From contig DATFJU010000027.1 in NCBI GenBank assembly GCA_035269015.1, positions 1 to 62,000 on the forward strand: a stretch of 62,000 nt of DNA, in the 5' to 3' direction. Positions 1 to 62,000 of this stretch are shown here, in pieces. The notes beneath the pieces are model-generated. The model was not told the DNA's origin and searched no databases. It was given only the letters and a program-made list of their open reading frames with translations. The stretch's first letter is position 1. The number at the start of each line of letters is the position of its first letter. A program made the translations under genes and the position numbers. This DNA comes from Patescibacteria group bacterium. Lineage in GTDB: Bacteria > Patescibacteriota > Patescibacteriia > Patescibacteriales > UBA12465.

Positions 1-2
1 TA

Positions 3-1046
3 TCAGAGTTAGAGTTTAAACCTGATATTATTCATACTCATGATTTTCACACTGCTTTACTTAATAACTTAGTTAAACTTTCAGATTATATATATTCAAA
101 AAATGCTAAAACTCTTTATACTATTCATAATTTAAATTATCAAGGAAAATCAGAGCCTGAAATGCTAAAAAATGCTAACTTAAATAGTAAATCAATGAAA
201 AGCTTAACTAAGGATGCTAAAGATGGAGACATTAATTTAATGGTGCAAGGAATCTTTAACTCAGATTTGCTTAATACTGTTAGTCCAACTTATGCCAAAG
301 AAATTACTAAAAAAGAACAAGGTGGGGGCTTGCATAGAGTGATAAAAATGAATAAAGATAAGTTAAGTGGAATTTTGAATGGATTAGATTTAGAAGCTTT
401 TAATCCTGCTACTGATAAAAATATTGTTAAAAAATATAATTTAGATAATTTGGAGGATAAAGTTAAAAATAAAGTAGCTTTGCAAAAAGAAATGGACTTA
501 GAAGTAAATAAAGATATTCCTTTAGTGGCTATGGTTTCTAGGTTAGCTTGGCAAAAAGGATTAGAATTAATTGAAGATAATTTGATAAACAATTTAGATA
601 TGCAAGTTGTGATTTTAGGCACTGGTGAGAAGAAATATGAAGATTATTTACAGAAATTAGCTAAGAAATATCCTGAGAAATTAGTAGTAAAGATTATGTT
701 TAGTTCAGATATGGCTCAAAGAATATATGCAGGCTCAGATTTCTTTTTAATGCCTTCACGTTTTGAACCTTGTGGCTTAGGACAAATGATTGCTATGCGC
801 TATGGATCATTACCAATTGTTCGCGCTACTGGAGGTCTAAAAGATACTGTTGATAAAAAAGTTGGCTTTATATTTAAGAAGTTTTCTGCTAGAGCTTTTT
901 ATTTAGCTGTTAAAAGAGCAGTAGATGTATATCATGAAGAACCTAAGAAATTTAAAAAAATGCAAATTACAGCTATGAAAAAAGATTTTTCCTGGGATAA
1001 TTCAGCTAAAAAATATTTGAAATTATATAAAAATTTACTTAAATAA
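3..1046 (+). CDS. glgA: Glycogen/starch synthase (GT5 family), C-terminal ~350 aa; 5' end lies outside the window
   Basis: The frame is open from nt 3 (SELEFKPDIIHTHDFHTALL...TIHNLNYQG) into the listed ORF 162..1046. Motifs PDIIH.HD.H, IHNL.YQG, PSRFEPCGL.Q and GGL.DTV are typical of GlgA. Confidence 0.9.
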   Translation, partial: SELEFKPDIIHTHDFHTALLNNLVKLSDYIYSKNAKTLYTIHNLNYQGKSEPEMLKNANLNSKSMKSLTKDAKDGDINLMVQGIFNSDLLNTVSPTYAKEITKKEQGGGLHRVIKMNKDKLSGILNGLDLEAFNPATDKNIVKKYNLDNLEDKVKNKVALQKEMDLEVNKDIPLVAMVSRLAWQKGLELIEDNLINNLDMQVVILGTGEKKYEDYLQKLAKKYPEKLVVKIMFSSDMAQRIYAGSDFFLMPSRFEPCGLGQMIAMRYGSLPIVRATGGLKDTVDKKVGFIFKKFSARAFYLAVKRAVDVYHEEPKKFKKMQITAMKKDFSWDNSAKKYLKLYKNLLK

Positions 1047-1047
1047 T

Positions 1048-3702
1048 ATGGCCAGAAAAAGAAAGAAAAAGAAAAAGGAAGCCCTAGAGTATATTGCTAT
1101 GCCTAAGTTAAGCTTAGAATCAAATGTTAAAAAAAGCATAATACTTATCTTTATACTAGTAGTTGCTATTATTAGTGCTTTTGGTCTTTTTGGCCAAGGT
1201 GGGCAAATAGGGTCTTATATGGCTCAAGGACTGGGAATTGCTTTTGGTTGGGGAAAATGGTTGTTTCCAATTTTAATTGTTGTCTGGGTAACATTATGGT
1301 ATCAAAATAAGAAAAAACAAATTAAACCAGCTCACTATATTGGCTTATTTTTCCTATTTATCACCTATCAATCCCTTTTTACCTTTTTTTATGATAAAAA
1401 AGAATGGATTAGTTTAGCCAACGCTAAAGAAGCCGGGGGATATTTAGGGTTATATTTGTCAGTTTTCTTTTCTAATTTATTTGGTTTTTGGGGAGGCTTA
1501 GCTGTTCTGGTTGCTTTATTTTTAGTTTCCTGGGTACTTATTTTTAATCGTCCATTATCTTATATTTTACCTAAAGGAACTTGGCTTTTAGCACCAGTTA
1601 GACTAGTTGCTTCTATTTTTAAAAGAAGACATAAAGATAAAGATTATAGTGAAGCTGAGTTTGAGGAAATTGAGGAAGAAAATGAAAACTTGTTTTTACC
1701 TGAAAATGAAGAAGATGAAAATGGTGATGAAAATGAAGCGGTTGTTTTTTCACAAAAGCCTGTTTCAGAAAGTGTTGATATAGATAAAACTATTAAGAAT
1801 ACAAAAACTAAAAATTTAGTTAATAAATGGAAGAGCAAAGGTTTAAAAATTGATTTACCTATAAATCTTTTAAAGGATAAAGAAGGAAAAGCTGCTGGAG
1901 GAAATATTGATAATAATAATAATATTATCAAAGATACTTTAGCTAACTTTGGTATTACTGTAGAAATGGGTAAAGCTAGTGTCGGGCCAACTGTTACCCA
2001 ATATACTTTTAAACCAACAGAAGGTGTGAAGCTTTCTAAAGTTACTGCCTTAAGTAATGATTTATCTTTGTCTTTAGCAGCGCATCCAATAAGGATTGAA
2101 GCTCCTATTCCTGGTAGATCTTTAGTAGGAATAGAAGTGCCAAATAAAACTAAAGCTATGGTAGGTTTAAAAGCCATGCTTAAAAGTGAAGAGTTTTCTA
2201 AGAGAAATACTAATCTTTTAATGGCTTTAGGAGAGGACGTAACTGGAGGCACTTGGTTTTATGATATTAGTAAAATGCCTCATTTATTAGTAGCTGGAGC
2301 TACTAACTCAGGAAAATCAGTATGCTTAAATTCTATTATTATTAGTTTATTGTATCAAAATAATCCTGATGATTTACGTTTTATTATGGTAGATCCTAAA
2401 AGAGTAGAGTTACCTATATATAATGGTATTCCTCATTTACTTACTCCTGTGATAACTGAAGTACCTAAAACTATTAACGCTTTAAAGTGGTGTTTAAATG
2501 AAATGGATCGACGTTTTGATACTTTGCAAAAATATAAGAAGAAAAATATTGCTTCCTATAATGAACTCATGGTAGCCAAAGGGAAGGACAAGATGCCTTA
2601 CATTGTTTTTATAATTGATGAGTTGGCTGACTTAATGGTAGCTGCTAGTAAAGATATTGAAGGTAGCGTTATTCGTTTAGCACAAATGGCTAGAGCTGTA
2701 GGAATACATTTAATTTTAGCTACTCAAAGACCAAGCGTTGATGTTATTACTGGTCTTATTAAAGCTAACATTCCTGCTAGAATTGCTTTTTCTGTTACTT
2801 CAGCTATTGATTCTAAAACTATACTAGATACATCCGGGGCAGAAAAACTTTTAGGACAAGGTGATATGTTAATTAGCACTCCAGACACTAGTAGACCAAA
2901 GAGACTTCAAGGTGCTTTTGTTAGTGATAAAGAGATTAAAAATATTTGTGATTATCTAAAAGAAAAGAGCGGTGAAGCAGATTATTTAGATGATGTTACT
3001 GAGAGACAGCAGGTTAAAGGAATGGGCGGTGTTGGTTTAGATGGTTCTAAAGGTGATGAAGATGAGCTTTTAGAGGAAGCAAAAGAAATGGTTATTAATA
3101 TGGGTAAAGCTTCTACTAGTATGTTACAAAGAAGACTTAGAATTGGCTATGGTAGAGCAGCTAGTATTTTAGATAATTTAGAAGATAATGGAATTATTGG
3201 TCCTAGTAATGGTTCAAAACCAAGAGAAGTTTTAGTTTCCAAAGAGCAATATGAAGCTTTACTTAATCAAGGTACAAGCGGAGTTAGTCTTCATAGTAAA
3301 GAAGAGTCAGAAGCGCCTGATAATTATTTAGATAGTGATGAAGGAGATGAATATAGTGAAGATGATATAGATAATCAAGAAAAGGAAGAAGAGAGTAGTA
3401 CAGAAGAAGTAGAAGAAGAAAAAGAAGAGAATTTTGTAAAAGAGGAAAGTGATGAAAATTTAAAAGATGATGAAAATAATGAAAGAGAAGATGAAGAAGA
3501 AAAAAAAGAGAATAAAGAGGAGGAAAATAAAGAGGAAGATAATAAAGAAAATAAAATTGAAGGTAAGGATAAAGAGGATAATGAAAACAAAGGAAAAGAA
3601 GAAAATAATAATAAAAATAAAAAAGAAAAGAATAATCAAAAAGAAGAAGAGGAGGAGGATGGTGATGAGTGGTTTGATGATGGAATGTATTTTTCTAAAT
3701 AA
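1048..3702 (+). CDS. ftsK: DNA translocase FtsK/SpoIIIE with an unusual E/K/N/D-rich C-terminal tail
   Basis: N-terminal TM helices and an acidic linker. Motor domain with Walker A GATNSGKS and Walker B FIIDELADL. Gamma winged-helix (STSMLQRRLRIGYGRAASILDNLE). About 145 aa of low-complexity tail follow. Confidence 0.93.
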   Translation: MARKRKKKKKEALEYIAMPKLSLESNVKKSIILIFILVVAIISAFGLFGQGGQIGSYMAQGLGIAFGWGKWLFPILIVVWVTLWYQNKKKQIKPAHYIGLFFLFITYQSLFTFFYDKKEWISLANAKEAGGYLGLYLSVFFSNLFGFWGGLAVLVALFLVSWVLIFNRPLSYILPKGTWLLAPVRLVASIFKRRHKDKDYSEAEFEEIEEENENLFLPENEEDENGDENEAVVFSQKPVSESVDIDKTIKNTKTKNLVNKWKSKGLKIDLPINLLKDKEGKAAGGNIDNNNNIIKDTLANFGITVEMGKASVGPTVTQYTFKPTEGVKLSKVTALSNDLSLSLAAHPIRIEAPIPGRSLVGIEVPNKTKAMVGLKAMLKSEEFSKRNTNLLMALGEDVTGGTWFYDISKMPHLLVAGATNSGKSVCLNSIIISLLYQNNPDDLRFIMVDPKRVELPIYNGIPHLLTPVITEVPKTINALKWCLNEMDRRFDTLQKYKKKNIASYNELMVAKGKDKMPYIVFIIDELADLMVAASKDIEGSVIRLAQMARAVGIHLILATQRPSVDVITGLIKANIPARIAFSVTSAIDSKTILDTSGAEKLLGQGDMLISTPDTSRPKRLQGAFVSDKEIKNICDYLKEKSGEADYLDDVTERQQVKGMGGVGLDGSKGDEDELLEEAKEMVINMGKASTSMLQRRLRIGYGRAASILDNLEDNGIIGPSNGSKPREVLVSKEQYEALLNQGTSGVSLHSKEESEAPDNYLDSDEGDEYSEDDIDNQEKEEESSTEEVEEEKEENFVKEESDENLKDDENNEREDEEEKKENKEEENKEEDNKENKIEGKDKEDNENKGKEENNNKNKKEKNNQKEEEEEDGDEWFDDGMYFSK

Positions 3703-3704
3703 AT

Positions 3705-5147
3705 ATGAAATATCTGCATAAAATAAAAAAATTGTTAAAAAAAATATTTAAGTTTGTATTACCAGCTTATCATTATTTATGGTCAATACTCTCTAGTTAT
3801 TACTATAAAAAACCTAGTGACAAGTTGGTTGTTATTGGTGTTACTGGCACAACAGGGAAAACTAGTAGTGTGTACTTGTTGGCTAAAACATTAAGAGAGG
3901 CAGGTTTTAAAGCTGGTTATAGTTCAACTGCTATGTTTTCTGATGGTAATAGTGATTGGTTAAACACTAAGAAAATGACTATGCCTGGCAGGAGCTTTAC
4001 TCAGCATTTACTTAAGAAAATGTTAAAGAATAATTGTACTTACGCTATTATAGAAACTACTTCAGAAGGTATAAGACAGTTTAGACATGTAGGTATAAAT
4101 TATGATTTACTTATTTTCACTGGTTTATTTCCTGAACATATTGAATCTCATGGTAGTTTTGAAAAATATAAACAAGCTAAACAAAAGTTATTTAAATATC
4201 TAAAAGACTGTAAAATAAAATATACTGATGATAATCATAGGATTATATCTAAGCCGTCTAAGTTAAAAAGTTTAGAACTTAATAAAGTAAAAAAGACGAT
4301 TATAGCTAATGGTGATGATCAACATGCACTTGATTTTTTAAAGTTTTGGGCTCAGGCAAAGATTGCCTATACTCGTAAAAGCCAGGATGAATATCTAGAA
4401 ATTTTAGAAGAGGAAAATAAAAGTTTAGCTAAAGAATTAGAAGTTATTTCTTATAATAATATTTTAGTAAGTGGTGAAGGTACTAGTTTTAAAGTAAATA
4501 ACAAAGAGATTAATTTACAACTGCTGGGAGAGTTTAATGTTACTAATGTTTTAAATGTAGTTGCTATGGGAGAAGTGAGGAATATTAGTTTTGAAAAAAT
4601 AAAAGCTAGTTTAGAAAGTATCAAGGGAATTCCAGGTAGGTTGGAGCAAATTAAAGAAGGGCAAAACTTTTTGTGTATAGTTGATTACGCTTATGAACCT
4701 AGAGCTTTGCAAAAATTGTATGATACAGTAGAAATACTAAAAAATTATCCCAAGGTCGGTACCAATGGTAAAATAATACATGTGCTTGGTTCTGCTGGTG
4801 GTGGAAGAGACAAAGATAGACGCCCAGAACTGGGAAGAATTGCTGGGCAAAATGCTGATTATGTAATTGTTAGTAATGAGGACCCTTATGATGAAGAGCC
4901 ACTAGAAATTATTAGACAAGTAGCTAAAGGATCAGTTAGTGTGGGTAAAAAATTAAATTATAATTTATTTGAAATTTTAGATAGAAGGGAAGCTATTAGA
5001 AAAGCAATTTCCTTAGCTGAAGATAATGATATTGTTTTGCTTACCGGTAAAGGTTCAGAACAAGCTATTTGTATGGCTAATGGCAAGAAGTTTAAGTGGG
5101 ATGAGAGAGCTGTGGCTAGAGAAGAGATACAATCTAATTTAAAATAA
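3705..5147 (+). CDS. murE: Mur ligase, most like UDP-MurNAc-L-Ala-D-Glu:diamino-acid ligase (MurE)
   Basis: P-loop GVTGTTGKTS, the central Mur ligase domain, DYAYEP (compare DYAHTP) and C-terminal SNEDPYDEEP (compare DNPR.EDP). Starts 3 nt after the ftsK stop. Confidence 0.8.
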   Translation: MKYLHKIKKLLKKIFKFVLPAYHYLWSILSSYYYKKPSDKLVVIGVTGTTGKTSSVYLLAKTLREAGFKAGYSSTAMFSDGNSDWLNTKKMTMPGRSFTQHLLKKMLKNNCTYAIIETTSEGIRQFRHVGINYDLLIFTGLFPEHIESHGSFEKYKQAKQKLFKYLKDCKIKYTDDNHRIISKPSKLKSLELNKVKKTIIANGDDQHALDFLKFWAQAKIAYTRKSQDEYLEILEEENKSLAKELEVISYNNILVSGEGTSFKVNNKEINLQLLGEFNVTNVLNVVAMGEVRNISFEKIKASLESIKGIPGRLEQIKEGQNFLCIVDYAYEPRALQKLYDTVEILKNYPKVGTNGKIIHVLGSAGGGRDKDRRPELGRIAGQNADYVIVSNEDPYDEEPLEIIRQVAKGSVSVGKKLNYNLFEILDRREAIRKAISLAEDNDIVLLTGKGSEQAICMANGKKFKWDERAVAREEIQSNLK

Positions 5148-5200
5148 TTTTCAATTTATTGATTCAATGTTATATTATAGAATAATTCTGGCTCAAGTAG

Positions 5201-5229
5201 TTGACAAATAAATTTTTATGTAATATTAT
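5201..5229 (+). promoter_or_regulatory. Sigma70-like promoter candidate upstream of rpoB (-35 TTGACA, 17-nt spacer, -10 TATTAT)
   Basis: TTGACA at 5201..5206 and TATTAT at 5224..5229, read directly from the sequence. This would give a ~285-nt leader before the rpoB ATG at 5520. Confidence 0.45.
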
Positions 5230-5519
5230 ATTAAATACTTATATTAATAATATTAATATTTATCTAGATATAGATAAAATTTTCATAAGAAAACGGAATA
5301 AGTTCCAGATTTTTTGGCTGTAATCCCGTTTTTTTGTTATTTTTATAGAAAAAAATTCTGAATTCTGTCGTGAAATAAGCGAATGCTCTAAAAAACTCTA
5401 GTCCCATGCTTTAAGGCAGGTTTTATAAAGTGAAATTATTAAGCTAACAATCAAATATTTTAGATACCTCAAGTAAGCTTGAGAAATTTTTATTTGTATA
5501 AATAAATTAGATAAAATAT

Positions 5520-8500
5520 ATGGCAGAAAACAAAACTTCCGTTAAAACGGAGACAAGTTCTAGAAAATTTTTTACGGATTTCGTTGAGGCTGTGCCTATG
5601 CCTGAACTAATTGAGATCCAAAAAAATTCATACGAATGGTTTCTTAAAGAAGGATTAATTGAACTTTTTGATGAAATCTCTCCAGTAGTTGATTTTAGTG
5701 GTAAAAAACTGGAACTATATTTTGAAGATTATTACTTAGATGAAGCTAAGTTTGATGAAATTGAGAGTAGGCAAAAAAATATAACTTACGAAGCTCCGCT
5801 AAGAGTTAAAACTAGACTTTTAAACAAGAGAACTAATCAGGTAACAAATCAAGAGGTTTATTTAGGAGACTTTCCATTAATGACTAAAAATGGGACTTTT
5901 ATTGTTAACGGTATTGAGAGGGTAGTAGTTTCACAGCTTATACGTAGTGCCGGGGTAATGTTTACAGCTGATTATATAAAAGAGAAAAAATGCTATGGTG
6001 CAAAGGTTATTCCTAATCGTGGTGCTTGGTTAGAAATTGAGACTGATGCTAATAAGGTAATTTGGGTGAGAATAGATAGAAAAAGAAAAGTAGCCGTAAC
6101 TTCATTGTTGCGTGCTTTTGGTTATGAAACTGATGAGGAATTAATTAATCTTTTTAAAGATGTTGATTTAAAAAGTGATGATGAAGAGCATTCATATATC
6201 GAAGCTACTATTTCTAAAGATTTAGCTAAAGATGAAGCTGAGGGTTTACAGGAAGTATATAAAAGAATACGCCCGGGAGATTTAGCTGCTACTGATAATG
6301 CTCGTCAACTTATTTATTCTATGTTTTTTAGATTTGATAGATATGACTTTGGTAGAGTTGGACGTTATAAATTAAATAGACGCTTTGGTCTTAATTTAGA
6401 AAATAATAAAGAAAATAGAATTCTTAGAAAAGAAGATTTAATTTTAATAATCAAAGAAGTGATTAGATTAAATATCACTAAAGAACCTGAAGATGATATT
6501 GATCACTTAGGCAATCGTCGTATAAGGGCTATTGGTGGTTTAGTACAAAATCGTTTTAGGGTAGGCTTAGCTCGCATGGAAAGAATTATTAAAGATAAAA
6601 TGAGTACTGTTGACTTAGGTGCAGTTAGTCCAACAAAATTAATCAATGCTCGTCCAGTAATTGGAGTGGTTAAAGAATTTTTTATGTCTTCTCAGCTTTC
6701 ACAGTTTATGGACCAAACTAATCCTTTAGCTGAACTAGAGCATAAAAGAAGATTGTCTGCCATGGGTCCAGGAGGTTTAACACGTGAAAGAGCTGGTTTT
6801 GAGGTTAGAGATGTACACGCTACTCACTATGGTAGAATTTGTCCTATTGCTACTCCTGAAGGTCCAAATATTGGTTTGGTTGGTCATTTAGCCAGTCATG
6901 CCAAATTAAATTCATATGGTTTTTTAGAAACTCCATATAGAAAAGTAAAACATACTAAAACTGGTAGTTATATTACTGATGAATTGGTATATTTAGATGC
7001 TTTTTCTGAAGAAAAATACATTACTGCTGCTAGCGTTATCCCTAATGATAGTAAGGGTAAGATTTTAGTTGAAGAATTTGAGGTTAGAAAACATGGTAAT
7101 CCAACAAGGACAAATGTTAAAGATATTGATTTTATTGGTGTAGCAGCTAATCAGATTATTTCTGTTGCTACTTCTTTAATTCCTTTTACGGAACATAATG
7201 ATGGTCAAAGATCTCTAATGGGAACAAACATGCAACGTCAATCTACTCCACTTATTAAAAGTGAGTCTCCTATAGTAGGAACAGGAATAGAGAGAAGAGC
7301 GGCTATTGATTCTGGGCATGTTATTTTAGCTGATGAAGCTGGGATTATTTCTAAAGTTGATTCAGAGACCATTGAATTAAAATCAAATAAAGGAAAAACA
7401 TATAAGTATAATCTTAATAAGTTTTTACGTTCTAACTCTTCTACTTGTATTAATCAACATCCTTTAGTTAGAGTGGGTGATAAAGTAAAGAAAGGACAGA
7501 GTCTTAGTGATGGTCCAGCTATTGATAAAGATGAGTTAGCTTTAGGTAAGAATGTATTAGTAGCTTTTATGACTTGGGAAGGATATAACTATGAAGATGC
7601 TATAATTATTTCAGAAAAATTGGTAAAGAATGATACCTACAGTTCAATTCATATTGAAAACTATACTATTGATGTTAGAGATACAAAATTAGGTCCAGAA
7701 CTTATTACTAACGATATACCAAATATTAGTGAAGAAAAATTAAAGAATTTAGATGAAGAAGGTATTATCAGAATAGGCGCTAAAATTTCTTCAGGCGATA
7801 TATTGGTTGGTAAGATTACGCCTAAAGGTGAAACAACTTTGTCTGCAGAAGAAAAATTGCTTAGAGCTATTTTTGGTGAAAAAGCTAAAGATGTTAGAGA
7901 TTCATCACTTTATTTAGAGCATGGTGAGCATGGAAAAGTTGTTGATATAAAAATATTTTCTCGTGAAGAAGGCGATAAATTACCAACAGGAGTTTTAAAA
8001 TCAATTCAAGTTTCAGTAGCCAATCTTAGAAAAATACAAGTGGGAGATAAAATGTCAGGACGTCATGGTAATAAGGGTGTTATTTCTAAAATTGTTCCAG
8101 AAGAAGATATGCCTTATATGGAGGATGGCACTCCAGTTGATATTATTTTATCACCGCTTGGTATTATTTCTCGTATGAACATAGGTCAATTATTGGAAAC
8201 TCACATGGGTTTTGCAGCACAAAAATTAGGTTATAAATGTGCTACTCCTACTTTAAATGGAATTACTGAACAACAAATTAAAGATGAACTAAAAAGAGCT
8301 GGTTTACCAGAAACAGGAAAAGTTCAACTTCATGATGGAAAAACTGGTGAAAAATATGATCATAAAGTTACAGTAGGATATAAATACATGTTGAAACTAA
8401 ATCACATGGTTGAAGATAAAATTCATCAACGTTCAATTGGTCCTTACTCCCTGATTACTCAGCAACCCTTGGGAGGTAAAGCTCAATTTGGTGGTCAGAG

Positions 8501-8864
8501 ATTTGGAGAAATGGAAGTTTGGGCCCTTGAGGGTTATGGAGCTTCTCATACATTGCAAGAAATGCTAACCATTAAATCTGATGATGTACCTGGTAGAAGT
8601 AAGGCTTATGAGGCTATTATTAAAGGTGAAGAAATAGAAAAATTGAATGTGCCAGAATCTTTCAATGTTTTAATTAGAGAGCTTAAAGGTTTAGGCTTGA
8701 ACGTTGAACTCCTGGGTGGACAGCCAGAAATTGTTGATAGCGAAGAAGTTGAAGATAATAAAGATATTAAAGAGGTAGAAGAGACAAAAAAAGCAAATTT
8801 TAAAGAAGAAAAAAAAGAAGAAGATAAAAAAGATTTAACAGCCGAAGAAGAGAATAGCAAATAA
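5520..8864 (+). CDS. rpoB: DNA-directed RNA polymerase subunit beta
   Basis: Full-length RpoB with conserved blocks ([66 protein letters not shown]). Ends in a short E/K-rich tail. Confidence 0.98.
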
Positions 8865-8896
8865 ATTATTAATTAAATTTCACTATATATAATAAT

Positions 8897-11800
8897 ATGT
8901 TAAATCCCATAAAAACTAGCGACTTTGATGCCATTAGGCTCAAGATAGCTTCCCCAGAACAAATTCTTGATTGGTCTCATGGAGAAGTTATACGTCCTGA
9001 AACAATCAATTACAGAACACAAAAACCTGAAAAAGATGGACTTTTTTGTGAAAAAATATTTGGTCCTACTAAAGATTGGGAGTGTGCCTGTGGAAAGTAT
9101 AAAAAAATAAGATACAAAGGTATTGTTTGTGATAAGTGTGGAGTAGAAGTTACCCGTAGTGTTGTTAGACGTGAACGTATGGGCCATATTAGTTTGCAAA
9201 TACCAGTTAGCCATATTTGGTTTCTTAGAGGTATTTCTTCTAAAATTGGCTTGATACTAAATATCACCATGCAATCTTTAGAAAAGGTTATTTACTTTGC
9301 TAGCTTTATTATTACTAGCGTTGATGAAGATTTAAAAACTGCTACAGTTGAGCAAGTAAAGACTGAGTTTAAAAACAAGAAGAAAAGTATTGAAAATGAA
9401 TATCAACAGAAAATTAAAGAACTTAAAAAAAGTGATGATAAAAAAGAAAAAGAAGTAGCTGATCCTGAAGCTTTGGAAAGTGAAAAAGAAGAAAAGATAA
9501 ATGATTTAACAGAAAATTTTGATAAAACTATTAAAGAATTAAAAGACTTAAAACCTTTGCAAGTTGTTTCTGAAAGCACTTATCAAAGTATGAGTCTAAA
9601 GTTTGGTCATTTGTTTGAAGCTGGAATAGGAGCTGAAGCTATTAGAGGACTTTTGGAAAAAATTGATATGGAAAAAACAATTGAGGAGTTGGAGGCTGAT
9701 TTGAAAAAAGCGGTAGAGTCAAGAAAAGATAAGTTAATTAAAAGATTGAGACTTCTTAAGAGTTTAAATAATAATAATATTCGTCCTGAATGGATGATCA
9801 TGACCGTACTACCGGTTATACCGCCTGATTTAAGACCAATGGTGGCTTTAGATGGTGGACGTTTTGCTGCTTCTGATTTAAATGATTTATATAGAAGAGT
9901 AATCAACAGAAATAATCGTTTAAGACAACTTATTGAACTAAATGCTCCTGAGGTAATTTGTAGAAATGAAAAAAGGATGTTACAAGAAGCGGCTGATGCT
10001 TTAATTGATAATTCAGCTAGACACGCTAAAACAGTAACGGCCTCTACAGGACAAAAGAGACAACTCAAATCTTTAGCTGATTCTTTGAAAGGAAAGCAAG
10101 GACGTTTTCGTCAAAACTTACTTGGTAAGCGTGTAGATTATTCTGGACGTAGTGTAATTGTGGTTAACCCTAAACTTGATTTAAGTGAATGTGGTATTCC
10201 TAAGAGTATGGCTCTAGAATTATTTAAACCTTTTATTATCAGTAAACTTATTAAACAAGAAATAGTACATAATGTAAGAAGTGCTTCACGTTATATTGAG
10301 GCTGGACATGAAGAAGTTTGGGATATTTTAGAAAATATTGTTAAAGAAGCCTATGTGATGTTAAACCGTGCTCCTACTCTACATAGACTCGGTATTCAAG
10401 CTTTCAAACCAGTACTTATTGAAGGTAAGGCTATTCAAATTCACCCTTTAGTTTGTAGTGCTTTTAATGCTGACTTTGATGGAGATCAGATGGCTGTGCA
10501 CGTTCCTTTAACTAAAGAGGCAATGAATGAAGCTAGAAATTTAATGCTATCTACCAATAATTTACTTAAACCAGCTACTGGTGATCCAATTGTAACTCCT
10601 AATCAAGATATTATTTGGGGGGCATATTATATTACTTTAGAAGATAAGGAGAGCGCTAAGAAAGAAGATAATGAACTTAGAGTTTTTTCTTCTCAAGCAG
10701 AAGCTAAATTAGCCTATGATAATGAACTTATAAGTTTAAATGAAACTGCAATTATTAGAATTAATGGAGAAAGAAAAAGAACTACAGTTGGACGTTCTAT
10801 ATTTAATGATATTTTACCAGAGAAGCTTCGTTATATTAATGAAGTGGTTGTGAAGGGTAAGGTAAAGAATATAATTAAAGAATGTTTATATCTTTATGGT
10901 GGAGATGAAACTGTAAAATTTATTGATGATTTAAAGAATAAAAGTCTGAAATATATTACTAAATCTGGATTATCTTGGGGTTTTGGTGACCTGCCTTATT
11001 ATGAAGAAAAAGATGAGTTAATTGAAAATGCTGGTAAAAAAGTTGATATGATTCAAGAACAATTTGATGAAGGTCTTCTTACTGAAACAGAAAGATTTTC
11101 TAAAGTTATTGAAACTTGGACTCAGGCCAAAGATGAAATTTCTGAAATTACTCAAGATGGTTTAAAAGATGTTTTACCAGTATTCTCTATGATTGAGTCA
11201 GGAGCTAGAGGTTCATGGGCTCAGCCAGTTCAGATTTTAGGTATGAAAGGTTTGGTAACCTCACCTTCAGGATCAATTATTGAGTTGCCTGTTAAAGGAA
11301 ACTTTAAGAAAGGTTTTAGTGTGTTAGAATACTTTATTTCTACTCATGGTGTACGTAAAGGTTTGTCCGATATTGCTCTGAGAACTGCTAACGCAGGTTA
11401 TTTAACTAGAAGATTAGTAGATGTGGCTCAAGATATTATTGTTAGTACTGATGATTGTGGTGATGATGTTGGTATAAAATATACACAAGAGGAAAGTGAG
11501 AAAATCGGTATTGATGTTAAAAAGAGAATAATTGGACGCTACTTGGCTCAAGACTTAAAAGATGATAAAGGTAAAGTAATCTTTAAAAAAGGTGAGCTTA
11601 TGGATGAAGAGCACATGAAAAAATTAGAAGGAAAGAATATTCAAGAAGTTGTTATCCGTTCAGTTTTAAGTTGTAAAGTTCCAAAAGGTGTTTGTACTAA
11701 ATGTTATGGTTATGATTTGTCCTATAATAAAATAGTTAAGAAAGGCGCCACAGTTGGTATTATTGCAGCTCAATCTATTGGTGAGCCTGGTACTCAGTTA

Positions 11801-12823
11801 ACAATGAGAACCTTCCATAGTGGTGGTGTTGCTAGTCAAGAAGATATTACTCAAGGTTTACCACGTGTTGAAGAAATTTTTGAAAGTAGACCGCCAAAGA
11901 AAAAAGGTATTTTAGTTGAAAATTCTGGTAAAATAAAAATTGAAATGGCTAAGAAAAACATTAAAGATAAGGATGGCAAAGATATTTTAGTTGATAATCC
12001 TCAAGCTAAAGTTATTAGTTTGACATATAAAGGAACGGTTAGTGATAAATCTTATTTTAGTGAAGCTATTAATGAATATAAATTAGAGACTGGTAAAAAA
12101 GGTAAAAAGAAAATAGAACCAAAACTAAAAGTTAAAGATGGCGATAAGGTAAATAAAGGAGATGAATTATTTAGCATTGAAGGTAAGCCTGTAAATGCTA
12201 AAGTTAAAGGAGATGTCAGTATTACTAAAAAATATGTTTCTATACTTAGTGAGGCCAATAAAACAAAGGAATATGCTATACCAAGAGGAACTACTATTAT
12301 GGTAAAAGATGGTGATGAGGTAAAAAGAGGTGATCAATTAACAGAGGGAAGTTTAGATTTAAGAGAGTTATCAAGGCTTAGAAATAAACTCGAAGCTCAA
12401 AAATATATTATTAGAGAAATTCAATATGTATATTCTTCTCAAGGACAACCTTTAAATGATAAGCATATTGAAATTATTGCTAAACAAATGTTCTCTAGAC
12501 ATGTAATTACTGAATCTGGCGACACTAATTTATTACCAGGAGAAGTTATTGAAGAAAATGTATTAATGCAGGCTAACAAAGATGTTAAAAAGCCAGCTAA
12601 GTCAGAAAGACTTCTACTTGGTATTACCAAGTCATCATTAAGTACTGATAGTTTCTTATCCGCTGCCTCATTCCAAGAAACTCCAAGAGTTCTAATTGAA
12701 GCTGCTATTAATGGTAAGATAGACTACTTAGAAGGACTAAAGGAAAATGTTATTATTGGTCGCTTAATCCCTGCAGGAACAGGTTATACTGGTAAAAGAA
12801 AAAGAGATGTTTATGAGAAATAA
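8897..12823 (+). CDS. rpoC: DNA-directed RNA polymerase subunit beta prime
   Basis: Zinc-binding CACGKYKK...CDKCGVEV, catalytic NADFDGDQMAVH, and trigger-loop and bridge-helix blocks. Directly downstream of rpoB. Confidence 0.98.
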   Translation: MLNPIKTSDFDAIRLKIASPEQILDWSHGEVIRPETINYRTQKPEKDGLFCEKIFGPTKDWECACGKYKKIRYKGIVCDKCGVEVTRSVVRRERMGHISLQIPVSHIWFLRGISSKIGLILNITMQSLEKVIYFASFIITSVDEDLKTATVEQVKTEFKNKKKSIENEYQQKIKELKKSDDKKEKEVADPEALESEKEEKINDLTENFDKTIKELKDLKPLQVVSESTYQSMSLKFGHLFEAGIGAEAIRGLLEKIDMEKTIEELEADLKKAVESRKDKLIKRLRLLKSLNNNNIRPEWMIMTVLPVIPPDLRPMVALDGGRFAASDLNDLYRRVINRNNRLRQLIELNAPEVICRNEKRMLQEAADALIDNSARHAKTVTASTGQKRQLKSLADSLKGKQGRFRQNLLGKRVDYSGRSVIVVNPKLDLSECGIPKSMALELFKPFIISKLIKQEIVHNVRSASRYIEAGHEEVWDILENIVKEAYVMLNRAPTLHRLGIQAFKPVLIEGKAIQIHPLVCSAFNADFDGDQMAVHVPLTKEAMNEARNLMLSTNNLLKPATGDPIVTPNQDIIWGAYYITLEDKESAKKEDNELRVFSSQAEAKLAYDNELISLNETAIIRINGERKRTTVGRSIFNDILPEKLRYINEVVVKGKVKNIIKECLYLYGGDETVKFIDDLKNKSLKYITKSGLSWGFGDLPYYEEKDELIENAGKKVDMIQEQFDEGLLTETERFSKVIETWTQAKDEISEITQDGLKDVLPVFSMIESGARGSWAQPVQILGMKGLVTSPSGSIIELPVKGNFKKGFSVLEYFISTHGVRKGLSDIALRTANAGYLTRRLVDVAQDIIVSTDDCGDDVGIKYTQEESEKIGIDVKKRIIGRYLAQDLKDDKGKVIFKKGELMDEEHMKKLEGKNIQEVVIRSVLSCKVPKGVCTKCYGYDLSYNKIVKKGATVGIIAAQSIGEPGTQLTMRTFHSGGVASQEDITQGLPRVEEIFESRPPKKKGILVENSGKIKIEMAKKNIKDKDGKDILVDNPQAKVISLTYKGTVSDKSYFSEAINEYKLETGKKGKKKIEPKLKVKDGDKVNKGDELFSIEGKPVNAKVKGDVSITKKYVSILSEANKTKEYAIPRGTTIMVKDGDEVKRGDQLTEGSLDLRELSRLRNKLEAQKYIIREIQYVYSSQGQPLNDKHIEIIAKQMFSRHVITESGDTNLLPGEVIEENVLMQANKDVKKPAKSERLLLGITKSSLSTDSFLSAASFQETPRVLIEAAINGKIDYLEGLKENVIIGRLIPAGTGYTGKRKRDVYEK

Positions 12824-12855
12824 AATAAATTAAAGCGAATAGATAAGAAAATATA

Positions 12856-12886
12856 CAAAGAGACCTTCAATTTGAAGGTCTCTTTG
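12856..12886. terminator. Bidirectional intrinsic terminator between rpoC and the convergent toxin gene
   Basis: Near-perfect hairpin CAAAGAGACCTTCAA / TTGAAGGTCTCTTTG. T-rich on the + side and A-rich on the other. Confidence 0.8.
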
Positions 12887-12905
12887 TATTTGAATGATTA
12901 GTTGT

Positions 12906-13178
12906 TTAAAGATATTTATATATATCATGCTTACCAATAGAAATAAATAAGATATCTCCATTTTTCATCCTTTCAAATATTATACGATAGTTGCTAGTAA
13001 TAGAGATAGACCAAATACCTTTAAATTTTCCATGAAGCTCATGCAAACGCAAAGAAGGGTGTAAAGGGTTGTCTTTAAATATTTCTTCTTTTTTTATAGC
13101 TAAATCAAGAATATTTTTTGATAGTAATTTTAAGTCTTTAACAAATCTTTTAGAGTAGTGAATTTCTTTTATTATCAT
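12906..13178 (-). CDS. Type II toxin, RelE/ParE superfamily (RelE/StbE-like mRNA interferase)
   Basis: 90 aa. The pattern LHELHGKFKGIWSISITSNYRIIF...ILFISIGKHDIYK fits the RelE/StbE consensus. The start overlaps the upstream antitoxin stop by ATGA. Confidence 0.8.
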   Translation of the reverse strand: MIIKEIHYSKRFVKDLKLLSKNILDLAIKKEEIFKDNPLHPSLRLHELHGKFKGIWSISITSNYRIIFERMKNGDILFISIGKHDIYKYL

Positions 13179-13402
13179 ATAAGATCAGCTATTGAATTAG
13201 CTTTTATAGTATTTCCTGTTTTATATTCTTGATGAGCAGTTTTAACTGATTTTAAAAGTTCAGCATCAGAGATAAGATTGGAATCTAAGTCTATTAAGTA
13301 TTTTATATATTCAGAAACTGATTTAAAGCCACGTTTTTTTGATAGTTTTTTTATCTTTTCACTGGACTGTTTTGGTAGTGATAAACTTAACACTTGGCGC
13401 AT
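13175..13402 (-). CDS. Type II antitoxin, ribbon-helix-helix (CopG/RelB-like)
   Basis: 75 aa. N-terminal beta-strand plus helices (VLSLSLPKQSSEKIKKLSKKRGFKSVSEYIKYLI) typical of RHH. 4-nt overlap with the toxin gene. Confidence 0.7.
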   Translation of the reverse strand: MRQVLSLSLPKQSSEKIKKLSKKRGFKSVSEYIKYLIDLDSNLISDAELLKSVKTAHQEYKTGNTIKANSIADLI

Positions 13403-13429
13403 ATGTTTATGCTTAATTATTATAATATA

Positions 13430-13458
13430 ATTGTATTACAAATGTATTACAATGTCAA
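13430..13458 (-). promoter_or_regulatory. Toxin-antitoxin promoter with palindromic operator repeats in the spacer
   Basis: The minus strand reads TTGACA-17 nt-TACAAT, about 27 nt before the antitoxin ATG. The spacer holds two adjacent copies of the palindrome TTGTA-N-TACAA (13431..13441 exact, 13442..13452 with one mismatch). Confidence 0.7.
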
Positions 13459-13641
13459 TAATAAGACTTTGTAAATTAAATATATACTTCTAAAAATTTC
13501 TATAGAACCAATAGTCATTATTATAGCAATCGTATTTATAGAAAAAATAAAATATTTATTTATTTGCATAATTGTTCTAAACTTCATACAATTAAAATAA
13601 TGATAGAAAAGTAAATTTTAATAAATTTAATCATTTTCTGT

Positions 13642-13851
13642 ATGATGAATTTTAACCTTGTTCCTTTTGTATGGCTTATTATGGTTCTCTTTTGGGTGCT
13701 TATAATAATTGGAATTGTGGCTTTGATAAAATGGGCGCTAGATCAAACTAGGGTTGAAAATAGAAATACATCTGCTTTAGATATTTTAAAGGAGAGATAT
13801 GCAAAAGGTGAAATTAACAAAGAAGAATTTGAGAACAAAAAAAAGACTTGA
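13642..13851 (+). CDS. Small membrane protein with a C-terminal SHOCT domain
   Basis: 69 aa. One TM helix, then [20 protein letters not shown], which matches the SHOCT short C-terminal motif. Ends in TGA. Confidence 0.7.
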
Positions 13852-13945
13852 GTTAAAAACTAATAATTTTAGCTTTAAACCAAAATTGATTTTTTCACTT
13901 TCTTTCTTTAATTCTTTTTGTGTTTAGAAAAAGTATGTTAAAAAG

Positions 13946-13968
13946 TCGTTCCTATGGGAATGATTTTT
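13946..13968 (+). terminator. Candidate intrinsic terminator after the SHOCT gene
   Basis: 7-bp stem TCGTTCC/GGAATGA (one G-U pair), loop TATG, followed by TTTTT. Confidence 0.45.
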
Positions 13969-14005
13969 ATTTTATCTTTTGTCTTTTCTGATATATAATA
14001 ATAGT

Positions 14006-15445
14006 ATGAAATATAATTTTAGAATAAAAATTAGAATACTTTTAGTTATTGTTTGGGTTTTAGCTTTAGCTTTCTTTATTATTAGATTAATTGTACCTAG
14101 TGGCGTAATTACATATTCTTCTGATTTTTCTAAAAGTACAGGTTTTATATATAACCTTACTCCTAAAGAAAGAATTAATGATATTTCTGATAACATAAAA
14201 ATAACTGCTGATCCAGTTTATTTTTCTTTGCATTATCCTAGACAATTTCAAGAGGCTGAAGTGAAGTTAAAATATAGATGGGAAAATGTAGACAAGCAGA
14301 TTTTAGAGATAGGAGTCTTAGCGGATAAAGATTTGTGGCAATATAAATTAGAACCACTAGAAAACACTGTTTTAGAAGAAATTATAAATACTTGGCATTT
14401 ATCCAAAAGTGATAATTTAATGTTTTTGCAAAAAAATAAAAACTTTAATTCTTTAAATGAATTCTTGCAAAGTGATTTTTCTAGAAACAGCACTGCTGTC
14501 TATAATGTTAACACTAAAGATTTAAACGTTTCTGAATTTAGTCTAGATGAAGAAGAAAAAGAAAATATAAAAGATTATACTTTAGAACAAAGTTTGATTG
14601 GTCATCATCAACTTTATATATATCATCCTGGTAATGATTTTGGTGTAGATATAAAAGTGCAGGATCTTAATAGAAATTTGGATGAGGATAAAATAGAGAT
14701 GATTTTATTTTATCAAGATCAAGTTATTGCTAAAGAATCTCTTGATAGTATTGTTTCTTTAGATTCTAAGGAAGTCTCTGGTATTAAAGATTTAAATTTA
14801 GAACTTAATGATTTAAGTGAAGGCTTGTATAAAGTACAAATAAAAATTAGTGATGATATAGTTATTAAACAAATCAAGACAAGCAGTAATAAGTTAGCAT
14901 TTATTAATAGTATTCATTTAGGGGAAAGTAATAACAACTTAAAACTTTATACTGATAATGCTTATTTAAAAGTTACAACAACTAAATCTGCTAGCTTACA
15001 AAAACTAAGTTTTGCTGGTGCTAGTTTTGAAGTAACCAATACTTATAAACAACATTATTTTCAAAGTGACGCTGAACTTAAAGATGCTTGGCAAGAGATT
15101 AATTTAAAGAAAGGTAACTTAAAACTTTCTAATAATAGTATGTTTAGTTTTGATAAAAAACTTGCTTTTAACCCAGAAATGATAAGTTTAGATGATAGTA
15201 GTAATTTATCTACTATTGATTATATTATTGCGGATTATAAGCCTATAAAAAAAGAAGGTGATTGGCATGTAGCTACAACCAAGTTCGACTTAAGTAATGC
15301 TTATAGTGAGGATAATAAATATAGTTTTATATTTTCACTTCCTAACTTTTCTTATAAACCAAATACAGCCTTAGTTATAGATTCAATTGACATAAGCTTA
15401 AAGGGTAAAAATATATGGCAGAAGGTAAACGAAATAATAAAATAA
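14006..15445 (+). CDS. Hypothetical N-terminally membrane-anchored extracytoplasmic protein
   Basis: Long ORF. I prefer the ATG at 14006 (MKYNFRIKIRILLVIVWVLALAFFII = signal anchor) to the track start at 13979. I recognise no family. Confidence 0.7.
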   Translation: MKYNFRIKIRILLVIVWVLALAFFIIRLIVPSGVITYSSDFSKSTGFIYNLTPKERINDISDNIKITADPVYFSLHYPRQFQEAEVKLKYRWENVDKQILEIGVLADKDLWQYKLEPLENTVLEEIINTWHLSKSDNLMFLQKNKNFNSLNEFLQSDFSRNSTAVYNVNTKDLNVSEFSLDEEEKENIKDYTLEQSLIGHHQLYIYHPGNDFGVDIKVQDLNRNLDEDKIEMILFYQDQVIAKESLDSIVSLDSKEVSGIKDLNLELNDLSEGLYKVQIKISDDIVIKQIKTSSNKLAFINSIHLGESNNNLKLYTDNAYLKVTTTKSASLQKLSFAGASFEVTNTYKQHYFQSDAELKDAWQEINLKKGNLKLSNNSMFSFDKKLAFNPEMISLDDSSNLSTIDYIIADYKPIKKEGDWHVATTKFDLSNAYSEDNKYSFIFSLPNFSYKPNTALVIDSIDISLKGKNIWQKVNEIIK

Positions 15446-15618
15446 TAATAGTTTTAGAGGAGAGTTTTAGAATTTTAGGTTTAGCTTTACTCAGTTTTAT
15501 AATTTTAGAATTAATTAAACCTAAATTAATTTTAGCCTATTTAAACCTCAATTTTCTATTGCTTGTTTGGCTAGTAATTGGTATATTGATACTAGTGTTA
15601 ATAAAGAAAAATAAATAA
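15415..15618 (+). CDS. Possible small two-TM membrane protein
   Basis: 67-aa ORF with two hydrophobic helices. Overlaps the previous gene by 31 nt. No recognisable homology. Confidence 0.3.
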   Translation: MAEGKRNNKIIIVLEESFRILGLALLSFIILELIKPKLILAYLNLNFLLLVWLVIGILILVLIKKNK

Positions 15619-15632
15619 TTTGAATATATAAT

Positions 15633-16682
15633 ATGGATATTTTTAGAAGAAAAAACCTGTTATTTGTAATAATAGCCTATTTTTTTCTCACTAGCGTAGC
15701 TGGACAAGTTTTTACTGGTTTTTTAACTGTGCTTTTGTTGGTTTACATTGTCATATATATATTAAAAGCTAATAATAAATTAAATTTAGATATATTTAAA
15801 GTAAATAATAATAAAAATATGGATACAATTAATGTCAATAAACAAGAAGATCTAAAGAAAGTAAAAAAGTTTTTAGGTCTAGGTGTAATAGCTGTAGTAA
15901 TTATATGGCTATTTTTCTCTTCTATTGTGATTGTTGAGGCCGGACAAACAGGTGTTTATCACTTATTTGGAAAAGTTAAAGACAAAGAAGTTTCTTCTGG
16001 TTTTCACCTTATTAATCCTTTAGCCAAGATAACCACCATGTCTATTAGAACTGAAGATTATACTATGAGTTTTACTGGCGATGAAGGAAATAAGAAAGGG
16101 GTAGATTCAATCTCTGCTTTAACCAAAGAAGGTTTAGAGGTTGATTTAGATATTACAGTATTATATCGCTTAGAAGAAGCTAAAGCCTCTGATATTTATA
16201 GAGAGGTAGGTTTAGATTATGAAGAAAAAATTATTCGTCCAGTTATTAGAAGCACTATTCGTGAAGTTATTGCTACCTATAATTCTAAAGATATCTATAG
16301 CGAAAAAAGAGAACAGGCTACGGTTAGTATTTATGAAGATTTAAATGCTTTATTAGCTGATAGAGGAATTATTACTGAAGAGGTGTTATTTAGAAATGTA
16401 CAGTTGCCAACCAATTTAGCTAATAGTATTCAAGAAAAATTACAAGCTGAGCAAGAATCACAAAAATACGAATTTATTTTACAGAAAGAAGAAAAAGAAA
16501 AACAAAGAAAATTAATTGAAGCTGAAGGTCAAAGAGATGCTCAAACAATTATTAATGAAAGTTTAACACCTAATTATCTATATTATCTTTACATTAAAGA
16601 GCTAAAAGAAAGAGAAGGTACTATTTATGTTCCTGTTAGTCCTGACAGTGGCATGCCTATGTTTAAAGGTATAGATCGTTAA
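15633..16682 (+). CDS. SPFH/band-7 (prohibitin/HflC-like) membrane protein
   Basis: TM anchor followed by VEAGQTGVYHLFGKV...GFHLINP...VDLDITVLYR and a C-terminal coiled coil. The true start could be the internal ATG at 15819. Confidence 0.85.
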   Translation: MDIFRRKNLLFVIIAYFFLTSVAGQVFTGFLTVLLLVYIVIYILKANNKLNLDIFKVNNNKNMDTINVNKQEDLKKVKKFLGLGVIAVVIIWLFFSSIVIVEAGQTGVYHLFGKVKDKEVSSGFHLINPLAKITTMSIRTEDYTMSFTGDEGNKKGVDSISALTKEGLEVDLDITVLYRLEEAKASDIYREVGLDYEEKIIRPVIRSTIREVIATYNSKDIYSEKREQATVSIYEDLNALLADRGIITEEVLFRNVQLPTNLANSIQEKLQAEQESQKYEFILQKEEKEKQRKLIEAEGQRDAQTIINESLTPNYLYYLYIKELKEREGTIYVPVSPDSGMPMFKGIDR

Positions 16683-16692
16683 ATAACATAAC

Positions 16693-18768
16693 ATGAAATT
16701 AGACAAATTATTTAAACCAAAAAGTATTGCAATAATTGGGGCCTCCAATAATAAAGAGAAGTTGGGTTGGCAGATTTTAAGTAACCTGAAAAACTCAGGT
16801 TACAAAGGAAAAATATATCCAATTAATTTGAGTGCTAAGACTATATTAAAAGAAAAAGTGTACACCACTATATTAGACATAAAAGAAAAATTGGACTTAG
16901 TTTTAATTGTAATTCCAGCTAAGTTTGTTGAAGAAGAAATTAAAAAATGTGCTCAAAAAGGAGTTAAAAATGTTATTATCATCAGTGCTGGTTTTAAAGA
17001 AAGTGGTACAGAAGGTAGGGATCGGGAAAGTAGAATTATACAAATAGCTAAGGAGAACAACATTAATATATTAGGCCCTAATTGTTTAGGTATTATTAAT
17101 AATAACGCTAATTTAAATTTAAGCTTCAGTGCTTTATTTGTTGATAAAAAAAAGAAAAGACGTAAAAGTAAAATAGCTGGTGTTTCACAGTCTGGAGCGA
17201 TTGGTAGTGCAATGCTGGATTGGTTTGATAATAAGGGTTTAGAATTGGATGTATTTGTTAGTTTAGGCAACCAAGCAGTAATAAAGGAAAGTCAGATACT
17301 TGATTACTTAGCTAATGATAAAGATATAGATTTAGTAGTACTTTATTTAGAGGAAATTAGTTCAGGCCCAGATATTATGGCTAGTTTAAGTAAATTAACT
17401 CAGAAAAAACCTTGTTTAGTAATTAAATCTGGTCGTAGTCAGGTAAGCTCTAAAATGGCACTTAGTCATACTGGTAGTTTAGCTGGTTCTTGGCAAGCTT
17501 CTAAAACTGTTTTAGAAAGAGGTGGAGCTGTGTTATTAGATAATTTAGATCAGCTTTTTAGCGTTTTAAGTTTATGGCCAGTTCTTTTAAATAAAGATTA
17601 TCAAAAGATATTAAAAGACCTTAGACCTTATTTTGTTTCTAATGCCGGTGGCGCTTTAGTGTTAGCTTTAGATACATTGAATCAGTATAATTTTAAATTA
17701 GGAGCTTTATCTACAAACTCTAAATTAAAAAATCCTTTAGATATTTTAGGAGATGCAGGTGCGGATAAATACAAGCAAACTTTAAAAAGTTTTTTAAATG
17801 AAAAAGAAACAAAACTTTTAATTTGTATTTTAACCCCCCAAAGTTCTAGTGAGGTAGAAGCTACTGCTAAAGTAATAGTATCATTAAATAAAAAGTATAA
17901 AGACAAGATAGTGTTGCCAGTATTTATTGGCGGAAGCAGTTTAAAAAGCGCTAGAGAGATATTCTCTAATAATAGTTTACCAAATTACGAAAGTTTAGAA
18001 CCACTTATTTTTGCACTTAGTAAATTATCTAATTACTTTAGCAGTAAAGATAAAATAAGACTATATAAAAAAAACAAAATTAACACAGATATAAAAAAGA
18101 AAGAAATTACAGAAGTAAAAGATAATAATTTAAAAGATAAACATACAAATAAAGTTTTGGATTATTTAGAATCTTTTAAACTTTTAAATAATTATGACAT
18201 TAATACAGTTAAAACTAAGAAATTAGATAATAATATAGATAAGATTAAAGCTTCTGATTTCCCTCTAGTGTTGAAAGCAGTTGGTCCTAACTTTAATCAT
18301 AAAAGTGATAAGCAAGCTATTATAACTAATATAGAAAACAAAGCTCAGCTGAATACTTATAGTACAAAATTAACAAAACAATTAAAGCAAAATGATTACT
18401 TAGTTTATCAGCCCCAAATAAAAGATTCTTTAGAGTTAATACTTGGTTTTAAAAGAGAAAAGAATTTAGGAGCACTGATTATGATAGGTTGGGGAGGGGT
18501 GAATGCTGAAGTCATTAAAGATTTAGCTTACAGTACTGATGATTTAAGTTTTTCTGAGGCTAAAAATATTGTTAAAAAATTAAAAATATACCAATTAATT
18601 TCTGGCTACAGAGGTAAAGGATCTTATGATTTAAATTCTTTAGCTAAAACACTACAATATGTAGCTAAGTTAGCTAAGGAAAATCCAAACATTAAAGAAT
18701 TAGATATTAATCCTTTATTTGTTCAAGAAAACCAAGTTAAAGCTGGAGATGTAAGGGTAATTACTTGA
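16693..18768 (+). CDS. acd: ADP-forming acetyl-CoA synthetase (acetate--CoA ligase, fused alpha/beta)
   Basis: N-terminal CoA-binding fold (KPKSIAIIGASNN), a succinyl-CoA-synthetase-like ligase domain (SQSGA, HTGSLAG) and a C-terminal ATP-grasp. Ends in TGA, 1 nt before murJ. Confidence 0.85.
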   Translation: MKLDKLFKPKSIAIIGASNNKEKLGWQILSNLKNSGYKGKIYPINLSAKTILKEKVYTTILDIKEKLDLVLIVIPAKFVEEEIKKCAQKGVKNVIIISAGFKESGTEGRDRESRIIQIAKENNINILGPNCLGIINNNANLNLSFSALFVDKKKKRRKSKIAGVSQSGAIGSAMLDWFDNKGLELDVFVSLGNQAVIKESQILDYLANDKDIDLVVLYLEEISSGPDIMASLSKLTQKKPCLVIKSGRSQVSSKMALSHTGSLAGSWQASKTVLERGGAVLLDNLDQLFSVLSLWPVLLNKDYQKILKDLRPYFVSNAGGALVLALDTLNQYNFKLGALSTNSKLKNPLDILGDAGADKYKQTLKSFLNEKETKLLICILTPQSSSEVEATAKVIVSLNKKYKDKIVLPVFIGGSSLKSAREIFSNNSLPNYESLEPLIFALSKLSNYFSSKDKIRLYKKNKINTDIKKKEITEVKDNNLKDKHTNKVLDYLESFKLLNNYDINTVKTKKLDNNIDKIKASDFPLVLKAVGPNFNHKSDKQAIITNIENKAQLNTYSTKLTKQLKQNDYLVYQPQIKDSLELILGFKREKNLGALIMIGWGGVNAEVIKDLAYSTDDLSFSEAKNIVKKLKIYQLISGYRGKGSYDLNSLAKTLQYVAKLAKENPNIKELDINPLFVQENQVKAGDVRVIT

Positions 18769-18769
18769 A

Positions 18770-20407
18770 ATGCTTAAAAAAATATTTTCCAAATCAACTA
18801 AAACCATTAGTTCGGCAGCTATTTTGGTAGCATTTTTTTCTGTGCTATCTAGATTTTTAGGTATAATTAGAGACAAAATTTTAGCTAGTGAGTTTGGCGC
18901 AGGCGCGACGTTGGATGCATACTTTGCCGCTTTTAGAGTGCCTGATTTACTTTTCAATCTAATTGTTTTAGGGGCATTGTCCGCTGGCTTTATTCCTGTT
19001 TTTACCAAATATATTAAAGATTTTTCTGTAAGTGGAAAAGAAAGTAGGGAGAAGAATAAAGAAGCCTGGCTTTTAAGTACTTATGTTTTAAATCTTTTAA
19101 TGATATCACTGGTGGCAGTATCAATATTAGGTATGATATTTGCTAACTATTTAGTTGATGCCTTAGTTCCTGGTTTTGGACCTGAGCAAAGAGATTTAAC
19201 TGTTACCTTAACTAGAGTAATGTTTTTATCACCAATATTTTTAGGAATCTCCAGTGTTTTGTCTGGAGTTTTGCAGTCATATAAGCGCTTTTTTGCTTAT
19301 TCTTTAGCTCCAATATTATATAATTTAGGTATAATATTAGGAGCAGTGTATTTTTCTAAAGTTTTAGGTCCAGTTGGTTTAGCCTGGGGTGTTATCTTAG
19401 GTGCTTTTTTGCATATGGTAATTCAAGTTCCTTCAGCTTTAATTTCAGGATTTACTTGGCAGTTAAAAGTTGATTTTAAAAATAGTGGACTGAGAAAGAT
19501 ATTAAAAATGATGGTGCCTAGAACTTTAACTTTAGCTATTAGTCAAATTAATTTATTAGTTGTAACTATTATTTCTTCTTCTCTTATTGTTGGATCTTTA
19601 GCAGTGTTTAATTTTGCTAATAATTTACAATCTTTTCCTTTAGGTGTGTTTGGTGTTTCTTTTGCTATCGCTGCTTTTCCTACCCTTTCTAGACTATCAG
19701 GACAAACTGAGAAGATAAAGAAAGTATTTAATAAAACCTTTAAGCAAATACTTTTCTTTATTATTCCTTCTACTGTTTTACTTATCACTCTTAGAGCACA
19801 AATTATTCGTGTAATATTAGGGGCAGGTAAATTTGATTGGCAAGATACTGTTTTAACCATTGATACTTTAGGCTTTTTTGCCTTAAGTTTGTTTGCTCAA
19901 GCTACCCTACCTTTAATGGTGAGAATGTTCTATGCTTATCATGATTCTAGAACACCTTTTTTTATGGGCTTAATTTCTGTAATAGTTAATGTTTTTCTTT
20001 CTTTTTATTTAGCTGGCATTATGGGCGTAGCAGGTTTAGCTCTATCATTTTCAATCTCTATGATACTAAATTTCTTTTTACTTTGGATATCCCTACGTAT
20101 CAAGTTAGGTTCATTTAAAGAAATGAATATTTTAATTTCTATTTTAAAGTTTTCTATTGCCGCTATCCTGGCAGGATTAGCTGTGCAAATAGCTAAGATA
20201 ATAATTTGGACCTTTGTAGATATGACTACTTTCTGGGGGGTCTTTACGCAAGGACTAGGAGCTGGTATCCTAGGTATAATAGTCTATCTAGTAATAGTCT
20301 ATTTACTCAAAGTTGAAGAAATTAATATACTTCTTAAGCGTTCACATAAACGTTTAAAAAAACAAGATTTAGAAATTGGAAATACTGATCAAAATCAGCA
20401 ATTTTAA
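18770..20407 (+). CDS. murJ: Lipid II flippase MurJ/MviN
   Basis: About 14 TM helices. N-terminal signature SR.LG..RD...A..FGA....DA...AF..P. Confidence 0.9.
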   Translation: MLKKIFSKSTKTISSAAILVAFFSVLSRFLGIIRDKILASEFGAGATLDAYFAAFRVPDLLFNLIVLGALSAGFIPVFTKYIKDFSVSGKESREKNKEAWLLSTYVLNLLMISLVAVSILGMIFANYLVDALVPGFGPEQRDLTVTLTRVMFLSPIFLGISSVLSGVLQSYKRFFAYSLAPILYNLGIILGAVYFSKVLGPVGLAWGVILGAFLHMVIQVPSALISGFTWQLKVDFKNSGLRKILKMMVPRTLTLAISQINLLVVTIISSSLIVGSLAVFNFANNLQSFPLGVFGVSFAIAAFPTLSRLSGQTEKIKKVFNKTFKQILFFIIPSTVLLITLRAQIIRVILGAGKFDWQDTVLTIDTLGFFALSLFAQATLPLMVRMFYAYHDSRTPFFMGLISVIVNVFLSFYLAGIMGVAGLALSFSISMILNFFLLWISLRIKLGSFKEMNILISILKFSIAAILAGLAVQIAKIIIWTFVDMTTFWGVFTQGLGAGILGIIVYLVIVYLLKVEEINILLKRSHKRLKKQDLEIGNTDQNQQF

Positions 20408-20414
20408 TAATATT

Positions 20415-22223
20415 ATGAAATACAATGTAGATAAAACTAGAAACTTTTGTATTATTGCTCATATTGACCATGGCAAGTCTACTTTAGCTGACAGAATGTT
20501 GGAGTTAACTAAAACAGTCGAAGATAGAAATATGAAAGAGCAGTTATTAGATGGCATGGATCTAGAAAGAGAAAGAGGGATAACAATAAAACTGCAACCA
20601 GTGAGCATGGATTACCGGGAACACCGTTTGAACTTAATTGACACTCCTGGTCATGTTGACTTTGGTTATGAGGTGTCTAGGTCTTTAGCGGCAGTAGAGA
20701 CAGCTGTACTACTAGTTGATGCTACACAAGGTATACAAGCTCAGACTTTAGCTAATCTTTATTTAGCTTTAGATCTTGATTTAAATATTATTCCAGTGAT
20801 AAATAAGGTTGATTTACCAGCAGCTAATTTAGAGAAAAGTAAACAAGAAATAATGGATCTTTTAGGTTGTAAAGAGGAAGAGATAATATATGCTTCAGGG
20901 AAAACTGGTAAAGGGGTAAAGGATATTTTAGATAATATTATTGATCATGGAGAAGCACCTTCAGTAGGAGAAAAAGATTATGCTAGAGCTCTTATATTTG
21001 ATTCTAATTATGATAAGTATAGAGGGGTGGTAGCATATGTTCGAGTTACTGATGGTGAGTTTAATAAAGGAGATAAGATAAGATTAATTGCTAGTGAGTC
21101 AGAAAGTGAGATTTTAGATATTGGTATTTTTAGACCACAGTATTTTTCTACCGACAGTCTTCAAACCGGCAGTATTGGTTATATAGTTACTGGTTTTAAA
21201 GAAGTGAGTCAATCTAAAGTAGGTGATACAATTTGTTTGGAAAAAAATAAAGATGTAAAGCCTTTGCCAGGATATCAGGAAGTAAAACCAATGGTATTTG
21301 CTGGAATATTTCCTAAAGAGGGAGACGATTGGGAGAATTTAAGAGAAGCAGTGGAAAAATTAAAGTTAAATGATGCTTCTTTGTCATATGAAACGGAAAG
21401 ATCAGAAGCTCTTGGCTTTGGTTTACGTTGTGGTTTTTTAGGATTACTGCATTTAGAAATTTTTCAAGAAAGACTAAGAAGGGAATATAATTTAGATATT
21501 ATTGTTACTGTCCCTAGTGTTGCCTACAGTGTTCACACTACAGACGTAAAACAAGAAATCATACGCACACCACAAAGAATGCCTAGGGTAGATAGAATTG
21601 AAAAAATAGAAGAGCCTTGGGTAAAGCTGGATATTATTACCCCCCAAGATTATATTGGACCTATTATGCAGTTAGCTCAAGAAAAGAAAGGTATATATAT
21701 CAATACTGAATATATTAATACTAGCAAAAGCGAGAATGATAAAAGAGCAATTATTCATTATCAACTACCACTGGCAGCTATACTAACAGATTTCTATGAC
21801 AAAATTAAAAGTGCTAGTTCTGGCTATGCCTCTATTAATTATGATTATTTAGGATATAAAGAGGCGGATGTGGTGAAAATGGATATATTAGTAGCAGAAG
21901 AGCCAATTGAATCTTTATCACTTATGGTCTATCGTGATGAAGCATTTACGCAAGGTAAGCAGATTGTAAAGATACTAAAAGATACTTTGCCTAGACAGAT
22001 GTTTGTGGTAAAACTGCAAGCAGCTATTGGTTCTAAGATTGTAGCGGCGGAGAGACTACCGGCCATGCGAAAAGATGTTACCGCTAATTTATATGGTGGA
22101 GATGTTAGTAGAAAAAGGAAGCTTTTAGAAAAACAAAAGAAAGGAAAGAAGAAAATGGAAGCAGGTGGTAGAGGTTCTGTTGATATTCCACCTGAAACAT
22201 TTGTTAAAATATTAAAAAGATAA
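20415..22223 (+). CDS. lepA: Translation elongation factor 4 (LepA)
   Basis: G-domain RNFCIIAHIDHGKSTLADR, DTPGHVDF and NKVDL, plus the LepA-specific C-terminal domain. The ATG at 20415 is preferred because it avoids overlap with murJ. Confidence 0.95.
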   Translation: MKYNVDKTRNFCIIAHIDHGKSTLADRMLELTKTVEDRNMKEQLLDGMDLERERGITIKLQPVSMDYREHRLNLIDTPGHVDFGYEVSRSLAAVETAVLLVDATQGIQAQTLANLYLALDLDLNIIPVINKVDLPAANLEKSKQEIMDLLGCKEEEIIYASGKTGKGVKDILDNIIDHGEAPSVGEKDYARALIFDSNYDKYRGVVAYVRVTDGEFNKGDKIRLIASESESEILDIGIFRPQYFSTDSLQTGSIGYIVTGFKEVSQSKVGDTICLEKNKDVKPLPGYQEVKPMVFAGIFPKEGDDWENLREAVEKLKLNDASLSYETERSEALGFGLRCGFLGLLHLEIFQERLRREYNLDIIVTVPSVAYSVHTTDVKQEIIRTPQRMPRVDRIEKIEEPWVKLDIITPQDYIGPIMQLAQEKKGIYINTEYINTSKSENDKRAIIHYQLPLAAILTDFYDKIKSASSGYASINYDYLGYKEADVVKMDILVAEEPIESLSLMVYRDEAFTQGKQIVKILKDTLPRQMFVVKLQAAIGSKIVAAERLPAMRKDVTANLYGGDVSRKRKLLEKQKKGKKKMEAGGRGSVDIPPETFVKILKR

Positions 22224-22224
22224 T

Positions 22225-22332
22225 ATGCGAAAAAAACATAAAAAAGTGATAAACAAGATTGTTTGGCTCATTATTTCAGTAATGGTTATTTTTTCTATGG
22301 TAGCCTGGACTTTGGGGCCAAGCACATACTAG
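22225..22332 (+). CDS. Possible 35-aa single-TM micro-protein (not in the ORF track)
   Basis: ATG 1 nt after the lepA stop. Translates to MRKKHKKVINKIVWLIISVMVIFSMVAWTLGPSTY: a basic N-terminus and one TM helix. I translated it by hand. Confidence 0.35.
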   Translation: MRKKHKKVINKIVWLIISVMVIFSMVAWTLGPSTY

Positions 22333-22347
22333 TATTAAAGAAAGTCG

Positions 22348-22379
22348 TTTAAAAGCAATTTAGATTTAAAAGCAATTTA
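22348..22379 (+). repeat. Perfect 15-bp tandem direct repeat (TTTAAAAGCAATTTA x2, 2-nt spacer) just upstream of recJ
   Basis: Copies at 22348..22362 and 22365..22379. The second ends 9 nt before the recJ ATG. Confidence 0.85.
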
Positions 22380-22388
22380 CATAAGATT

Positions 22389-24128
22389 ATGAATAAACGT
22401 TGGCAGGTAGCGAATTTAATTTCTCAAGATATAATTAAAAGAAAAACTGATATTAATCCAGTTGTTTTGCAGATTTTATATAATAGAGGAATAAAGGAGC
22501 CAGAATATAATTATTTTTTATACCCACAAAGGCAAGAATTGTTTGATCCTTTTTTATTTTCTGATATGGATAAAGCCGTGGGGATAATTATAAAAAACAT
22601 TAAAGCCCAAAAAAAGATACTGATATATGGAGATTATGATGCTGATGGTATAACTTCAACAGCTGTAATGTATGAAGTACTAAAAACATTACAAGCTCAG
22701 GTTGAGACTTATATACCTGATAGAGTTAGTGAAGGTTATGGTTTAAATAAAAAAGCCATAGAGTCTTTTGTTGATAAAGATATAGATTTAATTATTACAG
22801 TTGATAATGGTATTAGAAATAAAGCAGAAGTTTCCTTTGCTCAATCACTAGGAATAGAAGTAATAGTTACCGATCACCACGTCTTTCCTCCTGAAAAAGA
22901 AGAGTGGCCTGGAACTTTAATTATTAACCCCTCTCATCCTGAAGATAATTATCCCTATAAAAAACTAGCAGGAGTTGGTGTTGCTTATAAGTTAGCTACT
23001 GCTTTAATTTCTAAATCAACCTTAAAACAAAGTGATAAGGATAGACTTTTAGAGAAAGAACTAGATTTAGTAGCGCTGGGCACTATTGCAGACTTAGTTC
23101 CTTTAACTGGGGAAAATAGAGTTTTAGTGTATAGAGGTCTTAAAATTATTAATAATAGTTTAAGCTTCTTTAAAAAAGGTAGAACAGGGCTTAGACAACT
23201 TATTAGACAAGCTAATTTGAAACAAGATAAAGATTTACAATCTTGGAATATAGCTTTTCAATTAGGACCAAGACTTAACGCTGCCAGTCGTTTAAAACAT
23301 GCTAATACTGCTTTTGATCTTTTAACTAAAACTAGTAAAACAGAAGTTAGAAATTTAGCTCAAGAATTAGATGAACGCAATCAAAAAAGACAAATGATAA
23401 CTGAGAAGATATATAATGAAGCTAGGCAACAAGTTGATAAGTATGGAGAAGAAAAACAAGCTTTGGTAGCGGTTTGTCCAGAGGGGCAAACTTGGAATGA
23501 AGGTGTGATTGGTTTAGTGGCAGGAAAGATTAGTGATAAATATTATCGTCCCACTTTAGTTATTACAAGAATTCAAGAAGATGATGGTACTTATAGTTTT
23601 AAAGCTTCAGGTAGGTCTGTGCCCGAATTTAATCTTATGGAAGCCTTAGAATCTTTAACTGATAATTTAGATAAATATGGTGGTCACCCTTTAGCTTGTG
23701 GTTTTAGTGTATTCAGTCAAGAGAAGTTAGATGGGTTTGTTGAGAAATTTATAGAATTTTCTAAAAATAAATTAAAAGATAAGGAATTAATTCCTAGTGT
23801 AAATATTGATTTAGAAATTGATATTGAAAGCTGGAATTTAGAAATGTTAGATGAGATTAACAAGCTCAGACCTTTTGGCCAAAACAATCCTGAGCCTTTG
23901 TTTTTGAGTAAAGATGTTAGTATAAGTGAGATAGTAAACATGGGAGCTGATAATCAACATGTTAAGTTTAAGCTTTATGATTTTTGGGCATTAGCCTTTG
24001 GTCAAACTGAGCGTTATCAGGATTTAAAGATCGATGATAAGATTGATATTGTTTATACTGTAGAGATAAATAATTTTAATAATAAAAAGACACTACAATT
24101 TAAGATAGTTGATCTTAAAAAAAGTTAA
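22389..24128 (+). CDS. recJ: Single-stranded-DNA-specific exonuclease RecJ
   Basis: DHH motifs (GDYDADGITS, TVDNG, VTDHH) and the DHHA1 region (GGHPLACG). Confidence 0.93.
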   Translation: MNKRWQVANLISQDIIKRKTDINPVVLQILYNRGIKEPEYNYFLYPQRQELFDPFLFSDMDKAVGIIIKNIKAQKKILIYGDYDADGITSTAVMYEVLKTLQAQVETYIPDRVSEGYGLNKKAIESFVDKDIDLIITVDNGIRNKAEVSFAQSLGIEVIVTDHHVFPPEKEEWPGTLIINPSHPEDNYPYKKLAGVGVAYKLATALISKSTLKQSDKDRLLEKELDLVALGTIADLVPLTGENRVLVYRGLKIINNSLSFFKKGRTGLRQLIRQANLKQDKDLQSWNIAFQLGPRLNAASRLKHANTAFDLLTKTSKTEVRNLAQELDERNQKRQMITEKIYNEARQQVDKYGEEKQALVAVCPEGQTWNEGVIGLVAGKISDKYYRPTLVITRIQEDDGTYSFKASGRSVPEFNLMEALESLTDNLDKYGGHPLACGFSVFSQEKLDGFVEKFIEFSKNKLKDKELIPSVNIDLEIDIESWNLEMLDEINKLRPFGQNNPEPLFLSKDVSISEIVNMGADNQHVKFKLYDFWALAFGQTERYQDLKIDDKIDIVYTVEINNFNNKKTLQFKIVDLKKS

Positions 24129-24158
24129 GGGAAATAAATTAAAAAATAAAATAATTAT

Positions 24159-24584
24159 ATGAGTAAGGAAAAACTAATTATATATTGTGATGGTGGCTCT
24201 AGAGGTAATCCGGGTCCAGCTGGACTAGGAGCTGTTATCTATGATGAAGATAAAAACAAAGTATTTGAAATCTCCGAGTTTTTAGGTGTAACTACCAATA
24301 ATCAAGCAGAATATAAAGGAGTATTGCAAGCTATTAAAAAAGCCAAAGAGCTAAAAGCCAAAGAGCTGACTTTTTATTTAGACAGTGAGCTAATTGTTAA
24401 ACAGATGAATGGTCAGTATAGGGTAAAAAATAGAGACCTCATACCTTTATACATGGAAATTAGAAAACATGTTTTAGAATTTCAAAAAGTAGAATTCAAT
24501 CATGTCAGAAGAGAATACAATAAAGAAGCAGATGCATTAGCTAACATGGCTATGGACGAACATGGCCCTAAGAAGAAGAGATAA
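24159..24584 (+). CDS. rnhA: Ribonuclease HI (RNase H type 1, RVT_3-like)
   Basis: 141 aa with the DEDD catalytic pattern: YCDGGSRGNPGPAG, NNQAEY, DSELIV, NKEADALAN. Confidence 0.85.
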   Translation: MSKEKLIIYCDGGSRGNPGPAGLGAVIYDEDKNKVFEISEFLGVTTNNQAEYKGVLQAIKKAKELKAKELTFYLDSELIVKQMNGQYRVKNRDLIPLYMEIRKHVLEFQKVEFNHVRREYNKEADALANMAMDEHGPKKKR

Positions 24585-24611
24585 AGAGTTAATGTTTGCT
24601 AATTAGAATAT

Positions 24612-24644
24612 AAAAAAATAGACTTTTATTAAGTCTATTTTTTA
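24612..24644. terminator. Bidirectional intrinsic terminator between rnhA and porB
   Basis: Hairpin AAAAAATAGACTT-TTATT-AAGTCTATTTTTT, flanked by an A-run and a T-run. Confidence 0.7.
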
Positions 24645-24680
24645 TATTAACTAAATCATAATATATTAAAGCAATTTTTT

Positions 24681-25571
24681 CTATAAACCATACTCTTTAA
24701 TATTTTTATCTGCTAAACCTTGTATCTCTTTTATACTTTCTTTTCCTTTAGCGCTTTTGAAAAGATGAGAAAATCTTCCTTGTAGTTTTAGATACTCATC
24801 TACTTTAACTTTTTTCTCAGGTACTTTTGATTTAGATGTTAGCTTTCCATTAGTATATTCAAGTAAAGGGTATAGTCCTGTTTTAGCTGCTAGTTGTCCC
24901 ACTAACATAGCTTTATTTGATTTTATTTTCCAACCAGGAATACAAGGTGCTTGTATTTGAATATAGCTTGGACCCTTAGTGTTAAGAGCTGTTTTGACTT
25001 TCTTGGTTATATCTTGAGGATAGCCAGCAGTGCTTTGAGTTACATAAGGTAAGCCGTGAGCCAAGGCAATTGCTATCATATCTTTTTTCTTTTGTTTTGA
25101 TCCTAGGCTGTCAGTTCCGGCAGGAGTGGTGGTAGTGCTAGAGCTTAAAGGAGTGGCACCTGAAGCTTGAATACCAGTGTTAGAATATGCTTCAGTGTCA
25201 TAGACAATATAGACTATATCTTCAAATCTTTCCCACATACCACTTATTAATCCAAAACCTATATCAAAAGTTCCACCATCACCAGCTTGGACGATAACTT
25301 TAGTGTGTTTGTTTTTCTTTTTATTTAAACTAGCTTTAATACCTGAAGCTACAGCTGAAGGATTCTCAAACAGTGAATGAATCCAAGGTACACCCCAAGA
25401 ACTTTCAGGGTAGGGAGTAGTAGTTACCTCCAGGCAACCGGTAGCATTAGCAATAATTACATCTTTAGTCATAGCTCTAGTAGCTGCCATAGCTGCTATA
25501 AGTTGACCACAACCGGCACAGGCGCGGTGACCTGAGTTTAATATTCCCTTGTTATTTTCTATTTTATTCAT
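24681..25571 (-). CDS. porB: 2-oxoacid (pyruvate):ferredoxin oxidoreductase, beta (TPP-binding) subunit
   Basis: CAGCG cluster-ligand region and the TPP motif QAGDGGTFDIG...N. Last gene of the por operon. Confidence 0.9.
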   Translation of the reverse strand: MNKIENNKGILNSGHRACAGCGQLIAAMAATRAMTKDVIIANATGCLEVTTTPYPESSWGVPWIHSLFENPSAVASGIKASLNKKKNKHTKVIVQAGDGGTFDIGFGLISGMWERFEDIVYIVYDTEAYSNTGIQASGATPLSSSTTTTPAGTDSLGSKQKKKDMIAIALAHGLPYVTQSTAGYPQDITKKVKTALNTKGPSYIQIQAPCIPGWKIKSNKAMLVGQLAAKTGLYPLLEYTNGKLTSKSKVPEKKVKVDEYLKLQGRFSHLFKSAKGKESIKEIQGLADKNIKEYGL

Positions 25572-25585
25572 ATTTCTTTATTTTA

Positions 25586-26644
25586 TTATGGGTTATAATA
25601 ACAACATTCTAAACCATCTTTACATTTTCTTCCGCTAAAAACTCTCCAATCTGTATCCCAATCTCCATTACATGAGCCATTTACTACTTGAGGTGGATCA
25701 CTAAAACATATTCCACCATCATTACCACAAGGCTCACCTTCGTTTCCTTCTCCATAATAAGGTGTTTCATCATAACATCTACAATCACCAAGACTACTAG
25801 AACATTTATCACCGTCATCAGCTCCTTCACAGTTTATTGTTTCGCAATTATAATCAGCTACTTGTGAGCATTCCATATCTTGAAAATCAGAGTTTATTGC
25901 ATATATAGTTTCATTATAAGTTTTACTACAGTTGGCTATATTTGCATCTATACAGTTAGTACTTTCTACATAAGTAGTTATTGTACCATATGATCTAGGT
26001 TCTTCTGTTATTATTATACAACATCCGTCTTTTAAACACTGTGTGCCATCAGAGGTGGCGCTATAACCAGTTTTAAATTCAGCGTTATCAATTTTGTCAC
26101 AATCTTTATTAGTCGTATTTTTAGCTTCATTATCATTAATTTCGCAACAACCAAATTGCAGAACTCCAATATATTCAGTTTCTATTGGTTTAAAACTTAG
26201 AAGAGCGGGGCTAACTATTTGTAGTAATGTATAAGTACCAAGTAGTAAGACAAGGCCAATTATAGAACTGGTAATCATAGACTTAGCTGTACCAATTTTT
26301 TCAGAAGCTCCGGCAGAAGTTAACCAAATTATTCCACCAGCGACTATCATCATTAGAGCTAAAAAGGCTGCAATACCAATTCCATAGTTATATATTGCTT
26401 TAATATATCTAGGCAATAAGGTGCTATACATGGTTGTAACCTCTCTGCCAGCCTCATTTTCAGAAACTTTACTTGTGCCAACTGTGGTGGTGCCACCATC
26501 AAACTCACTACCAGGAATAGGTACTTGTGGAGTAAATTCTAAACTTTCTGGTGATTCATTTTGAGCTAAGGTAGTAGGTATAAAAACTTGGAAACTAAAG
26601 ATAATAATTACAAGCAGAAGTATTGTCTTAATTGTCTTAGTCAT
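25586..26644 (-). CDS. Exported protein: CPR-type T4SS-pilin-like (VirB2/TrbC-like) TM hairpin fused to a 20-cysteine C-terminal domain
   Basis: Signal peptide MTKTIKTILLLVIIIFSFQVFIPTTLAQ. The pilin-like core IAAFLALMMIVAGGIIWLTSAGASEKIGTAKSMITSSIIGLVLLL matches the T4SS_pilin (PF18895-type) pattern from memory. The C-terminal ~190 aa hold 20 Cys (hand count). Lies between porA (4-nt gap) and porB (14-nt gap). Confidence 0.6.
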   Translation of the reverse strand: MTKTIKTILLLVIIIFSFQVFIPTTLAQNESPESLEFTPQVPIPGSEFDGGTTTVGTSKVSENEAGREVTTMYSTLLPRYIKAIYNYGIGIAAFLALMMIVAGGIIWLTSAGASEKIGTAKSMITSSIIGLVLLLGTYTLLQIVSPALLSFKPIETEYIGVLQFGCCEINDNEAKNTTNKDCDKIDNAEFKTGYSATSDGTQCLKDGCCIIITEEPRSYGTITTYVESTNCIDANIANCSKTYNETIYAINSDFQDMECSQVADYNCETINCEGADDGDKCSSSLGDCRCYDETPYYGEGNEGEPCGNDGGICFSDPPQVVNGSCNGDWDTDWRVFSGRKCKDGLECCYYNP

Positions 26645-26648
26645 AATT

Positions 26649-27827
26649 TTAAGTTATATATAGTGATTGACTACTTTTGTTTTTTTTCTTTGTTATCTTA
26701 ATTGCTTTTTTAATTATTTCTTTAGTTACATCTCTGCCCCCTAGACCGGTAACAAAACTATGAACATTTTTCTTGTCAGTGCTTAGTGCTTGATTTATCT
26801 CTTGAGCTAAAGGGGAAACAGCTCCTAAGCTGGTAGCTTTTTCAATTACTGCAATATTAGGATTATCTTTTAAAGCTTTTTTCACCGCCTCATACGGAAA
26901 AGGTCTAAAGCTTTTAATCTTTAATATTGCTACTGAGTCCATTTCATCACTAATATCTTTCATAGTTCCTACCATGGAACCCATAGCTACAATTACAGTT
27001 TTAGCTTTTTTAGGACCATAGTATTCAAGTAGGGCGCTGTTATCGCTGGTAGCAATATCTTTACCAACAGTTTTTTGTAGTAATTTAAATTCTTTCTCTA
27101 TTTCATTGGTGCTATTTTTTAAAGCTAAGTGGAGATCTTGTCTAATTTCTTGATAATATTGAGGTCTAGCAAAAGAGCCCATAGTTACCGGTTCTTTAGG
27201 GTTTAAATATTCATGGCTAGCGGGTTTATATTTAGGTAAAAATTTCTTGATAGCTGATTTATTAGGAATAATCACTGGTTCATATGAATGAGTGAGCACA
27301 AAACCATCCATATTTACCATAGCAGGAAGTTTTAACTTCTCAGCTACTTTATAGGCTAATAAATGTTGAACTATAGCTTCTTGGTGATTTTCTGCAAAAA
27401 ATATTAACCAACCAGCATCACGAACAGTCATAGCATCTTGGTGATCATTCCAAATGGTAATAGGAGAAGATACTCCTCGGTTAGCAACAGTCATAACTAC
27501 CGGTAATCTTAAACCGGCAATATTAAATACTACTTCCGTCATTAGAAGCAGTCCTTGGGAGCTGGTAGCGCTATAAGCTCTAGAACCAGTAGCAGAAGCT
27601 CCTAAAATAATGGAAGCGGCGGCAAATTCACTTTCAGCTCTAACATACTCGTAATCAGCTTGTCCGTCAGCTTTAAACTTGGCTAGGTCCTCCACAATAT
27701 GAGTTTGGGGAGTAATAGGGTAGGCAGAGATTACTTCAGGTTCTATGTTTTTAATAGTTAGAGCCACTGCTCTAGATCCTTCTAAAATGTTTTTATTTTT
27801 TAAGTTGTTTTGTTTTTTATTTTTCAT
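26649..27827 (-). CDS. porA: 2-oxoacid (pyruvate):ferredoxin oxidoreductase, alpha subunit
   Basis: 392 aa, typical PorA/VorA N-terminal pyrimidine-binding domain (AYPITPQT...). Overlaps porD by 11 nt. Confidence 0.9.
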   Translation of the reverse strand: MKNKKQNNLKNKNILEGSRAVALTIKNIEPEVISAYPITPQTHIVEDLAKFKADGQADYEYVRAESEFAAASIILGASATGSRAYSATSSQGLLLMTEVVFNIAGLRLPVVMTVANRGVSSPITIWNDHQDAMTVRDAGWLIFFAENHQEAIVQHLLAYKVAEKLKLPAMVNMDGFVLTHSYEPVIIPNKSAIKKFLPKYKPASHEYLNPKEPVTMGSFARPQYYQEIRQDLHLALKNSTNEIEKEFKLLQKTVGKDIATSDNSALLEYYGPKKAKTVIVAMGSMVGTMKDISDEMDSVAILKIKSFRPFPYEAVKKALKDNPNIAVIEKATSLGAVSPLAQEINQALSTDKKNVHSFVTGLGGRDVTKEIIKKAIKITKKKNKSSQSLYIT

Positions 27828-28095
27828 CTCTTTTCATTGTTATAGCATTAACTGGGCACTTATTAGCACAGGCACCACAGCCTTTGCAATAGTCATAATT
27901 TACTTTAGATTTTAAACCATTTTTTGTTTTTTGCATATCCATAGCATTATCTGGGCAGGCAAGCACACATCTTTTACAACCAATACATTTACTTTTATCA
28001 ATAACTGGTTTAAAGGTACGCCAAGAACCAGTGTGGTTTTCTTTAGTACTGCCAGCTTTGGCATTTATATCTATATTTTTAGTTTTATTTTTCAT
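27817..28095 (-). CDS. porD: 2-oxoacid:ferredoxin oxidoreductase, delta subunit (2x[4Fe-4S] ferredoxin)
   Basis: Two CxxCxxCxxxCP motifs: CIGCKRCVLACP and CKGCGACANKCP. Confidence 0.9.
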   Translation of the reverse strand: MKNKTKNIDINAKAGSTKENHTGSWRTFKPVIDKSKCIGCKRCVLACPDNAMDMQKTKNGLKSKVNYDYCKGCGACANKCPVNAITMKRDEK

Positions 28096-28651
28096 AAGCT
28101 TTAGTTATAGCTTTTATATTTTTGTTTATTATTTCCTTGTTTTTTTCTTGAAATTTTTCTTTAATTGCTTCTTTGGTAGATTCTAGAGATATTAGTTCAA
28201 AGTTTTTAGCTAAGAGTCCTAAAATAACAGTGTTGGCTAAGTTTTTGCCTAGTATTTTTAAAGCTATAGAAGTAGCATCTAAGCAGTGAATATTTTCTTC
28301 TTTACTTTTAAAATTCCATTTTTCTGCTAATATCTTTTTAATTTCTTTAGCGCTTAAAGTAGTGTTAACTATTATCATAGTATTAATATTGCAACCACTT
28401 ACCAAATTAGTAGTGTTAAGCAGGGAGGCATCTAAAATAATTAAGATATCAGGACTGTATACCTGTTCTCTAGTGCGTATAAATTTATCATCTATTCTAG
28501 TATAGGCTTCAATAGGAGCTCCTGTTCTTTCTACTCCAAAAGAAGGGAAGGCTTGGGAGTAGTATTTATTTTTAAAAGCGCTAATGGCTATAAGCTCAGA
28601 AGCAGTAACTACACCTTGCCCACCACGACCATGTATTCTAATTTTTTGCAT
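28085..28651 (-). CDS. porG: 2-oxoacid:ferredoxin oxidoreductase, gamma subunit
   Basis: 188 aa. N-terminal IRIHGRGGQGVVTASELIA signature. Overlaps porD by 11 nt. Confidence 0.9.
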   Translation of the reverse strand: MQKIRIHGRGGQGVVTASELIAISAFKNKYYSQAFPSFGVERTGAPIEAYTRIDDKFIRTREQVYSPDILIILDASLLNTTNLVSGCNINTMIIVNTTLSAKEIKKILAEKWNFKSKEENIHCLDATSIALKILGKNLANTVILGLLAKNFELISLESTKEAIKEKFQEKNKEIINKNIKAITKAYEK

Positions 28652-28652
28652 A

Positions 28653-29351
28653 TTAATTATTTTCTAATAAATTATTTATATATAATTCAAATTGATCTTT
28701 TTCTATGTGTCCAGATGCTTTATATTCATTAAACATATAAGTTGGAGTTCTATCTATATTCATAGTATCAGCATCTTTCATATCTTGTCTAATAGCACCC
28801 AAATATCGCTCCTCTGCCATGCAGTTAATAAATTGTAATCTATTAGCTCCTATTTGTTCAGCTATATCAGGTAATTCTTCTAATTCAAATTCACCTTGTC
28901 TTTCAAATAATTTATCAATCATATTCCAAAATTTACCCTGTTCACCAGCGCAGCGACCTGCTAAGGATAAAGCGATAGAATCTTCACCTAAGATAGGTAA
29001 GTCTCTGTATATTATTTTCACTTTATTGGAGTAACTCTTTATTATCTCTTCTGTTATTACATTAAAAGCCTTTTTACAGTAAGGACAGTTTAAATCAGAA
29101 AACATTACGATTGTTAATTCAGGATTCTTAGTCCCTAGGTAATAATTAGAAGTGCCTTCTCTTAATTCTTGGGGATTAAAGACTTCACCTGTTTCTGGAT
29201 CAATCTGAAGTGCACCACTTTCTATGGCTTTTTTAGTGTTAAAAAAATACATGGCTGAGGAGATGATTGTTATAATTACTAATAAAGAAAAAATAATTAG
29301 TAATATGCCCCACCACTTTTGATACCATTTTTTATGATAAAATGAAGACAT
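28653..29351 (-). CDS. Membrane-anchored DsbA-like thiol:disulfide oxidoreductase (thioredoxin fold, CPYC)
   Basis: N-terminal TM anchor, active site LNCPYCKK, DsbA-family helical insert, cis-Pro region DRTPTYMF. Stop lies 1 nt before the porG start. Confidence 0.85.
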   Translation of the reverse strand: MSSFYHKKWYQKWWGILLIIFSLLVIITIISSAMYFFNTKKAIESGALQIDPETGEVFNPQELREGTSNYYLGTKNPELTIVMFSDLNCPYCKKAFNVITEEIIKSYSNKVKIIYRDLPILGEDSIALSLAGRCAGEQGKFWNMIDKLFERQGEFELEELPDIAEQIGANRLQFINCMAEERYLGAIRQDMKDADTMNIDRTPTYMFNEYKASGHIEKDQFELYINNLLENN

Positions 29352-29386
29352 CTTTTTTACTTAGCTTAATAATATGCTAAAATATA

Positions 29387-29415
29387 TTTATTAATGTTAT
29401 TATAACATTAATAAA
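29387..29415. repeat. 29-bp perfect palindrome in the divergent dsbA-por / xth control region
   Basis: TTTATTAATGTTAT-T-ATAACATTAATAAA. The 14-bp arms were checked base by base. Confidence 0.9.
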
Positions 29416-29437
29416 ATAATTAGTAAAAAATATACAC

Positions 29438-30211
29438 ATGAAGATAATAGCTTGGAATATTAATGGTCTTAGAGCTATATTAAAAAAGAATTTTTTAGAG
29501 TTTTTGAACGAATATCAACCTGATATTTTAGGTTTACAAGAGATAAAGATATCTGAAGAAGCTAGAGTTAAAGAAAACCTAGAATTTCCTGGCTATAAAA
29601 TATATTTTAATAGTGCCAAAAGACCAGGTTATAGTGGCACTGCTATATTGGTTAAAGAGGAAATAGTTACTAAAATAGTATCTGAAATAAAAAATGGTTT
29701 CGGAGAGGAAGTCTTTGATAATGAAGGTAGAATTCAAATCTTAGAATTAGAAAAGTTTTATGTTCTTAATTGTTATTTCCCTAACTCTGCAACAGAGCTA
29801 AAGAGGTTAGATTATAAAAGAGACTTTAATGCTTATATATTAAAAAATATAAAAAAGCTAGAAAAGAAAAAACCTGTGCTTCTGATGGGAGATTTAAATG
29901 TAGCCCATAAAGAAATTGATTTAGCTAGGCCAAAAGATAATATAGGTAGCCCTGGTTTTACTTATGAAGAAAGAGAGGATATGGATACCTTTATTAATCA
30001 TGGACTAGTTGATACTTTTAGATATTTTCATCCTGAAAAAATACAATATTCTTGGTGGAGTTATAGAACTAGAGCCAGGCTTAGAAATATAGGTTGGCGC
30101 ATTGATTATTTGTGCGTTTCTGCTAAGTTATTAAGACAAGTACAGAACTCTTACATACTTGATGAAGTGGGAGGTTCTGATCATGCTCCAGTGGGACTGG
30201 AAACAAAATAA
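29438..30211 (+). CDS. xth: Exodeoxyribonuclease III (AP endonuclease)
   Basis: MKIIAWNINGLRA, LQEIK, GDLNVAH and GSDHAP motifs. Confidence 0.93.
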   Translation: MKIIAWNINGLRAILKKNFLEFLNEYQPDILGLQEIKISEEARVKENLEFPGYKIYFNSAKRPGYSGTAILVKEEIVTKIVSEIKNGFGEEVFDNEGRIQILELEKFYVLNCYFPNSATELKRLDYKRDFNAYILKNIKKLEKKKPVLLMGDLNVAHKEIDLARPKDNIGSPGFTYEEREDMDTFINHGLVDTFRYFHPEKIQYSWWSYRTRARLRNIGWRIDYLCVSAKLLRQVQNSYILDEVGGSDHAPVGLETK

Positions 30212-30233
30212 TATTTTAATATTGTGAGTTTAT

Positions 30234-32618
30234 ATGAGTAATTATAATCATCAACAAATAGAAAAGAAGTGGCAAAATTATTGGGAGGAAAATGATAGTT
30301 TTTTGGCTTCTGATTTTTCAGATAAAGAGAAAAAGTATATTTTGGTGGAGTTTCCTTATCCTTCAGGAGCAGGCTTGCATGTTGGTCATGTGCGCTCTTA
30401 TACCGCTTTAGATGTTTACGCTCGTTATCTTAGACTTCAAGGTTTTAACGTTTTGTATCCCATGGGTTATGATGCTTTTGGTTTGCCTACTGAAAATTAC
30501 GCTATTAAACACAAGATTCATCCTAGTCAGGCTACTAAAGAAAATATTAATACTTTTAGATCTCAGTTAAAGAAAATGGGTTTTTCTTTTGATTATTCTA
30601 GAGAAATTAATACTACTGACCCTAATTATTACAAATGGACTCAGTGGATATTTATACAGTTATATAAACATGGTTTAGCCTATAAACAAAAAATGGCCAT
30701 TAATTGGTGTCCCAGTTGTAAAACAGGTTTAGCTAATGAAGAGGTGGTAAATGGTAAATGTGAAAGATGTAAGACTGCTGTAGAAAAAAAAGAAAAAGAA
30801 CAATGGATGTTAAGAATAACTAAGTACGCTGATAGATTAATTGATGATTTAGATAAAGTAGATTATTTAGATAAAATTAAACAGCAACAAATTAATTGGA
30901 TAGGCAGAAGTGAAGGGGCCCAGATTGATTTTCAAATACAAGCTGATACAGTTTCAGTATTTACTACTAGACCAGATACAATTTTTGGAGTAAGTTATTT
31001 TGTTTTATCTCCTGAACATCCTTTAGTTAATAAAATTTGTACAAAAGGTAGAAAGGTAGATGTAGAAAATTATATTAAAGAGGCAAAAAATAAATCTGAT
31101 TTAGAACGCGTGGAACTACAAAAAGATAAGACAGGTGTTTTTACTGGTGCTTATGCTACTAATCCAATAACTAAAGAAGAAATCCCTATTTGGGTTGCTG
31201 ACTATGTGTTAATGTCATATGGCTCAGGAGCAATTATGGCTGTACCAGCTCATGATAGTAGAGATCTTGAGTTTGCTAAGAAATATGAGTTACCTATTAA
31301 AGAAGTAATTAATGAAGAAAAAGATGAGTTAGTTAATTCAGATTTTTTAAATGGTTTAAGTGTGAAAGAGGCTCAAGAAAAAATAATTAAAATTTTAGAA
31401 GATAAAAGTTTAGGCAAGAAAGCTATTAATTATAAATTGCGCGACTGGATATTTTCCAGGCAACATTATTGGGGAGAACCAATTCCTATTATTTATTGCG
31501 ATAAATGTGGCACCGTACCAGTGCCAGTAGAAGATTTACCTTTAGAGTTACCTAAAGTTGAAAAATATGAGCCCACTGATACCGGCGAATCACCACTGGC
31601 TGATATTTCTAGTTTTGTTAACACTACTTGTCCTAAGTGTGGCGCTAAAGCTAAAAGAGAAACTGATACTATGCCTAACTGGGCAGGTTCTAGTTGGTAT
31701 TGGCTTAGATATTTAGATCCTAATAATAATGATGTTCTAGCAGATAAAGAAAAGATGAAATACTGGTTACCAGTAGATTTATATAATGGAGGTATGGAAC
31801 ATACTACTTTGCATTTACTCTATTCTCGTTTTTGGAATAAGTTCCTTTATGATATTAAAGTAGTACCTACTTTAGAGCCATATCAAAAAAGAATTTCTCA
31901 TGGTATGATACTGGCAGAAGATGGCAGAAAAATGAGTAAGTCTTTTGGTAACACTATTAATCCTGATGATGTTATAGTTGAGTATGGTGCTGATACCTTA
32001 AGAATGTATGAAATGTTTATTGGTCCTTTTAGTGAAACTATACCTTGGAATACCAATGGATTAGTTGGGGTAAGGAAGTTTTTAGAAAAAGTCTTTGATT
32101 ATTTTGATGTTTACATTAAAGGAGGGAAGCAAGAAAATGAAATTAATAATCAAGCTAAAGTAGTTTTAAATAAAACCATAGCTAAGCTTACGCATGATAT
32201 TAAAGATTTCAAGTTTAACACTGCTGTTTCATCCTTAATGATACTTTTTAATGAGTTAAAAATAAAAGATAAGTATCATTTATTTGGATTTGCAGATATA
32301 AAGAAAATACTTATTATTCTTTTTCCTTTAGCTCCACATTTAAGTTCTGAGATGTGGGATAAAATAGAGGCAGAGGGAAAAATAGAAGAGCAGTCTTGGC
32401 CTGATTTTGATGAGAAATTATTAAAAGAACAAAAAGTTAAAATAGTAGTACAAGTTAATGGGAAGTTTAGAGCTAGCTTAGAGTTAGAGAGTGGACTCAC
32501 TAAGGATGAAGTGATTAACTTAGCTAAAGTCCATGATAATGTTAGTAAATGGTTAGAAGATAAAGAGCTAAAGAAAATTATTTATATACAAGATAAGTTA
32601 ATTAATTTTGTAATTTAA
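30234..32618 (+). CDS. leuS: Leucine--tRNA ligase
   Basis: HIGH-type HVGHVRSY, the CP1 editing domain, the KMSKS motif, and a zinc-finger CPSC...CERC. Confidence 0.96.
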   Translation: MSNYNHQQIEKKWQNYWEENDSFLASDFSDKEKKYILVEFPYPSGAGLHVGHVRSYTALDVYARYLRLQGFNVLYPMGYDAFGLPTENYAIKHKIHPSQATKENINTFRSQLKKMGFSFDYSREINTTDPNYYKWTQWIFIQLYKHGLAYKQKMAINWCPSCKTGLANEEVVNGKCERCKTAVEKKEKEQWMLRITKYADRLIDDLDKVDYLDKIKQQQINWIGRSEGAQIDFQIQADTVSVFTTRPDTIFGVSYFVLSPEHPLVNKICTKGRKVDVENYIKEAKNKSDLERVELQKDKTGVFTGAYATNPITKEEIPIWVADYVLMSYGSGAIMAVPAHDSRDLEFAKKYELPIKEVINEEKDELVNSDFLNGLSVKEAQEKIIKILEDKSLGKKAINYKLRDWIFSRQHYWGEPIPIIYCDKCGTVPVPVEDLPLELPKVEKYEPTDTGESPLADISSFVNTTCPKCGAKAKRETDTMPNWAGSSWYWLRYLDPNNNDVLADKEKMKYWLPVDLYNGGMEHTTLHLLYSRFWNKFLYDIKVVPTLEPYQKRISHGMILAEDGRKMSKSFGNTINPDDVIVEYGADTLRMYEMFIGPFSETIPWNTNGLVGVRKFLEKVFDYFDVYIKGGKQENEINNQAKVVLNKTIAKLTHDIKDFKFNTAVSSLMILFNELKIKDKYHLFGFADIKKILIILFPLAPHLSSEMWDKIEAEGKIEEQSWPDFDEKLLKEQKVKIVVQVNGKFRASLELESGLTKDEVINLAKVHDNVSKWLEDKELKKIIYIQDKLINFVI

Positions 32619-32644
32619 CTTATTCTCTTAACATAATAATATCT

Positions 32645-33892
32645 ATGAAAAAGATGAAGTATTTTTCTGATAAATTATCAGCTGGTTTTATTGCAATTTA
32701 TTCAGGGCGCATGACCTTAACAGTAGCAACTCAGCTCTTGGGGCTTTTCATGCCTATTTTTTTGTATCAAGTATTTGGTTTTAACATTGTTTGGGTTTTA
32801 GCTTACTATATTTTACGAGATTTTCTATATTTAATTTCACTACCCCTTGGTCCTAAAATATTTATGAATAGAGTTGGTCTTAAAAATTCTATTAGATTAG
32901 GGGTTATTTTTGGTTCTTTGTTTTATGCAGGTTTTTTTATTTTAGAAAAGTATACTAGTAGTATGGAGGTTATATCAGGAGAGTTTGTACCAGAAGCCTG
33001 GCTAGTTACTATTATATTAACTGTAGCCGTAATCTTTACTCTCCATCGCTTAACCTATTGGGTGCCACTTCATACTGATATAACTGAATTTACCAGTAAA
33101 AAAGATAGAGGGAAGCAAGTTAGTCTAATGGCGGTCACACAAGTAGTTCTAGGAGCCTTAATGCCTCTAGCTGCTGGTTGGTTACTGATGGAATTTAGCT
33201 ACTCCTTTTTATTTGTGATAGCAATACTAATTTATTTTGTCGCTTTAATTCCTTTCTCAGCTTTACCTAAGGTAAATGAAAAGTTTTCTTGGACTTATAA
33301 AAAAACTTGGAAAGAATTTACCTCTAAAGCCAGAAGAAAATTAATGATTGCCTATAGTGCGGATGGAGCTGAATCAGGAGTAAGACTTATTATTTGGCCT
33401 ATATTTATTTGGGAGCTTTTAAATGGTAATTATTTAAAAGTGGGTATTATTTCATCACTTGTAGTAGTGGTTACAGTTGTTGCTCAACTTATTGTCGGTA
33501 AATATACTGATAAAGTGAGCAGAAAGAAAATGTTAAAATATGGCACTATTTTATACTCTATTGGTTGGCTTGTTAAAATATTCATTGCTTCTGCTTTTCA
33601 AATATTTGTGATTTCTGCCTATCATAACATAGCTAATATTTTTTCTCGTACTTCTTTTGATGCTATTAATTATGAAAATGCAGCTGATCAAGGGCATTAT
33701 GTTGATGAATATACAGTGCTTAGAGAAATGGCAATTCAGGTGGGTAGAATAACTATGTCTGTTGCTATTATTCTCATAGTTCCATATTTATCAATTGAGT
33801 TAACCTTTATTTTTGCAGCCCTAGCGGTACTCGCTATGAATTTTATTACTGATTCTCAAGAAATAGAAAGAGCTAAGTTAATGAGAATTTAA
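32645..33892 (+). CDS. Polytopic membrane protein, MFS-transporter-like
   Basis: About 10-12 hydrophobic helices in two halves with a basic central loop. Family assignment is tentative. Confidence 0.5.
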   Translation: MKKMKYFSDKLSAGFIAIYSGRMTLTVATQLLGLFMPIFLYQVFGFNIVWVLAYYILRDFLYLISLPLGPKIFMNRVGLKNSIRLGVIFGSLFYAGFFILEKYTSSMEVISGEFVPEAWLVTIILTVAVIFTLHRLTYWVPLHTDITEFTSKKDRGKQVSLMAVTQVVLGALMPLAAGWLLMEFSYSFLFVIAILIYFVALIPFSALPKVNEKFSWTYKKTWKEFTSKARRKLMIAYSADGAESGVRLIIWPIFIWELLNGNYLKVGIISSLVVVVTVVAQLIVGKYTDKVSRKKMLKYGTILYSIGWLVKIFIASAFQIFVISAYHNIANIFSRTSFDAINYENAADQGHYVDEYTVLREMAIQVGRITMSVAIILIVPYLSIELTFIFAALAVLAMNFITDSQEIERAKLMRI

Positions 33893-33929
33893 ATATTTAT
33901 ATTAATCTTTTTATACACTTGTTTTATAT

Positions 33930-34775
33930 ATGAATGATTTACTTAAAAAGACTCAAGAGCTTTGTCGTATCTATGACATTAAACCTCAAAGTAGTATGGG
34001 GCAAAACTTTTTAGTGTCTTTAGAGGTATATAAAAAGATTGTTGCTAGCGCTAATATTAAAAAAGATGAAGTAGTACTTGAGGTTGGCCCAGGACTTGGC
34101 TTTCTTAGTGCTGAACTTTTAAAAAGTGCTAGGAAGGTTATAGCTGTGGAGCTAGATGACAAGCTAGCTAAAGTTTTAGAATTAGCTCTCAGTGCTCACA
34201 GTGTAGATAATTTAGAAATTATAAATGAAAATATTTTAGATTTTGATCCTAGTATTTTAGAAGCTGACTATAAGATAGTAGCTAACTTACCATATAACAT
34301 TAGTTCAGTATTTTTAAGAAAGTTTTTAACAACTAAAAATAAACCTAAGTCCTTAACTTTAATGCTACAAAAAGAAGTAGTGGAAAGGATTGTAGCAGAA
34401 CCGGGTAAGCACAGCTTATTATCCCTTTCAGTTCAATATTATAGTCAAGCCAAATATATAGATACTATTAAAAAGGAAAACTTTTGGCCTCAACCTAAAG
34501 TTGATAGCGCTATATTACATTTAGAAACAAAAGAAGATAAAGAGATTAGTTTATCTAAAGAGGAACAAAAAACCTTTTTTAGACTACTTAAATTTGGTTT
34601 TAGCGCTAAGAGAAAAAAGCTAGTAAATAACCTAGCGGGAGCCTTACAGGTAGATAATGAAGTTATAGAAACTAAAATGCAGGCTGTAGACATTGATATA
34701 AGTATCCGAGCTCAAGGTTTAAGTTTAAATGATTGGCAAAAATTGTTTGCTCAGTTAAGGTTATTTATGGTATAA
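33930..34775 (+). CDS. rsmA: 16S rRNA (adenine1518/1519-N6)-dimethyltransferase
   Basis: GQNFL, SAM-binding VLEVGPGLG and NLPYNISS motifs. Confidence 0.92.
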   Translation: MNDLLKKTQELCRIYDIKPQSSMGQNFLVSLEVYKKIVASANIKKDEVVLEVGPGLGFLSAELLKSARKVIAVELDDKLAKVLELALSAHSVDNLEIINENILDFDPSILEADYKIVANLPYNISSVFLRKFLTTKNKPKSLTLMLQKEVVERIVAEPGKHSLLSLSVQYYSQAKYIDTIKKENFWPQPKVDSAILHLETKEDKEISLSKEEQKTFFRLLKFGFSAKRKKLVNNLAGALQVDNEVIETKMQAVDIDISIRAQGLSLNDWQKLFAQLRLFMV

Positions 34776-34804
34776 TAAAAAAGAATTTAGATTAGTTAAA
34801 ATAA

Positions 34805-35467
34805 ATGAAAGTTAACAGAAATTTTGATAATTCAGATAAGAATAAGCCAAAAACCAAATTAATAATTTTTGGCATTTTTTCTATAGCTATTCTTGTTTTT
34901 TGGGTAATGCAAATGCAAGCTAATATTAAAGGACCTTTTCAACTAGGAGATGAATACAGTACTTTAAGTAAGGATAGCTCTAATAATATAGGAACTTGCA
35001 CAGGTTCTGATTGTTTAAGTGACACAGAGCTTAGAGATAAAGACACTGATGGAGATGGCTTAAGTGATTGGGAGGAGATAAATATATATGGCACTTCTGC
35101 TTATTTAGCTGATAGTGATAGTGATGGTATTTCTGATTATAATGAAATTCAACAAGGAACTGATCCTAATTGTGCTGAAGGTAGTGACTGTAGTTATAAT
35201 GATTTTAATAATAATGGTTTAGAAGGTGATTTAGGTTCTACCGGTGATGGGAATCTAGATTTTTCAGGTGATAATATTTCTGTTCCAGAAGATGAAGAAA
35301 AATTAAAAGAAGCTTTATCTGGATCTATTAATCTTGAGGATTTAAAAACTTTACTTTTAGAAAGTGGAGTAGATGAAAAAACAGTTAATTCATTTTCTGA
35401 CGAAGAGTTAAATAAAATCTATAAAGATACTCTATCAGGCATGTCACAGGATTTTAATAATAATTAA
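34805..35467 (+). CDS. TM-anchored acidic protein with thrombospondin-type-3-like Ca-binding repeats
   Basis: N-terminal anchor LIIFGIFSIAILVFWVM. Repeats DKDTDGDGLSDWEE and DSDSDGISDYNE (DxDxDG). Ends 11 nt before the giant ORF. Confidence 0.7.
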   Translation: MKVNRNFDNSDKNKPKTKLIIFGIFSIAILVFWVMQMQANIKGPFQLGDEYSTLSKDSSNNIGTCTGSDCLSDTELRDKDTDGDGLSDWEEINIYGTSAYLADSDSDGISDYNEIQQGTDPNCAEGSDCSYNDFNNNGLEGDLGSTGDGNLDFSGDNISVPEDEEKLKEALSGSINLEDLKTLLLESGVDEKTVNSFSDEELNKIYKDTLSGMSQDFNNN

Positions 35468-35478
35468 TAAAATATAAT

Positions 35479-38400
35479 ATGTTTAAGCACAAAAAAAAGA
35501 CTAAAAAACTTATAATTTTATTTTTTGTGCTATTTTTTGTGTTATCAGGGGTTTTAAATTTTCAGACTGAAACTAAAGCACAGGTTGTTGTTGTGGAGTC
35601 AGTACCTGAAAAAACAACTAACATATTAGACAAAATTAAATCTATATTAAAGAAATTATGGGATAACGCTGGGCAGGAGCTGTTTAATACTGTTGCAACC
35701 AATACTTTAAATAGGTTAGCTTATGACGCCGCTGATGTTATTCTTAGTGGAGATAGCGGGCAAAAACCAATGTTTATTGACAAGAATATGGGTGAATATT
35801 TTGTAGATATTGGTGATGCTGCTGCTGGTGATTTTCTAGATGGCTTGAATGATTTAGGTGACATGAATTTATGTGAACCTAATTTAGCTATTAAAGCTAG
35901 CATAGGTTTAGGTTTAGTAGATACAAAAAGACCAGCAGAGCCAAGTTGTAAGGCCAGTGATATGGTTAAATCTTGGGAGGATGAGTTTCAAAAGTTTAAA
36001 GATATGAGTGAGATGAGCAATAAAGAACTTTTAGGGAAAGTGGTAGGCTCATTTAATCCTACCTCTAGTGATTTAAGTGTTACAGCTTCTTTATTCCAAG
36101 GCATGGAGGAGAAAGAGGCATCTGAAATTAAAAAAGCAGAACAGGAACAAGATGCTACAGATGGTAAATTTATAGATTCTACAAGTCCAGGAGGTCAAAT
36201 AACAAAAGTTCCTGGTACAGATCAAAGAAGTTTTGAAAATGCTCAAAAGAAAATGACTGATAATGTTGATGCTTGTGATGGTGATAATCTTTTTGCTTGT
36301 GCAGGTAATGTCTTTATTAATCACTTAGCTTTAAATGCCTTTAATAGAGCTTTAGATTATTCTTTTTCTCCTGATGAACAAGATCCTTTAGCTGATTCTG
36401 ATCCTTATGATTTATCTGATCCTGACAGTGATCCATCGGTTGTTTATCAAAAAGATCAGCCAACCTTAAGACGAATTCTAGAACCTAATTTTAATGAACG
36501 TGTAGATTATAATATTTTATCTAAATTAAGTGTTTGCCCTCAAGCTAATATTGGTGGACAAGATTTTGTACCTGCGCCAAATAATTGTGTAATTGATGAT
36601 CAGTTTAGTTTAGCTATTACAGAGCAAAAAACAGTTGGTGAGGCCTTAAACGAAGGTTATTTGCATAAAGATTGGCGCTTTAAAGGTCTAAATGAAAACG
36701 TTGCTTATAATGAAGCTTATTCTTATCGTTCAATTTTAATATTAAAAAAATATCGTATAGTACCAGCTGGTTGGGAGGAAGCTATTTATAGGGTTAGTGA
36801 TAGTAAAAATCAGTCAGCTACTTTACAAGATTTAGTATCTTGTTTTAGTCCTGATGATGAGTACAATACTTTTAGTCAAGGTTTTAAACCTAAGGGATGG
36901 TGTAGAGGCTTAATTGATCCTAAGTGGGTATTAAAACTACCTTCACATTATTGTGCTAAAGAGGGTTATGGTCATATAATTCAGAAAGAAGTAACATATG
37001 GTCAAGGTGTAGAGGATAAAGACGACTATATTGCTAGTGATATTTTTGTAACAAGAAGTGATGAATATTGTGCTGATGAGCAAAGTTGTATTAAAGAAAA
37101 TAGTAATGGTACTTGTGAGGTTTATGGTTATTGTAATGAAGAAAAAAGAACTTGGAATTTTAACCAAGATTCTTGTGATCCGGTATTTAATACTTGTGAA
37201 ACTTTTAAAAATGTAGATAACGGGAAATCAATTTCATATTTAAAAAACACTTTAGATTATAGTGGCTGTACTTCTGATAGTGCTGGTTGTAGTTTTTATT
37301 CATATAATGGTCCTTATAATGTTGATAATGATAAAGTTACTTGGAAATCATATAATGATATTTATTTAAATAATAATGCAGAATCTTGTGCTGAGTCAGA
37401 TGAGGGTTGTAGTCAAATGATAAGAGTTCAGGCAGCTTATGGTCATAATTTTATTAAAAATGGTGGTTTTGAAGAAATAGATTTTGATTTTAATTCTTGG
37501 ACTAGTTGTTCAAGTCCTGCTTGTTTAGTAGATGATTCATATAGCGGTGATCAAGCTTTAGAGGTTAATAATGAAAGTTTATCTGTAGAAGTGGGACCAC
37601 AAACATATAATATTTCTGGTAAAACATATACTTTTTCATTTTACGCTAAAGATTGTACATCAGGAGATGATTTTGGTTTCGTTGGTGGTAAGTATAATGT
37701 TTTAGATGATAGTGAGGAATGGCAATATTATAGATTGTCTAATACATATTTCGCCAATCAAACTTTAGGTAATACAGTTGGTTTAGAAATTAATAGCAAC
37801 ACTTGTTTAATTGATGATGTAAAATTAGAACTTGGTAATATAGGTACAAAATATAGTGATTATGGTGATAACAATGTTATTTATCAAAAAATGCTTCCAG
37901 AGTATTTATGGAGTGATTGTTATGAAAATCCAGATTCGGGAAACCTAGACTTTAGCTTGAAAGAAGATGCTCCTGATGTTTGTAGTGATAGTTTTAGCCG
38001 TCTTTGCAATGCTGATGAAGCTGGATGTAATATTTATACTAATGTAAAAGATAGAGAAGATCAGGTGGTAGCTCAAGTGTCTACTCAAGATTATTGTCCT
38101 GGAGAATGTAATAACTATGACTTATATATTGGTGCAAAAGATTATTTTAACTCTACTCAAGGAGCTAAGTTTATCCCGGAAACAGCCAATACTTGTTCAG
38201 CAGCGGATATAGGTTGTATAGAATTTACTAACCTTGATGTTTTAAATTCAGGAGGAGAAGCAAAAGAATATTATACTTCTTTAAAACAATGTATTAAACC
38301 TAGTGAAAATGATTGTACTGCTTTCTATGTCTGGCAAGGATCTAATGATGGGTCTTATCAATTAGAATCATATACTTTAGAGAAAGCTGAATATACTAAT

Positions 38401-41400
38401 GAGCCAGCGGTAGTGGAAAACGATACAAGTCTTTGTAATGAAGATATATATAATTTACCTATTACTGATCCTAATTATAATTCTGACTGTTATCAATTTT
38501 ATAATACTGAAGGTGAAGTTTCATATCATTTATATTCAAAAACAATAACTTGTTCTGAAGATTGTCACCCTTATAGAATGTCCAAGAGAAACATAGATAG
38601 TAATATTAACACTGCTAGTGTCTGTAATAGTTTAGGGGATTCAAGTTATTGGGAAAACAACACCAATAGTTGTTATTACTGTGAAAATGGTGGTACCTGG
38701 TCTCAGGAGTATGATTCTTGTGTTTATCAGGCTATTCCTGGGCAAGGTGAGTCTTGTTCTCAGGAAGCTAATGGATGTAGAGAGTATAATGGTAATTCAG
38801 GTAATAATATTAGAATTGTTAAAACTTTTGATTTTGCTAATTCACTCCAAGGCTGGGAAGGAAGATGTGGCGATGCTGCTGAGCTTAGTACAGTTGCTTT
38901 AGGTAGAAATGACCAATCTTTATGGTATAAGCAAGGAGGAGGTAGTGAATCTTGTTCTCAGGAAGATAATAATGAGCCTAGGGCAGAAGTTGTGTTAGGA
39001 TCATATAATTTAAATAGTGGTAGCGCCTATAGTTTAAAGTTTATGGCTAAAGTAGATACTGCTACAGATCTTAATATATATTTTGAAAATGATAATAGTC
39101 AAAAATCTTATTTTGAAATCACAGGTGCAGAGGATAGTAGCTCTGTTACTTTGCAAGGTGATAGTGCGTGGCATCAATATGAATTAAGTTTAAGTTCTCT
39201 TGATCATATATTAAGCGGGAATGAGGCTTTAGTGGTAGAATCTGATACTTCATTTTATTTAGACAATATAATACTTAGAGAAATTGTTGATAAGTATTAT
39301 CTTATAGAAGATTCTTGGGAAACACCGAATTCTTGTTATTATGATACCTTAAATGAGTATAAAGGTGTTGATTATAATCTTGGCTGTAGTGAGTATAGTA
39401 ATAATTTAGATCAATTTGTATTCTTGCGTTCCTTTAGTAGTTTATGTCAAGAAAGTGCTATTGGTTGTCAGTTAATGGTTGATACGTATGACACTAAAGA
39501 TTATAAGAAGAGTGTATACAATGATGATAATGATAATGGTGCTTGTGATGAAAATGAAAATGATTGTGTAAGCATCAATGCTGATGAATATGTATTTGCT
39601 GTATATAACGCAAATAATACTTGTTCATCTGATTTCAAATCTTGTCAGCGTTTGGGTAAGTCTGTTAATTATGGTGATCAAGTTTTATTTAGTGATGTTT
39701 ATTTAAAGAATGATCCTGATAAATACAGTACTATTTTATGTTCAGAAGACACAGCAAATTGTGAGGCCTGGGTTTCTGGCGCCGGAGAGAGGTTTTATTT
39801 TAAAAATCCTAGTGATAAGATATGTGAATGGAAAGAAGGTGATGAGGGTGAGTGGAATTGGTACAAAAAAAGTATAAATAAGTGTGATGAAAATAGTAAC
39901 GGAATAGCAGAAGAATATGAAAATGTTTGTGTAAGCTCCGATGATTGTCTTATCCCAAGCCAACTAATGGATGGTGAAAATAGTTGTTTATCAGATGATG
40001 ATTGTCCTGATAGTAATTCTTGTAATGATGGTTATTGCGTGTATGAATGTGTAGAACAAGAAGAAAATTTCCCTTGTCCTGTTGATAGTAATAAAACTAT
40101 TGGTTTTGGTGGCGGTGGTAATCAGGTTAATCAACCTACAGATGATTGGGTAGGTATTTGTGAAAAAAATGCCTCTACTTGTAGTGAATATATTGATCCA
40201 GTTAGTGATTATGCCATAAATAGCTTATCTAATCCTAGATTTTTAGATTTAAATGAGGATGGATCTTATGGAGATGAATGGAATATTGAAAATAACAATG
40301 CTTATCAATCCGTTTATTTAGTAGCTAATAGAGCCTATGTCTTTGCAGTAAATAATTTAAATGTTGATTCTGTTGAGCCTTATATAGAATGTGATTCTAA
40401 AATTAATGTATTAGATAGTGATAATGAATTTTTTGAAGCTAATGAAAATAGAATTAATCTAGATTCAAGTATAGATAATCGTTATAGAATTATAGTTAGC
40501 TCTACAGATCAATTCTGTAGGTTACATAGAGACACTGATGAATACTTAGAGAATGAACCTGAATTGATATTTAAAGAAGCTATTATTGATTATCAATTAT
40601 CTAAGAATTTAGATACAGATTCTTGTAATGGCAAGGTTGATATTGAAAAAGGTTGTGTATTGTTTAATGAAAGAAGTCAAAATACATCTGCGGGGTTAAG
40701 CTCATTAATTTATAATGCTTATGATAGCTACATTAGTGACAGCAAATCTCCTCAAAGTGTAAACAATGGAGAGAACTCTTTAAATGCTAACACTTTAATT
40801 AAAGTAGATCCTAATAGAGTTTGTAATACTTGGTTAGCTTGTAGGACAAAGGTGGTTGATGAAAATGGTGACATCACTTGTTATGATGTTGGTGATTGTG
40901 ATGCTTTAGATAAAGATGGTGAGTGTGCTAATTTTTTACCAAACTCTAATGCAATAAATACTTTTGATACAGTTAGAGATAAAAATTCCAGTGGTTATAG
41001 TGTTTTAAATAAATACAATGTTAGTAATATGAGTGAAAGTGGTTCTACTCCTCAATCTAGCTCCTTTGATTTTGAGGGAGGGGACGCGTCTAATGTTTGG
41101 TCTGATGATGCTGGCGATGGAAATATTGCTATTATTGTTGATGAACCTGCACCTTCAGATTCAGACAAGCAATTTAATGCCTCCTATCCTGCAGAGGGTA
41201 AAGCATTTTTAAAGAGTAAAGCCGATCGTGAGGTAAAATCACCTATAATAGATATTCAAAGAAATCAACAATATTATATAAATTATTTATTAAATACTAA
41301 TAATTTAACTTTTGGCACAGAAGCTGAAGTAAGTATAATAGGAGTTATTAGTGAAAATGAAGATGGAGTAGGGGAAGAGGGAGATGTAATTGTTTCATGG

Positions 41401-43497
41401 CAGGATAAAAGCAGTGTTTGGGAGCGTAAAGTTCATGACTTTATAGTTACTCGCTATGATAAAATAAAAATTCAAATATCTTCTGATGAAGTGGATGATA
41501 GTAAATATGTTTATGTTGATGATATTAATATTGAACCAGTTTTAAAGGTTGGTGGTAATTCTGAAGATAAGTTTGTATCTAAAACATGTCGATTATATCC
41601 AAAACAAGATAGTTTAAGTTGTATTAGTACTAATGAGAATGTTATTGCCAATGGTTGGCAGGGTTATTGTTTGCAAAAAGATCCTTATCATCCTGATATC
41701 TGTTTAATGTGGTATCCAGTAGATAGTATTAGTACTTTTACTAATAAAGATAGTGGCTATCAAGGTAAAACACCTTTATATTATTGTTCTCAAGCTGATG
41801 GTAACTTTGTTTTAACTGAGAAGAGAAAGCCTTTTTTACTTGAATCTATAGGTAATATGTGTGTTGATAAAGATATGCTTTATGGTGACTGTCAGCTTAC
41901 AGTGAGAAAAGTGCCAGACGATTGGTATGAATGTGATAATCCGTGGGGGTGTCCTAGAGTATATTTATCTGATGAGCTTCGAGAACATTATGTTGAATAT
42001 AGGTTCTATCTTGATGAAAGCTGGGATGGTTGCACTTTTTATCATGGCAAGAACAAAGCTCGCGCTTATAGTTATGCAATCCCTAAAGGAGTTGGTCAAG
42101 TAAAAATAAAAGCTCGTGGTGATTGGCGTACTTATGATATACCTGATAGTGATTCGTTTTATAATACCACTGTTTATCAAAGTGGTGATGCTAAAACCTA
42201 TACTTTTGAACCGACAACAGATAATAATGGTTGCGTTGGTGAGTATAATATTTATCATGATATCAAATTTGTAAATGGGGAAAGTTGGTATCCTTATAAT
42301 GGCCTTAAAGAAAGAGAAGATGAAAGAATTGATGATTCTATACCTTATGGTGGTGGTACTATCTCTGATGATAGAGATCCAATACTTAAGATTTATGATT
42401 ATGAAACTGATAAGTTTGTTTCATATGAAAAATATAATGTAAGATGTAAGACATTGGAAAAAGTGGTAAGTGATGATGGATCTAATAAGGCTTGGTCTGT
42501 TAGGTCTTCAAGTGATAGTGGGGAAGACTCTACTCCAGATTTTTTAAATACTTATTATAGCCCTATGTCTATGTGGCTTATTGATGGTTTAAATCAGTAT
42601 AATTTTAATAGAGAAGATCAACCTTTTGGTTCATCTTATTTATCAGATAATGCTTTTGCTGATGAGATTGTTTTTAAGAGTCGAGATAATAAGGATGATT
42701 TTGATTCTTATGCTGGATTACCATATGGCTGTGAAGCTGATACTCCTCCTGGAAATATTGGTTGCATATCATTAGGTTTTTGTGAGGATCAACAACACTT
42801 GACTTGCCTTCTTCCTTCTGGGAATGAGAATGATGAAATAAAGAATAAAATGAATGTAAAACAATGTGGTAATAATGATAAATGTATTCCATATGTAAAA
42901 AAAAGGTATGGAGGATTCGCCGCACCTCTTCCAGATGATGGTGATAAAATTTTAAAAAATATATTTTTAAAATCTTATTCATCTCACAAATACGATGCAA
43001 TTAATGATGCTTGGGTCCCAGATGGACCTTATGATTATAGTCCTACTGGAGAAGAAGATACAATTCCTTTCTGTGGCGAAGAAAGAGCTGAAGCAGAGTT
43101 TTGTTATATTTTTCCACAAATTAAAAATATAGGTTTATATAAAGCTGGGCAGGAAATGGATTTTAATGAAAGCTCTTCTTCTTTTATCATCTATGAACCT
43201 GGAAATTATGATTTAAAGTTTAACTCTATTATTGATAAAGAGCAGTTACCACTTTATGAAATTGTAATTGATTGGGGAGATGACAGTGTCCAAACTATTA
43301 CTGATCAGGATTATAGACCAAACGAAGAACAACCTCATATTGTCAGTCATATTTATACAGGAATTGAAGGTGAGACAGAAAGAGAAATTAAAATACTCAT
43401 TAAAGATAATTGGGGTTTCACTAGATGTTGTAGAAATGATGATGATTGTAGTTATATGCAAGAACGTATTCCGCCTCAATGTCCAGTAAGGAATTAA
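35479..43497 (+). CDS. Giant (2672 aa) secreted cysteine-rich surface protein
   Basis: An uninterrupted 8-kb ORF. Signal peptide (KKLIILFFVLFFVLSGVLNFQTETKAQ), about 100 Cys, ten C-x6-C motifs, three CBM4/9-like segments, and a C-terminal PKD-like segment (IDWGDDS...HIY). Details are in the findings. Confidence 0.9.
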   Translation: MFKHKKKTKKLIILFFVLFFVLSGVLNFQTETKAQVVVVESVPEKTTNILDKIKSILKKLWDNAGQELFNTVATNTLNRLAYDAADVILSGDSGQKPMFIDKNMGEYFVDIGDAAAGDFLDGLNDLGDMNLCEPNLAIKASIGLGLVDTKRPAEPSCKASDMVKSWEDEFQKFKDMSEMSNKELLGKVVGSFNPTSSDLSVTASLFQGMEEKEASEIKKAEQEQDATDGKFIDSTSPGGQITKVPGTDQRSFENAQKKMTDNVDACDGDNLFACAGNVFINHLALNAFNRALDYSFSPDEQDPLADSDPYDLSDPDSDPSVVYQKDQPTLRRILEPNFNERVDYNILSKLSVCPQANIGGQDFVPAPNNCVIDDQFSLAITEQKTVGEALNEGYLHKDWRFKGLNENVAYNEAYSYRSILILKKYRIVPAGWEEAIYRVSDSKNQSATLQDLVSCFSPDDEYNTFSQGFKPKGWCRGLIDPKWVLKLPSHYCAKEGYGHIIQKEVTYGQGVEDKDDYIASDIFVTRSDEYCADEQSCIKENSNGTCEVYGYCNEEKRTWNFNQDSCDPVFNTCETFKNVDNGKSISYLKNTLDYSGCTSDSAGCSFYSYNGPYNVDNDKVTWKSYNDIYLNNNAESCAESDEGCSQMIRVQAAYGHNFIKNGGFEEIDFDFNSWTSCSSPACLVDDSYSGDQALEVNNESLSVEVGPQTYNISGKTYTFSFYAKDCTSGDDFGFVGGKYNVLDDSEEWQYYRLSNTYFANQTLGNTVGLEINSNTCLIDDVKLELGNIGTKYSDYGDNNVIYQKMLPEYLWSDCYENPDSGNLDFSLKEDAPDVCSDSFSRLCNADEAGCNIYTNVKDREDQVVAQVSTQDYCPGECNNYDLYIGAKDYFNSTQGAKFIPETANTCSAADIGCIEFTNLDVLNSGGEAKEYYTSLKQCIKPSENDCTAFYVWQGSNDGSYQLESYTLEKAEYTNEPAVVENDTSLCNEDIYNLPITDPNYNSDCYQFYNTEGEVSYHLYSKTITCSEDCHPYRMSKRNIDSNINTASVCNSLGDSSYWENNTNSCYYCENGGTWSQEYDSCVYQAIPGQGESCSQEANGCREYNGNSGNNIRIVKTFDFANSLQGWEGRCGDAAELSTVALGRNDQSLWYKQGGGSESCSQEDNNEPRAEVVLGSYNLNSGSAYSLKFMAKVDTATDLNIYFENDNSQKSYFEITGAEDSSSVTLQGDSAWHQYELSLSSLDHILSGNEALVVESDTSFYLDNIILREIVDKYYLIEDSWETPNSCYYDTLNEYKGVDYNLGCSEYSNNLDQFVFLRSFSSLCQESAIGCQLMVDTYDTKDYKKSVYNDDNDNGACDENENDCVSINADEYVFAVYNANNTCSSDFKSCQRLGKSVNYGDQVLFSDVYLKNDPDKYSTILCSEDTANCEAWVSGAGERFYFKNPSDKICEWKEGDEGEWNWYKKSINKCDENSNGIAEEYENVCVSSDDCLIPSQLMDGENSCLSDDDCPDSNSCNDGYCVYECVEQEENFPCPVDSNKTIGFGGGGNQVNQPTDDWVGICEKNASTCSEYIDPVSDYAINSLSNPRFLDLNEDGSYGDEWNIENNNAYQSVYLVANRAYVFAVNNLNVDSVEPYIECDSKINVLDSDNEFFEANENRINLDSSIDNRYRIIVSSTDQFCRLHRDTDEYLENEPELIFKEAIIDYQLSKNLDTDSCNGKVDIEKGCVLFNERSQNTSAGLSSLIYNAYDSYISDSKSPQSVNNGENSLNANTLIKVDPNRVCNTWLACRTKVVDENGDITCYDVGDCDALDKDGECANFLPNSNAINTFDTVRDKNSSGYSVLNKYNVSNMSESGSTPQSSSFDFEGGDASNVWSDDAGDGNIAIIVDEPAPSDSDKQFNASYPAEGKAFLKSKADREVKSPIIDIQRNQQYYINYLLNTNNLTFGTEAEVSIIGVISENEDGVGEEGDVIVSWQDKSSVWERKVHDFIVTRYDKIKIQISSDEVDDSKYVYVDDINIEPVLKVGGNSEDKFVSKTCRLYPKQDSLSCISTNENVIANGWQGYCLQKDPYHPDICLMWYPVDSISTFTNKDSGYQGKTPLYYCSQADGNFVLTEKRKPFLLESIGNMCVDKDMLYGDCQLTVRKVPDDWYECDNPWGCPRVYLSDELREHYVEYRFYLDESWDGCTFYHGKNKARAYSYAIPKGVGQVKIKARGDWRTYDIPDSDSFYNTTVYQSGDAKTYTFEPTTDNNGCVGEYNIYHDIKFVNGESWYPYNGLKEREDERIDDSIPYGGGTISDDRDPILKIYDYETDKFVSYEKYNVRCKTLEKVVSDDGSNKAWSVRSSSDSGEDSTPDFLNTYYSPMSMWLIDGLNQYNFNREDQPFGSSYLSDNAFADEIVFKSRDNKDDFDSYAGLPYGCEADTPPGNIGCISLGFCEDQQHLTCLLPSGNENDEIKNKMNVKQCGNNDKCIPYVKKRYGGFAAPLPDDGDKILKNIFLKSYSSHKYDAINDAWVPDGPYDYSPTGEEDTIPFCGEERAEAEFCYIFPQIKNIGLYKAGQEMDFNESSSSFIIYEPGNYDLKFNSIIDKEQLPLYEIVIDWGDDSVQTITDQDYRPNEEQPHIVSHIYTGIEGETEREIKILIKDNWGFTRCCRNDDDCSYMQERIPPQCPVRN

Positions 43498-43548
43498 TTC
43501 TTAATTATAGTTATTTTTCTTTATTTTATAACAAAACAACTTATTAGC

Positions 43549-43577
43549 TTGACATAATACGATATATTTGATATTAT
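43549..43577 (+). promoter_or_regulatory. Consensus-like sigma70 promoter of the lipoprotein gene
   Basis: TTGACA (43549..43554), a 17-nt spacer, then TATTAT (43572..43577). Confidence 0.6.
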
Positions 43578-43602
43578 ATATTTAAGTTATTTACAATTAA
43601 AA

Positions 43603-43610
43603 AAAGGAGG
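43603..43610 (+). promoter_or_regulatory. Canonical Shine-Dalgarno (AAAGGAGG), 7 nt before the ATG at 43618
   Basis: The only strong SD I found before any start codon in the window. Confidence 0.75.
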
Positions 43611-43617
43611 AAAAAAG

Positions 43618-44037
43618 ATGAAAAACTTAGTTTTCTTATTAGTAATAGTAGCTTCTAGCTTAATTTTGTTTTCTTGTGAAAAGGATGAACCAAATCCTGA
43701 ACCAGATTATACCTATATTTGTTACCGGATAATAGTTCATGCAAACTTAGAGGTGTATAATGCTTGTAATTATACTGTAAGTGATATATATCCAGCTGAC
43801 GAGTATACGCAGGATGATCCAATAATTTGGAATGATGATTTTGCAGGTTTTGAAGATATCTTTATTTTAGAAAAAGATGTTTACTTGGGACAAACCATGA
43901 CAGTTTCCTTTTATGTAGAGGATCTCGGTGGTTCTGCTTATTATGAAGATGAAAGACAAATACTTATTGAAGCTCCAGAAGGGTATGGCGGATTAGGTGA
44001 ATACATAGAAATTGTCTTTACAGTTCCTGATCCTTAA
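43618..44037 (+). CDS. Small acidic lipoprotein
   Basis: 139 aa. Signal peptide ending in the lipobox-like LILFSC. Acidic mature part. Has its own promoter, SD and terminator. Confidence 0.75.
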   Translation: MKNLVFLLVIVASSLILFSCEKDEPNPEPDYTYICYRIIVHANLEVYNACNYTVSDIYPADEYTQDDPIIWNDDFAGFEDIFILEKDVYLGQTMTVSFYVEDLGGSAYYEDERQILIEAPEGYGGLGEYIEIVFTVPDP

Positions 44038-44047
44038 AAGCTAAAAT

Positions 44048-44077
44048 AAAAGTCTGTGTTAAACAGGCTTTTTTTCT
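44048..44077 (+). terminator. Intrinsic terminator after the lipoprotein gene
   Basis: AAAGTCTGT-GTTAA-ACAGGCTTT (one G-U pair), followed by TTTTTT. Confidence 0.7.
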
Positions 44078-44130
44078 TTGCTTAAAAGTTTGAAATATAG
44101 TAAAATGTAAGTGAGGTAATAAATAAAAAA

Positions 44131-44838
44131 ATGGCTACAGAAACAGACACACAAACAGCAAGAATAGGAAGTAAAAGAGCGCAATTAAATAGGGAAAGAA
44201 GGGAAAATGCTAATGTGAGTAGAGTACCTGAAGGACAAATGGCTGGAGGTGGAGCTAATTTAACTTTTGATAATGCAATAAGGGGAGCTAGTGATAAAGA
44301 AGATAGTGATAAAAAACAAAATGAAAATAGTTTAGTAAGAGGTGGTGGTGACAGAAGTGCAGAAGCTGGTAATAAAGGTTTAAATTATAGACGAGTAATG
44401 GCGCAGGAGAAGAAAAAGCAAAAGAAGAAAGCTGATAAAAAAAAGAAAATGAGCCCTACTTATCAAGGTTCTAAAAAAGCTTTATCAATGGCTTGGAGAT
44501 CTTTAATACCTAGTTGGCTTACCACTATCTTTATCATTGATCTTTTTGCTTTTTTACATGTAGTATTTCCTAAGTTTTTTTGTTCTTTAGGAGAAGAGTG
44601 GGAATCACCAATGTCTGCTGTAGCAGGAGATAAAGAGGGCTCAAGCAATAAATCAGCTATGATGAAATCAGTTGAACCAATGATAGTTATTTTAATTAAT
44701 TTAGTTGTTTTAGGAGTTATTGCTGTAATTTTAGCTAGTTTAGCTTTAGTGGTAGAAGCAATTTCAGATCCTATAGGTTTTGTGGGTTCATTGATGGGAG
44801 ATTTATGGGAATCATTAAAAAGTGCTTTTGGAGGATAA
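44131..44838 (+). CDS. Hypothetical protein: basic disordered N-terminal half plus a two-TM C-terminal half
   Basis: 235 aa. K/R/G-rich N-terminus, two hydrophobic helices after residue ~120. First gene of the T4SS-like block. A shorter product from the internal ATG (MSPTYQG...) is possible. Confidence 0.55.
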   Translation: MATETDTQTARIGSKRAQLNRERRENANVSRVPEGQMAGGGANLTFDNAIRGASDKEDSDKKQNENSLVRGGGDRSAEAGNKGLNYRRVMAQEKKKQKKKADKKKKMSPTYQGSKKALSMAWRSLIPSWLTTIFIIDLFAFLHVVFPKFFCSLGEEWESPMSAVAGDKEGSSNKSAMMKSVEPMIVILINLVVLGVIAVILASLALVVEAISDPIGFVGSLMGDLWESLKSAFGG

Positions 44839-44841
44839 AAT

Positions 44842-47433
44842 ATGAAGAAAAATTTAAAAAAAGAATTTGCGATTATAACAGCTGTATCATTAGTGATAAC
44901 AGGAGTTTTTTTGTTTGTACATCCTTCTTTTGCTGGTTGGGGAGCTAAGCTGTTAACAGGTTTAATAGGAGCAATTATTTCTGGATTAGGCGTTGTTGTT
45001 GGTTTAGTGATTGAAGTTTTAATAAGGATAGCTCAATACAATGACTTTACCAACGCTAGAGCTATTGAAAAAGGTTGGCTTGTGGTTAGAGATTTAGCTA
45101 ACATGTTCTTTATTTTAGTATTTTTGATAATTGCTTTCGCTACTATATTAAGGGTAGAAAGCTATAATTATAAAAAACATTTGCCCAAGCTTCTTTTAAT
45201 GGCAGTGTTTATTAATTTTTCTAAAACTATTGCTGGTCTTATTATAGACTTCGGACAAGTGGCTATGATTACTTTTGTTAACGGTTTTAAAGATATTGGT
45301 GCTGGTAATTTAGTCCATATGTTAGGGTTAACAGAAATAATGCAAATGAAAGAAGGAGGAGAAGTAAATGATTGGACAATACTTTCAGCTTATCTTTTAG
45401 CTTTGTTATACATGATAGTTGCTTTAGTGACTATTGTGGCTATATTAGCGGTTTTAGTTATGAGAATGGTGATGTTGTGGATATATGTAGTTTTATCACC
45501 TTTAGCTTTTCTGTTAGCAGCTTTTCCTGGTGGTAAGAAATATTCTTCTATGTGGTGGTCTAATTTTTCTAAAGAAGTTATTGTTGGTCCAGTTTTAGCT
45601 TTCTTTATTTGGCTATCCTTTGTTACCGTTAGTATTACTACTGGAGGTAATGAAATTATCCCAATGGATACAATCACTGATGACATGACTAAAGAACAAA
45701 TAGAGGAAATACAGAATACTAATTCTCAAATTAGTAAAGCAGCTACTTCAGATGTCTTTATTAAATTCATCATCTCTATTGGTATGTTGGTTGGTGGTTT
45801 AGTGGTTAGTAAGCAAATTGGAGCTACTGCTGGTAGTGCTGCAGGTACTGCTTTAAATACTTTAAATTCAGGAAAGAGTAAAGTGCTTGGTGCTGGTAGA
45901 GCTGCGCTTAGAGGTGGAGTGAGAAGAGCTGGAAGAGGTTTAAAAACTATGGGAAGCAACGCTCTTGATCGTACTAGTGAAAAAGTGGGTATGGATTTGA
46001 ATGTAGGTAGAGTTAGTAAGAGGTGGAAAGCTCAAAGACAGCAAAGTAGAACAGATAGACAATCAAGAATTTATCAAAAATCTCTAAAAAATGCTAGTAG
46101 TGGTGGTGTTAGAGGTGGTTTAGCTATGCTGTCAACTGGTGATAAAGCTCGCAAGTATCTAGGAAAAGGACAATTTTTTAAAGCTGTGGGAAGTGAAAAT
46201 AAGATAAATAAAAGAAAAGAAAGATTAAATAAGAAAAGTGAAAAGATATCTACGATGAAAGAGGAGAGAGGAAAGTATATGAGTAATAATGAACATGAAG
46301 AGAATGTAAATAAAAAAACTGGTTTAGAAAATAGAAATAAAGAGATAGATAATAAATTAAAAGAAAAGAAAAATTCATTATCAAGTGGTAATTTAAATGA
46401 CGAGCAAGAGAAGGCTGTAAAACAAGAAATACAGTCTTTAGAAAATGAGAAAAAACAAAATAGTGATTTGTCTAATAATATTGATAATAAACTAAAGAGT
46501 GTTAATGTTGATGATAAAAAAGCTTCACAAATTGATAATAAGATTGAAAGTTTGAAAAAAGAGAAAGAGGGTATATCTGATAATATTGGTAGTCTTAAGG
46601 CTAGTAAAGTTTCTATGGCAGGTGCTCAAGCTTCGGCTGATGCGGAGGTTGAGGCTGTGGCTAGTAAGGATATTGCTCATACACAAGATAGTGATGATTT
46701 AGTTGCTGTGATAAAAGATGCCATAGATAAGAAGGATAAGAATATGGCTAAAGCTGCTTATAAAAAATTAGCAAAAACTGGTAATTCTGATAAATTAAAT
46801 CAAGCTCTTAATTTAGGGACCGATCATAAAGGTATGTCTAAATTAGCAAAAAAGCAATTTCAAGAAAAAGCTGGTATGTCAGAGCAGGAATCACTTAGTT
46901 TAATGGGTGAGGTTGAGGGTATTAATAAAGGTTTGGGTAAGATGAGTGGTTTTGGTCATGTGACCATGGAAGATGGTAATTGGAGAGAATCATCTAAAGA
47001 TGAGAGGGATGCTGCAGCTTATACAGAGGCAAGTAAAATTAATCCTAGAAAACTAGCTCTTCAGGCGGATAGTTCAACCATAGGTTCATATAAAGATGGG
47101 GCTGAACATACTTCTGAAAATTTTCAGTTAAATAAAGATTTTATAGCTTTAGTATCTAATAATGATCCGCAATATGCTAAAGAAATTGAAAAAAATAATA
47201 ACCCTGATTTAATTAACAATCTAGCTACTACTAATAATATAAAAATATTAAAAGAAAATGGAGCTGTAGAATTAGCGAAAGTTTTAGAGAAAAAACTTGA
47301 TAAAAGTTTTGGTGATTCAGAAGATAGCGTTAAAAAAATGCTAAAAAATCTTAATTTAGATACTAATTCAGGAGGTGATTCAAGTTCAGAATCTTCTGAA
47401 GATGATGATAAAAAAGCTGAAGAAAACAATTAA
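44842..47433 (+). CDS. Polytopic VirB6/TrbL-like membrane protein with a ~500-aa coiled-coil/low-complexity extension
   Basis: The first ~330 aa contain 6-8 TM helices, with a GW..VRD.ANMFFI motif region like VirB6/TrbL-type proteins found beside CPR pilins. The remainder is K/E/N-rich predicted coiled coil. Confidence 0.5.
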   Translation: MKKNLKKEFAIITAVSLVITGVFLFVHPSFAGWGAKLLTGLIGAIISGLGVVVGLVIEVLIRIAQYNDFTNARAIEKGWLVVRDLANMFFILVFLIIAFATILRVESYNYKKHLPKLLLMAVFINFSKTIAGLIIDFGQVAMITFVNGFKDIGAGNLVHMLGLTEIMQMKEGGEVNDWTILSAYLLALLYMIVALVTIVAILAVLVMRMVMLWIYVVLSPLAFLLAAFPGGKKYSSMWWSNFSKEVIVGPVLAFFIWLSFVTVSITTGGNEIIPMDTITDDMTKEQIEEIQNTNSQISKAATSDVFIKFIISIGMLVGGLVVSKQIGATAGSAAGTALNTLNSGKSKVLGAGRAALRGGVRRAGRGLKTMGSNALDRTSEKVGMDLNVGRVSKRWKAQRQQSRTDRQSRIYQKSLKNASSGGVRGGLAMLSTGDKARKYLGKGQFFKAVGSENKINKRKERLNKKSEKISTMKEERGKYMSNNEHEENVNKKTGLENRNKEIDNKLKEKKNSLSSGNLNDEQEKAVKQEIQSLENEKKQNSDLSNNIDNKLKSVNVDDKKASQIDNKIESLKKEKEGISDNIGSLKASKVSMAGAQASADAEVEAVASKDIAHTQDSDDLVAVIKDAIDKKDKNMAKAAYKKLAKTGNSDKLNQALNLGTDHKGMSKLAKKQFQEKAGMSEQESLSLMGEVEGINKGLGKMSGFGHVTMEDGNWRESSKDERDAAAYTEASKINPRKLALQADSSTIGSYKDGAEHTSENFQLNKDFIALVSNNDPQYAKEIEKNNNPDLINNLATTNNIKILKENGAVELAKVLEKKLDKSFGDSEDSVKKMLKNLNLDTNSGGDSSSESSEDDDKKAEENN

Positions 47434-47435
47434 TT

Positions 47436-48425
47436 ATGAATAATTTATTTCAAGAAAAACTTAAAAAAATAGATGATATAATTAAAGTTTTAGCTCAGAC
47501 TAATAATTTTAAGGATGCTTATGTTTTGTATAAAAAGATTAAAACTTTTTTAGATGATAATAAAGTTTTAAAAGAAAAGGATTATATAAATTATAGACGA
47601 TTTGAGAGAAATTTATTTAAAGCTCAATTTTTGTGTTTAAATTACTTTGATGATTGGCAAGAGATTTCTAGTTTGATTAAAAATCATCTTGATTTAGCTT
47701 TTGAAATGCCAGGATATGATTTTTGGTCAAAACTTAAAGTAAATTTACAATATATTTTTGATTGGTCAGAAAGAGATGAGATAAAAGAAATGTTGGTAAA
47801 GAATATTAGAGATTGTAATAGAAAAATAATTAATGAAGATGATTATAATGTTCAAGTTATAACTAAAGTATCTAATTGGATAAAAGACTTTATTTCTAAT
47901 ATTGATTTTGAAGGCAATATGAATCCTGTAAAGAAAGCGGAATATATTAATAACAATAAAAACATAAAGTTTTTAAAGACAGAAGATAAGCAAAAAGTGA
48001 CAGCACTTTTAAATTTGTATGAAGCTTTGAATTTATCATCTCAAGCAAAAAATGGCTTTGAGGAAACTGTATTTATGGTTGTAGATGGTAAAAAAATTAT
48101 ATTAAATAGAAATGGTATAGATGATGTAGATATTAATCTTAAAAAGATTAAAAATGTTAAAGCTTATCAAAATGAACAAGAGGATGAGCAATTTAAAGAT
48201 GAGGATAGGAGTATAGAAGAGAGTAATAATGAAGAAGGTAGTAATGAAAGCATTAAAGATGTAAGTGAAGGTGAGGATTCAGATAATAATTACAGCTCTG
48301 ATGTGCAAGAAAAAATCCTGGTTTTAAAGGGTATGCTTTCTGAATATGATCAAGATAGTTTAGAAGCTAAAGCTTTACAAGAAGAGATTGATAGATTAGA
48401 TAAAATCAATGTTAAACAAGGATAG
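47436..48425 (+). CDS. Hypothetical soluble protein with an acidic C-terminus
   Basis: 329-aa ORF starting 2 nt after the previous stop. No TM segment and no recognisable motif. Confidence 0.6.
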   Translation: MNNLFQEKLKKIDDIIKVLAQTNNFKDAYVLYKKIKTFLDDNKVLKEKDYINYRRFERNLFKAQFLCLNYFDDWQEISSLIKNHLDLAFEMPGYDFWSKLKVNLQYIFDWSERDEIKEMLVKNIRDCNRKIINEDDYNVQVITKVSNWIKDFISNIDFEGNMNPVKKAEYINNNKNIKFLKTEDKQKVTALLNLYEALNLSSQAKNGFEETVFMVVDGKKIILNRNGIDDVDINLKKIKNVKAYQNEQEDEQFKDEDRSIEESNNEEGSNESIKDVSEGEDSDNNYSSDVQEKILVLKGMLSEYDQDSLEAKALQEEIDRLDKINVKQG

Positions 48426-48461
48426 TAAGGTTTTGTGTTGTAATAATTTTAGCCCGATAAA

Positions 48462-48494
48462 AGAGAGTTATTTTAAAATACTCTCTATTTTTTA
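48462..48494 (+). terminator. Intrinsic terminator ending the first T4SS-like transcription unit
   Basis: Stem AGAGAGT/ACTCTCT, an 11-nt loop, then ATTTTTT. Confidence 0.6.
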
Positions 48495-48525
48495 TCTTTA
48501 TAATTTTTATTATAAACGTCTCTGT

Positions 48526-49806
48526 TCAAGCTATGGAACATAATTGACAGTTAATTAATTGTAATTTAGTATCATCTAGATTGTTTTTGTTGTTCATTTT
48601 AGAATCAATGAAATTCATTAAAGCATTAATTTGTTCTCGCTTTTTTATCTTTCTAGCCTTGCTTAATCTAATACTTTGTTTCTTGAGATATTTTTGCCAT
48701 TTTTCAGTTATCTTTATTGCTTTTTCTGAATCTTGTTTCCATAATTTATAGAAATCCATTGGCGTCATCTGGGCTAAAGCTTGATGAGGTCTAAGGTAAT
48801 TATATATGTACTCTCTATAGTTAGTAGCCACTAGTTGATCTTTATAATAATTATAGATATTACCTCTATTATAGAATTCTACATCATCACTTAAATGAGA
48901 TCTTTCCACTCTAGGATTATTAGTAGGTGTAGAAATATTAGAATAAAACTGAAAGATATTTTGTTCTTGTAGATACCGGGAAAATTCTCCTTGGTTTTCT
49001 GAACCATTATCTACATTTATACAAGCTATATTAAAAGGCATTCTTTTCTGTGCCTCTTTAAAAGCTAGAGTAACTGTTTTACTTTTAAAATCTTCTGTTA
49101 TGTCTATAGTTCTAATACGGGTAAAAGAGTCTATGCAAGTATGTTGATAAAAGAAGTCTCTTTCTTTGTTATACTGTCTATTTTTACCTAATTTTGGTAT
49201 ATATTTCATATCTTTTTCTACTAGTGCTCCTGGAGATAAATCCTTTAATTTTTTAGGTGGTCTAAATTTAGCTTGTAGTGACGCCTCTCTAATTTTTTTA
49301 TTTTGCATAGCATTTGTATTTTTAAGTGATATCTTAGGATTAATCTTATTATGAAGATGTAGATATTTATTAATAGTGTTGTGATTTACTTTGATGTTAT
49401 GTTGATTTTTTAGGTAAGCTTTTATTTTATCTTTCCCCCAAAAATGATTATTTCTTATCTTTATTATTTTGTTTTCTATATTCTTATCTATTCTATTCCT
49501 GTTTCTAGTATTTTTTGACGCTTTAGATTTAGGCTCTAAACTTCTAGGATTTTTATTATTTCTTTCAAATTCTGACTTGATACTCGATAACCATTGTCTG
49601 GATATGCCAATCTTGTTAGCACTAACACTTATATTAGCTTCATGTTCATAATAGAGAATATACATCCATCTCAACCTCTTTTTAGCTTCTATAGATAGAT
49701 GATATTTGTATGGATTTAGTCTTAGTTGTGCCTTTGTTTGCATATGGTTAATTGAACTAATTTTTGTTTGTTTAATTAAACCATCTTTATTATTTTTCTT
49801 CAACAT
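48526..49806 (-). CDS. DDE transposase (HTH plus rve integrase core)
   Basis: 426 aa. HTH (ISVSANKIGISRQWLSSI). Integrase core with candidate D (EKDMKYI), D (NVDNGSEN) and E (PRVERSH), with ~35-aa D-to-E spacing. Confidence 0.85.
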   Translation of the reverse strand: MLKKNNKDGLIKQTKISSINHMQTKAQLRLNPYKYHLSIEAKKRLRWMYILYYEHEANISVSANKIGISRQWLSSIKSEFERNNKNPRSLEPKSKASKNTRNRNRIDKNIENKIIKIRNNHFWGKDKIKAYLKNQHNIKVNHNTINKYLHLHNKINPKISLKNTNAMQNKKIREASLQAKFRPPKKLKDLSPGALVEKDMKYIPKLGKNRQYNKERDFFYQHTCIDSFTRIRTIDITEDFKSKTVTLAFKEAQKRMPFNIACINVDNGSENQGEFSRYLQEQNIFQFYSNISTPTNNPRVERSHLSDDVEFYNRGNIYNYYKDQLVATNYREYIYNYLRPHQALAQMTPMDFYKLWKQDSEKAIKITEKWQKYLKKQSIRLSKARKIKKREQINALMNFIDSKMNNKNNLDDTKLQLINCQLCSIA

Positions 49807-49840
49807 ATTTGTACTGTTCTACTGTCAACTATAACATAGG
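48526..49840 (-). mobile_element. Insertion sequence, IS481/IS3-superfamily-like (single rve-type DDE transposase)
   Basis: Imperfect terminal inverted repeats: CTATGGAACATAATTGACAGT (48531..48551) and the reverse complement of 49821..49840 (CCTATGTTATAGTTGACAGT). Exact ends are uncertain and no clear target duplication was found. Confidence 0.65.
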
Positions 49841-49944
49841 AGAGTGCAATTTCTTTTAAGTCTTTTAAAAGTATGCTAAAATATAAGTAATTAAATATTT
49901 AAGCGACAAGTATAAAAAAATTAAAATTGTCGTAAAGCTATTTT

Positions 49945-51558
49945 ATGTTTGACTATTTACAACAATTTAACAAACTTCCCAAAGATTTAAGATCTAAAAT
50001 CTCTGAAAAGGGAATTATGTCAAAAATAAGTGAACTGGAGAAAAGATATCAGGTTAATTTAGCAGCTTTAGTTATGAAGGTAATGGTAAAACAGGTTCCA
50101 TATAAGAATATGGCTTTGTATTTAGCTGGAGAGAATGATCTTACTGAAAAAAAAGCGGAAGAATTAAGTAAAAAATTAAAAGAAACTGTATTTAAAGATG
50201 TTAGTGATTATTTAGATAGCAATAAAGGTGAAAATATAAATAATGAAAAAAAAGAAGATAATATAGATAAATTGAAAAAAATAGATAAAAAAGAAGATCC
50301 ACAAGAATTAATTAATCAGATTTCTAAAAAAGAGGATCATAATACTAAAATAGATAAAGCTACTAAAAATATTATTGATAAAGCGGATGTGAGTTTAAGT
50401 AGTAGTTATTTACACGGTAGGCTAAACATGGTTTTACGTACTTATATTAAAGGAGTACGAGATAAAATTTCTACTCGTAGTACTTTGTCTCGATCTGGAC
50501 AAGAAGGAGGGTTAAGTCTAGATGATGCTAGTATTGATAAGTTATTAAAGTTGGTGGATGAATATAAAAAAAGCCAAGAATCTAAGATTGAAAAACCTAA
50601 ACCTAAAATTAGTGAAGAGGCAGAAAAAAGAGATAAACTAGAATCTTTAAATGAAAGTTATAATTTAAAAGACTCATTAAAACTTAAAGATAAAGAAAAA
50701 GGTAATGAAGTAAATAGCAAGAAGAATAAAGCAGGAGATAAAGAGGTAGAAAAAAATAAAGATGATCTGTATAAAAAATTACACATTAAAAGAGAGATTG
50801 CTCCACCTCCTCCTGTTGTTAGCAAGGAAAAAGAACAATCAAAAATTTATAAAAAAGATGATAGTAAAGAAAGTACTGAAGTACAGCCTGAAAATAAAGA
50901 GACAGAAGTGAAAGATAATGAAAAACAACAAGCTGAAAAAGATATAGAAAAAAAAGAAGACGTGGACATGAAAAAATCTAAAGAGGTTCAAAATGAAAAT
51001 AAACAAGAGTTTATAAAACCTGAAGATAAAGATAGTCAAAAGCAGGCAGAAGAACAAAAGCATATAGATAGTAAGAAAAAAAGTTTTGCAGTAAATAATG
51101 TAAAGCGAGAAGAAGCAAGTAGTGATCTGAAAGATTCATCTCAAGAGACTAGAAAATCAACTTCAAGTCATTTAAGTCAAGCGCCTGTTAGTTCTGGCAA
51201 GAAGTCTATGCAAGATATTAAGGTAAGTCAACGTATCATGGGACCAATTGATGAGCTTAACTTCTTTAACTTGAAAAATTTTAGAAGATTGTCATCTGAT
51301 CCTCAAGAAGCTTTTGCTAAGATAAAAGAGAAAATTGATTTATTAAGTAAAGAATCATATGAGAAGGGTATTAAAGCTACTCAGGCTTGGAAAAAAAATC
51401 CTTTAAATAAATTATATCATCAGATTAGTATAGAAAGTATTAATCAGTCTAAACCTATTAGTGAAGTAATAAAACAAAGACAAGAAAAAAACAGAGATTA
51501 CTTAAGCAATGAAGAATTAAAGGCCTTAGTATCATTTAATAGGTCACTCATGTTTTAA
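49945..51558 (+). CDS. Hypothetical K/E-rich protein with structured N- and C-terminal ends
   Basis: 537-aa ORF with a long charged low-complexity centre. First gene after the IS, upstream of the PrgI-like gene. Confidence 0.6.
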   Translation: MFDYLQQFNKLPKDLRSKISEKGIMSKISELEKRYQVNLAALVMKVMVKQVPYKNMALYLAGENDLTEKKAEELSKKLKETVFKDVSDYLDSNKGENINNEKKEDNIDKLKKIDKKEDPQELINQISKKEDHNTKIDKATKNIIDKADVSLSSSYLHGRLNMVLRTYIKGVRDKISTRSTLSRSGQEGGLSLDDASIDKLLKLVDEYKKSQESKIEKPKPKISEEAEKRDKLESLNESYNLKDSLKLKDKEKGNEVNSKKNKAGDKEVEKNKDDLYKKLHIKREIAPPPPVVSKEKEQSKIYKKDDSKESTEVQPENKETEVKDNEKQQAEKDIEKKEDVDMKKSKEVQNENKQEFIKPEDKDSQKQAEEQKHIDSKKKSFAVNNVKREEASSDLKDSSQETRKSTSSHLSQAPVSSGKKSMQDIKVSQRIMGPIDELNFFNLKNFRRLSSDPQEAFAKIKEKIDLLSKESYEKGIKATQAWKKNPLNKLYHQISIESINQSKPISEVIKQRQEKNRDYLSNEELKALVSFNRSLMF

Positions 51559-51561
51559 TAT

Positions 51562-52014
51562 ATGCAACAATTTACAGTTCCACAATTTATTGAAGTTGAA
51601 GCTAAGGTTATTGGTCCTATCACAGCCAGACAGTTTTTAATCTTTATAGCAGCTGCAGTGCTTGGAGGTGTAGCTTATTTAGCTTTTGATTTTGAATTAT
51701 TTGTAGTAGTAGCTGTAATTTTAATTATTATTGCTGGTGCTTTTGCCTTTTTTAAAATTAATGGCAGACCTCTTCATTTCTTTGTGCTTAATTTAATTCA
51801 AACATTAAAGAAACCAGGACTTAGAGTTTGGAATCATAAGCTTGATAAGGACTTTGAAGAAGAGATTGTAAATATTGAGTATAAAGAAAAAATACCAAGA
51901 AAAGAATTTTATAACAAATCACGTTTAGCCGAGCTCTCTTTAGTGGTTGATACTAAAGGACAGTATCAAAGCACAGAAGATGAGCCCGGTGATATTCAAA
52001 TAGATTTAAATTAA
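51562..52014 (+). CDS. PrgI-family (VirB3-like) T4SS membrane protein
   Basis: N-terminus MQQFTVPQFIEVEAKVIGPITARQFLIF followed by two TM helices. This matches the PrgI family (PF12666) pattern from memory. Confidence 0.65.
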   Translation: MQQFTVPQFIEVEAKVIGPITARQFLIFIAAAVLGGVAYLAFDFELFVVVAVILIIIAGAFAFFKINGRPLHFFVLNLIQTLKKPGLRVWNHKLDKDFEEEIVNIEYKEKIPRKEFYNKSRLAELSLVVDTKGQYQSTEDEPGDIQIDLN

Positions 52015-52016
52015 TT

Positions 52017-52697
52017 ATGGCTAAAGATAAAAAAACAAGTAGCAAAGTTAGTCGTTCTACTCAAGAGTTTCTTGATATTGCTGAAATTAAAGATGATACC
52101 GTTATTATGAAAGATGGAACTTTAAGATCAGTGATATTAGTGTCTAGCATTAATTTTTCACTTAAAAGTGAAGACGAACAAAATGCTATTATTTCTTCTT
52201 ATGTGAGATTTTTAAATAATTTGGATTTTGTTTTTCAGATTGTAATTCAATCTAGAGAGTTAAATATTAATGGATATGTTGAGTATTTAGAAAAAAATGA
52301 AAAAGAACAGACTAACAAGCTTTTAAAAATGCAAACAGGGGAATATATTGAATATATTAAAGAACTTACTTCTATTGGTAAGATAATGAATAAACGTTTT
52401 TATGTAGTAGTTCCCTATAATCCACTTTCAGATAAAAGGAAAGGTTTTTTTAGTTCACTTAGAGAAGCTTTGAGTCCAGTTAAATCATTAAAATTACAAG
52501 AAAAGAAATTCCAAAAATATAAAACCATGTTAGCACGTCGTCTAGCAAGTGTTACAACTAATCTTGAGTCTATGGGCGTGAGTACGGTTAAACTAGATAC
52601 TCAAAGTTTAATAGAGTTGTATTATAAGACATATAATCCTGACACTGCTAAAAATCAAGAGTTAGCTGATGTTAGGAAATTGAGAGTAGATATTTAA
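52017..52697 (+). CDS. VirB4 N-terminal-domain-like protein (stand-alone, no ATPase domain)
   Basis: STQEFLDIAEIKDDTVIMKDGTLRSVILVSSINFSLKSEDEQNAIISSYVRFLNNLDFVFQIVIQS resembles the extreme N-terminus of Gram-positive VirB4/TraE-type ATPases. This is recollection and needs an HMM check. Confidence 0.45.
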   Translation: MAKDKKTSSKVSRSTQEFLDIAEIKDDTVIMKDGTLRSVILVSSINFSLKSEDEQNAIISSYVRFLNNLDFVFQIVIQSRELNINGYVEYLEKNEKEQTNKLLKMQTGEYIEYIKELTSIGKIMNKRFYVVVPYNPLSDKRKGFFSSLREALSPVKSLKLQEKKFQKYKTMLARRLASVTTNLESMGVSTVKLDTQSLIELYYKTYNPDTAKNQELADVRKLRVDI

Positions 52698-52720
52698 TAT
52701 TATTTGATTATAATTTTGTT

Positions 52721-54613
52721 ATGATAAATTTTCAGAAGAAAAACAAAAAAAAAGCTAAGAATCAAGAAGAACAGGAATTGCAAGAAGAAGAGGTGTCTAA
52801 AAAAAGTGAATTGAACCGGACTAAAGATATTATTGCTGATGAAAAATCTTTTCGTAGAGGTATTTTATCTGTTAGGGACTTAATTTCTCCAGCTAGCTTA
52901 AAGGTTGATAATACTTTTTTACGTTTAGGACAGCAATATGTTAGAACTGTCTTTGTTATTAGTTATCCTCGTTATATTAGTGTTGGATGGTTTGCTCCCA
53001 TAATTAATTTAAATGAGACATTTGATGTTTCCATGTTTTTCTATCCAGTAAAGAGCGCAGTTATTTTAAAACAATTAAAGAAAAGAGTGGGTGCTTTGGA
53101 AGCACAAATTATATCTGACTCTGAAAAAGGAGCAGCTAGAGATCCTATTAGAGAAACAGCTTTAAGAGATATTGAAGCCTTAAGAGATTCTTTAACTCAA
53201 GGTACAGAAAAGTTCTTTCAGTTTGCTCTTTACGTTACTTTGTATACTGAAAGTGAAGAAGAAATGAATAGGTTATCAGACCAGGTGGAAGATATATTTG
53301 GTTCGCGTTTAGTATATTCTCGTAGAGTTTTATATCAAGCTGAACAAGGTTTTAATTCTACTCTACCTTTAGGTAATGATGAACTTTATATTACTTTTAA
53401 CATGAATTCATCACCAGCAGCTTCTTCTTTTCCTTTTATTTCCAGTGAATTAACTAGTGATAGAGGAATACTTTATGGTATTAATAGGCACAACAATAGT
53501 TTAATATTATTTGATAGATTTAATTTGCAAAATGCTAATTCAGTGGTTTTTGCTAGCTCCGGTGCAGGTAAAAGTTATGCTATTAAGTTAGAAGTATTGC
53601 GGTCTTTAATGATGGGAACTGATGTTATTATTATTGACCCTGAATATGAATATAAACATTTATCTGATGCGGTTGGTGGTACTTATGTAAACATCTCCTT
53701 GTCCAGTGAAAATAAAATAAATCCCTTTGATTTGCCTAGAGCTATTGGCGGGGAAGCTAAACCTAAAGATATTATTAGAAGTGCAGTAATTACTTTAAAA
53801 GGTTTAGTAAGGTTAATGATTGGTGACTTAGATTATGATCAAGACTCAGTAGTAGATAGAGCTTTGCTTGAGACCTATGCTAAAAAAGATATTACAGCAG
53901 ATTCAGATTTATCTAATATTGAGCCTCCGATTATGTCTGATTTCCAGCAAGTGCTTGAAGGTATGGAGGGTGGTACTGAATTATCTTTAAGATTAAAGAA
54001 ATATACGGAAGGAACGTTTGCAGGTTTAATTAATAGTCCTACTAACGTAGAAATGAATAACCAGATGGTTTCTTTTTCTGTTCGTGACCTTGAAGATGAG
54101 TTAAGACCAATTGCTATTTATACTATTATTAATTATATTTGGAATATTGTTAGATCAGAAACAAAAAAGAGAATTTTGATTATTGATGAGGCCTGGTGGA
54201 TGATGCAAAGAGAAGACAGCGCTAAGTTTATCTTTGCTTTGGTAAAGAGATGTCGTAAATATTATTTAGGAGTTACCACTATTACTCAAGATGTTAATGA
54301 CTTTTTAACATCTCCTTATGGAAAAGCTATTGTTACTAATTCTTCTTTACAATTATTATTAAAACAATCACCTGCAGCTATAGATTTAGTACAAAAAACT
54401 TTTTTACTCACAGAGGGAGAAAAGTATTTATTACTTGAATCAGGTTTAGGAGAAGGAATATTTTTTGCAGGTAATAAACATGTTGCTATTAAAGTGGTAG
54501 CTTCATATAGTGAAGATCAATTAATAACTTCTGATCCTCGCCAGTTACTTGATATTGAGGAGTCTAAAAAAGAATTTGAGGAAGAGCAACTGGAAGGTGA
54601 TGATAATAAATAA
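52721..54613 (+). CDS. virB4: VirB4/TraC-type T4SS ATPase
   Basis: Walker A FASSGAGKSY and Walker B ILIIDEAWWMM. VirB4 N-domain block (GQQYVRTVFVISYPRYISVGWFAPI). C-terminal TQDVNDF block. Confidence 0.85.
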   Translation: MINFQKKNKKKAKNQEEQELQEEEVSKKSELNRTKDIIADEKSFRRGILSVRDLISPASLKVDNTFLRLGQQYVRTVFVISYPRYISVGWFAPIINLNETFDVSMFFYPVKSAVILKQLKKRVGALEAQIISDSEKGAARDPIRETALRDIEALRDSLTQGTEKFFQFALYVTLYTESEEEMNRLSDQVEDIFGSRLVYSRRVLYQAEQGFNSTLPLGNDELYITFNMNSSPAASSFPFISSELTSDRGILYGINRHNNSLILFDRFNLQNANSVVFASSGAGKSYAIKLEVLRSLMMGTDVIIIDPEYEYKHLSDAVGGTYVNISLSSENKINPFDLPRAIGGEAKPKDIIRSAVITLKGLVRLMIGDLDYDQDSVVDRALLETYAKKDITADSDLSNIEPPIMSDFQQVLEGMEGGTELSLRLKKYTEGTFAGLINSPTNVEMNNQMVSFSVRDLEDELRPIAIYTIINYIWNIVRSETKKRILIIDEAWWMMQREDSAKFIFALVKRCRKYYLGVTTITQDVNDFLTSPYGKAIVTNSSLQLLLKQSPAAIDLVQKTFLLTEGEKYLLLESGLGEGIFFAGNKHVAIKVVASYSEDQLITSDPRQLLDIEESKKEFEEEQLEGDDNK

Positions 54614-54618
54614 ATTAT

Positions 54619-55242
54619 ATGAATAAAAAAACAAAAATAACCATTGCTGTAGTAGTAATCTTATTAGTTTTAATTGGAGTCTTTTTAGTGCTTAATAATC
54701 TTAATAAAACAAATCCTGAAGTACCAAAAGATGCAAATAAAGAAACTGAAATTGAAACTGAAAATGAAATTAATGATGAAACTGAACCAGCACCTGAGAA
54801 TACCCAAATACCAGCTAATCAAGAAGAGCCAATGGTTTATCGTTTTGATGAAGAAGAAGAGGCACAAAGAGAAACAAGTAAAGAAGATTTAAAACAAATG
54901 GCCTTTGCTATTAGTGAACGTTTTGGTTCCTATTCAAATGAAGGTAATTTTGGCAATATTAATGATTTAAAAATATATATGACTGATTCAATGAAGTTGT
55001 GGGCAGACAATTATATTGAGGAGCAATCAGAAAAAGAATATATTGGTAATTATTATGGTATTACTACTACAGCCTTAGTAGGAGAGGTAACCGAGTTTAA
55101 TGATGATAGCGCTAGTGTGATAGTAACTACTAAAAGAAAAGAAGTAAAAGATCAACAAGAAAATGTTTATAATCAAGATATAATTATTAATTTTAATAAA
55201 GTAGGTGATGAGTATAAAGTTGATGACGCTTACTGGCAATAA
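54619..55242 (+). CDS. Bitopic membrane protein in the VirB8/PrgL position
   Basis: N-terminal TM anchor, an acidic linker, then a ~120-aa alpha+beta C-terminal domain ending ...VIVTTKRKEV...IIINFNKVGDEYKVDDAYWQ. An NTF2-like pattern is suspected. Confidence 0.4.
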   Translation: MNKKTKITIAVVVILLVLIGVFLVLNNLNKTNPEVPKDANKETEIETENEINDETEPAPENTQIPANQEEPMVYRFDEEEEAQRETSKEDLKQMAFAISERFGSYSNEGNFGNINDLKIYMTDSMKLWADNYIEEQSEKEYIGNYYGITTTALVGEVTEFNDDSASVIVTTKRKEVKDQQENVYNQDIIINFNKVGDEYKVDDAYWQ

Positions 55243-55243
55243 T

Positions 55244-56014
55244 ATGTTTAAATTTTTAAATAAAAACAATCCACCCACTAAAGCCTTTGTAACTTTTTCA
55301 TTGTTACTTTTATTTGTTTTCATACTTCTTTTGTTATACTTCATGGGTAGCTATGAAAAGAATCAAGATAGGATAAATATGGAGTCAGTGAGTGTGAATA
55401 GTTTTAACCCTATAGATATTTCTAATGATCCTTATATCACTTATTTTGGAGATCAAGAAGATAAAGAATTAAAACCTGTAATTACTAAGTATGATCCTAA
55501 TTATGGTCCTGAGGATGCAGAAGTTAATATAGTGTATTTTGGCGATTATACTTGCTCATATTGTTTAGAGCAAATTAATATGATAAAAGGAGTTATTGAT
55601 GACAGTAAGGGTATAAATTTAATTTGGAAAGATTATCCTGAAGATAAAATAAGTAGTAATTCTTGGCAGGGGGCTTTAGCAGGTAGATGTGCTCAATCAC
55701 AAAATAAGTTTTGGGAATTTTTAAATTCATATAGTTCTCAATATTCTACTTTCAGCACTCAAAGTGGCCTTAGCCAAAATCAGTTCAATAACTTTATTTT
55801 TGGTCTAGCAGAAGCTACGGATTTAAATATGAAGAAATTCAAGTCTTGTTATAATAATTTAGAACATAGTGATGTGTTAGCTAGCTCTATAGCTGAAGCT
55901 AGAGCACTAAAGCTTCCTGGAGTACCATATACTTATATAAATGACAGAGAACTGCTAGGAGAGTTTAATAGAGCGCTATTAATAGATGAGATTAAAAGAG
56001 CGTTAGATAGATAA
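55244..56014 (+). CDS. Membrane-anchored DsbA-like thiol:disulfide oxidoreductase (CSYC)
   Basis: TM anchor, active site YTCSYCLEQ, DsbA-like helical insert, cis-Pro region LPGVPYTYIN. The ATG at 55244 is preferred to 55205 because it begins 1 nt after the previous stop. Confidence 0.8.
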   Translation: MFKFLNKNNPPTKAFVTFSLLLLFVFILLLLYFMGSYEKNQDRINMESVSVNSFNPIDISNDPYITYFGDQEDKELKPVITKYDPNYGPEDAEVNIVYFGDYTCSYCLEQINMIKGVIDDSKGINLIWKDYPEDKISSNSWQGALAGRCAQSQNKFWEFLNSYSSQYSTFSTQSGLSQNQFNNFIFGLAEATDLNMKKFKSCYNNLEHSDVLASSIAEARALKLPGVPYTYINDRELLGEFNRALLIDEIKRALDR

Positions 56015-56030
56015 TAAGCACTTAATATAT

Positions 56031-57401
56031 ATGACAGCTAAAATTAAAGAAATATATTCTTGTAGTAAATGCGGCGCCCAGTCCTCTAAATGGAGTGGGC
56101 GTTGTCATGAGTGTGGTGCTTGGGGTACTATGGAATCTGAAATTAAAGAAGAAGAAAGTTCAAAAAAAACAGCTCGTGCACAAGCTAAACCTGCAGATAT
56201 AATTGATTTAAAAACATTAAAGGAAGAAGAGTTTAGTAAAATGAGTTTTTCTTGGTCTGAAGCAGAGAGAGTCTTGGGCGGTGGCATAGTTCCGGGGTCA
56301 CTAACTCTTTTTAGTGGAGAGCCTGGTATTGGTAAATCAACCATGTTAGCTCAAATAGCGGACAAATTAGCTAAGAATTATAAAGTTCTTTATGTTAGTG
56401 GTGAAGAATCTGCTGGGCAGGTAAAGTCACGACTGGAACGATTAAATTGTAGTATAGAAAATATTAAATTTGTTAGTGAAACTAATTTAGAAAAAATTGC
56501 TTCTTTGCTTAGTTCATATAAGCCAGATTTAGCTATAGTAGATTCTATCCAGACTATTCATTCTAGTGTTATTGAATCAGAGCCAGGCAATCTGTCACAA
56601 ATTAGGGGATGTGCTAGTCAGTTTTTGGAAATTAGTAAACAAGAAAATATTAGTATAATTTTAATTGGTCATATTACTAAAGACGGACAAGTGGCAGGTC
56701 CTAAGTCTTTAGAACATATTGTTGACACTGTTTTATATTTAGAGACAGATTTAAGTAATAATTATACTGTTTTAAAAAGCACAAAAAACCGCTTTGGCTC
56801 TACTTCTGAAATTGGTCTTTTTGAAATGACAAGCACTGGTTTCAAAGCAGTTGAAGAAAGTGTTGATATTTTCATCTCTAAAGAAATTAGTAATATGTCA
56901 GGTTCAGTTATTAGCTCAGTTATTGAAGGTACTAGACCCTTTCTTTTAGACATTCAAGCTTTAGTTAGTAAAACCATCTTTGGCTATCCACAAAGAAAGT
57001 CAGCAGGGTTTGATCTTAATAGATTGCAAGTTCTCACAGCTGTAATTAGTAAAAGAACTAAACTTAATTTAGTTGCTAAAGATATTGTTTTAAATATTGT
57101 GGGAGGACTTAAAATGAGTGATCCAGCTCTTGATTTAGCAGTGTGTTTAGCTATTATTTCCTCAGGCTTAGATTTGAAAATAGATAGGCAAACTCTTGTT
57201 TTAGGAGAAGTTGGATTAGGAGGGGAAGTGCGCTCTATTTCTAAAATAGATGCTAGAGTGAAGTCGGCTATAAAGTTAGGGTTCAAACAAATAATTATAC
57301 CTCAAAGTCAAGTTAAATTATTTAAAGATAATAAGACAAATAAAGGCGCTAGTATAATAGGTGTTAAAGAGATAAAGGATTTAATGGATATTTTTAAGTA
57401 A
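56031..57401 (+). CDS. radA: DNA repair/recombination protein RadA (Sms)
   Basis: Zinc finger CSKCGAQSSKWSGRCHECGAWG, Walker A GEPGIGKST, the KNRFG motif (TKNRFGSTSE) and a Lon-like C-terminal domain. Confidence 0.95.
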   Translation: MTAKIKEIYSCSKCGAQSSKWSGRCHECGAWGTMESEIKEEESSKKTARAQAKPADIIDLKTLKEEEFSKMSFSWSEAERVLGGGIVPGSLTLFSGEPGIGKSTMLAQIADKLAKNYKVLYVSGEESAGQVKSRLERLNCSIENIKFVSETNLEKIASLLSSYKPDLAIVDSIQTIHSSVIESEPGNLSQIRGCASQFLEISKQENISIILIGHITKDGQVAGPKSLEHIVDTVLYLETDLSNNYTVLKSTKNRFGSTSEIGLFEMTSTGFKAVEESVDIFISKEISNMSGSVISSVIEGTRPFLLDIQALVSKTIFGYPQRKSAGFDLNRLQVLTAVISKRTKLNLVAKDIVLNIVGGLKMSDPALDLAVCLAIISSGLDLKIDRQTLVLGEVGLGGEVRSISKIDARVKSAIKLGFKQIIIPQSQVKLFKDNKTNKGASIIGVKEIKDLMDIFK

Positions 57402-57407
57402 TAAAAA

Positions 57408-57440
57408 AGAGCGATTAAATAATCGCTCTGTTTGTTGTTT
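57408..57440. terminator. Bidirectional intrinsic terminator after radA
   Basis: AGAGCGATT-AAAT-AATCGCTCT, with an A-run upstream and a T-rich tract downstream. Confidence 0.75.
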
Positions 57441-57451
57441 GATGAGATAAT

Positions 57452-57790
57452 TTATGCGTTGGTAGATAAAACGTGTTTTTGTAAGTGTTTTTCTGTTGAA
57501 AGTGGTTTCTTTTTTGCTTTCTTTTTTCTTCCTCTTTTTGTTTTTTGGGCAAAATTAACAATGTCTTGTCTGACAACAGAATCCATAATTATTTTTTGTC
57601 TAACTTCACGAGGGCCTTTAATTTTTCCATTAATAATTGGATAGATTGTAACGTGTATCCCCCCTTTTTTTATTCTAGCTGAACATTTATCAACGTGTGC
57701 CATGCTAGTGTTTTTTTCATCTACTTGACAGGTGGGAAGAGATAATACTTTTTTAGTTTCTCCTAAGCTTAATTTTTTTTTACTCATCAT
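57452..57790 (-). CDS. Hypothetical small protein with a strongly basic C-terminal tail
   Basis: 112-aa ORF. The tail KTKRGRKKKAKKKP suggests nucleic-acid binding. No family recognised. Confidence 0.5.
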   Translation of the reverse strand: MMSKKKLSLGETKKVLSLPTCQVDEKNTSMAHVDKCSARIKKGGIHVTIYPIINGKIKGPREVRQKIIMDSVVRQDIVNFAQKTKRGRKKKAKKKPLSTEKHLQKHVLSTNA

Positions 57791-57875
57791 GACCTAAATT
57801 TTTTGAGTTAATACTAATAAATTGTAAAATAACTACAACTAGTATACATTAATATATTTTTAAGGTCAATTGATG

Positions 57876-57904
57876 TTGACACTTTAATTAATAAGTGTTA
57901 TAAT
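57876..57904 (+). promoter_or_regulatory. Consensus sigma70 promoter with an extended -10
   Basis: TTGACA (57876..57881), a 17-nt spacer ending in TGT, then TATAAT (57899..57904). Lies 57 nt before the ATG at 57961. Confidence 0.7.
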
Positions 57905-57960
57905 ATATATATAAAATAAAGTAAGGAATAAATAGAACATTCACAAAAAAATAAAATATC

Positions 57961-58257
57961 ATGAAAAAACAGAAAATGAAAAACGTATTGTTATTGTCAT
58001 TGCTTTTTTTATCAGGGTTATTAGTAGCTCTTAGCATCACTTCTATTATTTTAATAATAGCAGTCTCTTTCCAAAGTACAATTCCTGGTAATAGTTTTTT
58101 AGAGGAGGTAGCAAGATTTGCTTTTCTTAATCCTATTCTAAGCCTTTTTTTAACTATAATATCAGTAATATTTTTAGTACTACTAAAAAAACCTTTTAAA
58201 AACCTTTTAAAAAGAAATAAGATTGAAAAAAAATTAAATGAATTTTTTAGCGATTGA
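57961..58257 (+). CDS. Small membrane protein (2-3 TM helices)
   Basis: 98-aa hydrophobic ORF downstream of a consensus promoter and followed by a terminator. Confidence 0.6.
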   Translation: MKKQKMKNVLLLSLLFLSGLLVALSITSIILIIAVSFQSTIPGNSFLEEVARFAFLNPILSLFLTIISVIFLVLLKKPFKNLLKRNKIEKKLNEFFSD

Positions 58258-58274
58258 CAATAGTTTTCAACAAC

Positions 58275-58302
58275 AGGGGTCTAAATTTAGATCCCTTTTT
58301 TT
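58275..58302. terminator. Bidirectional terminator between the small membrane gene and recG
   Basis: AGGGGTCTAAA/TTTAGATCCCT hairpin (one G-U pair), followed by a T-run that overlaps the recG stop codon. Confidence 0.65.
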
Positions 58303-60352
58303 ATTGGTTTTTTATATATGTTTTAGCTTCGTCCTGAGCTTTTTTAATTAGTTCAAGGTCAAATAAAGAAGCAAACTTTAATTCAGGGAAACCACTTTGT
58401 ATGGTTCCATACATCTCACCTGAACCTCTTAGCTTTAAGTCTTCTTCAGCTATTTTAAAGCCATTATTATATCTTTCTAGTACTTGTAATCTTTCTTTGC
58501 TTTTAGTAGAAGAAATATTTGAAAGCATTAAAAAACAATATGATTTTTTATTGCTTCTACCCACTCTGCCTCTAAATTGATGAAGTTGAGCTAGTCCAAA
58601 TCTACTGGCATCCTCTATCATCATAACGGTAGCGTTTTTAATATCAACACCTACTTCAACTACAGAAGTACTAACTAAAATCTTAAATTTATTACTTAAA
58701 AAATCTTGCATAACTTTGGTTTTTTCTTCAGCTTTCATTTTACCGTGTAAAAAAGCAATATCTATATCAGGAAAAACATTTTCACTAAGATTTTTGTATT
58801 CTTCTTTAACAGATCTAACCCCTAGTTTATCTGACGGATCTACTAAAGGACAGATAACAAAAACTTGTTCATTGTTTTCTATTCTTTGTTTAATGAATTG
58901 ATGAACTTTGTATTTATTTTCTTCTGAAACTACTTTTGTGTTAATACTTTGTCTGTCTTTAGGTAAGGTTTTAATATTAGAGACATCTAAATGTCCATAG
59001 ATAGATAAGGCTAAAGAGCGAGGGATAGGAGTAGCTGTGAGGGAGAGGTAGTGAGGTGTGAGTTCGTCTGCACGTTTGGCTAGTTTTTGTCTTTGCTCAA
59101 CTCCAAAGCGATGTTGTTCATCTACAATAACTAAAGCTGGTTTTTCTATAGGAGTATCTTTTTGAATAAGGCTTTGTGTGCCAATAATTATATCAGCTTG
59201 AAAATATTTAGCCTTTTTTATTTGCTCTGCTTTTTTCTTTCCTTTTTTATTGTCTTCTTTTTCAGTTTGAGTGATAAAGTTAGATTTTTTAAAGCTTCTG
59301 GTATATAAACTAATTTTTATATTAAAATCTTTTAATAATCTCTGTATTGTTTGATAATGTTGCTGGGCTAGTATTTCTGTAGGAGCCATGAGCAAGGATT
59401 GTTCATGTTTAGCATGGTTTTTCTTTCTATTTAGGGCTGAATTTAAGAGTGCCATGCTAGCCACTACGGTTTTTCCACTACCAACATCCCCTTGTAGTAG
59501 TCTAGTCATTGGTTTTTTTGTTTCTATATCTTGCAGTATTTCCCAAGCAGATTGTTTTTGTTGAGGCATTAGCTTAAAGGGTAAACTTGAGACAAAGTTT
59601 TTAGTTTCTTCTTGTCGGAACTTAATAACAGGAGACTTTTTATTTTTAAGTTCGTGTCTTAGGGTTAATGATTTGATTTGTAGTCCAAAAAGTTCTTCAA
59701 AGGCTAAGCGCTTTTGTGCTTCTTTTATATCATTTTTGTCTTTAGGGAAGTGAATTTTTTCTATAGTATCTTTAATATCTAAAAGTTTTAGCCTTTTTTT
59801 GGTATCAAAAGGTAAACTATCCTCTAATTCTTTAGTTAGAGGCATTACTTGTTTTAATAAGTATCTTAGTTGTTTGTTAGTTATGCCCGCACTTAGGTGA
59901 TAGAAGGGAATTATACCTTGAGTGTGAATTAATTCTTGATTATTACCAATCTTTTCATAAACAGGGGAGCTTAAAGTTAATTGTCCATTTTTTTCCTCTA
60001 ATTTTCCACTTAAAGAAACACTGTCACCAGCTTTAAGGTTTCTACTTAAATAGGCTTGATTAAACCAAACCACTTTTATGGTCCCTGAGTCATCACTTAC
60101 TAGTGCTTCGGTAATGTTTAATCTTTTCTTAAAGCTTCTTTTGTTTTGGATAAGTTCTATTTCTCCTTGTATATTAGCTGTTTCACCAATTTTAAGTTGA
60201 GATATGCTCTTAGTTTTACCAATATCTTCATAGCGCCAAGGGAAGTAATATAATAAGTCCTCGACTGTTTCAATGTCTAGTTTAAATAGTTTATTACTAA
60301 TTATTTTGCCTACTCCTTTTAGTTGTGAGATTGAGCTGTTTAGATTTATCAT
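58301..60352 (-). CDS. recG: ATP-dependent DNA helicase RecG
   Basis: N-terminal wedge domain. Helicase motifs GDVGSGKT, DEQHRFG and SATPIPR, plus the TRG region QLHQFRGRVGR. Confidence 0.95.
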   Translation of the reverse strand: MINLNSSISQLKGVGKIISNKLFKLDIETVEDLLYYFPWRYEDIGKTKSISQLKIGETANIQGEIELIQNKRSFKKRLNITEALVSDDSGTIKVVWFNQAYLSRNLKAGDSVSLSGKLEEKNGQLTLSSPVYEKIGNNQELIHTQGIIPFYHLSAGITNKQLRYLLKQVMPLTKELEDSLPFDTKKRLKLLDIKDTIEKIHFPKDKNDIKEAQKRLAFEELFGLQIKSLTLRHELKNKKSPVIKFRQEETKNFVSSLPFKLMPQQKQSAWEILQDIETKKPMTRLLQGDVGSGKTVVASMALLNSALNRKKNHAKHEQSLLMAPTEILAQQHYQTIQRLLKDFNIKISLYTRSFKKSNFITQTEKEDNKKGKKKAEQIKKAKYFQADIIIGTQSLIQKDTPIEKPALVIVDEQHRFGVEQRQKLAKRADELTPHYLSLTATPIPRSLALSIYGHLDVSNIKTLPKDRQSINTKVVSEENKYKVHQFIKQRIENNEQVFVICPLVDPSDKLGVRSVKEEYKNLSENVFPDIDIAFLHGKMKAEEKTKVMQDFLSNKFKILVSTSVVEVGVDIKNATVMMIEDASRFGLAQLHQFRGRVGRSNKKSYCFLMLSNISSTKSKERLQVLERYNNGFKIAEEDLKLRGSGEMYGTIQSGFPELKFASLFDLELIKKAQDEAKTYIKNQ

Positions 60353-60380
60353 ATTTATATTATAGCAAGAAGGAGATGGA

Positions 60381-60414
60381 AATTAAATAAAACACAGCTT
60401 TTTAGCTGTGTTTT
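60381..60414 (-). terminator. Intrinsic terminator downstream of tRNA-Arg
   Basis: 11-bp stem AAAACACAGCT/AGCTGTGTTTT with a TTTT loop. T-rich on the minus strand after the hairpin. Confidence 0.7.
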
Positions 60415-60420
60415 AAAATG

Positions 60421-60492
60421 TGCCCTCACTAGGAATCGAACCTAGATTTCAAGATCCGCAATCTTGTGTTCTATCCGTTGAACTATGAGGAC
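60421..60492 (-). tRNA. tRNA-Arg, anticodon GCG
   Basis: Folded by hand into a full cloverleaf. Acceptor GTCCTCA/TGAGGGC, D arm GTTC-AACGGATA-GAAC, anticodon arm CAAGA-TTGCGGA-TCTTG, T arm CTAGG-TTCGATT-CCTAG, discriminator A. No encoded CCA. Confidence 0.85.
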
Positions 60493-60564
60493 TGCTGTTT
60501 ACTGTACAAAATAACAAAAGAAAAGTAAAGGGAAAGCATGTCCTCCCGTTTTTTAAATATTTAT

Positions 60565-61068
60565 CTATTGCAATTTTAGCATCCTAGCAATACTTTCTGA
60601 GACTGGTTCATGGTTTCTATCTAAATCTTCATCAAGGTATTGTAATAGATATCTTCTAACAATTAAAGGATCTTGCTCCATTAAAGGTATGGTCATTCTA
60701 TTTCTAAGATTGTTATTGAAAGTGAAGTAAAGATTTTTAATATCTTCTTTGGGTTTATAGACAATACTAAAATTTTTTATTTCATCATAATCATAGAATT
60801 TACTACCAATTACAGTTCCTTCCTCTTCTAAAATAAAGTCTATCATAAGAGCCTTTTTTTTGTCATAATAAAAAAGTAAAAAAGAACCTATAAGCATAAT
60901 AATGGTAAATAAATAGTTGGTTGTAACAATAGAGTATGTTAGTATGGCTAGTATTACAATAATTGCAATAATATACCAACGTTTATTTCTTTCAGGGCTG
61001 TCATATTCTGGAATTTTCCAATTTATTATGTTTTCTTGTTTATTTTCTTCGTTCATATAAATTGACAA
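60565..61068 (-). CDS. Hypothetical membrane protein (two TM helices plus a soluble C-terminal domain)
   Basis: 167-aa ORF. The start may be the ATG at 61056 (MNEENK...). No family recognised. Confidence 0.6.
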   Translation of the reverse strand: MSIYMNEENKQENIINWKIPEYDSPERNKRWYIIAIIVILAILTYSIVTTNYLFTIIMLIGSFLLFYYDKKKALMIDFILEEEGTVIGSKFYDYDEIKNFSIVYKPKEDIKNLYFTFNNNLRNRMTIPLMEQDPLIVRRYLLQYLDEDLDRNHEPVSESIARMLKLQ

Positions 61069-61212
61069 GTGAGTATATTTTTTATATATTAATTATAGCA
61101 TAATTATATTTATCTTTACAGGGCGAAGTTAGTTCGCTTTTATATTTATTAATATTTCTATATATCACAATGTATATAGTAATATAATATTTAGTATAGT
61201 ATATAATATCTA

Positions 61213-61301
61213 GGAGAGGTGCCGGAGCGGTCGAACGGGGCACCCTGCTAAGGTGTTGTACCCTTAACGGGGTACCGAGGGTTCGAATCCCTCCCTCTCC
61301 G
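61213..61301 (+). tRNA. tRNA-Ser, anticodon GCU (class II, long variable arm)
   Basis: Acceptor GGAGAGG/CCTCTCC, anticodon loop CTGCTAA, a long variable arm, T arm GAGGG-TTCGAAT-CCCTC, discriminator G. Confidence 0.9.
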
Positions 61302-61306
61302 CATTA

Positions 61307-61337
61307 GAACAGATCTAGTATTAGGTCTGTTTTTTTA
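61307..61337 (+). terminator. Intrinsic terminator after tRNA-Ser
   Basis: Stem AACAGATC/GGTCTGTT (one G-U pair), an 8-nt loop, then TTTTTTT. Confidence 0.7.
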
Positions 61338-61382
61338 TATAAGATTTTTATAAATTTTATATAGCATTTGTTATGCTAATAG

Positions 61383-62000
61383 TATAATAATATTAAAGAA
61401 TATATAAGTAAAAAAGATAATACAATTATACTACTTAAAGATAAAAAAGTTCGTCGTCACTTTGATGAAGACAAAGAACTTTGGTATTTTTCTATTATAG
61501 ATGTAGTTGAAATATTAACAGATTCTTCTATTCCTAAAAGATACTGGGCGGACTTAAAAAATAAGTTAAAAATTGAAGGAAGTGAAGTGTACGATAAAAT
61601 CGTACACTTGAAGATGCTATCGTTGGATGGTAAACAGCGAGAAACAGACTGTCTTTCTACAGAAAATCTATTACGTCTAATTCAATCTATACCATCGCCA
61701 AAAACAGAACCTTTTAAGATTTGGTTAGCTAAGGTAGGTTATGAAAGAATAGAGGAAATAGAAGATCCGGAACTAGCAATAGATAGAGCTATGGAGACTT
61801 ATTTAAAAAAGGGTTATTCTAAAGAATGGATTAATCAAAGACTCAAGACAATTGAAATTAGAAAAGATTTAACAGATGAGTGGCAAGAAAGGGGAGTTAA
61901 AAGAGGTCTGGATTTTGCTATTTTAACAAATTAAATAACTAAAGCGTGGTCTGATAAATATATAAAAGAATATAAAAAGTTTAAGAATCTTAAAAAGCAA
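61383..62000 (+). pseudogene. DinD / Bro-N-family (DNA-damage-inducible protein D-like) gene with no canonical start and an in-frame TAA
   Basis: The frame is open from 61383 and already encodes family-like sequence (RRHFDEDKELWYFSIIDVVEIL). There is no ATG/GTG/TTG before the GTG at 61587. The TAA at 61932..61934 interrupts ...FAILTN*ITKAWSDKYIKEYKKFKNLKKQ, which continues in the same frame to the window edge. Confidence 0.65.

Follow-up and report, generated by a model that had tools for sequence, protein, structure and literature searches.

What are two envelope genes doing in the operon of a cytoplasmic iron-sulfur enzyme of central metabolism? CPR bacteria are mostly uncultured, depend on surface structures for life on their hosts and have very few regulators, and it is in the small genome of one of them, a Patescibacteria (CPR) bacterium, that this question arises. 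The window, which is the whole analysed stretch of 62,000 nt (GCA_035269015.1 DATFJU010000027.1:1-62000), contains on its minus strand open reading frames in the order dsbA-porG-porD-porA-porB, with a gene for an exported protein inserted between the last two (Table 1). The genes are separated by 1 nt (dsbA/porG), 4 nt (porA/insert) and 14 nt (insert/porB), and both porG/porD and porD/porA overlap by 11 nt. An earlier note on this DNA had described such an operon-tight order; its order and spacing proved exact to the base, all six ORF coordinates were reproduced, and family matches agreed with the identities that it had given (PorG, PorD, PorA, PorB, DsbA and a pilin-like insert). At the two places where a misassembly had been considered, 25571..25586 and 26644..26649, the arrangement is sound, since contigs from independent runs cross both the porA/insert and the insert/porB junctions: X2 spans 25049-28111 without a break, X3 contributes the pieces 25215-26216 and 26408-26717, and the two pieces of X4 are 25215-25693 and 26439-26865.

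Table 1. Features of the por locus, in the direction of the minus strand (positions are those of the window)
Feature	Position	Strand	Description
Candidate operon promoter	29399..29427	-	TTTACT, 17-nt spacer, TG-extended TATAAT; ~48 nt 5' of dsbA ATG
DsbA/BdbD/MdbA-type thiol:disulfide oxidoreductase	28653..29351	-	232 aa; Thioredoxin_4 96.9 bits, DSBA 56 bits
porG (gamma subunit)	28085..28651	-	188 aa; PF01558 132 bits; TIGR02175 191 bits vs cutoff 81
porD (delta subunit, 2x[4Fe-4S] ferredoxin)	27817..28095	-	92 aa; TIGR02179 102.6 bits vs cutoff 60
porA (alpha subunit)	26649..27827	-	392 aa; POR_N 234 bits, PFOR_II 77 bits
VirB2-like T4SS_pilin family gene between porA and porB	25586..26644	-	352 aa; PF18895; positional homologues in related genomes
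Signal peptide of pilin	26564..26644	-	aa 1-27 (...TTLAQ); hydrophobic segment aa 8-26, conserved in family
Pilin core	26189..26419	-	aa 76-152; two membrane helices, short conserved loop (IWLTSxG...A); core HMM 174 bits
Hypervariable disulfide-rich pilin ectodomain	25589..26188	-	aa 153-352, 20 Cys, ~200 residues
porB (beta subunit, TPP-binding)	24681..25571	-	296 aa; TPP_enzyme_C 65.5 bits; PorB NF008819 E = 9e-101
Bidirectional intrinsic terminator, porB/rnhA	24612..24644	.	A-run, 10-bp stem-loop, U-run; -14.8 kcal/mol, z = -2.7

As judged from the translations, the gene set for a four-subunit pyruvate/2-oxoacid:ferredoxin oxidoreductase (POR) is intact. PorD carries two [4Fe-4S] CxxCxxCxxxCP motifs, CIGCKRCVLACP and CKGCGACANKCP, and PorB contains the TPP motif GDG...N (GDGGTFD...YSNTG) together with four cluster cysteines (CAGC/C/C). 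PorA and PorB score below the NCBIfam equivalog cutoffs, so that the substrate could be pyruvate or another 2-oxoacid. Not far away, at 16693-18768, lies a gene for an ADP-forming acetyl-CoA synthetase. The locus shares with the canonical porG/C-porD-porA-porB operons of anaerobic bacteria and archaea the same four genes in the usual order, with translationally coupled overlaps. However, dsbA leads the operon here and a pilin gene of 1059 nt splits alpha from beta, so that the gamma-delta-alpha-beta order is kept but is no longer contiguous. Neither gene was found in about 70 non-CPR por loci, all of which were plain, uninterrupted porG(D)AB with a porA-porB spacing of 43-190 nt, in line with the statement of the earlier note that such operons normally run without foreign genes.

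The candidate promoter upstream of dsbA was the top minus-strand match of the region (10/12 with TG). Its -35 element, spacer and TGTTATAAT are kept in two relatives (L001 and L003), and a third one (L011) retains the extended -10 (TGATATAAT). At the other end, the fold of the previously noted bidirectional terminator was borne out between porB and the convergent rnhA. A minus-strand terminator scan revealed nothing convincing inside the operon, where the 4- and 14-nt gaps leave no room for a hairpin, and the lack of internal hairpins already remarked upon was thereby confirmed. A single dsbA-to-porB transcript would be consistent with the spacing, the conserved upstream promoter and the downstream terminator. 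In roughly half of the relatives, toxin-antitoxin or other selfish genes take up 0.5-1.8 kb between the pilin gene and porB, which indicates that tight coupling is not required across the clade.

The inserted gene itself matches PF18895 (T4SS_pilin) weakly, with 21.7 bits that lie under the gathering score of 26.6. Nevertheless, 22 of the 23 aligned homologues are assigned to this family with E-values of 1e-3 or less (best 9e-10), and none to another one; a weak match to the pilin-like conjugal transfer family NF045849 was also obtained. Hydropathy segments were found at residues 8-26, 88-106 and 122-145, and the AF2 model contains helices at 76-109 and 114-144 with a pLDDT of 81-87. The protein thus combines a Sec signal peptide with a pair of hydrophobic helices and a short connecting loop, as is the rule for VirB2-like proteins. 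Invariant residues of the core are Y80, A83, Y85, Y87, G104, W107, T109, G112, A120 and P146. For the ectodomain, neither a fold nor a sequence match was found in the PDB; its conserved cysteines occupy positions 166/167, 182, 203, 272 and 290. Across the family, the cysteine number is even in 68 of 87 pilins, and one pilin (that of L051) has none.

VirB2-like pilins and pilin arrays are common in Patescibacteria and frequently lie distant from virB4 (PMC12102498). The por-embedded pilin resembles those patescibacterial VirB2-like (PF18895/PF04956) pilins in its Pfam assignment, taken at family level, in its signal peptide and two-helix hairpin, and in not standing beside virB4, but it is found within a central-metabolism operon, a case that this survey does not mention. 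Compared with classical VirB2 it is far longer, with a 200-residue cysteine-rich ectodomain.

Recognisable type IV secretion genes are present in the same window, namely a PrgI/VirB3-like gene (51562-52014) and a VirB4-like gene (52721-54613; 350.6 bits against a cutoff of 325). They lie 22-25 kb from the operon rather than at the distance of about 18 kb that had been proposed, and a block at 43.6-48.4 kb gave no family match. A search with the core HMM detected no second pilin-core ORF within the window, and it is plausible, on the evidence of these gene assignments, that the pilin belongs with the VirB3/VirB4 system.

The first gene of the operon encodes a DsbA-like protein with a CPYC active site, an R-T-P cis-Pro loop and a predicted N-terminal membrane anchor, and its PDB relatives include ScsC, DsbA-like proteins and BdbD. 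Its N-terminus is Lys-rich and is followed by a single hydrophobic segment, WWGILLIIFSLLVIITIISSAMYFF; the positive-inside rule, from which alone the orientation is taken, would place the catalytic domain outside the membrane. MdbA-like oxidoreductases are enriched in CPR, where pilin folding has been proposed as their role (PMC6744442). The predicted anchor, the thioredoxin fold, the CxxC (CPYC) motif and the cis-Pro loop are shared with the MdbA/BdbD pilin-folding enzymes of Gram-positives and with this CPR family, and so is the position of the oxidoreductase gene in cis with a gene for a cysteine-rich exported pilin (PMC6744442). The pilin may be a substrate of this DsbA. Unlike MdbA/BdbD systems, however, no re-oxidising partner (DsbB/BdbC/VKOR) was recognised among the ORFs scanned in the window, and the gene is tied to the por genes even in pilin-free relatives. 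The latter indicates that the two envelope genes did not come in as a pair, and together with the cysteine-free pilin it implies that DsbA is not there for the pilin alone. A second DsbA-like gene adjoins virB4 in the window and could be the one related to the secretion system.

How old is the arrangement? The earlier note had suggested a comparison of por loci across genomes, and the insert turned out to be conserved. Both porA and porB are present in 49 genomes of related species, and in 46 of these pilin-core ORFs lie between the two genes (one in 33 genomes, two in 13). Two sister genomes (L035 and L046) carry a pilin of the porA-side type just 3' of porB, and in L090 a run of N interrupts the por locus, with the pilin beyond this gap. 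The same order was observed in metagenome contigs with pilin identity down to 31%, and neither an inversion (L007) nor other neighbouring genes (L112) have disturbed it. In 13 genomes, another group of pilin orthologues is located directly 3' of porB, and the pilin copy number ranges from 1 to 3. The composite operon is that of Falkowbacteria-like Patescibacteria (CPR): the layout is common to about 55 related species, comprising all sampled relatives of the clade, which makes it ancient.

Over 55 genomes, the mean pairwise identity is 0.62 for PorA, 0.49 for the pilin core and 0.19 for the ectodomain. Divergence of the core runs parallel to that of PorA (Spearman rho 0.55); for the ectodomain no such correlation was seen (rho 0.07). 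Second pilin copies have a core identity of 0.72 within the same genome versus 0.44 between genomes, and they are therefore lineage-specific duplicates. Moreover, the GC, GC3 and codon usage (CAI) of the insert agree with those of the host, which speaks against a recent arrival. Buchananbacteria-like CPR have dsbA-porGDAB without the pilin. The composite operon is thus derived from plain porGDAB, and the linkage of dsbA to por is wider than that of the pilin.

The explanation towards which we lean, with moderate confidence and from comparative sequence data, is that of a composite operon of long standing, whose housekeeping catabolic transcript would carry the envelope genes, and POR would have no mechanistic part in pilin function. 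One promoter 5' of dsbA would drive a single transcript ending at the hairpin past porB, and the por operon would serve as a strongly and constitutively expressed carrier in a genome poor in promoters and regulators. DsbA, facing outwards from the membrane, would probably form the approximately ten disulfides of the ectodomain of a pilin that may be a surface, host-contact subunit. The VirB3/VirB4 system, without a recognisable pilin of its own, would probably use the por-embedded one, which may have diversified by tandem duplication and ectodomain turnover. The porA-porB junction would be a tolerated landing site, in relatives for toxin-antitoxin genes as well.

An unlikely reading, though one to be weighed, is a selected coupling of metabolism and surface, in which the por transcript retains pilin and folding catalyst so that the host-contact organelle is made at a fixed ratio to the main ATP-yielding pathway (POR and ADP-forming acetyl-CoA synthetase). 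It would account for the persistence of the linkage through inversion, the move to after porB and new flanking genes, for the lack of pilin loss in a large clade and for the extra ortholog group right after porB. A parallel is offered by an independent pilus system of CPR, the Pam operon of Ca. Mycosynbacter amalyticus and its relatives, in which surface-filament genes are likewise conserved beside energy-metabolism genes, those of ATP synthase (bioRxiv 10.64898/2026.03.03.709456). Nevertheless, the Pam pilin is of an unrelated type (Ig-like, with donor-strand exchange), and its genes have metabolic neighbours in other CPR classes rather than being inserted within an enzyme operon (bioRxiv 10.64898/2026.03.03.709456). 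The neighbourhood recJ-rnhA / por / exoIII-leuS is syntenic as a whole throughout the clade, so that the pilin position may be kept by inertia and not by selection; the selfish genes that separate pilin from porB in about half of the relatives fit poorly with a tuned stoichiometry, and Buchananbacteria-like CPR do without a pilin at por. Rather improbable is the proposal that the por-embedded gene is the otherwise missing VirB2 of the secretion system, with host-contact filament and folding catalyst hard-wired by selection into the transcript of the only pyruvate-oxidising, ATP-yielding enzyme, the surface apparatus of an episymbiont being thereby tied to energy metabolism, and with the variable ectodomain as the determinant of host specificity.

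It is also quite improbable that the genes are neighbours but separate transcription units, in which internal promoters in the 3' ends of porA and of the pilin gene would drive the pilin and porB, respectively. Weak promoter-like hexamers do occur just 5' of the pilin ATG (26673-26646) and of the porB ATG (25613-25585), both 9/12, and the -10-like motifs directly upstream of the starts, TATATAAC for the pilin and CATAAT for porB, are kept in close relatives. Furthermore, porB almost certainly needs a promoter of its own in relatives with large gaps. However, these motifs lie on C-terminal and stop codons that are themselves conserved, and their own conservation is accounted for just as well in this way; the promoter-like matches of the region are at background (29 against a shuffled expectation of 23.9 +/- 5.3), and no terminator-like hairpin separates genes that are only 4 and 14 nt apart.

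That the pilin-like protein is a POR accessory, which would tether the enzyme to the membrane or conduct electrons from ferredoxin to DsbA or out of the cell, is very improbable, its long-conserved position between alpha and beta being the sole point in its favour. According to hydropathy, alignment and the AF2 model, the cytoplasmic part is only a loop of about 10 residues, and the membrane helices contain no Cys or His. On general biochemical grounds, the redox potential of DsbA would not allow it to reduce ferredoxin. In addition, the gene codes for a hypervariable ectodomain, has no fixed copy number, may stand after porB and is absent from related CPR and from all of the approximately 70 non-CPR POR operons fetched; nothing in the results points to a role of the pilin in POR enzyme chemistry. 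Finally, a recent insertion, which the earlier note had entertained, horizontal transfer or an assembly artefact has next to no probability and was rejected, no support having been found for any of them against junctions spanned by independent contigs, host-like composition, an order common to dozens of species (46/49 and 2/49 positions) and a core that co-diverges with PorA.

The locus provides a concrete and testable case in which envelope and host-contact genes may ride on housekeeping transcripts across a whole lineage. For annotation, a por operon with a pilin insert is not to be taken as degenerate. The por-linked pilin is also easily found, a fast-evolving marker beside a slow one that could be of use in strain and host-range studies. 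Between genes for the subunits of a tight dimer, the operon of a heteromeric enzyme can accommodate not only a foreign gene but also toxin-antitoxin modules, and porA and porB have remained split over a divergence that reaches about 50% identity in PorA.

The porA-porB gap of the relatives has a varied content of toxin-antitoxin and selfish genes. A 72-aa/DUF2283 pair was found in 24 genomes, HigBA, RelE, 23S_rRNA_IVP and PDDEXK_3 genes were also observed, and the gap of L120 contains an AbrB-like/RelE-like pair.

The DNA between porA and porB of the por operon codes for a 352-aa predicted exported protein, and the arrangement described by the earlier note was confirmed. The map of six minus-strand ORFs proved exact when read from the sequence: dsbA and porG are separated by 1 nt, porG/porD and porD/porA overlap by 11 nt each, and the insert lies 4 nt from porA and 14 nt from porB. 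Pfam and NCBIfam recovered the four subunits of the pyruvate/2-oxoacid:ferredoxin oxidoreductase (POR) that it had named, and the leading gene is indeed of the DsbA kind, its relatives with solved structures being ScsC, DsbA-like proteins and BdbD. Both insert junctions are spanned by contigs from independent public DNA runs, so that the misassembly considered in that note can be set aside and the arrangement is no assembly artefact. A contig of one such run, X3, joins 24747 to 28083 and would skip 3335 bases; one of its sides matches 21 nt only, and a spurious unitig join is the probable explanation.

Features of the por operon and of other parts of the window
Feature	Position	Strand	Basis or remark
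dsbA-like gene	28653-29351	-	ORF; Thioredoxin_4/DSBA, CPYC site
porG	28085-28651	-	ORF; Pfam and NCBIfam POR subunit
porD	27817-28095	-	ORF; Pfam and NCBIfam POR subunit
porA	26649-27827	-	ORF; Pfam and NCBIfam POR subunit
insert, 352 aa	25586-26644	-	ORF between porA and porB
porB	24681-25571	-	ORF; Pfam and NCBIfam POR subunit
terminator hairpin	24612-24644		A-run, stem-loop, U-run; between porB and convergent rnhA; folding
candidate promoter	29427-29399	-	TTTACT, 17 nt, TG-extended TATAAT; upstream of dsbA
ADP-forming acetyl-CoA synthetase	16693-18768	+	CoA_binding, Succ_CoA_lig, ATP-grasp_5; 6 kb from por operon
PrgI/VirB3-like gene	51562-52014	+	T4SS marker
VirB4-like ATPase	52721-54613	+	NF045971, 350.6 bits vs cutoff 325
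second DsbA-like gene	55205-56014	+	CSYC motif; 23% identity to the operon's DsbA

The top promoter match of the minus strand is the site 5' of dsbA. Its -35 element, spacer and TGTTATAAT are kept in the related loci L001 and L003, and L011 retains the extended -10 as TGATATAAT. In the same scan no signal within the operon exceeded the shuffled background, and Rfam and tRNA searches returned no family and no tRNA there. The terminator that the earlier note placed after porB was also found and folds better than shuffled sequences (z = -2.7). None of the RNA runs searched for the window's pilin region and for the porA-porB region of a relative contained either. The favoured reading of these sequence signals is a composite operon, in which one read-through from the candidate dsbA promoter to the hairpin 3' of porB would cover all six genes.

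The insert starts with a signal peptide, whose hydrophobic segment spans residues 8-26, continues with a poorly conserved stretch carrying a conserved F-x-P-Q-V-x-I-P, and then forms two hydrophobic helices (~76-109 and ~114-144) on either side of a short, strongly conserved loop, IWLTSxG...A. The remaining 200 residues contain 20 cysteines. Alone, it scores 21.7 bits against T4SS_pilin PF18895, under the gathering score of 26.6. Nevertheless, this family was matched by 22 of 23 aligned homologues at E <= 1e-3 and no other family was matched, and for this reason the insert is filed, at family level, as a putative VirB2-like pilin. The AF2 model of the pilin (pLDDT 74, pTM 0.35) matched no PDB fold better than E = 0.2, the top matches being efflux-adaptor alpha-hairpins and TNF-like folds at noise level. 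Searching the PDB sequences with a profile gave no relative either, and the Cys-rich ectodomain is thus without assignable fold. Of 87 related pilins, 68 have an even number of cysteines, as disulfide pairing predicts. An extreme ectodomain expansion was observed in locus L045, where a third pilin-core ORF after porA (8125-10947) reaches 940 aa with 114 cysteines.

The window has a GC content of ~31%, and the record titles of its nearest relatives, which are metagenome-assembled genomes, read Patescibacteria, Candidatus Falkowbacteria or Parcubacteria. Many related records (L013-L015, L019, L020 and others) bear the title 'uncultured Gammaproteobacteria bacterium'; both the genes and their surroundings are those of Patescibacteria, and the titles look like mislabels. 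Metagenome homologues of the insert occupy the same position (for example L001, L003-L006, L009 and L011), L001 having two tandem pilins there. A PorA scan of species-representative genomes gave 80 loci with PorA identities of 51-89%. Among the 49 loci holding both por genes, one pilin-core ORF lies between them in 33 and two in 13, so that the comparison proposed by the earlier note finds the insert conserved in 46/49, the other three being explained. In the sister genomes L035 and L046, porA adjoins porB and a pilin of the kind usually adjoining porA is found 3' of porB. An apparent in-frame porA-pilin fusion ORF in L090 (5575-5672) was rejected, since a stretch of N in the record produces it and the pilin lies beyond the gap. 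In addition, 13 genomes of one subclade carry an extra pilin directly 3' of porB, which belongs to a separate ortholog group.

In Falkowbacteria HGW-1 (L007; pilin identity 31%), an inversion parts dsbA-porG-porD from porA-pilin-porB and leaves each half intact, which implies that the POR subunits are made from two divergent units. In this record and L008, positions 1857-8048 hold dsbA-porG-porD on the minus strand and exoIII-porA-pilin-porB on the plus strand. The recJ-rnhA / por / exoIII-leuS neighbourhood is itself syntenic across the clade, so the conserved position of the pilin is no proof of selection for linkage. Tight porA-pilin-porB packing is a trait of the window's subclade, comprising the window, L013, L014, L086 and metagenome relatives.

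Elsewhere the gap is wider. In 24 related genomes (L016, L018, L020, L022, L023, L026, L030-L033, L037, L039, L040, L042, L043, L047, L054, L058, L059, L076, L082, L087, L089 and L091) the stretch between the pilin or pilins and porB always contains a 72-aa gene and a 69-aa DUF2283 gene, on the same strand, and neither was found elsewhere in those loci. Some genomes also have HigB/HigA, RelE, 23S_rRNA_IVP or PDDEXK_3 genes interspersed with these two. This variety suggests that the junction is a tolerated landing site. L120, a Buchananbacteria-like locus without pilin, holds an AbrB-like/RelE-like pair between porA and porB (6274-6751), so the junction appears to attract insertions independently of the pilin. 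Where the gap genes are present, pilin and porB are 0.5-1.8 kb apart, which argues against finely tuned coupling.

The earlier note had also offered a recent insertion, and this option fares poorly. GC, GC3 and codon-adaptation index of the window pilin, compared as it had suggested, lie within the spread of values shown by 17 other genes of the window; on this host-like composition recent horizontal transfer was rejected, and the insert is present in dozens of relatives. Across 55 genomes the mean pairwise identity is 0.62 for PorA, 0.49 for the pilin core (its two-helix membrane part), 0.27 for the pilin N-terminal part and 0.19 for the ectodomain. The core tracks PorA identity (Spearman 0.55; ectodomain 0.07). 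Second copies in the porA/porB gap are nearest to the first copy of their own genome (core identity 0.72 vs 0.44 between genomes; 1.00 in L089), and are therefore lineage-specific tandem duplicates or have been homogenised by conversion. Such a pattern is that of a gene which is old, inherited vertically, exposed at the surface and subject to diversifying pressure, not that of a recent arrival.

Outgroup loci were obtained only with PorA of the CPR (Patescibacteria) locus L112 as query; a query with L084, whose PorA diverges most within the first set, led back to the same genomes, and a large PorA protein search listed close relatives only. About 70 non-CPR loci (Zixibacteria, Omnitrophota, Desulfobacterales, Methanomicrobiales) show a plain porG(D)AB with porA and porB 43-190 nt apart and neither dsbA nor pilin, which bears out the expectation that four-subunit operons are normally uninterrupted. 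Within CPR, L121 and L146 have dsbA-porGDA-pilin-porB, L112 has porGDA-pilin-pilin-porB without dsbA and with other flanking genes, and four loci titled Buchananbacteria (L117-L119, L124) have dsbA-porGDAB without pilin. The latter rule out a joint arrival of dsbA and pilin. A PorA+PorB neighbour-joining tree places the CPR sequences in a single group, and the pilin is present in all members of a large Falkowbacteria-like clade; parsimony favours a single old insertion and two losses over three or four gains, on a tree whose basal order is not robust.

As for function, DsbA, anchored outside the membrane, would probably oxidise the pilin cysteines; an MdbA-like family is enriched in CPR and a pilin-oxidising role has been proposed (PMC6744442). 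The pilin itself may be a host-contact or T4SS subunit. Patescibacteria pilins of this kind are widespread; arrays of them are common, and so is a location apart from virB4 (PMC12102498). In the 62-kb window, VirB4 block included, the pilin-core profile found no second such ORF. The linkage of dsbA to por even where the pilin is absent limits the composite-operon reading. POR itself is probably uninvolved: the pilin's sole cytoplasmic part is a loop of ~10 residues, neither Cys nor His occurs in its helices, and both the ectodomain and the number of copies vary freely. For reasons of topology, hypervariability and copy-number variation, a role of the pilin as POR tether or electron conduit was rejected. 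In full-text literature searches no publication turned up that connects por genes of CPR with pilins or DsbA. The Pam pilus operon, whose place next to ATP synthase genes is conserved (bioRxiv 10.64898/2026.03.03.709456), comes closest as a parallel. Each component is of a known kind, and as far as can be told the conserved por-pilin architecture is undescribed.

For substrate-level ATP synthesis POR would be expected to work with the ADP-forming acetyl-CoA synthetase, whose presence in the window makes it likely that POR acts in a route from pyruvate through acetyl-CoA to acetate and ATP. Elsewhere in the window, 1.1 kb after rpoC (12823-13979) contains no ORF of at least 100 aa and no Rfam or tRNA match. 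Membrane and secreted proteins without family match occupy 43618-49806; one of them (44842-47433) is polytopic, 863 aa long and carries a long charged tail. Between this block and the VirB4 block, the opposite strand holds an rve-type integrase gene (48526-49806). Finally, 34805-43497 (plus strand) codes for a TSP3-repeat protein of 220 aa and, after it, has a 2672-aa ORF whose sole match is a weak CBM_4_9 and which probably encodes a giant surface protein.

Follow-up and report, generated by a model that had tools for sequence, protein, structure and literature searches.

A giant cysteine-rich secreted protein with CBM-like modules, encoded beside type IV secretion genes, as a candidate host-contact arm of Patescibacteria

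The window analysed here, the whole 62-kb stretch of Patescibacteria DNA, carries a very large chromosomal, single-copy gene (the giant gene), which is listed with its neighbours in Table 1. Its ORF was found to run without interruption along all 2,672 codons, in agreement with a sequence-only reading of this DNA that had described a single 8-kb ORF with a signal peptide. The encoded protein is very acidic (net charge about -237). Residues 7-32 hold its sole strongly hydrophobic 19-mer, followed by a small-x-small, cleavage-type site, for which the family consensus is A-x-A; an N-terminal hydrophobic segment was present in 193 of 211 relatives. The motif LPX[TSA]G is absent throughout the giant protein, and a scan of the family (n=211) found neither LPXTG in the last 60 residues (0/211) nor a hydrophobic 19-mer in the last 80 residues (0/211). 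The giant possesses a cleavable-type Sec signal and is without a membrane or cell-wall anchor.

Table 1. Positions of the giant gene, the segments of its product and the neighbouring genes within the window
Feature	Position	Strand	Details
DsbA-like oxidoreductase, CPYC, membrane-anchored	28653..29351	-	Pfam Thioredoxin_4 E 1.9e-27, DSBA E 5.9e-15
TSP3-repeat protein, 220 aa	34805..35467	+	One N-terminal TM helix; Pfam TSP3_bac E 1.9e-12
Giant gene	35479..43497	+	2,672 aa, 100 Cys, Sec signal
Signal peptide, aa 1-35	35479..35583	+	K-rich n-region, hydrophobic core aa 7-32, TKA|Q
N-terminal region, aa 36-345	35584..36513	+	Long helices predicted, low confidence
Conserved alpha/beta domain, aa 346-489	36514..36945	+	pLDDT 70-85
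Cys-rich connector 1, aa 490-649	36946..37425	+	11 Cys; AF2 low confidence
JR1, CBM4/9-like beta-sandwich, aa 650-795	37426..37863	+	pLDDT 70-90
Cys-rich region 2, aa 796-1104	37864..38790	+	20 Cys
JR2, CBM-like beta-sandwich, aa 1105-1272	38791..39294	+	PDB profile matches, hhalign
Cys-rich region 3, aa 1273-1571	39295..40191	+	22 Cys
Beta domain M4, aa 1572-1732	40192..40674	+	pLDDT 70-89
JR3, CBM4-2/CBM22-like beta-sandwich, aa 1855-2025	41041..41553	+	No Cys; pLDDT 70-89
Cys-rich hinge, aa 2026-2104	41554..41790	+	CRLYP...GYCL-DP...C-WYPVD...PLYYC
Hypervariable cassette, aa 2105-2300	41791..42378	+	Identity drop vs P0002
Beta-rich region, aa 2301-2546	42379..43116	+	pLDDT mostly 80-90
C-terminal ~9-strand beta domain, aa 2547-2662	43117..43464	+	FN...EQ-PL...IDWGDG...PH..YH.Y...DNWG
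Lipoprotein-like ORF, 139 aa	43618..44037	+	Lipobox-like LFSC
Polytopic membrane protein, 863 aa	44842..47433	+	About 7-8 TM helices, long charged tail
PrgI/VirB3	51562-52014	+	Pfam PrgI E 3.8e-9
TrsD-like/VirB4 N-domain	52017-52697	+	TrsD E 3e-7 (NCBIfam)
VirB4 ATPase, CD1110 family	52721-54613	+	Pfam P-loop_TraG E 4e-28
Second DsbA-like oxidoreductase, CSYC, membrane-anchored	55205..56014	+	Just after VirB4

The giant was matched at E <= 1e-30 by 1,085 clusters formed at 50% identity, and more than 1,000 protein clusters share its architecture (2,000-3,500 aa); every one of these comes from Patescibacteria and carries the label hypothetical. All of 100 family matches were from Patescibacteria or unnamed, and a search with one conserved peptide pattern, checked with tblastn, placed the family in at least 143 GTDB species. 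No description of it was found in the literature. As judged by these searches, the family is real, large and restricted to Patescibacteria.

Comparison of the whole protein to Pfam returned only a sub-threshold CBM_4_9 match, and comparison to NCBIfam returned none. Structure was predicted with AF2 in two 1,200-aa tiles lying on either side of aa 1236-1472 (mean pLDDT 59.6 and 69.4); confidence is at the domain level only, the N-terminal helices and Cys-rich connectors being unreliable. For aa 36-345 pLDDT lay below 50 in the first tile and no match was found in Pfam, NCBIfam or PDB, although this region carries the conserved motifs AYD, GQKPLF, IGD-AAG-F and NLC-P and one invariant Cys pair (132/157). 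The alpha/beta domain that follows has invariant residues R426, W432, E433, P481 and W483 within the motif LRKYRI-P-GWE-A ... DPNWVLKAP. Beyond it the protein is a chain in which Cys-rich connectors link beta-sandwich modules, and three or more of these modules are CBM4/16/22-like. All three jelly-roll segments, and likewise the beta domain at the C-terminus, lie where the sequence-only reading had placed them, but its count of three modules omitted further beta domains at aa 915-1095 (a confidently predicted beta-rich domain within Cys-rich region 2), 1572-1732, 2105-2300 and 2302-2546.

Evidence that the three jelly-roll segments are related to carbohydrate-binding modules was obtained from both profile and fold searches, which agree in bearing out the earlier assignment to CBM4/9-type modules. 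On the giant itself the Pfam CBM_4_9 match (PF02018, aa 657-724) is weak, at 19.6 bits against a gathering cut-off of 25.9, while a precomputed PF02018 match exists in about a third of full-length relatives. Using hhalign, JR1 was found to be homologous to JR2 (probability 96.5%, E 8e-10), with a weaker result for JR3 (about 55%, E 1e-4) and no profile similarity of M4 to JR1-3. When the family profile was compared to PDB, CBM structures were the only matches: 4d0q (CBM70, E 6.4e-5) and 4xup (CBM22, E 2.9e-4) for JR2, and 2y64, 1k42 and 4bj0 (E about 0.07-0.1) for JR3. Foldseek matched JR1 to CBM16 and a porphyran CBM (TM 0.57-0.65) and JR3 to CBM22 (TM 0.60) and CBM16 (TM 0.66); by structure, TM was 0.57-0.66 for 2zey/2zex, 0.65 for 8xmz, 0.60 for 4xup, 0.52 for 1gui and 0.51 for 1k42, and the overall range of 0.5-0.66 took in CBM16/22/4/70, MAM and a gingipain adhesin domain. 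The predicted beta-jelly-roll of the JR modules superposes on solved CBM4/16/22 modules, a fold which suggests that JR1-3 may bind carbohydrate. Foldseek matches to Elapor1, Cry1 protoxins and enteropeptidase were discarded as multi-domain noise, as they spanned hundreds of columns at rmsd >20 A.

The C-terminal domain had been called PKD-like, a call that the searches did not support. None of 31 C-terminal segments matched a Pfam PKD family at E <= 1, their profile found nothing in PDB at E <= 10, and hhalign showed the domain to be unrelated to JR1-3. A Foldseek search gave, among the matches listed, no PKD structure and mostly CBMs. In the giant the segment reads IDWGDD...PH..SHIY...DNWG, and AF2 gave about nine strands at pLDDT 80-90; aa 2547-2662 is thus a confidently predicted beta domain whose WGDG...H-x-Y...DNWG pattern is PKD-reminiscent.

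The giant contains exactly 100 cysteines (3.7%), the even number close to 100 that had been counted by hand; the first is residue 132, hence none lies inside the signal peptide. All ten C-x6-C motifs previously reported were located at the codons given for them, along with an eleventh, GACDENENDCVS (C1356/C1363), and an overlapping twelfth in the tail (C2650/C2657). Connector 1 holds pairs 566/573, 597/604 and 637/644, all invariant; region 2 holds 843/850, 906/913 and 1093/1100; and region 3 holds 1323/1330, 1356/1363, 1382/1389, 1421/1428 and 1561/1568. The motif is enriched over composition-matched shuffles (12 against 3.7 +/- 1.8, with 0/1000 shuffles reaching 12), as the earlier proposal of a genuine motif had implied, and more sharply so with a hydrophobic or aromatic residue following as C-x6-C-x2-[FYWMLIV] (11 against 0.84 +/- 0.90, maximum 5 in 2000 shuffles). 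C-x5-C is enriched as well, with 11 seen and 2/1000 shuffles reaching that number. No Pfam or NCBIfam entry covers the C-x6-C motif, which accords with the view that it fits no named family.

Among 93 full-length relatives, ten of the eleven pairs are 99-100% conserved, with the C1356/C1363 pair present in approximately 76% and always gained or lost jointly (r 0.94). Conservation reaches at least 80% for 66 of the 100 cysteines of the giant, and those of the connectors between modules are essentially invariant, while pairs 2435/2443, 2463/2469 and 2532/2542 of the beta-rich region at aa 2301-2546 vary, again being gained and lost as pairs. Across the family, cysteines are gained and lost pairwise (r 0.83-1.0) and the total is even in 195 of 209 full-length relatives (p ~ 6e-42). 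Full disulfide pairing of the giant is therefore very likely, as indicated by cysteine parity and co-variation; this family-wide parity is far stronger support than the single even count from which full pairing had first been proposed.

Conservation along the protein is highest in the scaffold segments (0.45-0.55), lower in the modules (0.34-0.41) and lowest, at 0.14, in the cassette at aa 2105-2300, which is anchored on its upstream side by the highly conserved hinge. Against P0002, a relative with 79% identity, the cassette is only 25-47% identical, compared with about 90% elsewhere. The cassette of the giant matches that of P0003 only, whereas that of P0002 matches P0004 and P0010 and not the giant. 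As judged by these identities, a cassette of approximately 200 aa is swapped between close relatives. The giant was also considered as a DGR target and rejected, there being no template/variable repeat pair (repeats of 40 nt or longer shared by the giant gene and any other part of the 62-kb window were absent) and no reverse transcriptase beyond an RNase H gene (24159-24584), which gave the sole RT-like Pfam match in the window.

The giant gene is synteny-locked between the gene for the TSP3-repeat membrane protein and genes for type IV secretion system (T4SS) membrane and ATPase components, the order of the conserved block being TSP3-repeat membrane protein, giant, polytopic membrane protein, PrgI/VirB3, TrsD and VirB4. 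The TSP3 (Ca-binding) repeat gene ends 11 nt before the giant gene and lies upstream of it in 70 of the 73 loci for which sufficient sequence exists; its product is a candidate membrane tether of the giant. Downstream, the polytopic membrane protein gene was found in 44-47 of 53-58 loci, with 46 of 55 in one of the counts, and by topology and position its 863-aa product may be VirB6/PrgH-like. Relaxed Pfam searches with the neighbours of 139, 235, 863, 329 and 537 aa returned nothing. The position of the 139-aa lipoprotein-like ORF is conserved (an ORF of similar size stands there in L001 and L003) but its sequence is not, with no homologue detectable in 84 loci.

Counting ORFs on the same strand, VirB4, confirmed by NCBIfam conju_CD1110 (350.6 bits, above the 325 cut-off), is eight places downstream of the giant gene, and a single transposase on the opposite strand intervenes. 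Patescibacteria T4SS clusters have been delimited as lying within 20 CDS of virB4 (PMC12102498), and the giant gene falls inside such a cluster, near virB4 and on the same strand. Of the 40 loci whose sequence extends 9 kb or more beyond the giant gene, 34 have T4SS-block genes directly after it; in 5-6 of the 40 they do not follow, which counts against a role as a T4SS arm. Gene order is unchanged at 37%, 42% and 29% identity, and a compact arrangement occurs at low identity (giant, 1042 aa, 619 aa, PrgI, TraC-like, VirB4). Searches of Pfam, NCBIfam and PDB sequences revealed no homology of the giant itself to any established T4SS component (VirB1-11, PrgA/B/C, TraN and others).

Two DsbA-like genes flank the block in this window; the upstream one holds the same position in L001 and L003 and is present in about 25 of 84 loci. 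A Cys-rich VirB2-like pilin is encoded near the giant locus. The synteny of leuS, ksgA and an exo/endonuclease-phosphatase gene equals that of the T4SS genes. A promoter-like site (43549-43577) just downstream of the giant gene and a terminator-like hairpin (44048-44072) after the 139-aa ORF mean that the giant may be transcribed apart from the T4SS genes, a caveat only, as the scan performed overall no better than shuffles (85 promoter-like sites against 97 expected).

The reading that we prefer, and to which we give roughly even credence, is that the giant may act together with the Patescibacteria T4SS as an extracellular host-contact arm which is exported by Sec, made rigid by disulfides and able to bind glycans. 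In such an arm the DsbA-like enzymes would form about 50 disulfides after export, and the C-x6-C pairs would act as staples on short hairpins where modules meet, yielding a stalk that is rigid, resistant to proteases and loaded with calcium. The N-terminal part, predicted to be helical, could dock on the cell via the TSP3 protein, the VirB6-like protein or the Cys-rich VirB2-like pilin, while the CBM-like modules and the swappable cassette would bind host-envelope glycans or proteins, thereby setting host specificity and keeping both cells together for T4SS action. The adhesin role suggested by the sequence-only reading is plausible, but the conserved type IV secretion neighbourhood and the swapped cassette had been missed. 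A more specific version, possible but doubtful, is that the giant belongs to the T4SS itself as an integral extracellular part specific to the lineage, a disulfide-rigidified, TSP3-tethered docking arm or stalk acting with the VirB2-like pilin, with the cassette and CBM-like modules deciding on which host cell the epibiont can settle and feed.

Unlikely, in our estimation, is a general-purpose adhesin or lectin-like surface protein independent of the T4SS, its adjacency following from conserved housekeeping gene order. As leuS and ksgA belong to the conserved block, part of the synteny may be plain gene-order inertia, and the equal synteny of these housekeeping genes, the 5-6 loci without T4SS genes downstream, the possible promoter and terminator signals and the existence of large Cys-rich extracellular CPR proteins with no T4SS link (PMC4736985) are all consistent with that explanation. 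Against it, the linkage persists to about 25-29% identity and in the compact arrangement, and the locus in this window is bracketed by DsbA-like genes and has the Cys-rich VirB2-like pilin nearby.

The swapped cassette among near-identical relatives bears on a further alternative, a structural envelope protein (S-layer, sheath or surface lattice) whose modules bind the cell's own wall polymers, since such swapping fits a variable external target better than self-assembly. The size, charge, Sec export, lack of an anchor and single copy of the giant, its calcium-binding neighbour and the capacity of CBM-like modules to bind the cell's own wall glycans would suit an envelope protein, but S-layer proteins are usually poor in cysteine, and Pfam and NCBIfam gave no match to SLH or any other wall-binding family; we regard this alternative as improbable. 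Similarly little credence is given to an enzyme acting on the host envelope (VirB1-like wall-degrading or glycan-cleaving), with aa 346-489 as its catalytic domain and the CBM-like modules for targeting. CBMs normally accompany glycoside hydrolases, R426, W432 and E433 are invariant, and in most classes of Patescibacteria VirB1 homologues are rarely found close to virB4 (PMC12102498), yet no catalytic family was detected in Pfam, NCBIfam or PDB sequence space, and Foldseek returned, among the matches listed, only binding-type beta-sandwiches and toxin receptor-binding domains. The idea that several genes were joined in an assembly chimera or a pseudogene-like fusion came only from a caveat in the earlier reading and gained no supporting point; it is effectively already refuted by full-length relatives of 2,400-3,500 aa that are collinear in more than 100 independent assemblies, by uniform conservation lengthwise with 66 invariant-type cysteines, and by the absence of tandem or direct DNA repeats inside the gene, so that repeat collapse is no concern.

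The ultra-small Patescibacteria (CPR), which live attached to other microbial cells, account for a large part of the bacterial diversity that has not been cultured. A dedicated survey describes their T4SS as similar to monoderm (MPF-FATA) systems and without relaxase; in its authors' words, "no adhesins, such as PrgB, were detected" (PMC12102498). Its function has been called "completely unknown" (PMC11665869), although it is essential in the sole genetically tractable species, and epibiotic growth of a Saccharibacterium needs the T4SS and several glycan-binding surface proteins (PMC10633639). The giant, which adjoins T4SS genes in most genomes examined, is a good candidate for the host-gripping part. 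New here are the conserved gene block with T4SS genes, the DsbA-like flanks and the cassette swapping. With genes of roughly 6-10 kb, this unannotated family of more than 1,000 clusters takes up near 1% of coding capacity in roughly 1-Mb genomes. Were the giant a contact arm, it would provide a concrete target for tracing the hosts of uncultured lineages with recombinant modules as probes, cassette type could serve as a marker and explain host specificity, and structural work on the T4SS would gain a defined extracellular component. Were it an integral part, it would be the adhesin that this essential secretion system has so far seemed to lack, with host range readable from sequence. Whatever the function, some 50 probable conserved disulfides in one bacterial protein, together with locus-encoded DsbA-like enzymes, make an uncommonly clear example of oxidative folding outside the cell in an organism with a minimal genome.

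Gram-positive conjugative T4SSs have no classical pilus tip adhesin. PrgB/aggregation substance of pCF10 (with PrgA and PrgC) resembles the giant in being a large surface protein that is exported by Sec and encoded in a T4SS locus of monoderm type (MPF-FATA-like), and the role proposed for the giant is likewise to hold donor and target cells together; the two have no sequence or fold relationship, however, and the giant lacks LPXTG and is Cys-rich, which PrgB is not known to be. TraN of F-like plasmids is also a T4SS-encoded Cys-rich surface protein, with 22 conserved cysteines; it uses a variable region to recognise a structure on the recipient surface and in this way stabilises mating pairs, and F-like plasmids encode a dedicated disulfide enzyme, the thioredoxin-fold isomerase TrbB. 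TraN differs in being a diderm outer-membrane protein of ~600 aa, about a quarter of the size of the giant, with no homology to it and no CBM-like modules.

CBM4/9 (CenC-type), CBM16, CBM22 and CBM70 share with JR1-3 the beta-jelly-roll, an N-terminal F-E...W and a C-terminal DD-x-L strand, but sequence similarity is marginal, and the giant has no catalytic partner domain, its modules being embedded in a scaffold that appears disulfide-stapled. Among viral structures the matches were tail fibres of phages and receptor-binding proteins that carry CenC-type CBMs, and whole-chain TM was low (0.06-0.29). Tail fibres are likewise beta-sandwich chains with variable, exchangeable specificity modules at the end, and the putative cassette swap resembles tail-fibre tip mosaicism; the giant, in contrast, is encoded by a cellular gene and has no trimeric fibre signature. 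Cys-rich extracellular proteins of Peribacteria (PMC4736985) are similarly large, with a signal peptide and a presumed attachment role, but they belong to another lineage and form multi-copy clusters with about 7% Cys and weak similarity to a Myxococcus repeat (PMC4736985). By description, the giant family is set apart from them as a single-copy ortholog of fixed architecture in a T4SS neighbourhood.

The giant gene was found to be intact as a single uninterrupted ORF encoding 2,672 aa; it is listed with its neighbours and the layout of its product in the table below. The protein contains exactly 100 cysteines, none before residue 132, where about 100 had been counted by eye, and Asp, Ser, Asn and Glu dominate its composition (net charge ~ -237). 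Its sole strongly hydrophobic stretch (residues 7-32) is preceded by a Lys-rich start and followed by TKA-Q, the Sec layout expected of the signal peptide proposed earlier. All ten C-x6-C motifs listed in the sequence-only reading were located at their codons, and an eleventh was identified at C1356/C1363. This spacing is enriched, occurring 12 times where shuffles gave 3.7 +/- 1.8 and none of 1000 reached 12, while C-x5-C occurs 11 times (reached by 2 of 1000 shuffles) and C-x6-C-x2-hydrophobic 11 times against 0.84 expected (2000 shuffles, maximum 5). No DNA-level repeats were found inside the gene.

Features of the window (nucleotide positions) and of the giant protein (aa)
Feature	Position	Strand	Remark
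DsbA-like oxidoreductase	28653-29351	-	CPYC; N-terminal TM anchor
Exo/endonuclease-phosphatase	29438-30211
leuS	30234-32618
MFS transporter	32645-33892
ksgA	33930-34775
TSP3-repeat membrane protein	34805-35467
Giant gene	35479-43497	+
Lipoprotein-like ORF	43618-44037		139 aa
Protein with 2 TM segments	44131-44838		235 aa
Polytopic membrane protein	44842-47433		863 aa
Protein	47436-48425		329 aa
Inserted transposase	48526-49806	-	HTH + rve integrase core
Protein	49945-51558		537 aa
PrgI/VirB3	51562-52014
TrsD-like	52017-52697
VirB4	52721-54613		NCBIfam CD1110 family, 350.6 bits vs 325 cut-off
Protein	54619-55242		207 aa
DsbA-like oxidoreductase	55205-56014	+	CSYC; N-terminal TM anchor
RadA/Sms-type gene	56031-57401	+	assigned from Pfam Zn-ribbon, KaiC/AAA_25, ChlI, Lon_C
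Signal peptide	aa 1-35
Helical region	aa 36-345		low confidence
Conserved alpha/beta domain	aa 346-489		invariant R426, W432, E433
Cys-rich connector	aa 490-649
JR1	aa 650-795
Cys-rich region	aa 796-1104		includes confident beta domain aa 915-1095
JR2	aa 1105-1272
Cys-rich region	aa 1273-1571
Beta domain M4	aa 1572-1732
Cys-rich region	aa 1733-1854
JR3	aa 1855-2025
Cys hinge	aa 2026-2104		highly conserved
Variable cassette	aa 2105-2300
Beta-rich region	aa 2301-2546
C-terminal beta domain	aa 2547-2662		then short Cys-rich tail
Co-varying Cys	266/274		r = 1.0
Co-varying Cys	946/1025		r = 1.0
Co-varying Cys	1356/1363		r = 0.94
Co-varying Cys	2463/2469		r = 0.92
Co-varying Cys	2532/2542		r = 0.85
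Co-varying Cys	2435/2443		r = 0.84
Co-varying Cys	1130/1159		r = 0.83
Co-varying Cys block	1503/1509/1515/1520

When 5.8 billion proteins were searched, 100 relatives were obtained, with few exceptions 2,400-3,500 aa long and about a third with a Pfam CBM_4_9 match; every named one is annotated as a 'hypothetical protein', the sources being Patescibacteria, Parcubacteria, Falkowbacteria, Pacebacteria or Uhrbacteria. Scanning exhaustively by phmmer with query residues 36-1235 gave 1,085 clusters (50% identity) at E <= 1e-30, and relatives were detected in at least 143 GTDB species, a lower bound obtained by scanning GTDB species genomes with a single conserved peptide pattern and confirming with tblastn. 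The conserved scaffold had no match in Pfam or NCBIfam, only the three jelly-roll modules (JR1-JR3) resembling known CBM families, and no published description of the family was found in the literature, where the closest item (PMC4736985) comments in general terms on Peribacteria and their large cysteine-rich extracellular proteins. The giant protein represents a new, large, Patescibacteria-specific family. An assembly chimera was ruled out because collinear full-length relatives occur in independent assemblies. The GC content of the loci spans 29% to 54%. Many MAG records titled 'uncultured Gammaproteobacteria bacterium' or 'Bacillota bacterium' (L007, L015-L020, L023, L028, L031, L046, L074 and others among the loci) carry the Patescibacteria-type locus of ksgA, TSP3 gene and giant gene, with leuS if the flank is long enough; these titles are probably record errors and not occurrences outside Patescibacteria.

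All relatives contain 53-152 cysteines and 9-21 C-x6-C motifs. Among 93 aligned full-length members, conservation of at least 80% was seen for 66 of the 100 query cysteines and of 99-100% for ten of the eleven C-x6-C pairs, the family consensus of the motif being C-x4-(V/x)-G-C-x-E-(Y/F). After the signal peptide the cysteine count is even in 195 of 209 full-length relatives (binomial p ~ 6e-42), among which variable cysteines are gained and lost two at a time. Co-variation of 1356/1363 indicates that both cysteines of one C-x6-C motif act as a single unit, and the simplest reading is that such a pair would form a local disulfide and so close a hairpin of eight residues. The family's signature of complete disulfide bonding is unusually clear.

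The domain layout was obtained by combining AF2 models (two 1,200-aa tiles, 29-sequence alignments; mean pLDDT 59.6 and 69.4) with conservation and profile comparisons. JR1 and JR2 were found to be homologous (hhalign 96.5%, E 8e-10), with JR3 more distant (52-58%, E 1e-4). The full-length family profile matched only carbohydrate-binding modules among PDB sequences (4d0q CBM70, 6.4e-5; 1gui CBM4, 1.7e-4; 4xup CBM22, 2.9e-4), with CBM4-2 on JR3 at about 0.07. Foldseek agreed, returning CBM16, CBM22, CBM4, a porphyran-binding CBM, MAM and a gingipain adhesin domain at TM 0.5-0.66; CDTb and iota toxin Ib were also matched through their receptor-binding domains. Among viral models the best matches were to CenC-type CBM-bearing tail fibres and receptor-binding proteins, with low TM over the whole chain. 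Together, the hhalign, profile and Foldseek results support the three jelly rolls. The earlier observations were confirmed and their interpretation was right in part. The proposed PKD-like end was not supported: 31 C-terminal segments gave no PKD HMM match, nor did their profile match the PDB. The C-terminal domain is nonetheless modelled with confidence as a beta-sandwich-type fold and carries a PKD-reminiscent motif. Neither an LPXTG motif nor a C-terminal hydrophobic anchor was found in any of 211 relatives, so the mature protein must either be released or be held through protein-protein contacts.

Comparison with the closest relative, P0002, showed about 90% identity over most of the protein, falling to about 60% in JR3 and aa 2281-2520 and to 25-47% in aa 2101-2300. 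By BLASTP, the query cassette matched only another relative, P0003 (37%), and not P0002, whose own cassette matched P0004 (46%) and P0010 (43%) but not the query, a distribution at odds with overall relatedness. This points to replacement of the cassette by recombination between conserved flanks (PLYYC...GNF upstream), and the cassette is probably a swappable, specificity-type module. Such mosaicism is typical of modules recognising a variable external partner. No DGR signature for the cassette was found in the 62-kb window.

The main new point of this analysis is the conserved type IV secretion system (T4SS) neighbourhood. The window is from a low-GC (~30%) Patescibacteria chromosome with rpoB/C, leuS, ksgA, murJ, lepA and recJ, and its local gene order is found again around relatives sharing 37%, 42% and just 29% identity. 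Across the 84 loci examined, the TSP3 gene lies immediately upstream of the giant gene in 70 of 73 with room, the polytopic membrane protein downstream in 46 of 55, and T4SS-block genes straight after the giant gene in 34 of 40 with at least 9 kb downstream (5-6 exceptions). Measured from the stop codon of the giant gene, the median distance is 1.5 kb for the membrane protein, 6.6 kb for PrgI and 7.7 kb for VirB4. This matches the published Patescibacteria T4SS, which is monoderm MPF-FATA-like and relaxase-free, with TrsD and PrgI adjoining VirB4, KsgA often nearby and radA nearby in class ABY1, and for which 'no adhesins, such as the MPF-FATA PrgB, were detected' (PMC12102498). Two DsbA-like thioredoxin-fold proteins bracket the block in the window, the upstream gene recurring in about 25 of the 84 loci, L001 and L003 included.

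Further features were observed around the block. The transposase is inserted between the genes for the 329-aa and 537-aa proteins, which are adjacent in L001 (22449-23444, 23461-24867), and the insertion may interrupt downstream T4SS transcription. The RadA/Sms-type gene lies directly 3' of the block and the second DsbA-like gene, an association reported for class ABY1 (PMC12102498) that hints at the window's class. A VirB2-like pilin gene at 25586-26644 (-) (weak Pfam T4SS_pilin match, signal peptide, 2-3 hydrophobic helices) is wedged within a pyruvate:ferredoxin oxidoreductase gene set (24681-28651), as in L001 and L003. Its C-terminal extension of roughly 190 aa holds 20 cysteines (24 in the L001 homologue), and the pilin is thus a second putative extracellular protein with T4SS linkage that is rich in disulfides. 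In the distant Falkowbacteria locus L085 (relative P0086), HicAB and HepT/MNT toxin-antitoxin pairs and an Amidase_6 gene fill the space after the giant gene, at about 20.9-25.8 kb of that locus, preceding a large protein of > 960 aa; the region downstream of the giant gene seems to tolerate insertions. Purine-rich (GAA/AAG) low-complexity stretches at 3360-3650 and 8745-8833 encode Lys/Glu/Asp-rich tails at the ends of an 884-aa ORF (1048-3702) and rpoB, and similar charged tails occur in the 863-aa and 537-aa T4SS-block proteins. The 1.1-kb 'gap' after rpoC holds small ORFs at 12906-13402 (-) and 13642-13851 (+), by eye an overlapping RelE/ParE-type toxin (90 aa) and antitoxin (75 aa) pair and a 69-aa membrane ORF with an apparent SHOCT-type C-terminus.

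We consider it about an even call that the giant protein is a disulfide-stiffened, CBM-bearing stalk docked on the cell, binding a host envelope for T4SS action. The DsbA-like enzymes would oxidise its roughly 50 disulfides, and C-x6-C staples would stiffen inter-module joints into a long, calcium-loaded stalk. Its N-terminal part would dock to the cell, the candidates being the TSP3 protein, a VirB6-like protein and the cysteine-rich pilin, while the distal CBM-like modules and cassette would bind host-envelope glycans or proteins, holding cells together. The observed basis comprises the Sec-type signal without an anchor, cysteines that are conserved and constrained in parity, the CBM-like modules, a scaffold that is conserved where the modules vary, close linkage to the TSP3 membrane protein and T4SS genes, and genes for DsbA-like proteins that have TM anchors and an active-site CxxC. 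An adhesin that works independently of the T4SS and stays close to it through gene-order inertia has perhaps one chance in four; leuS and ksgA belong to the same block, and the giant gene may have separate promoter and terminator signals. It is improbable that the protein is a structural envelope component, and just as improbable that it acts as an enzyme on the host wall through an unrecognised catalytic domain at aa 346-489. An artefactual gene can be practically dismissed.

Through this family, what the Patescibacteria T4SS touches becomes a directly testable question. It is akin to secretion-system-linked surface adhesins and to CPR cysteine-rich surface proteins, and the mechanism is not categorically new.
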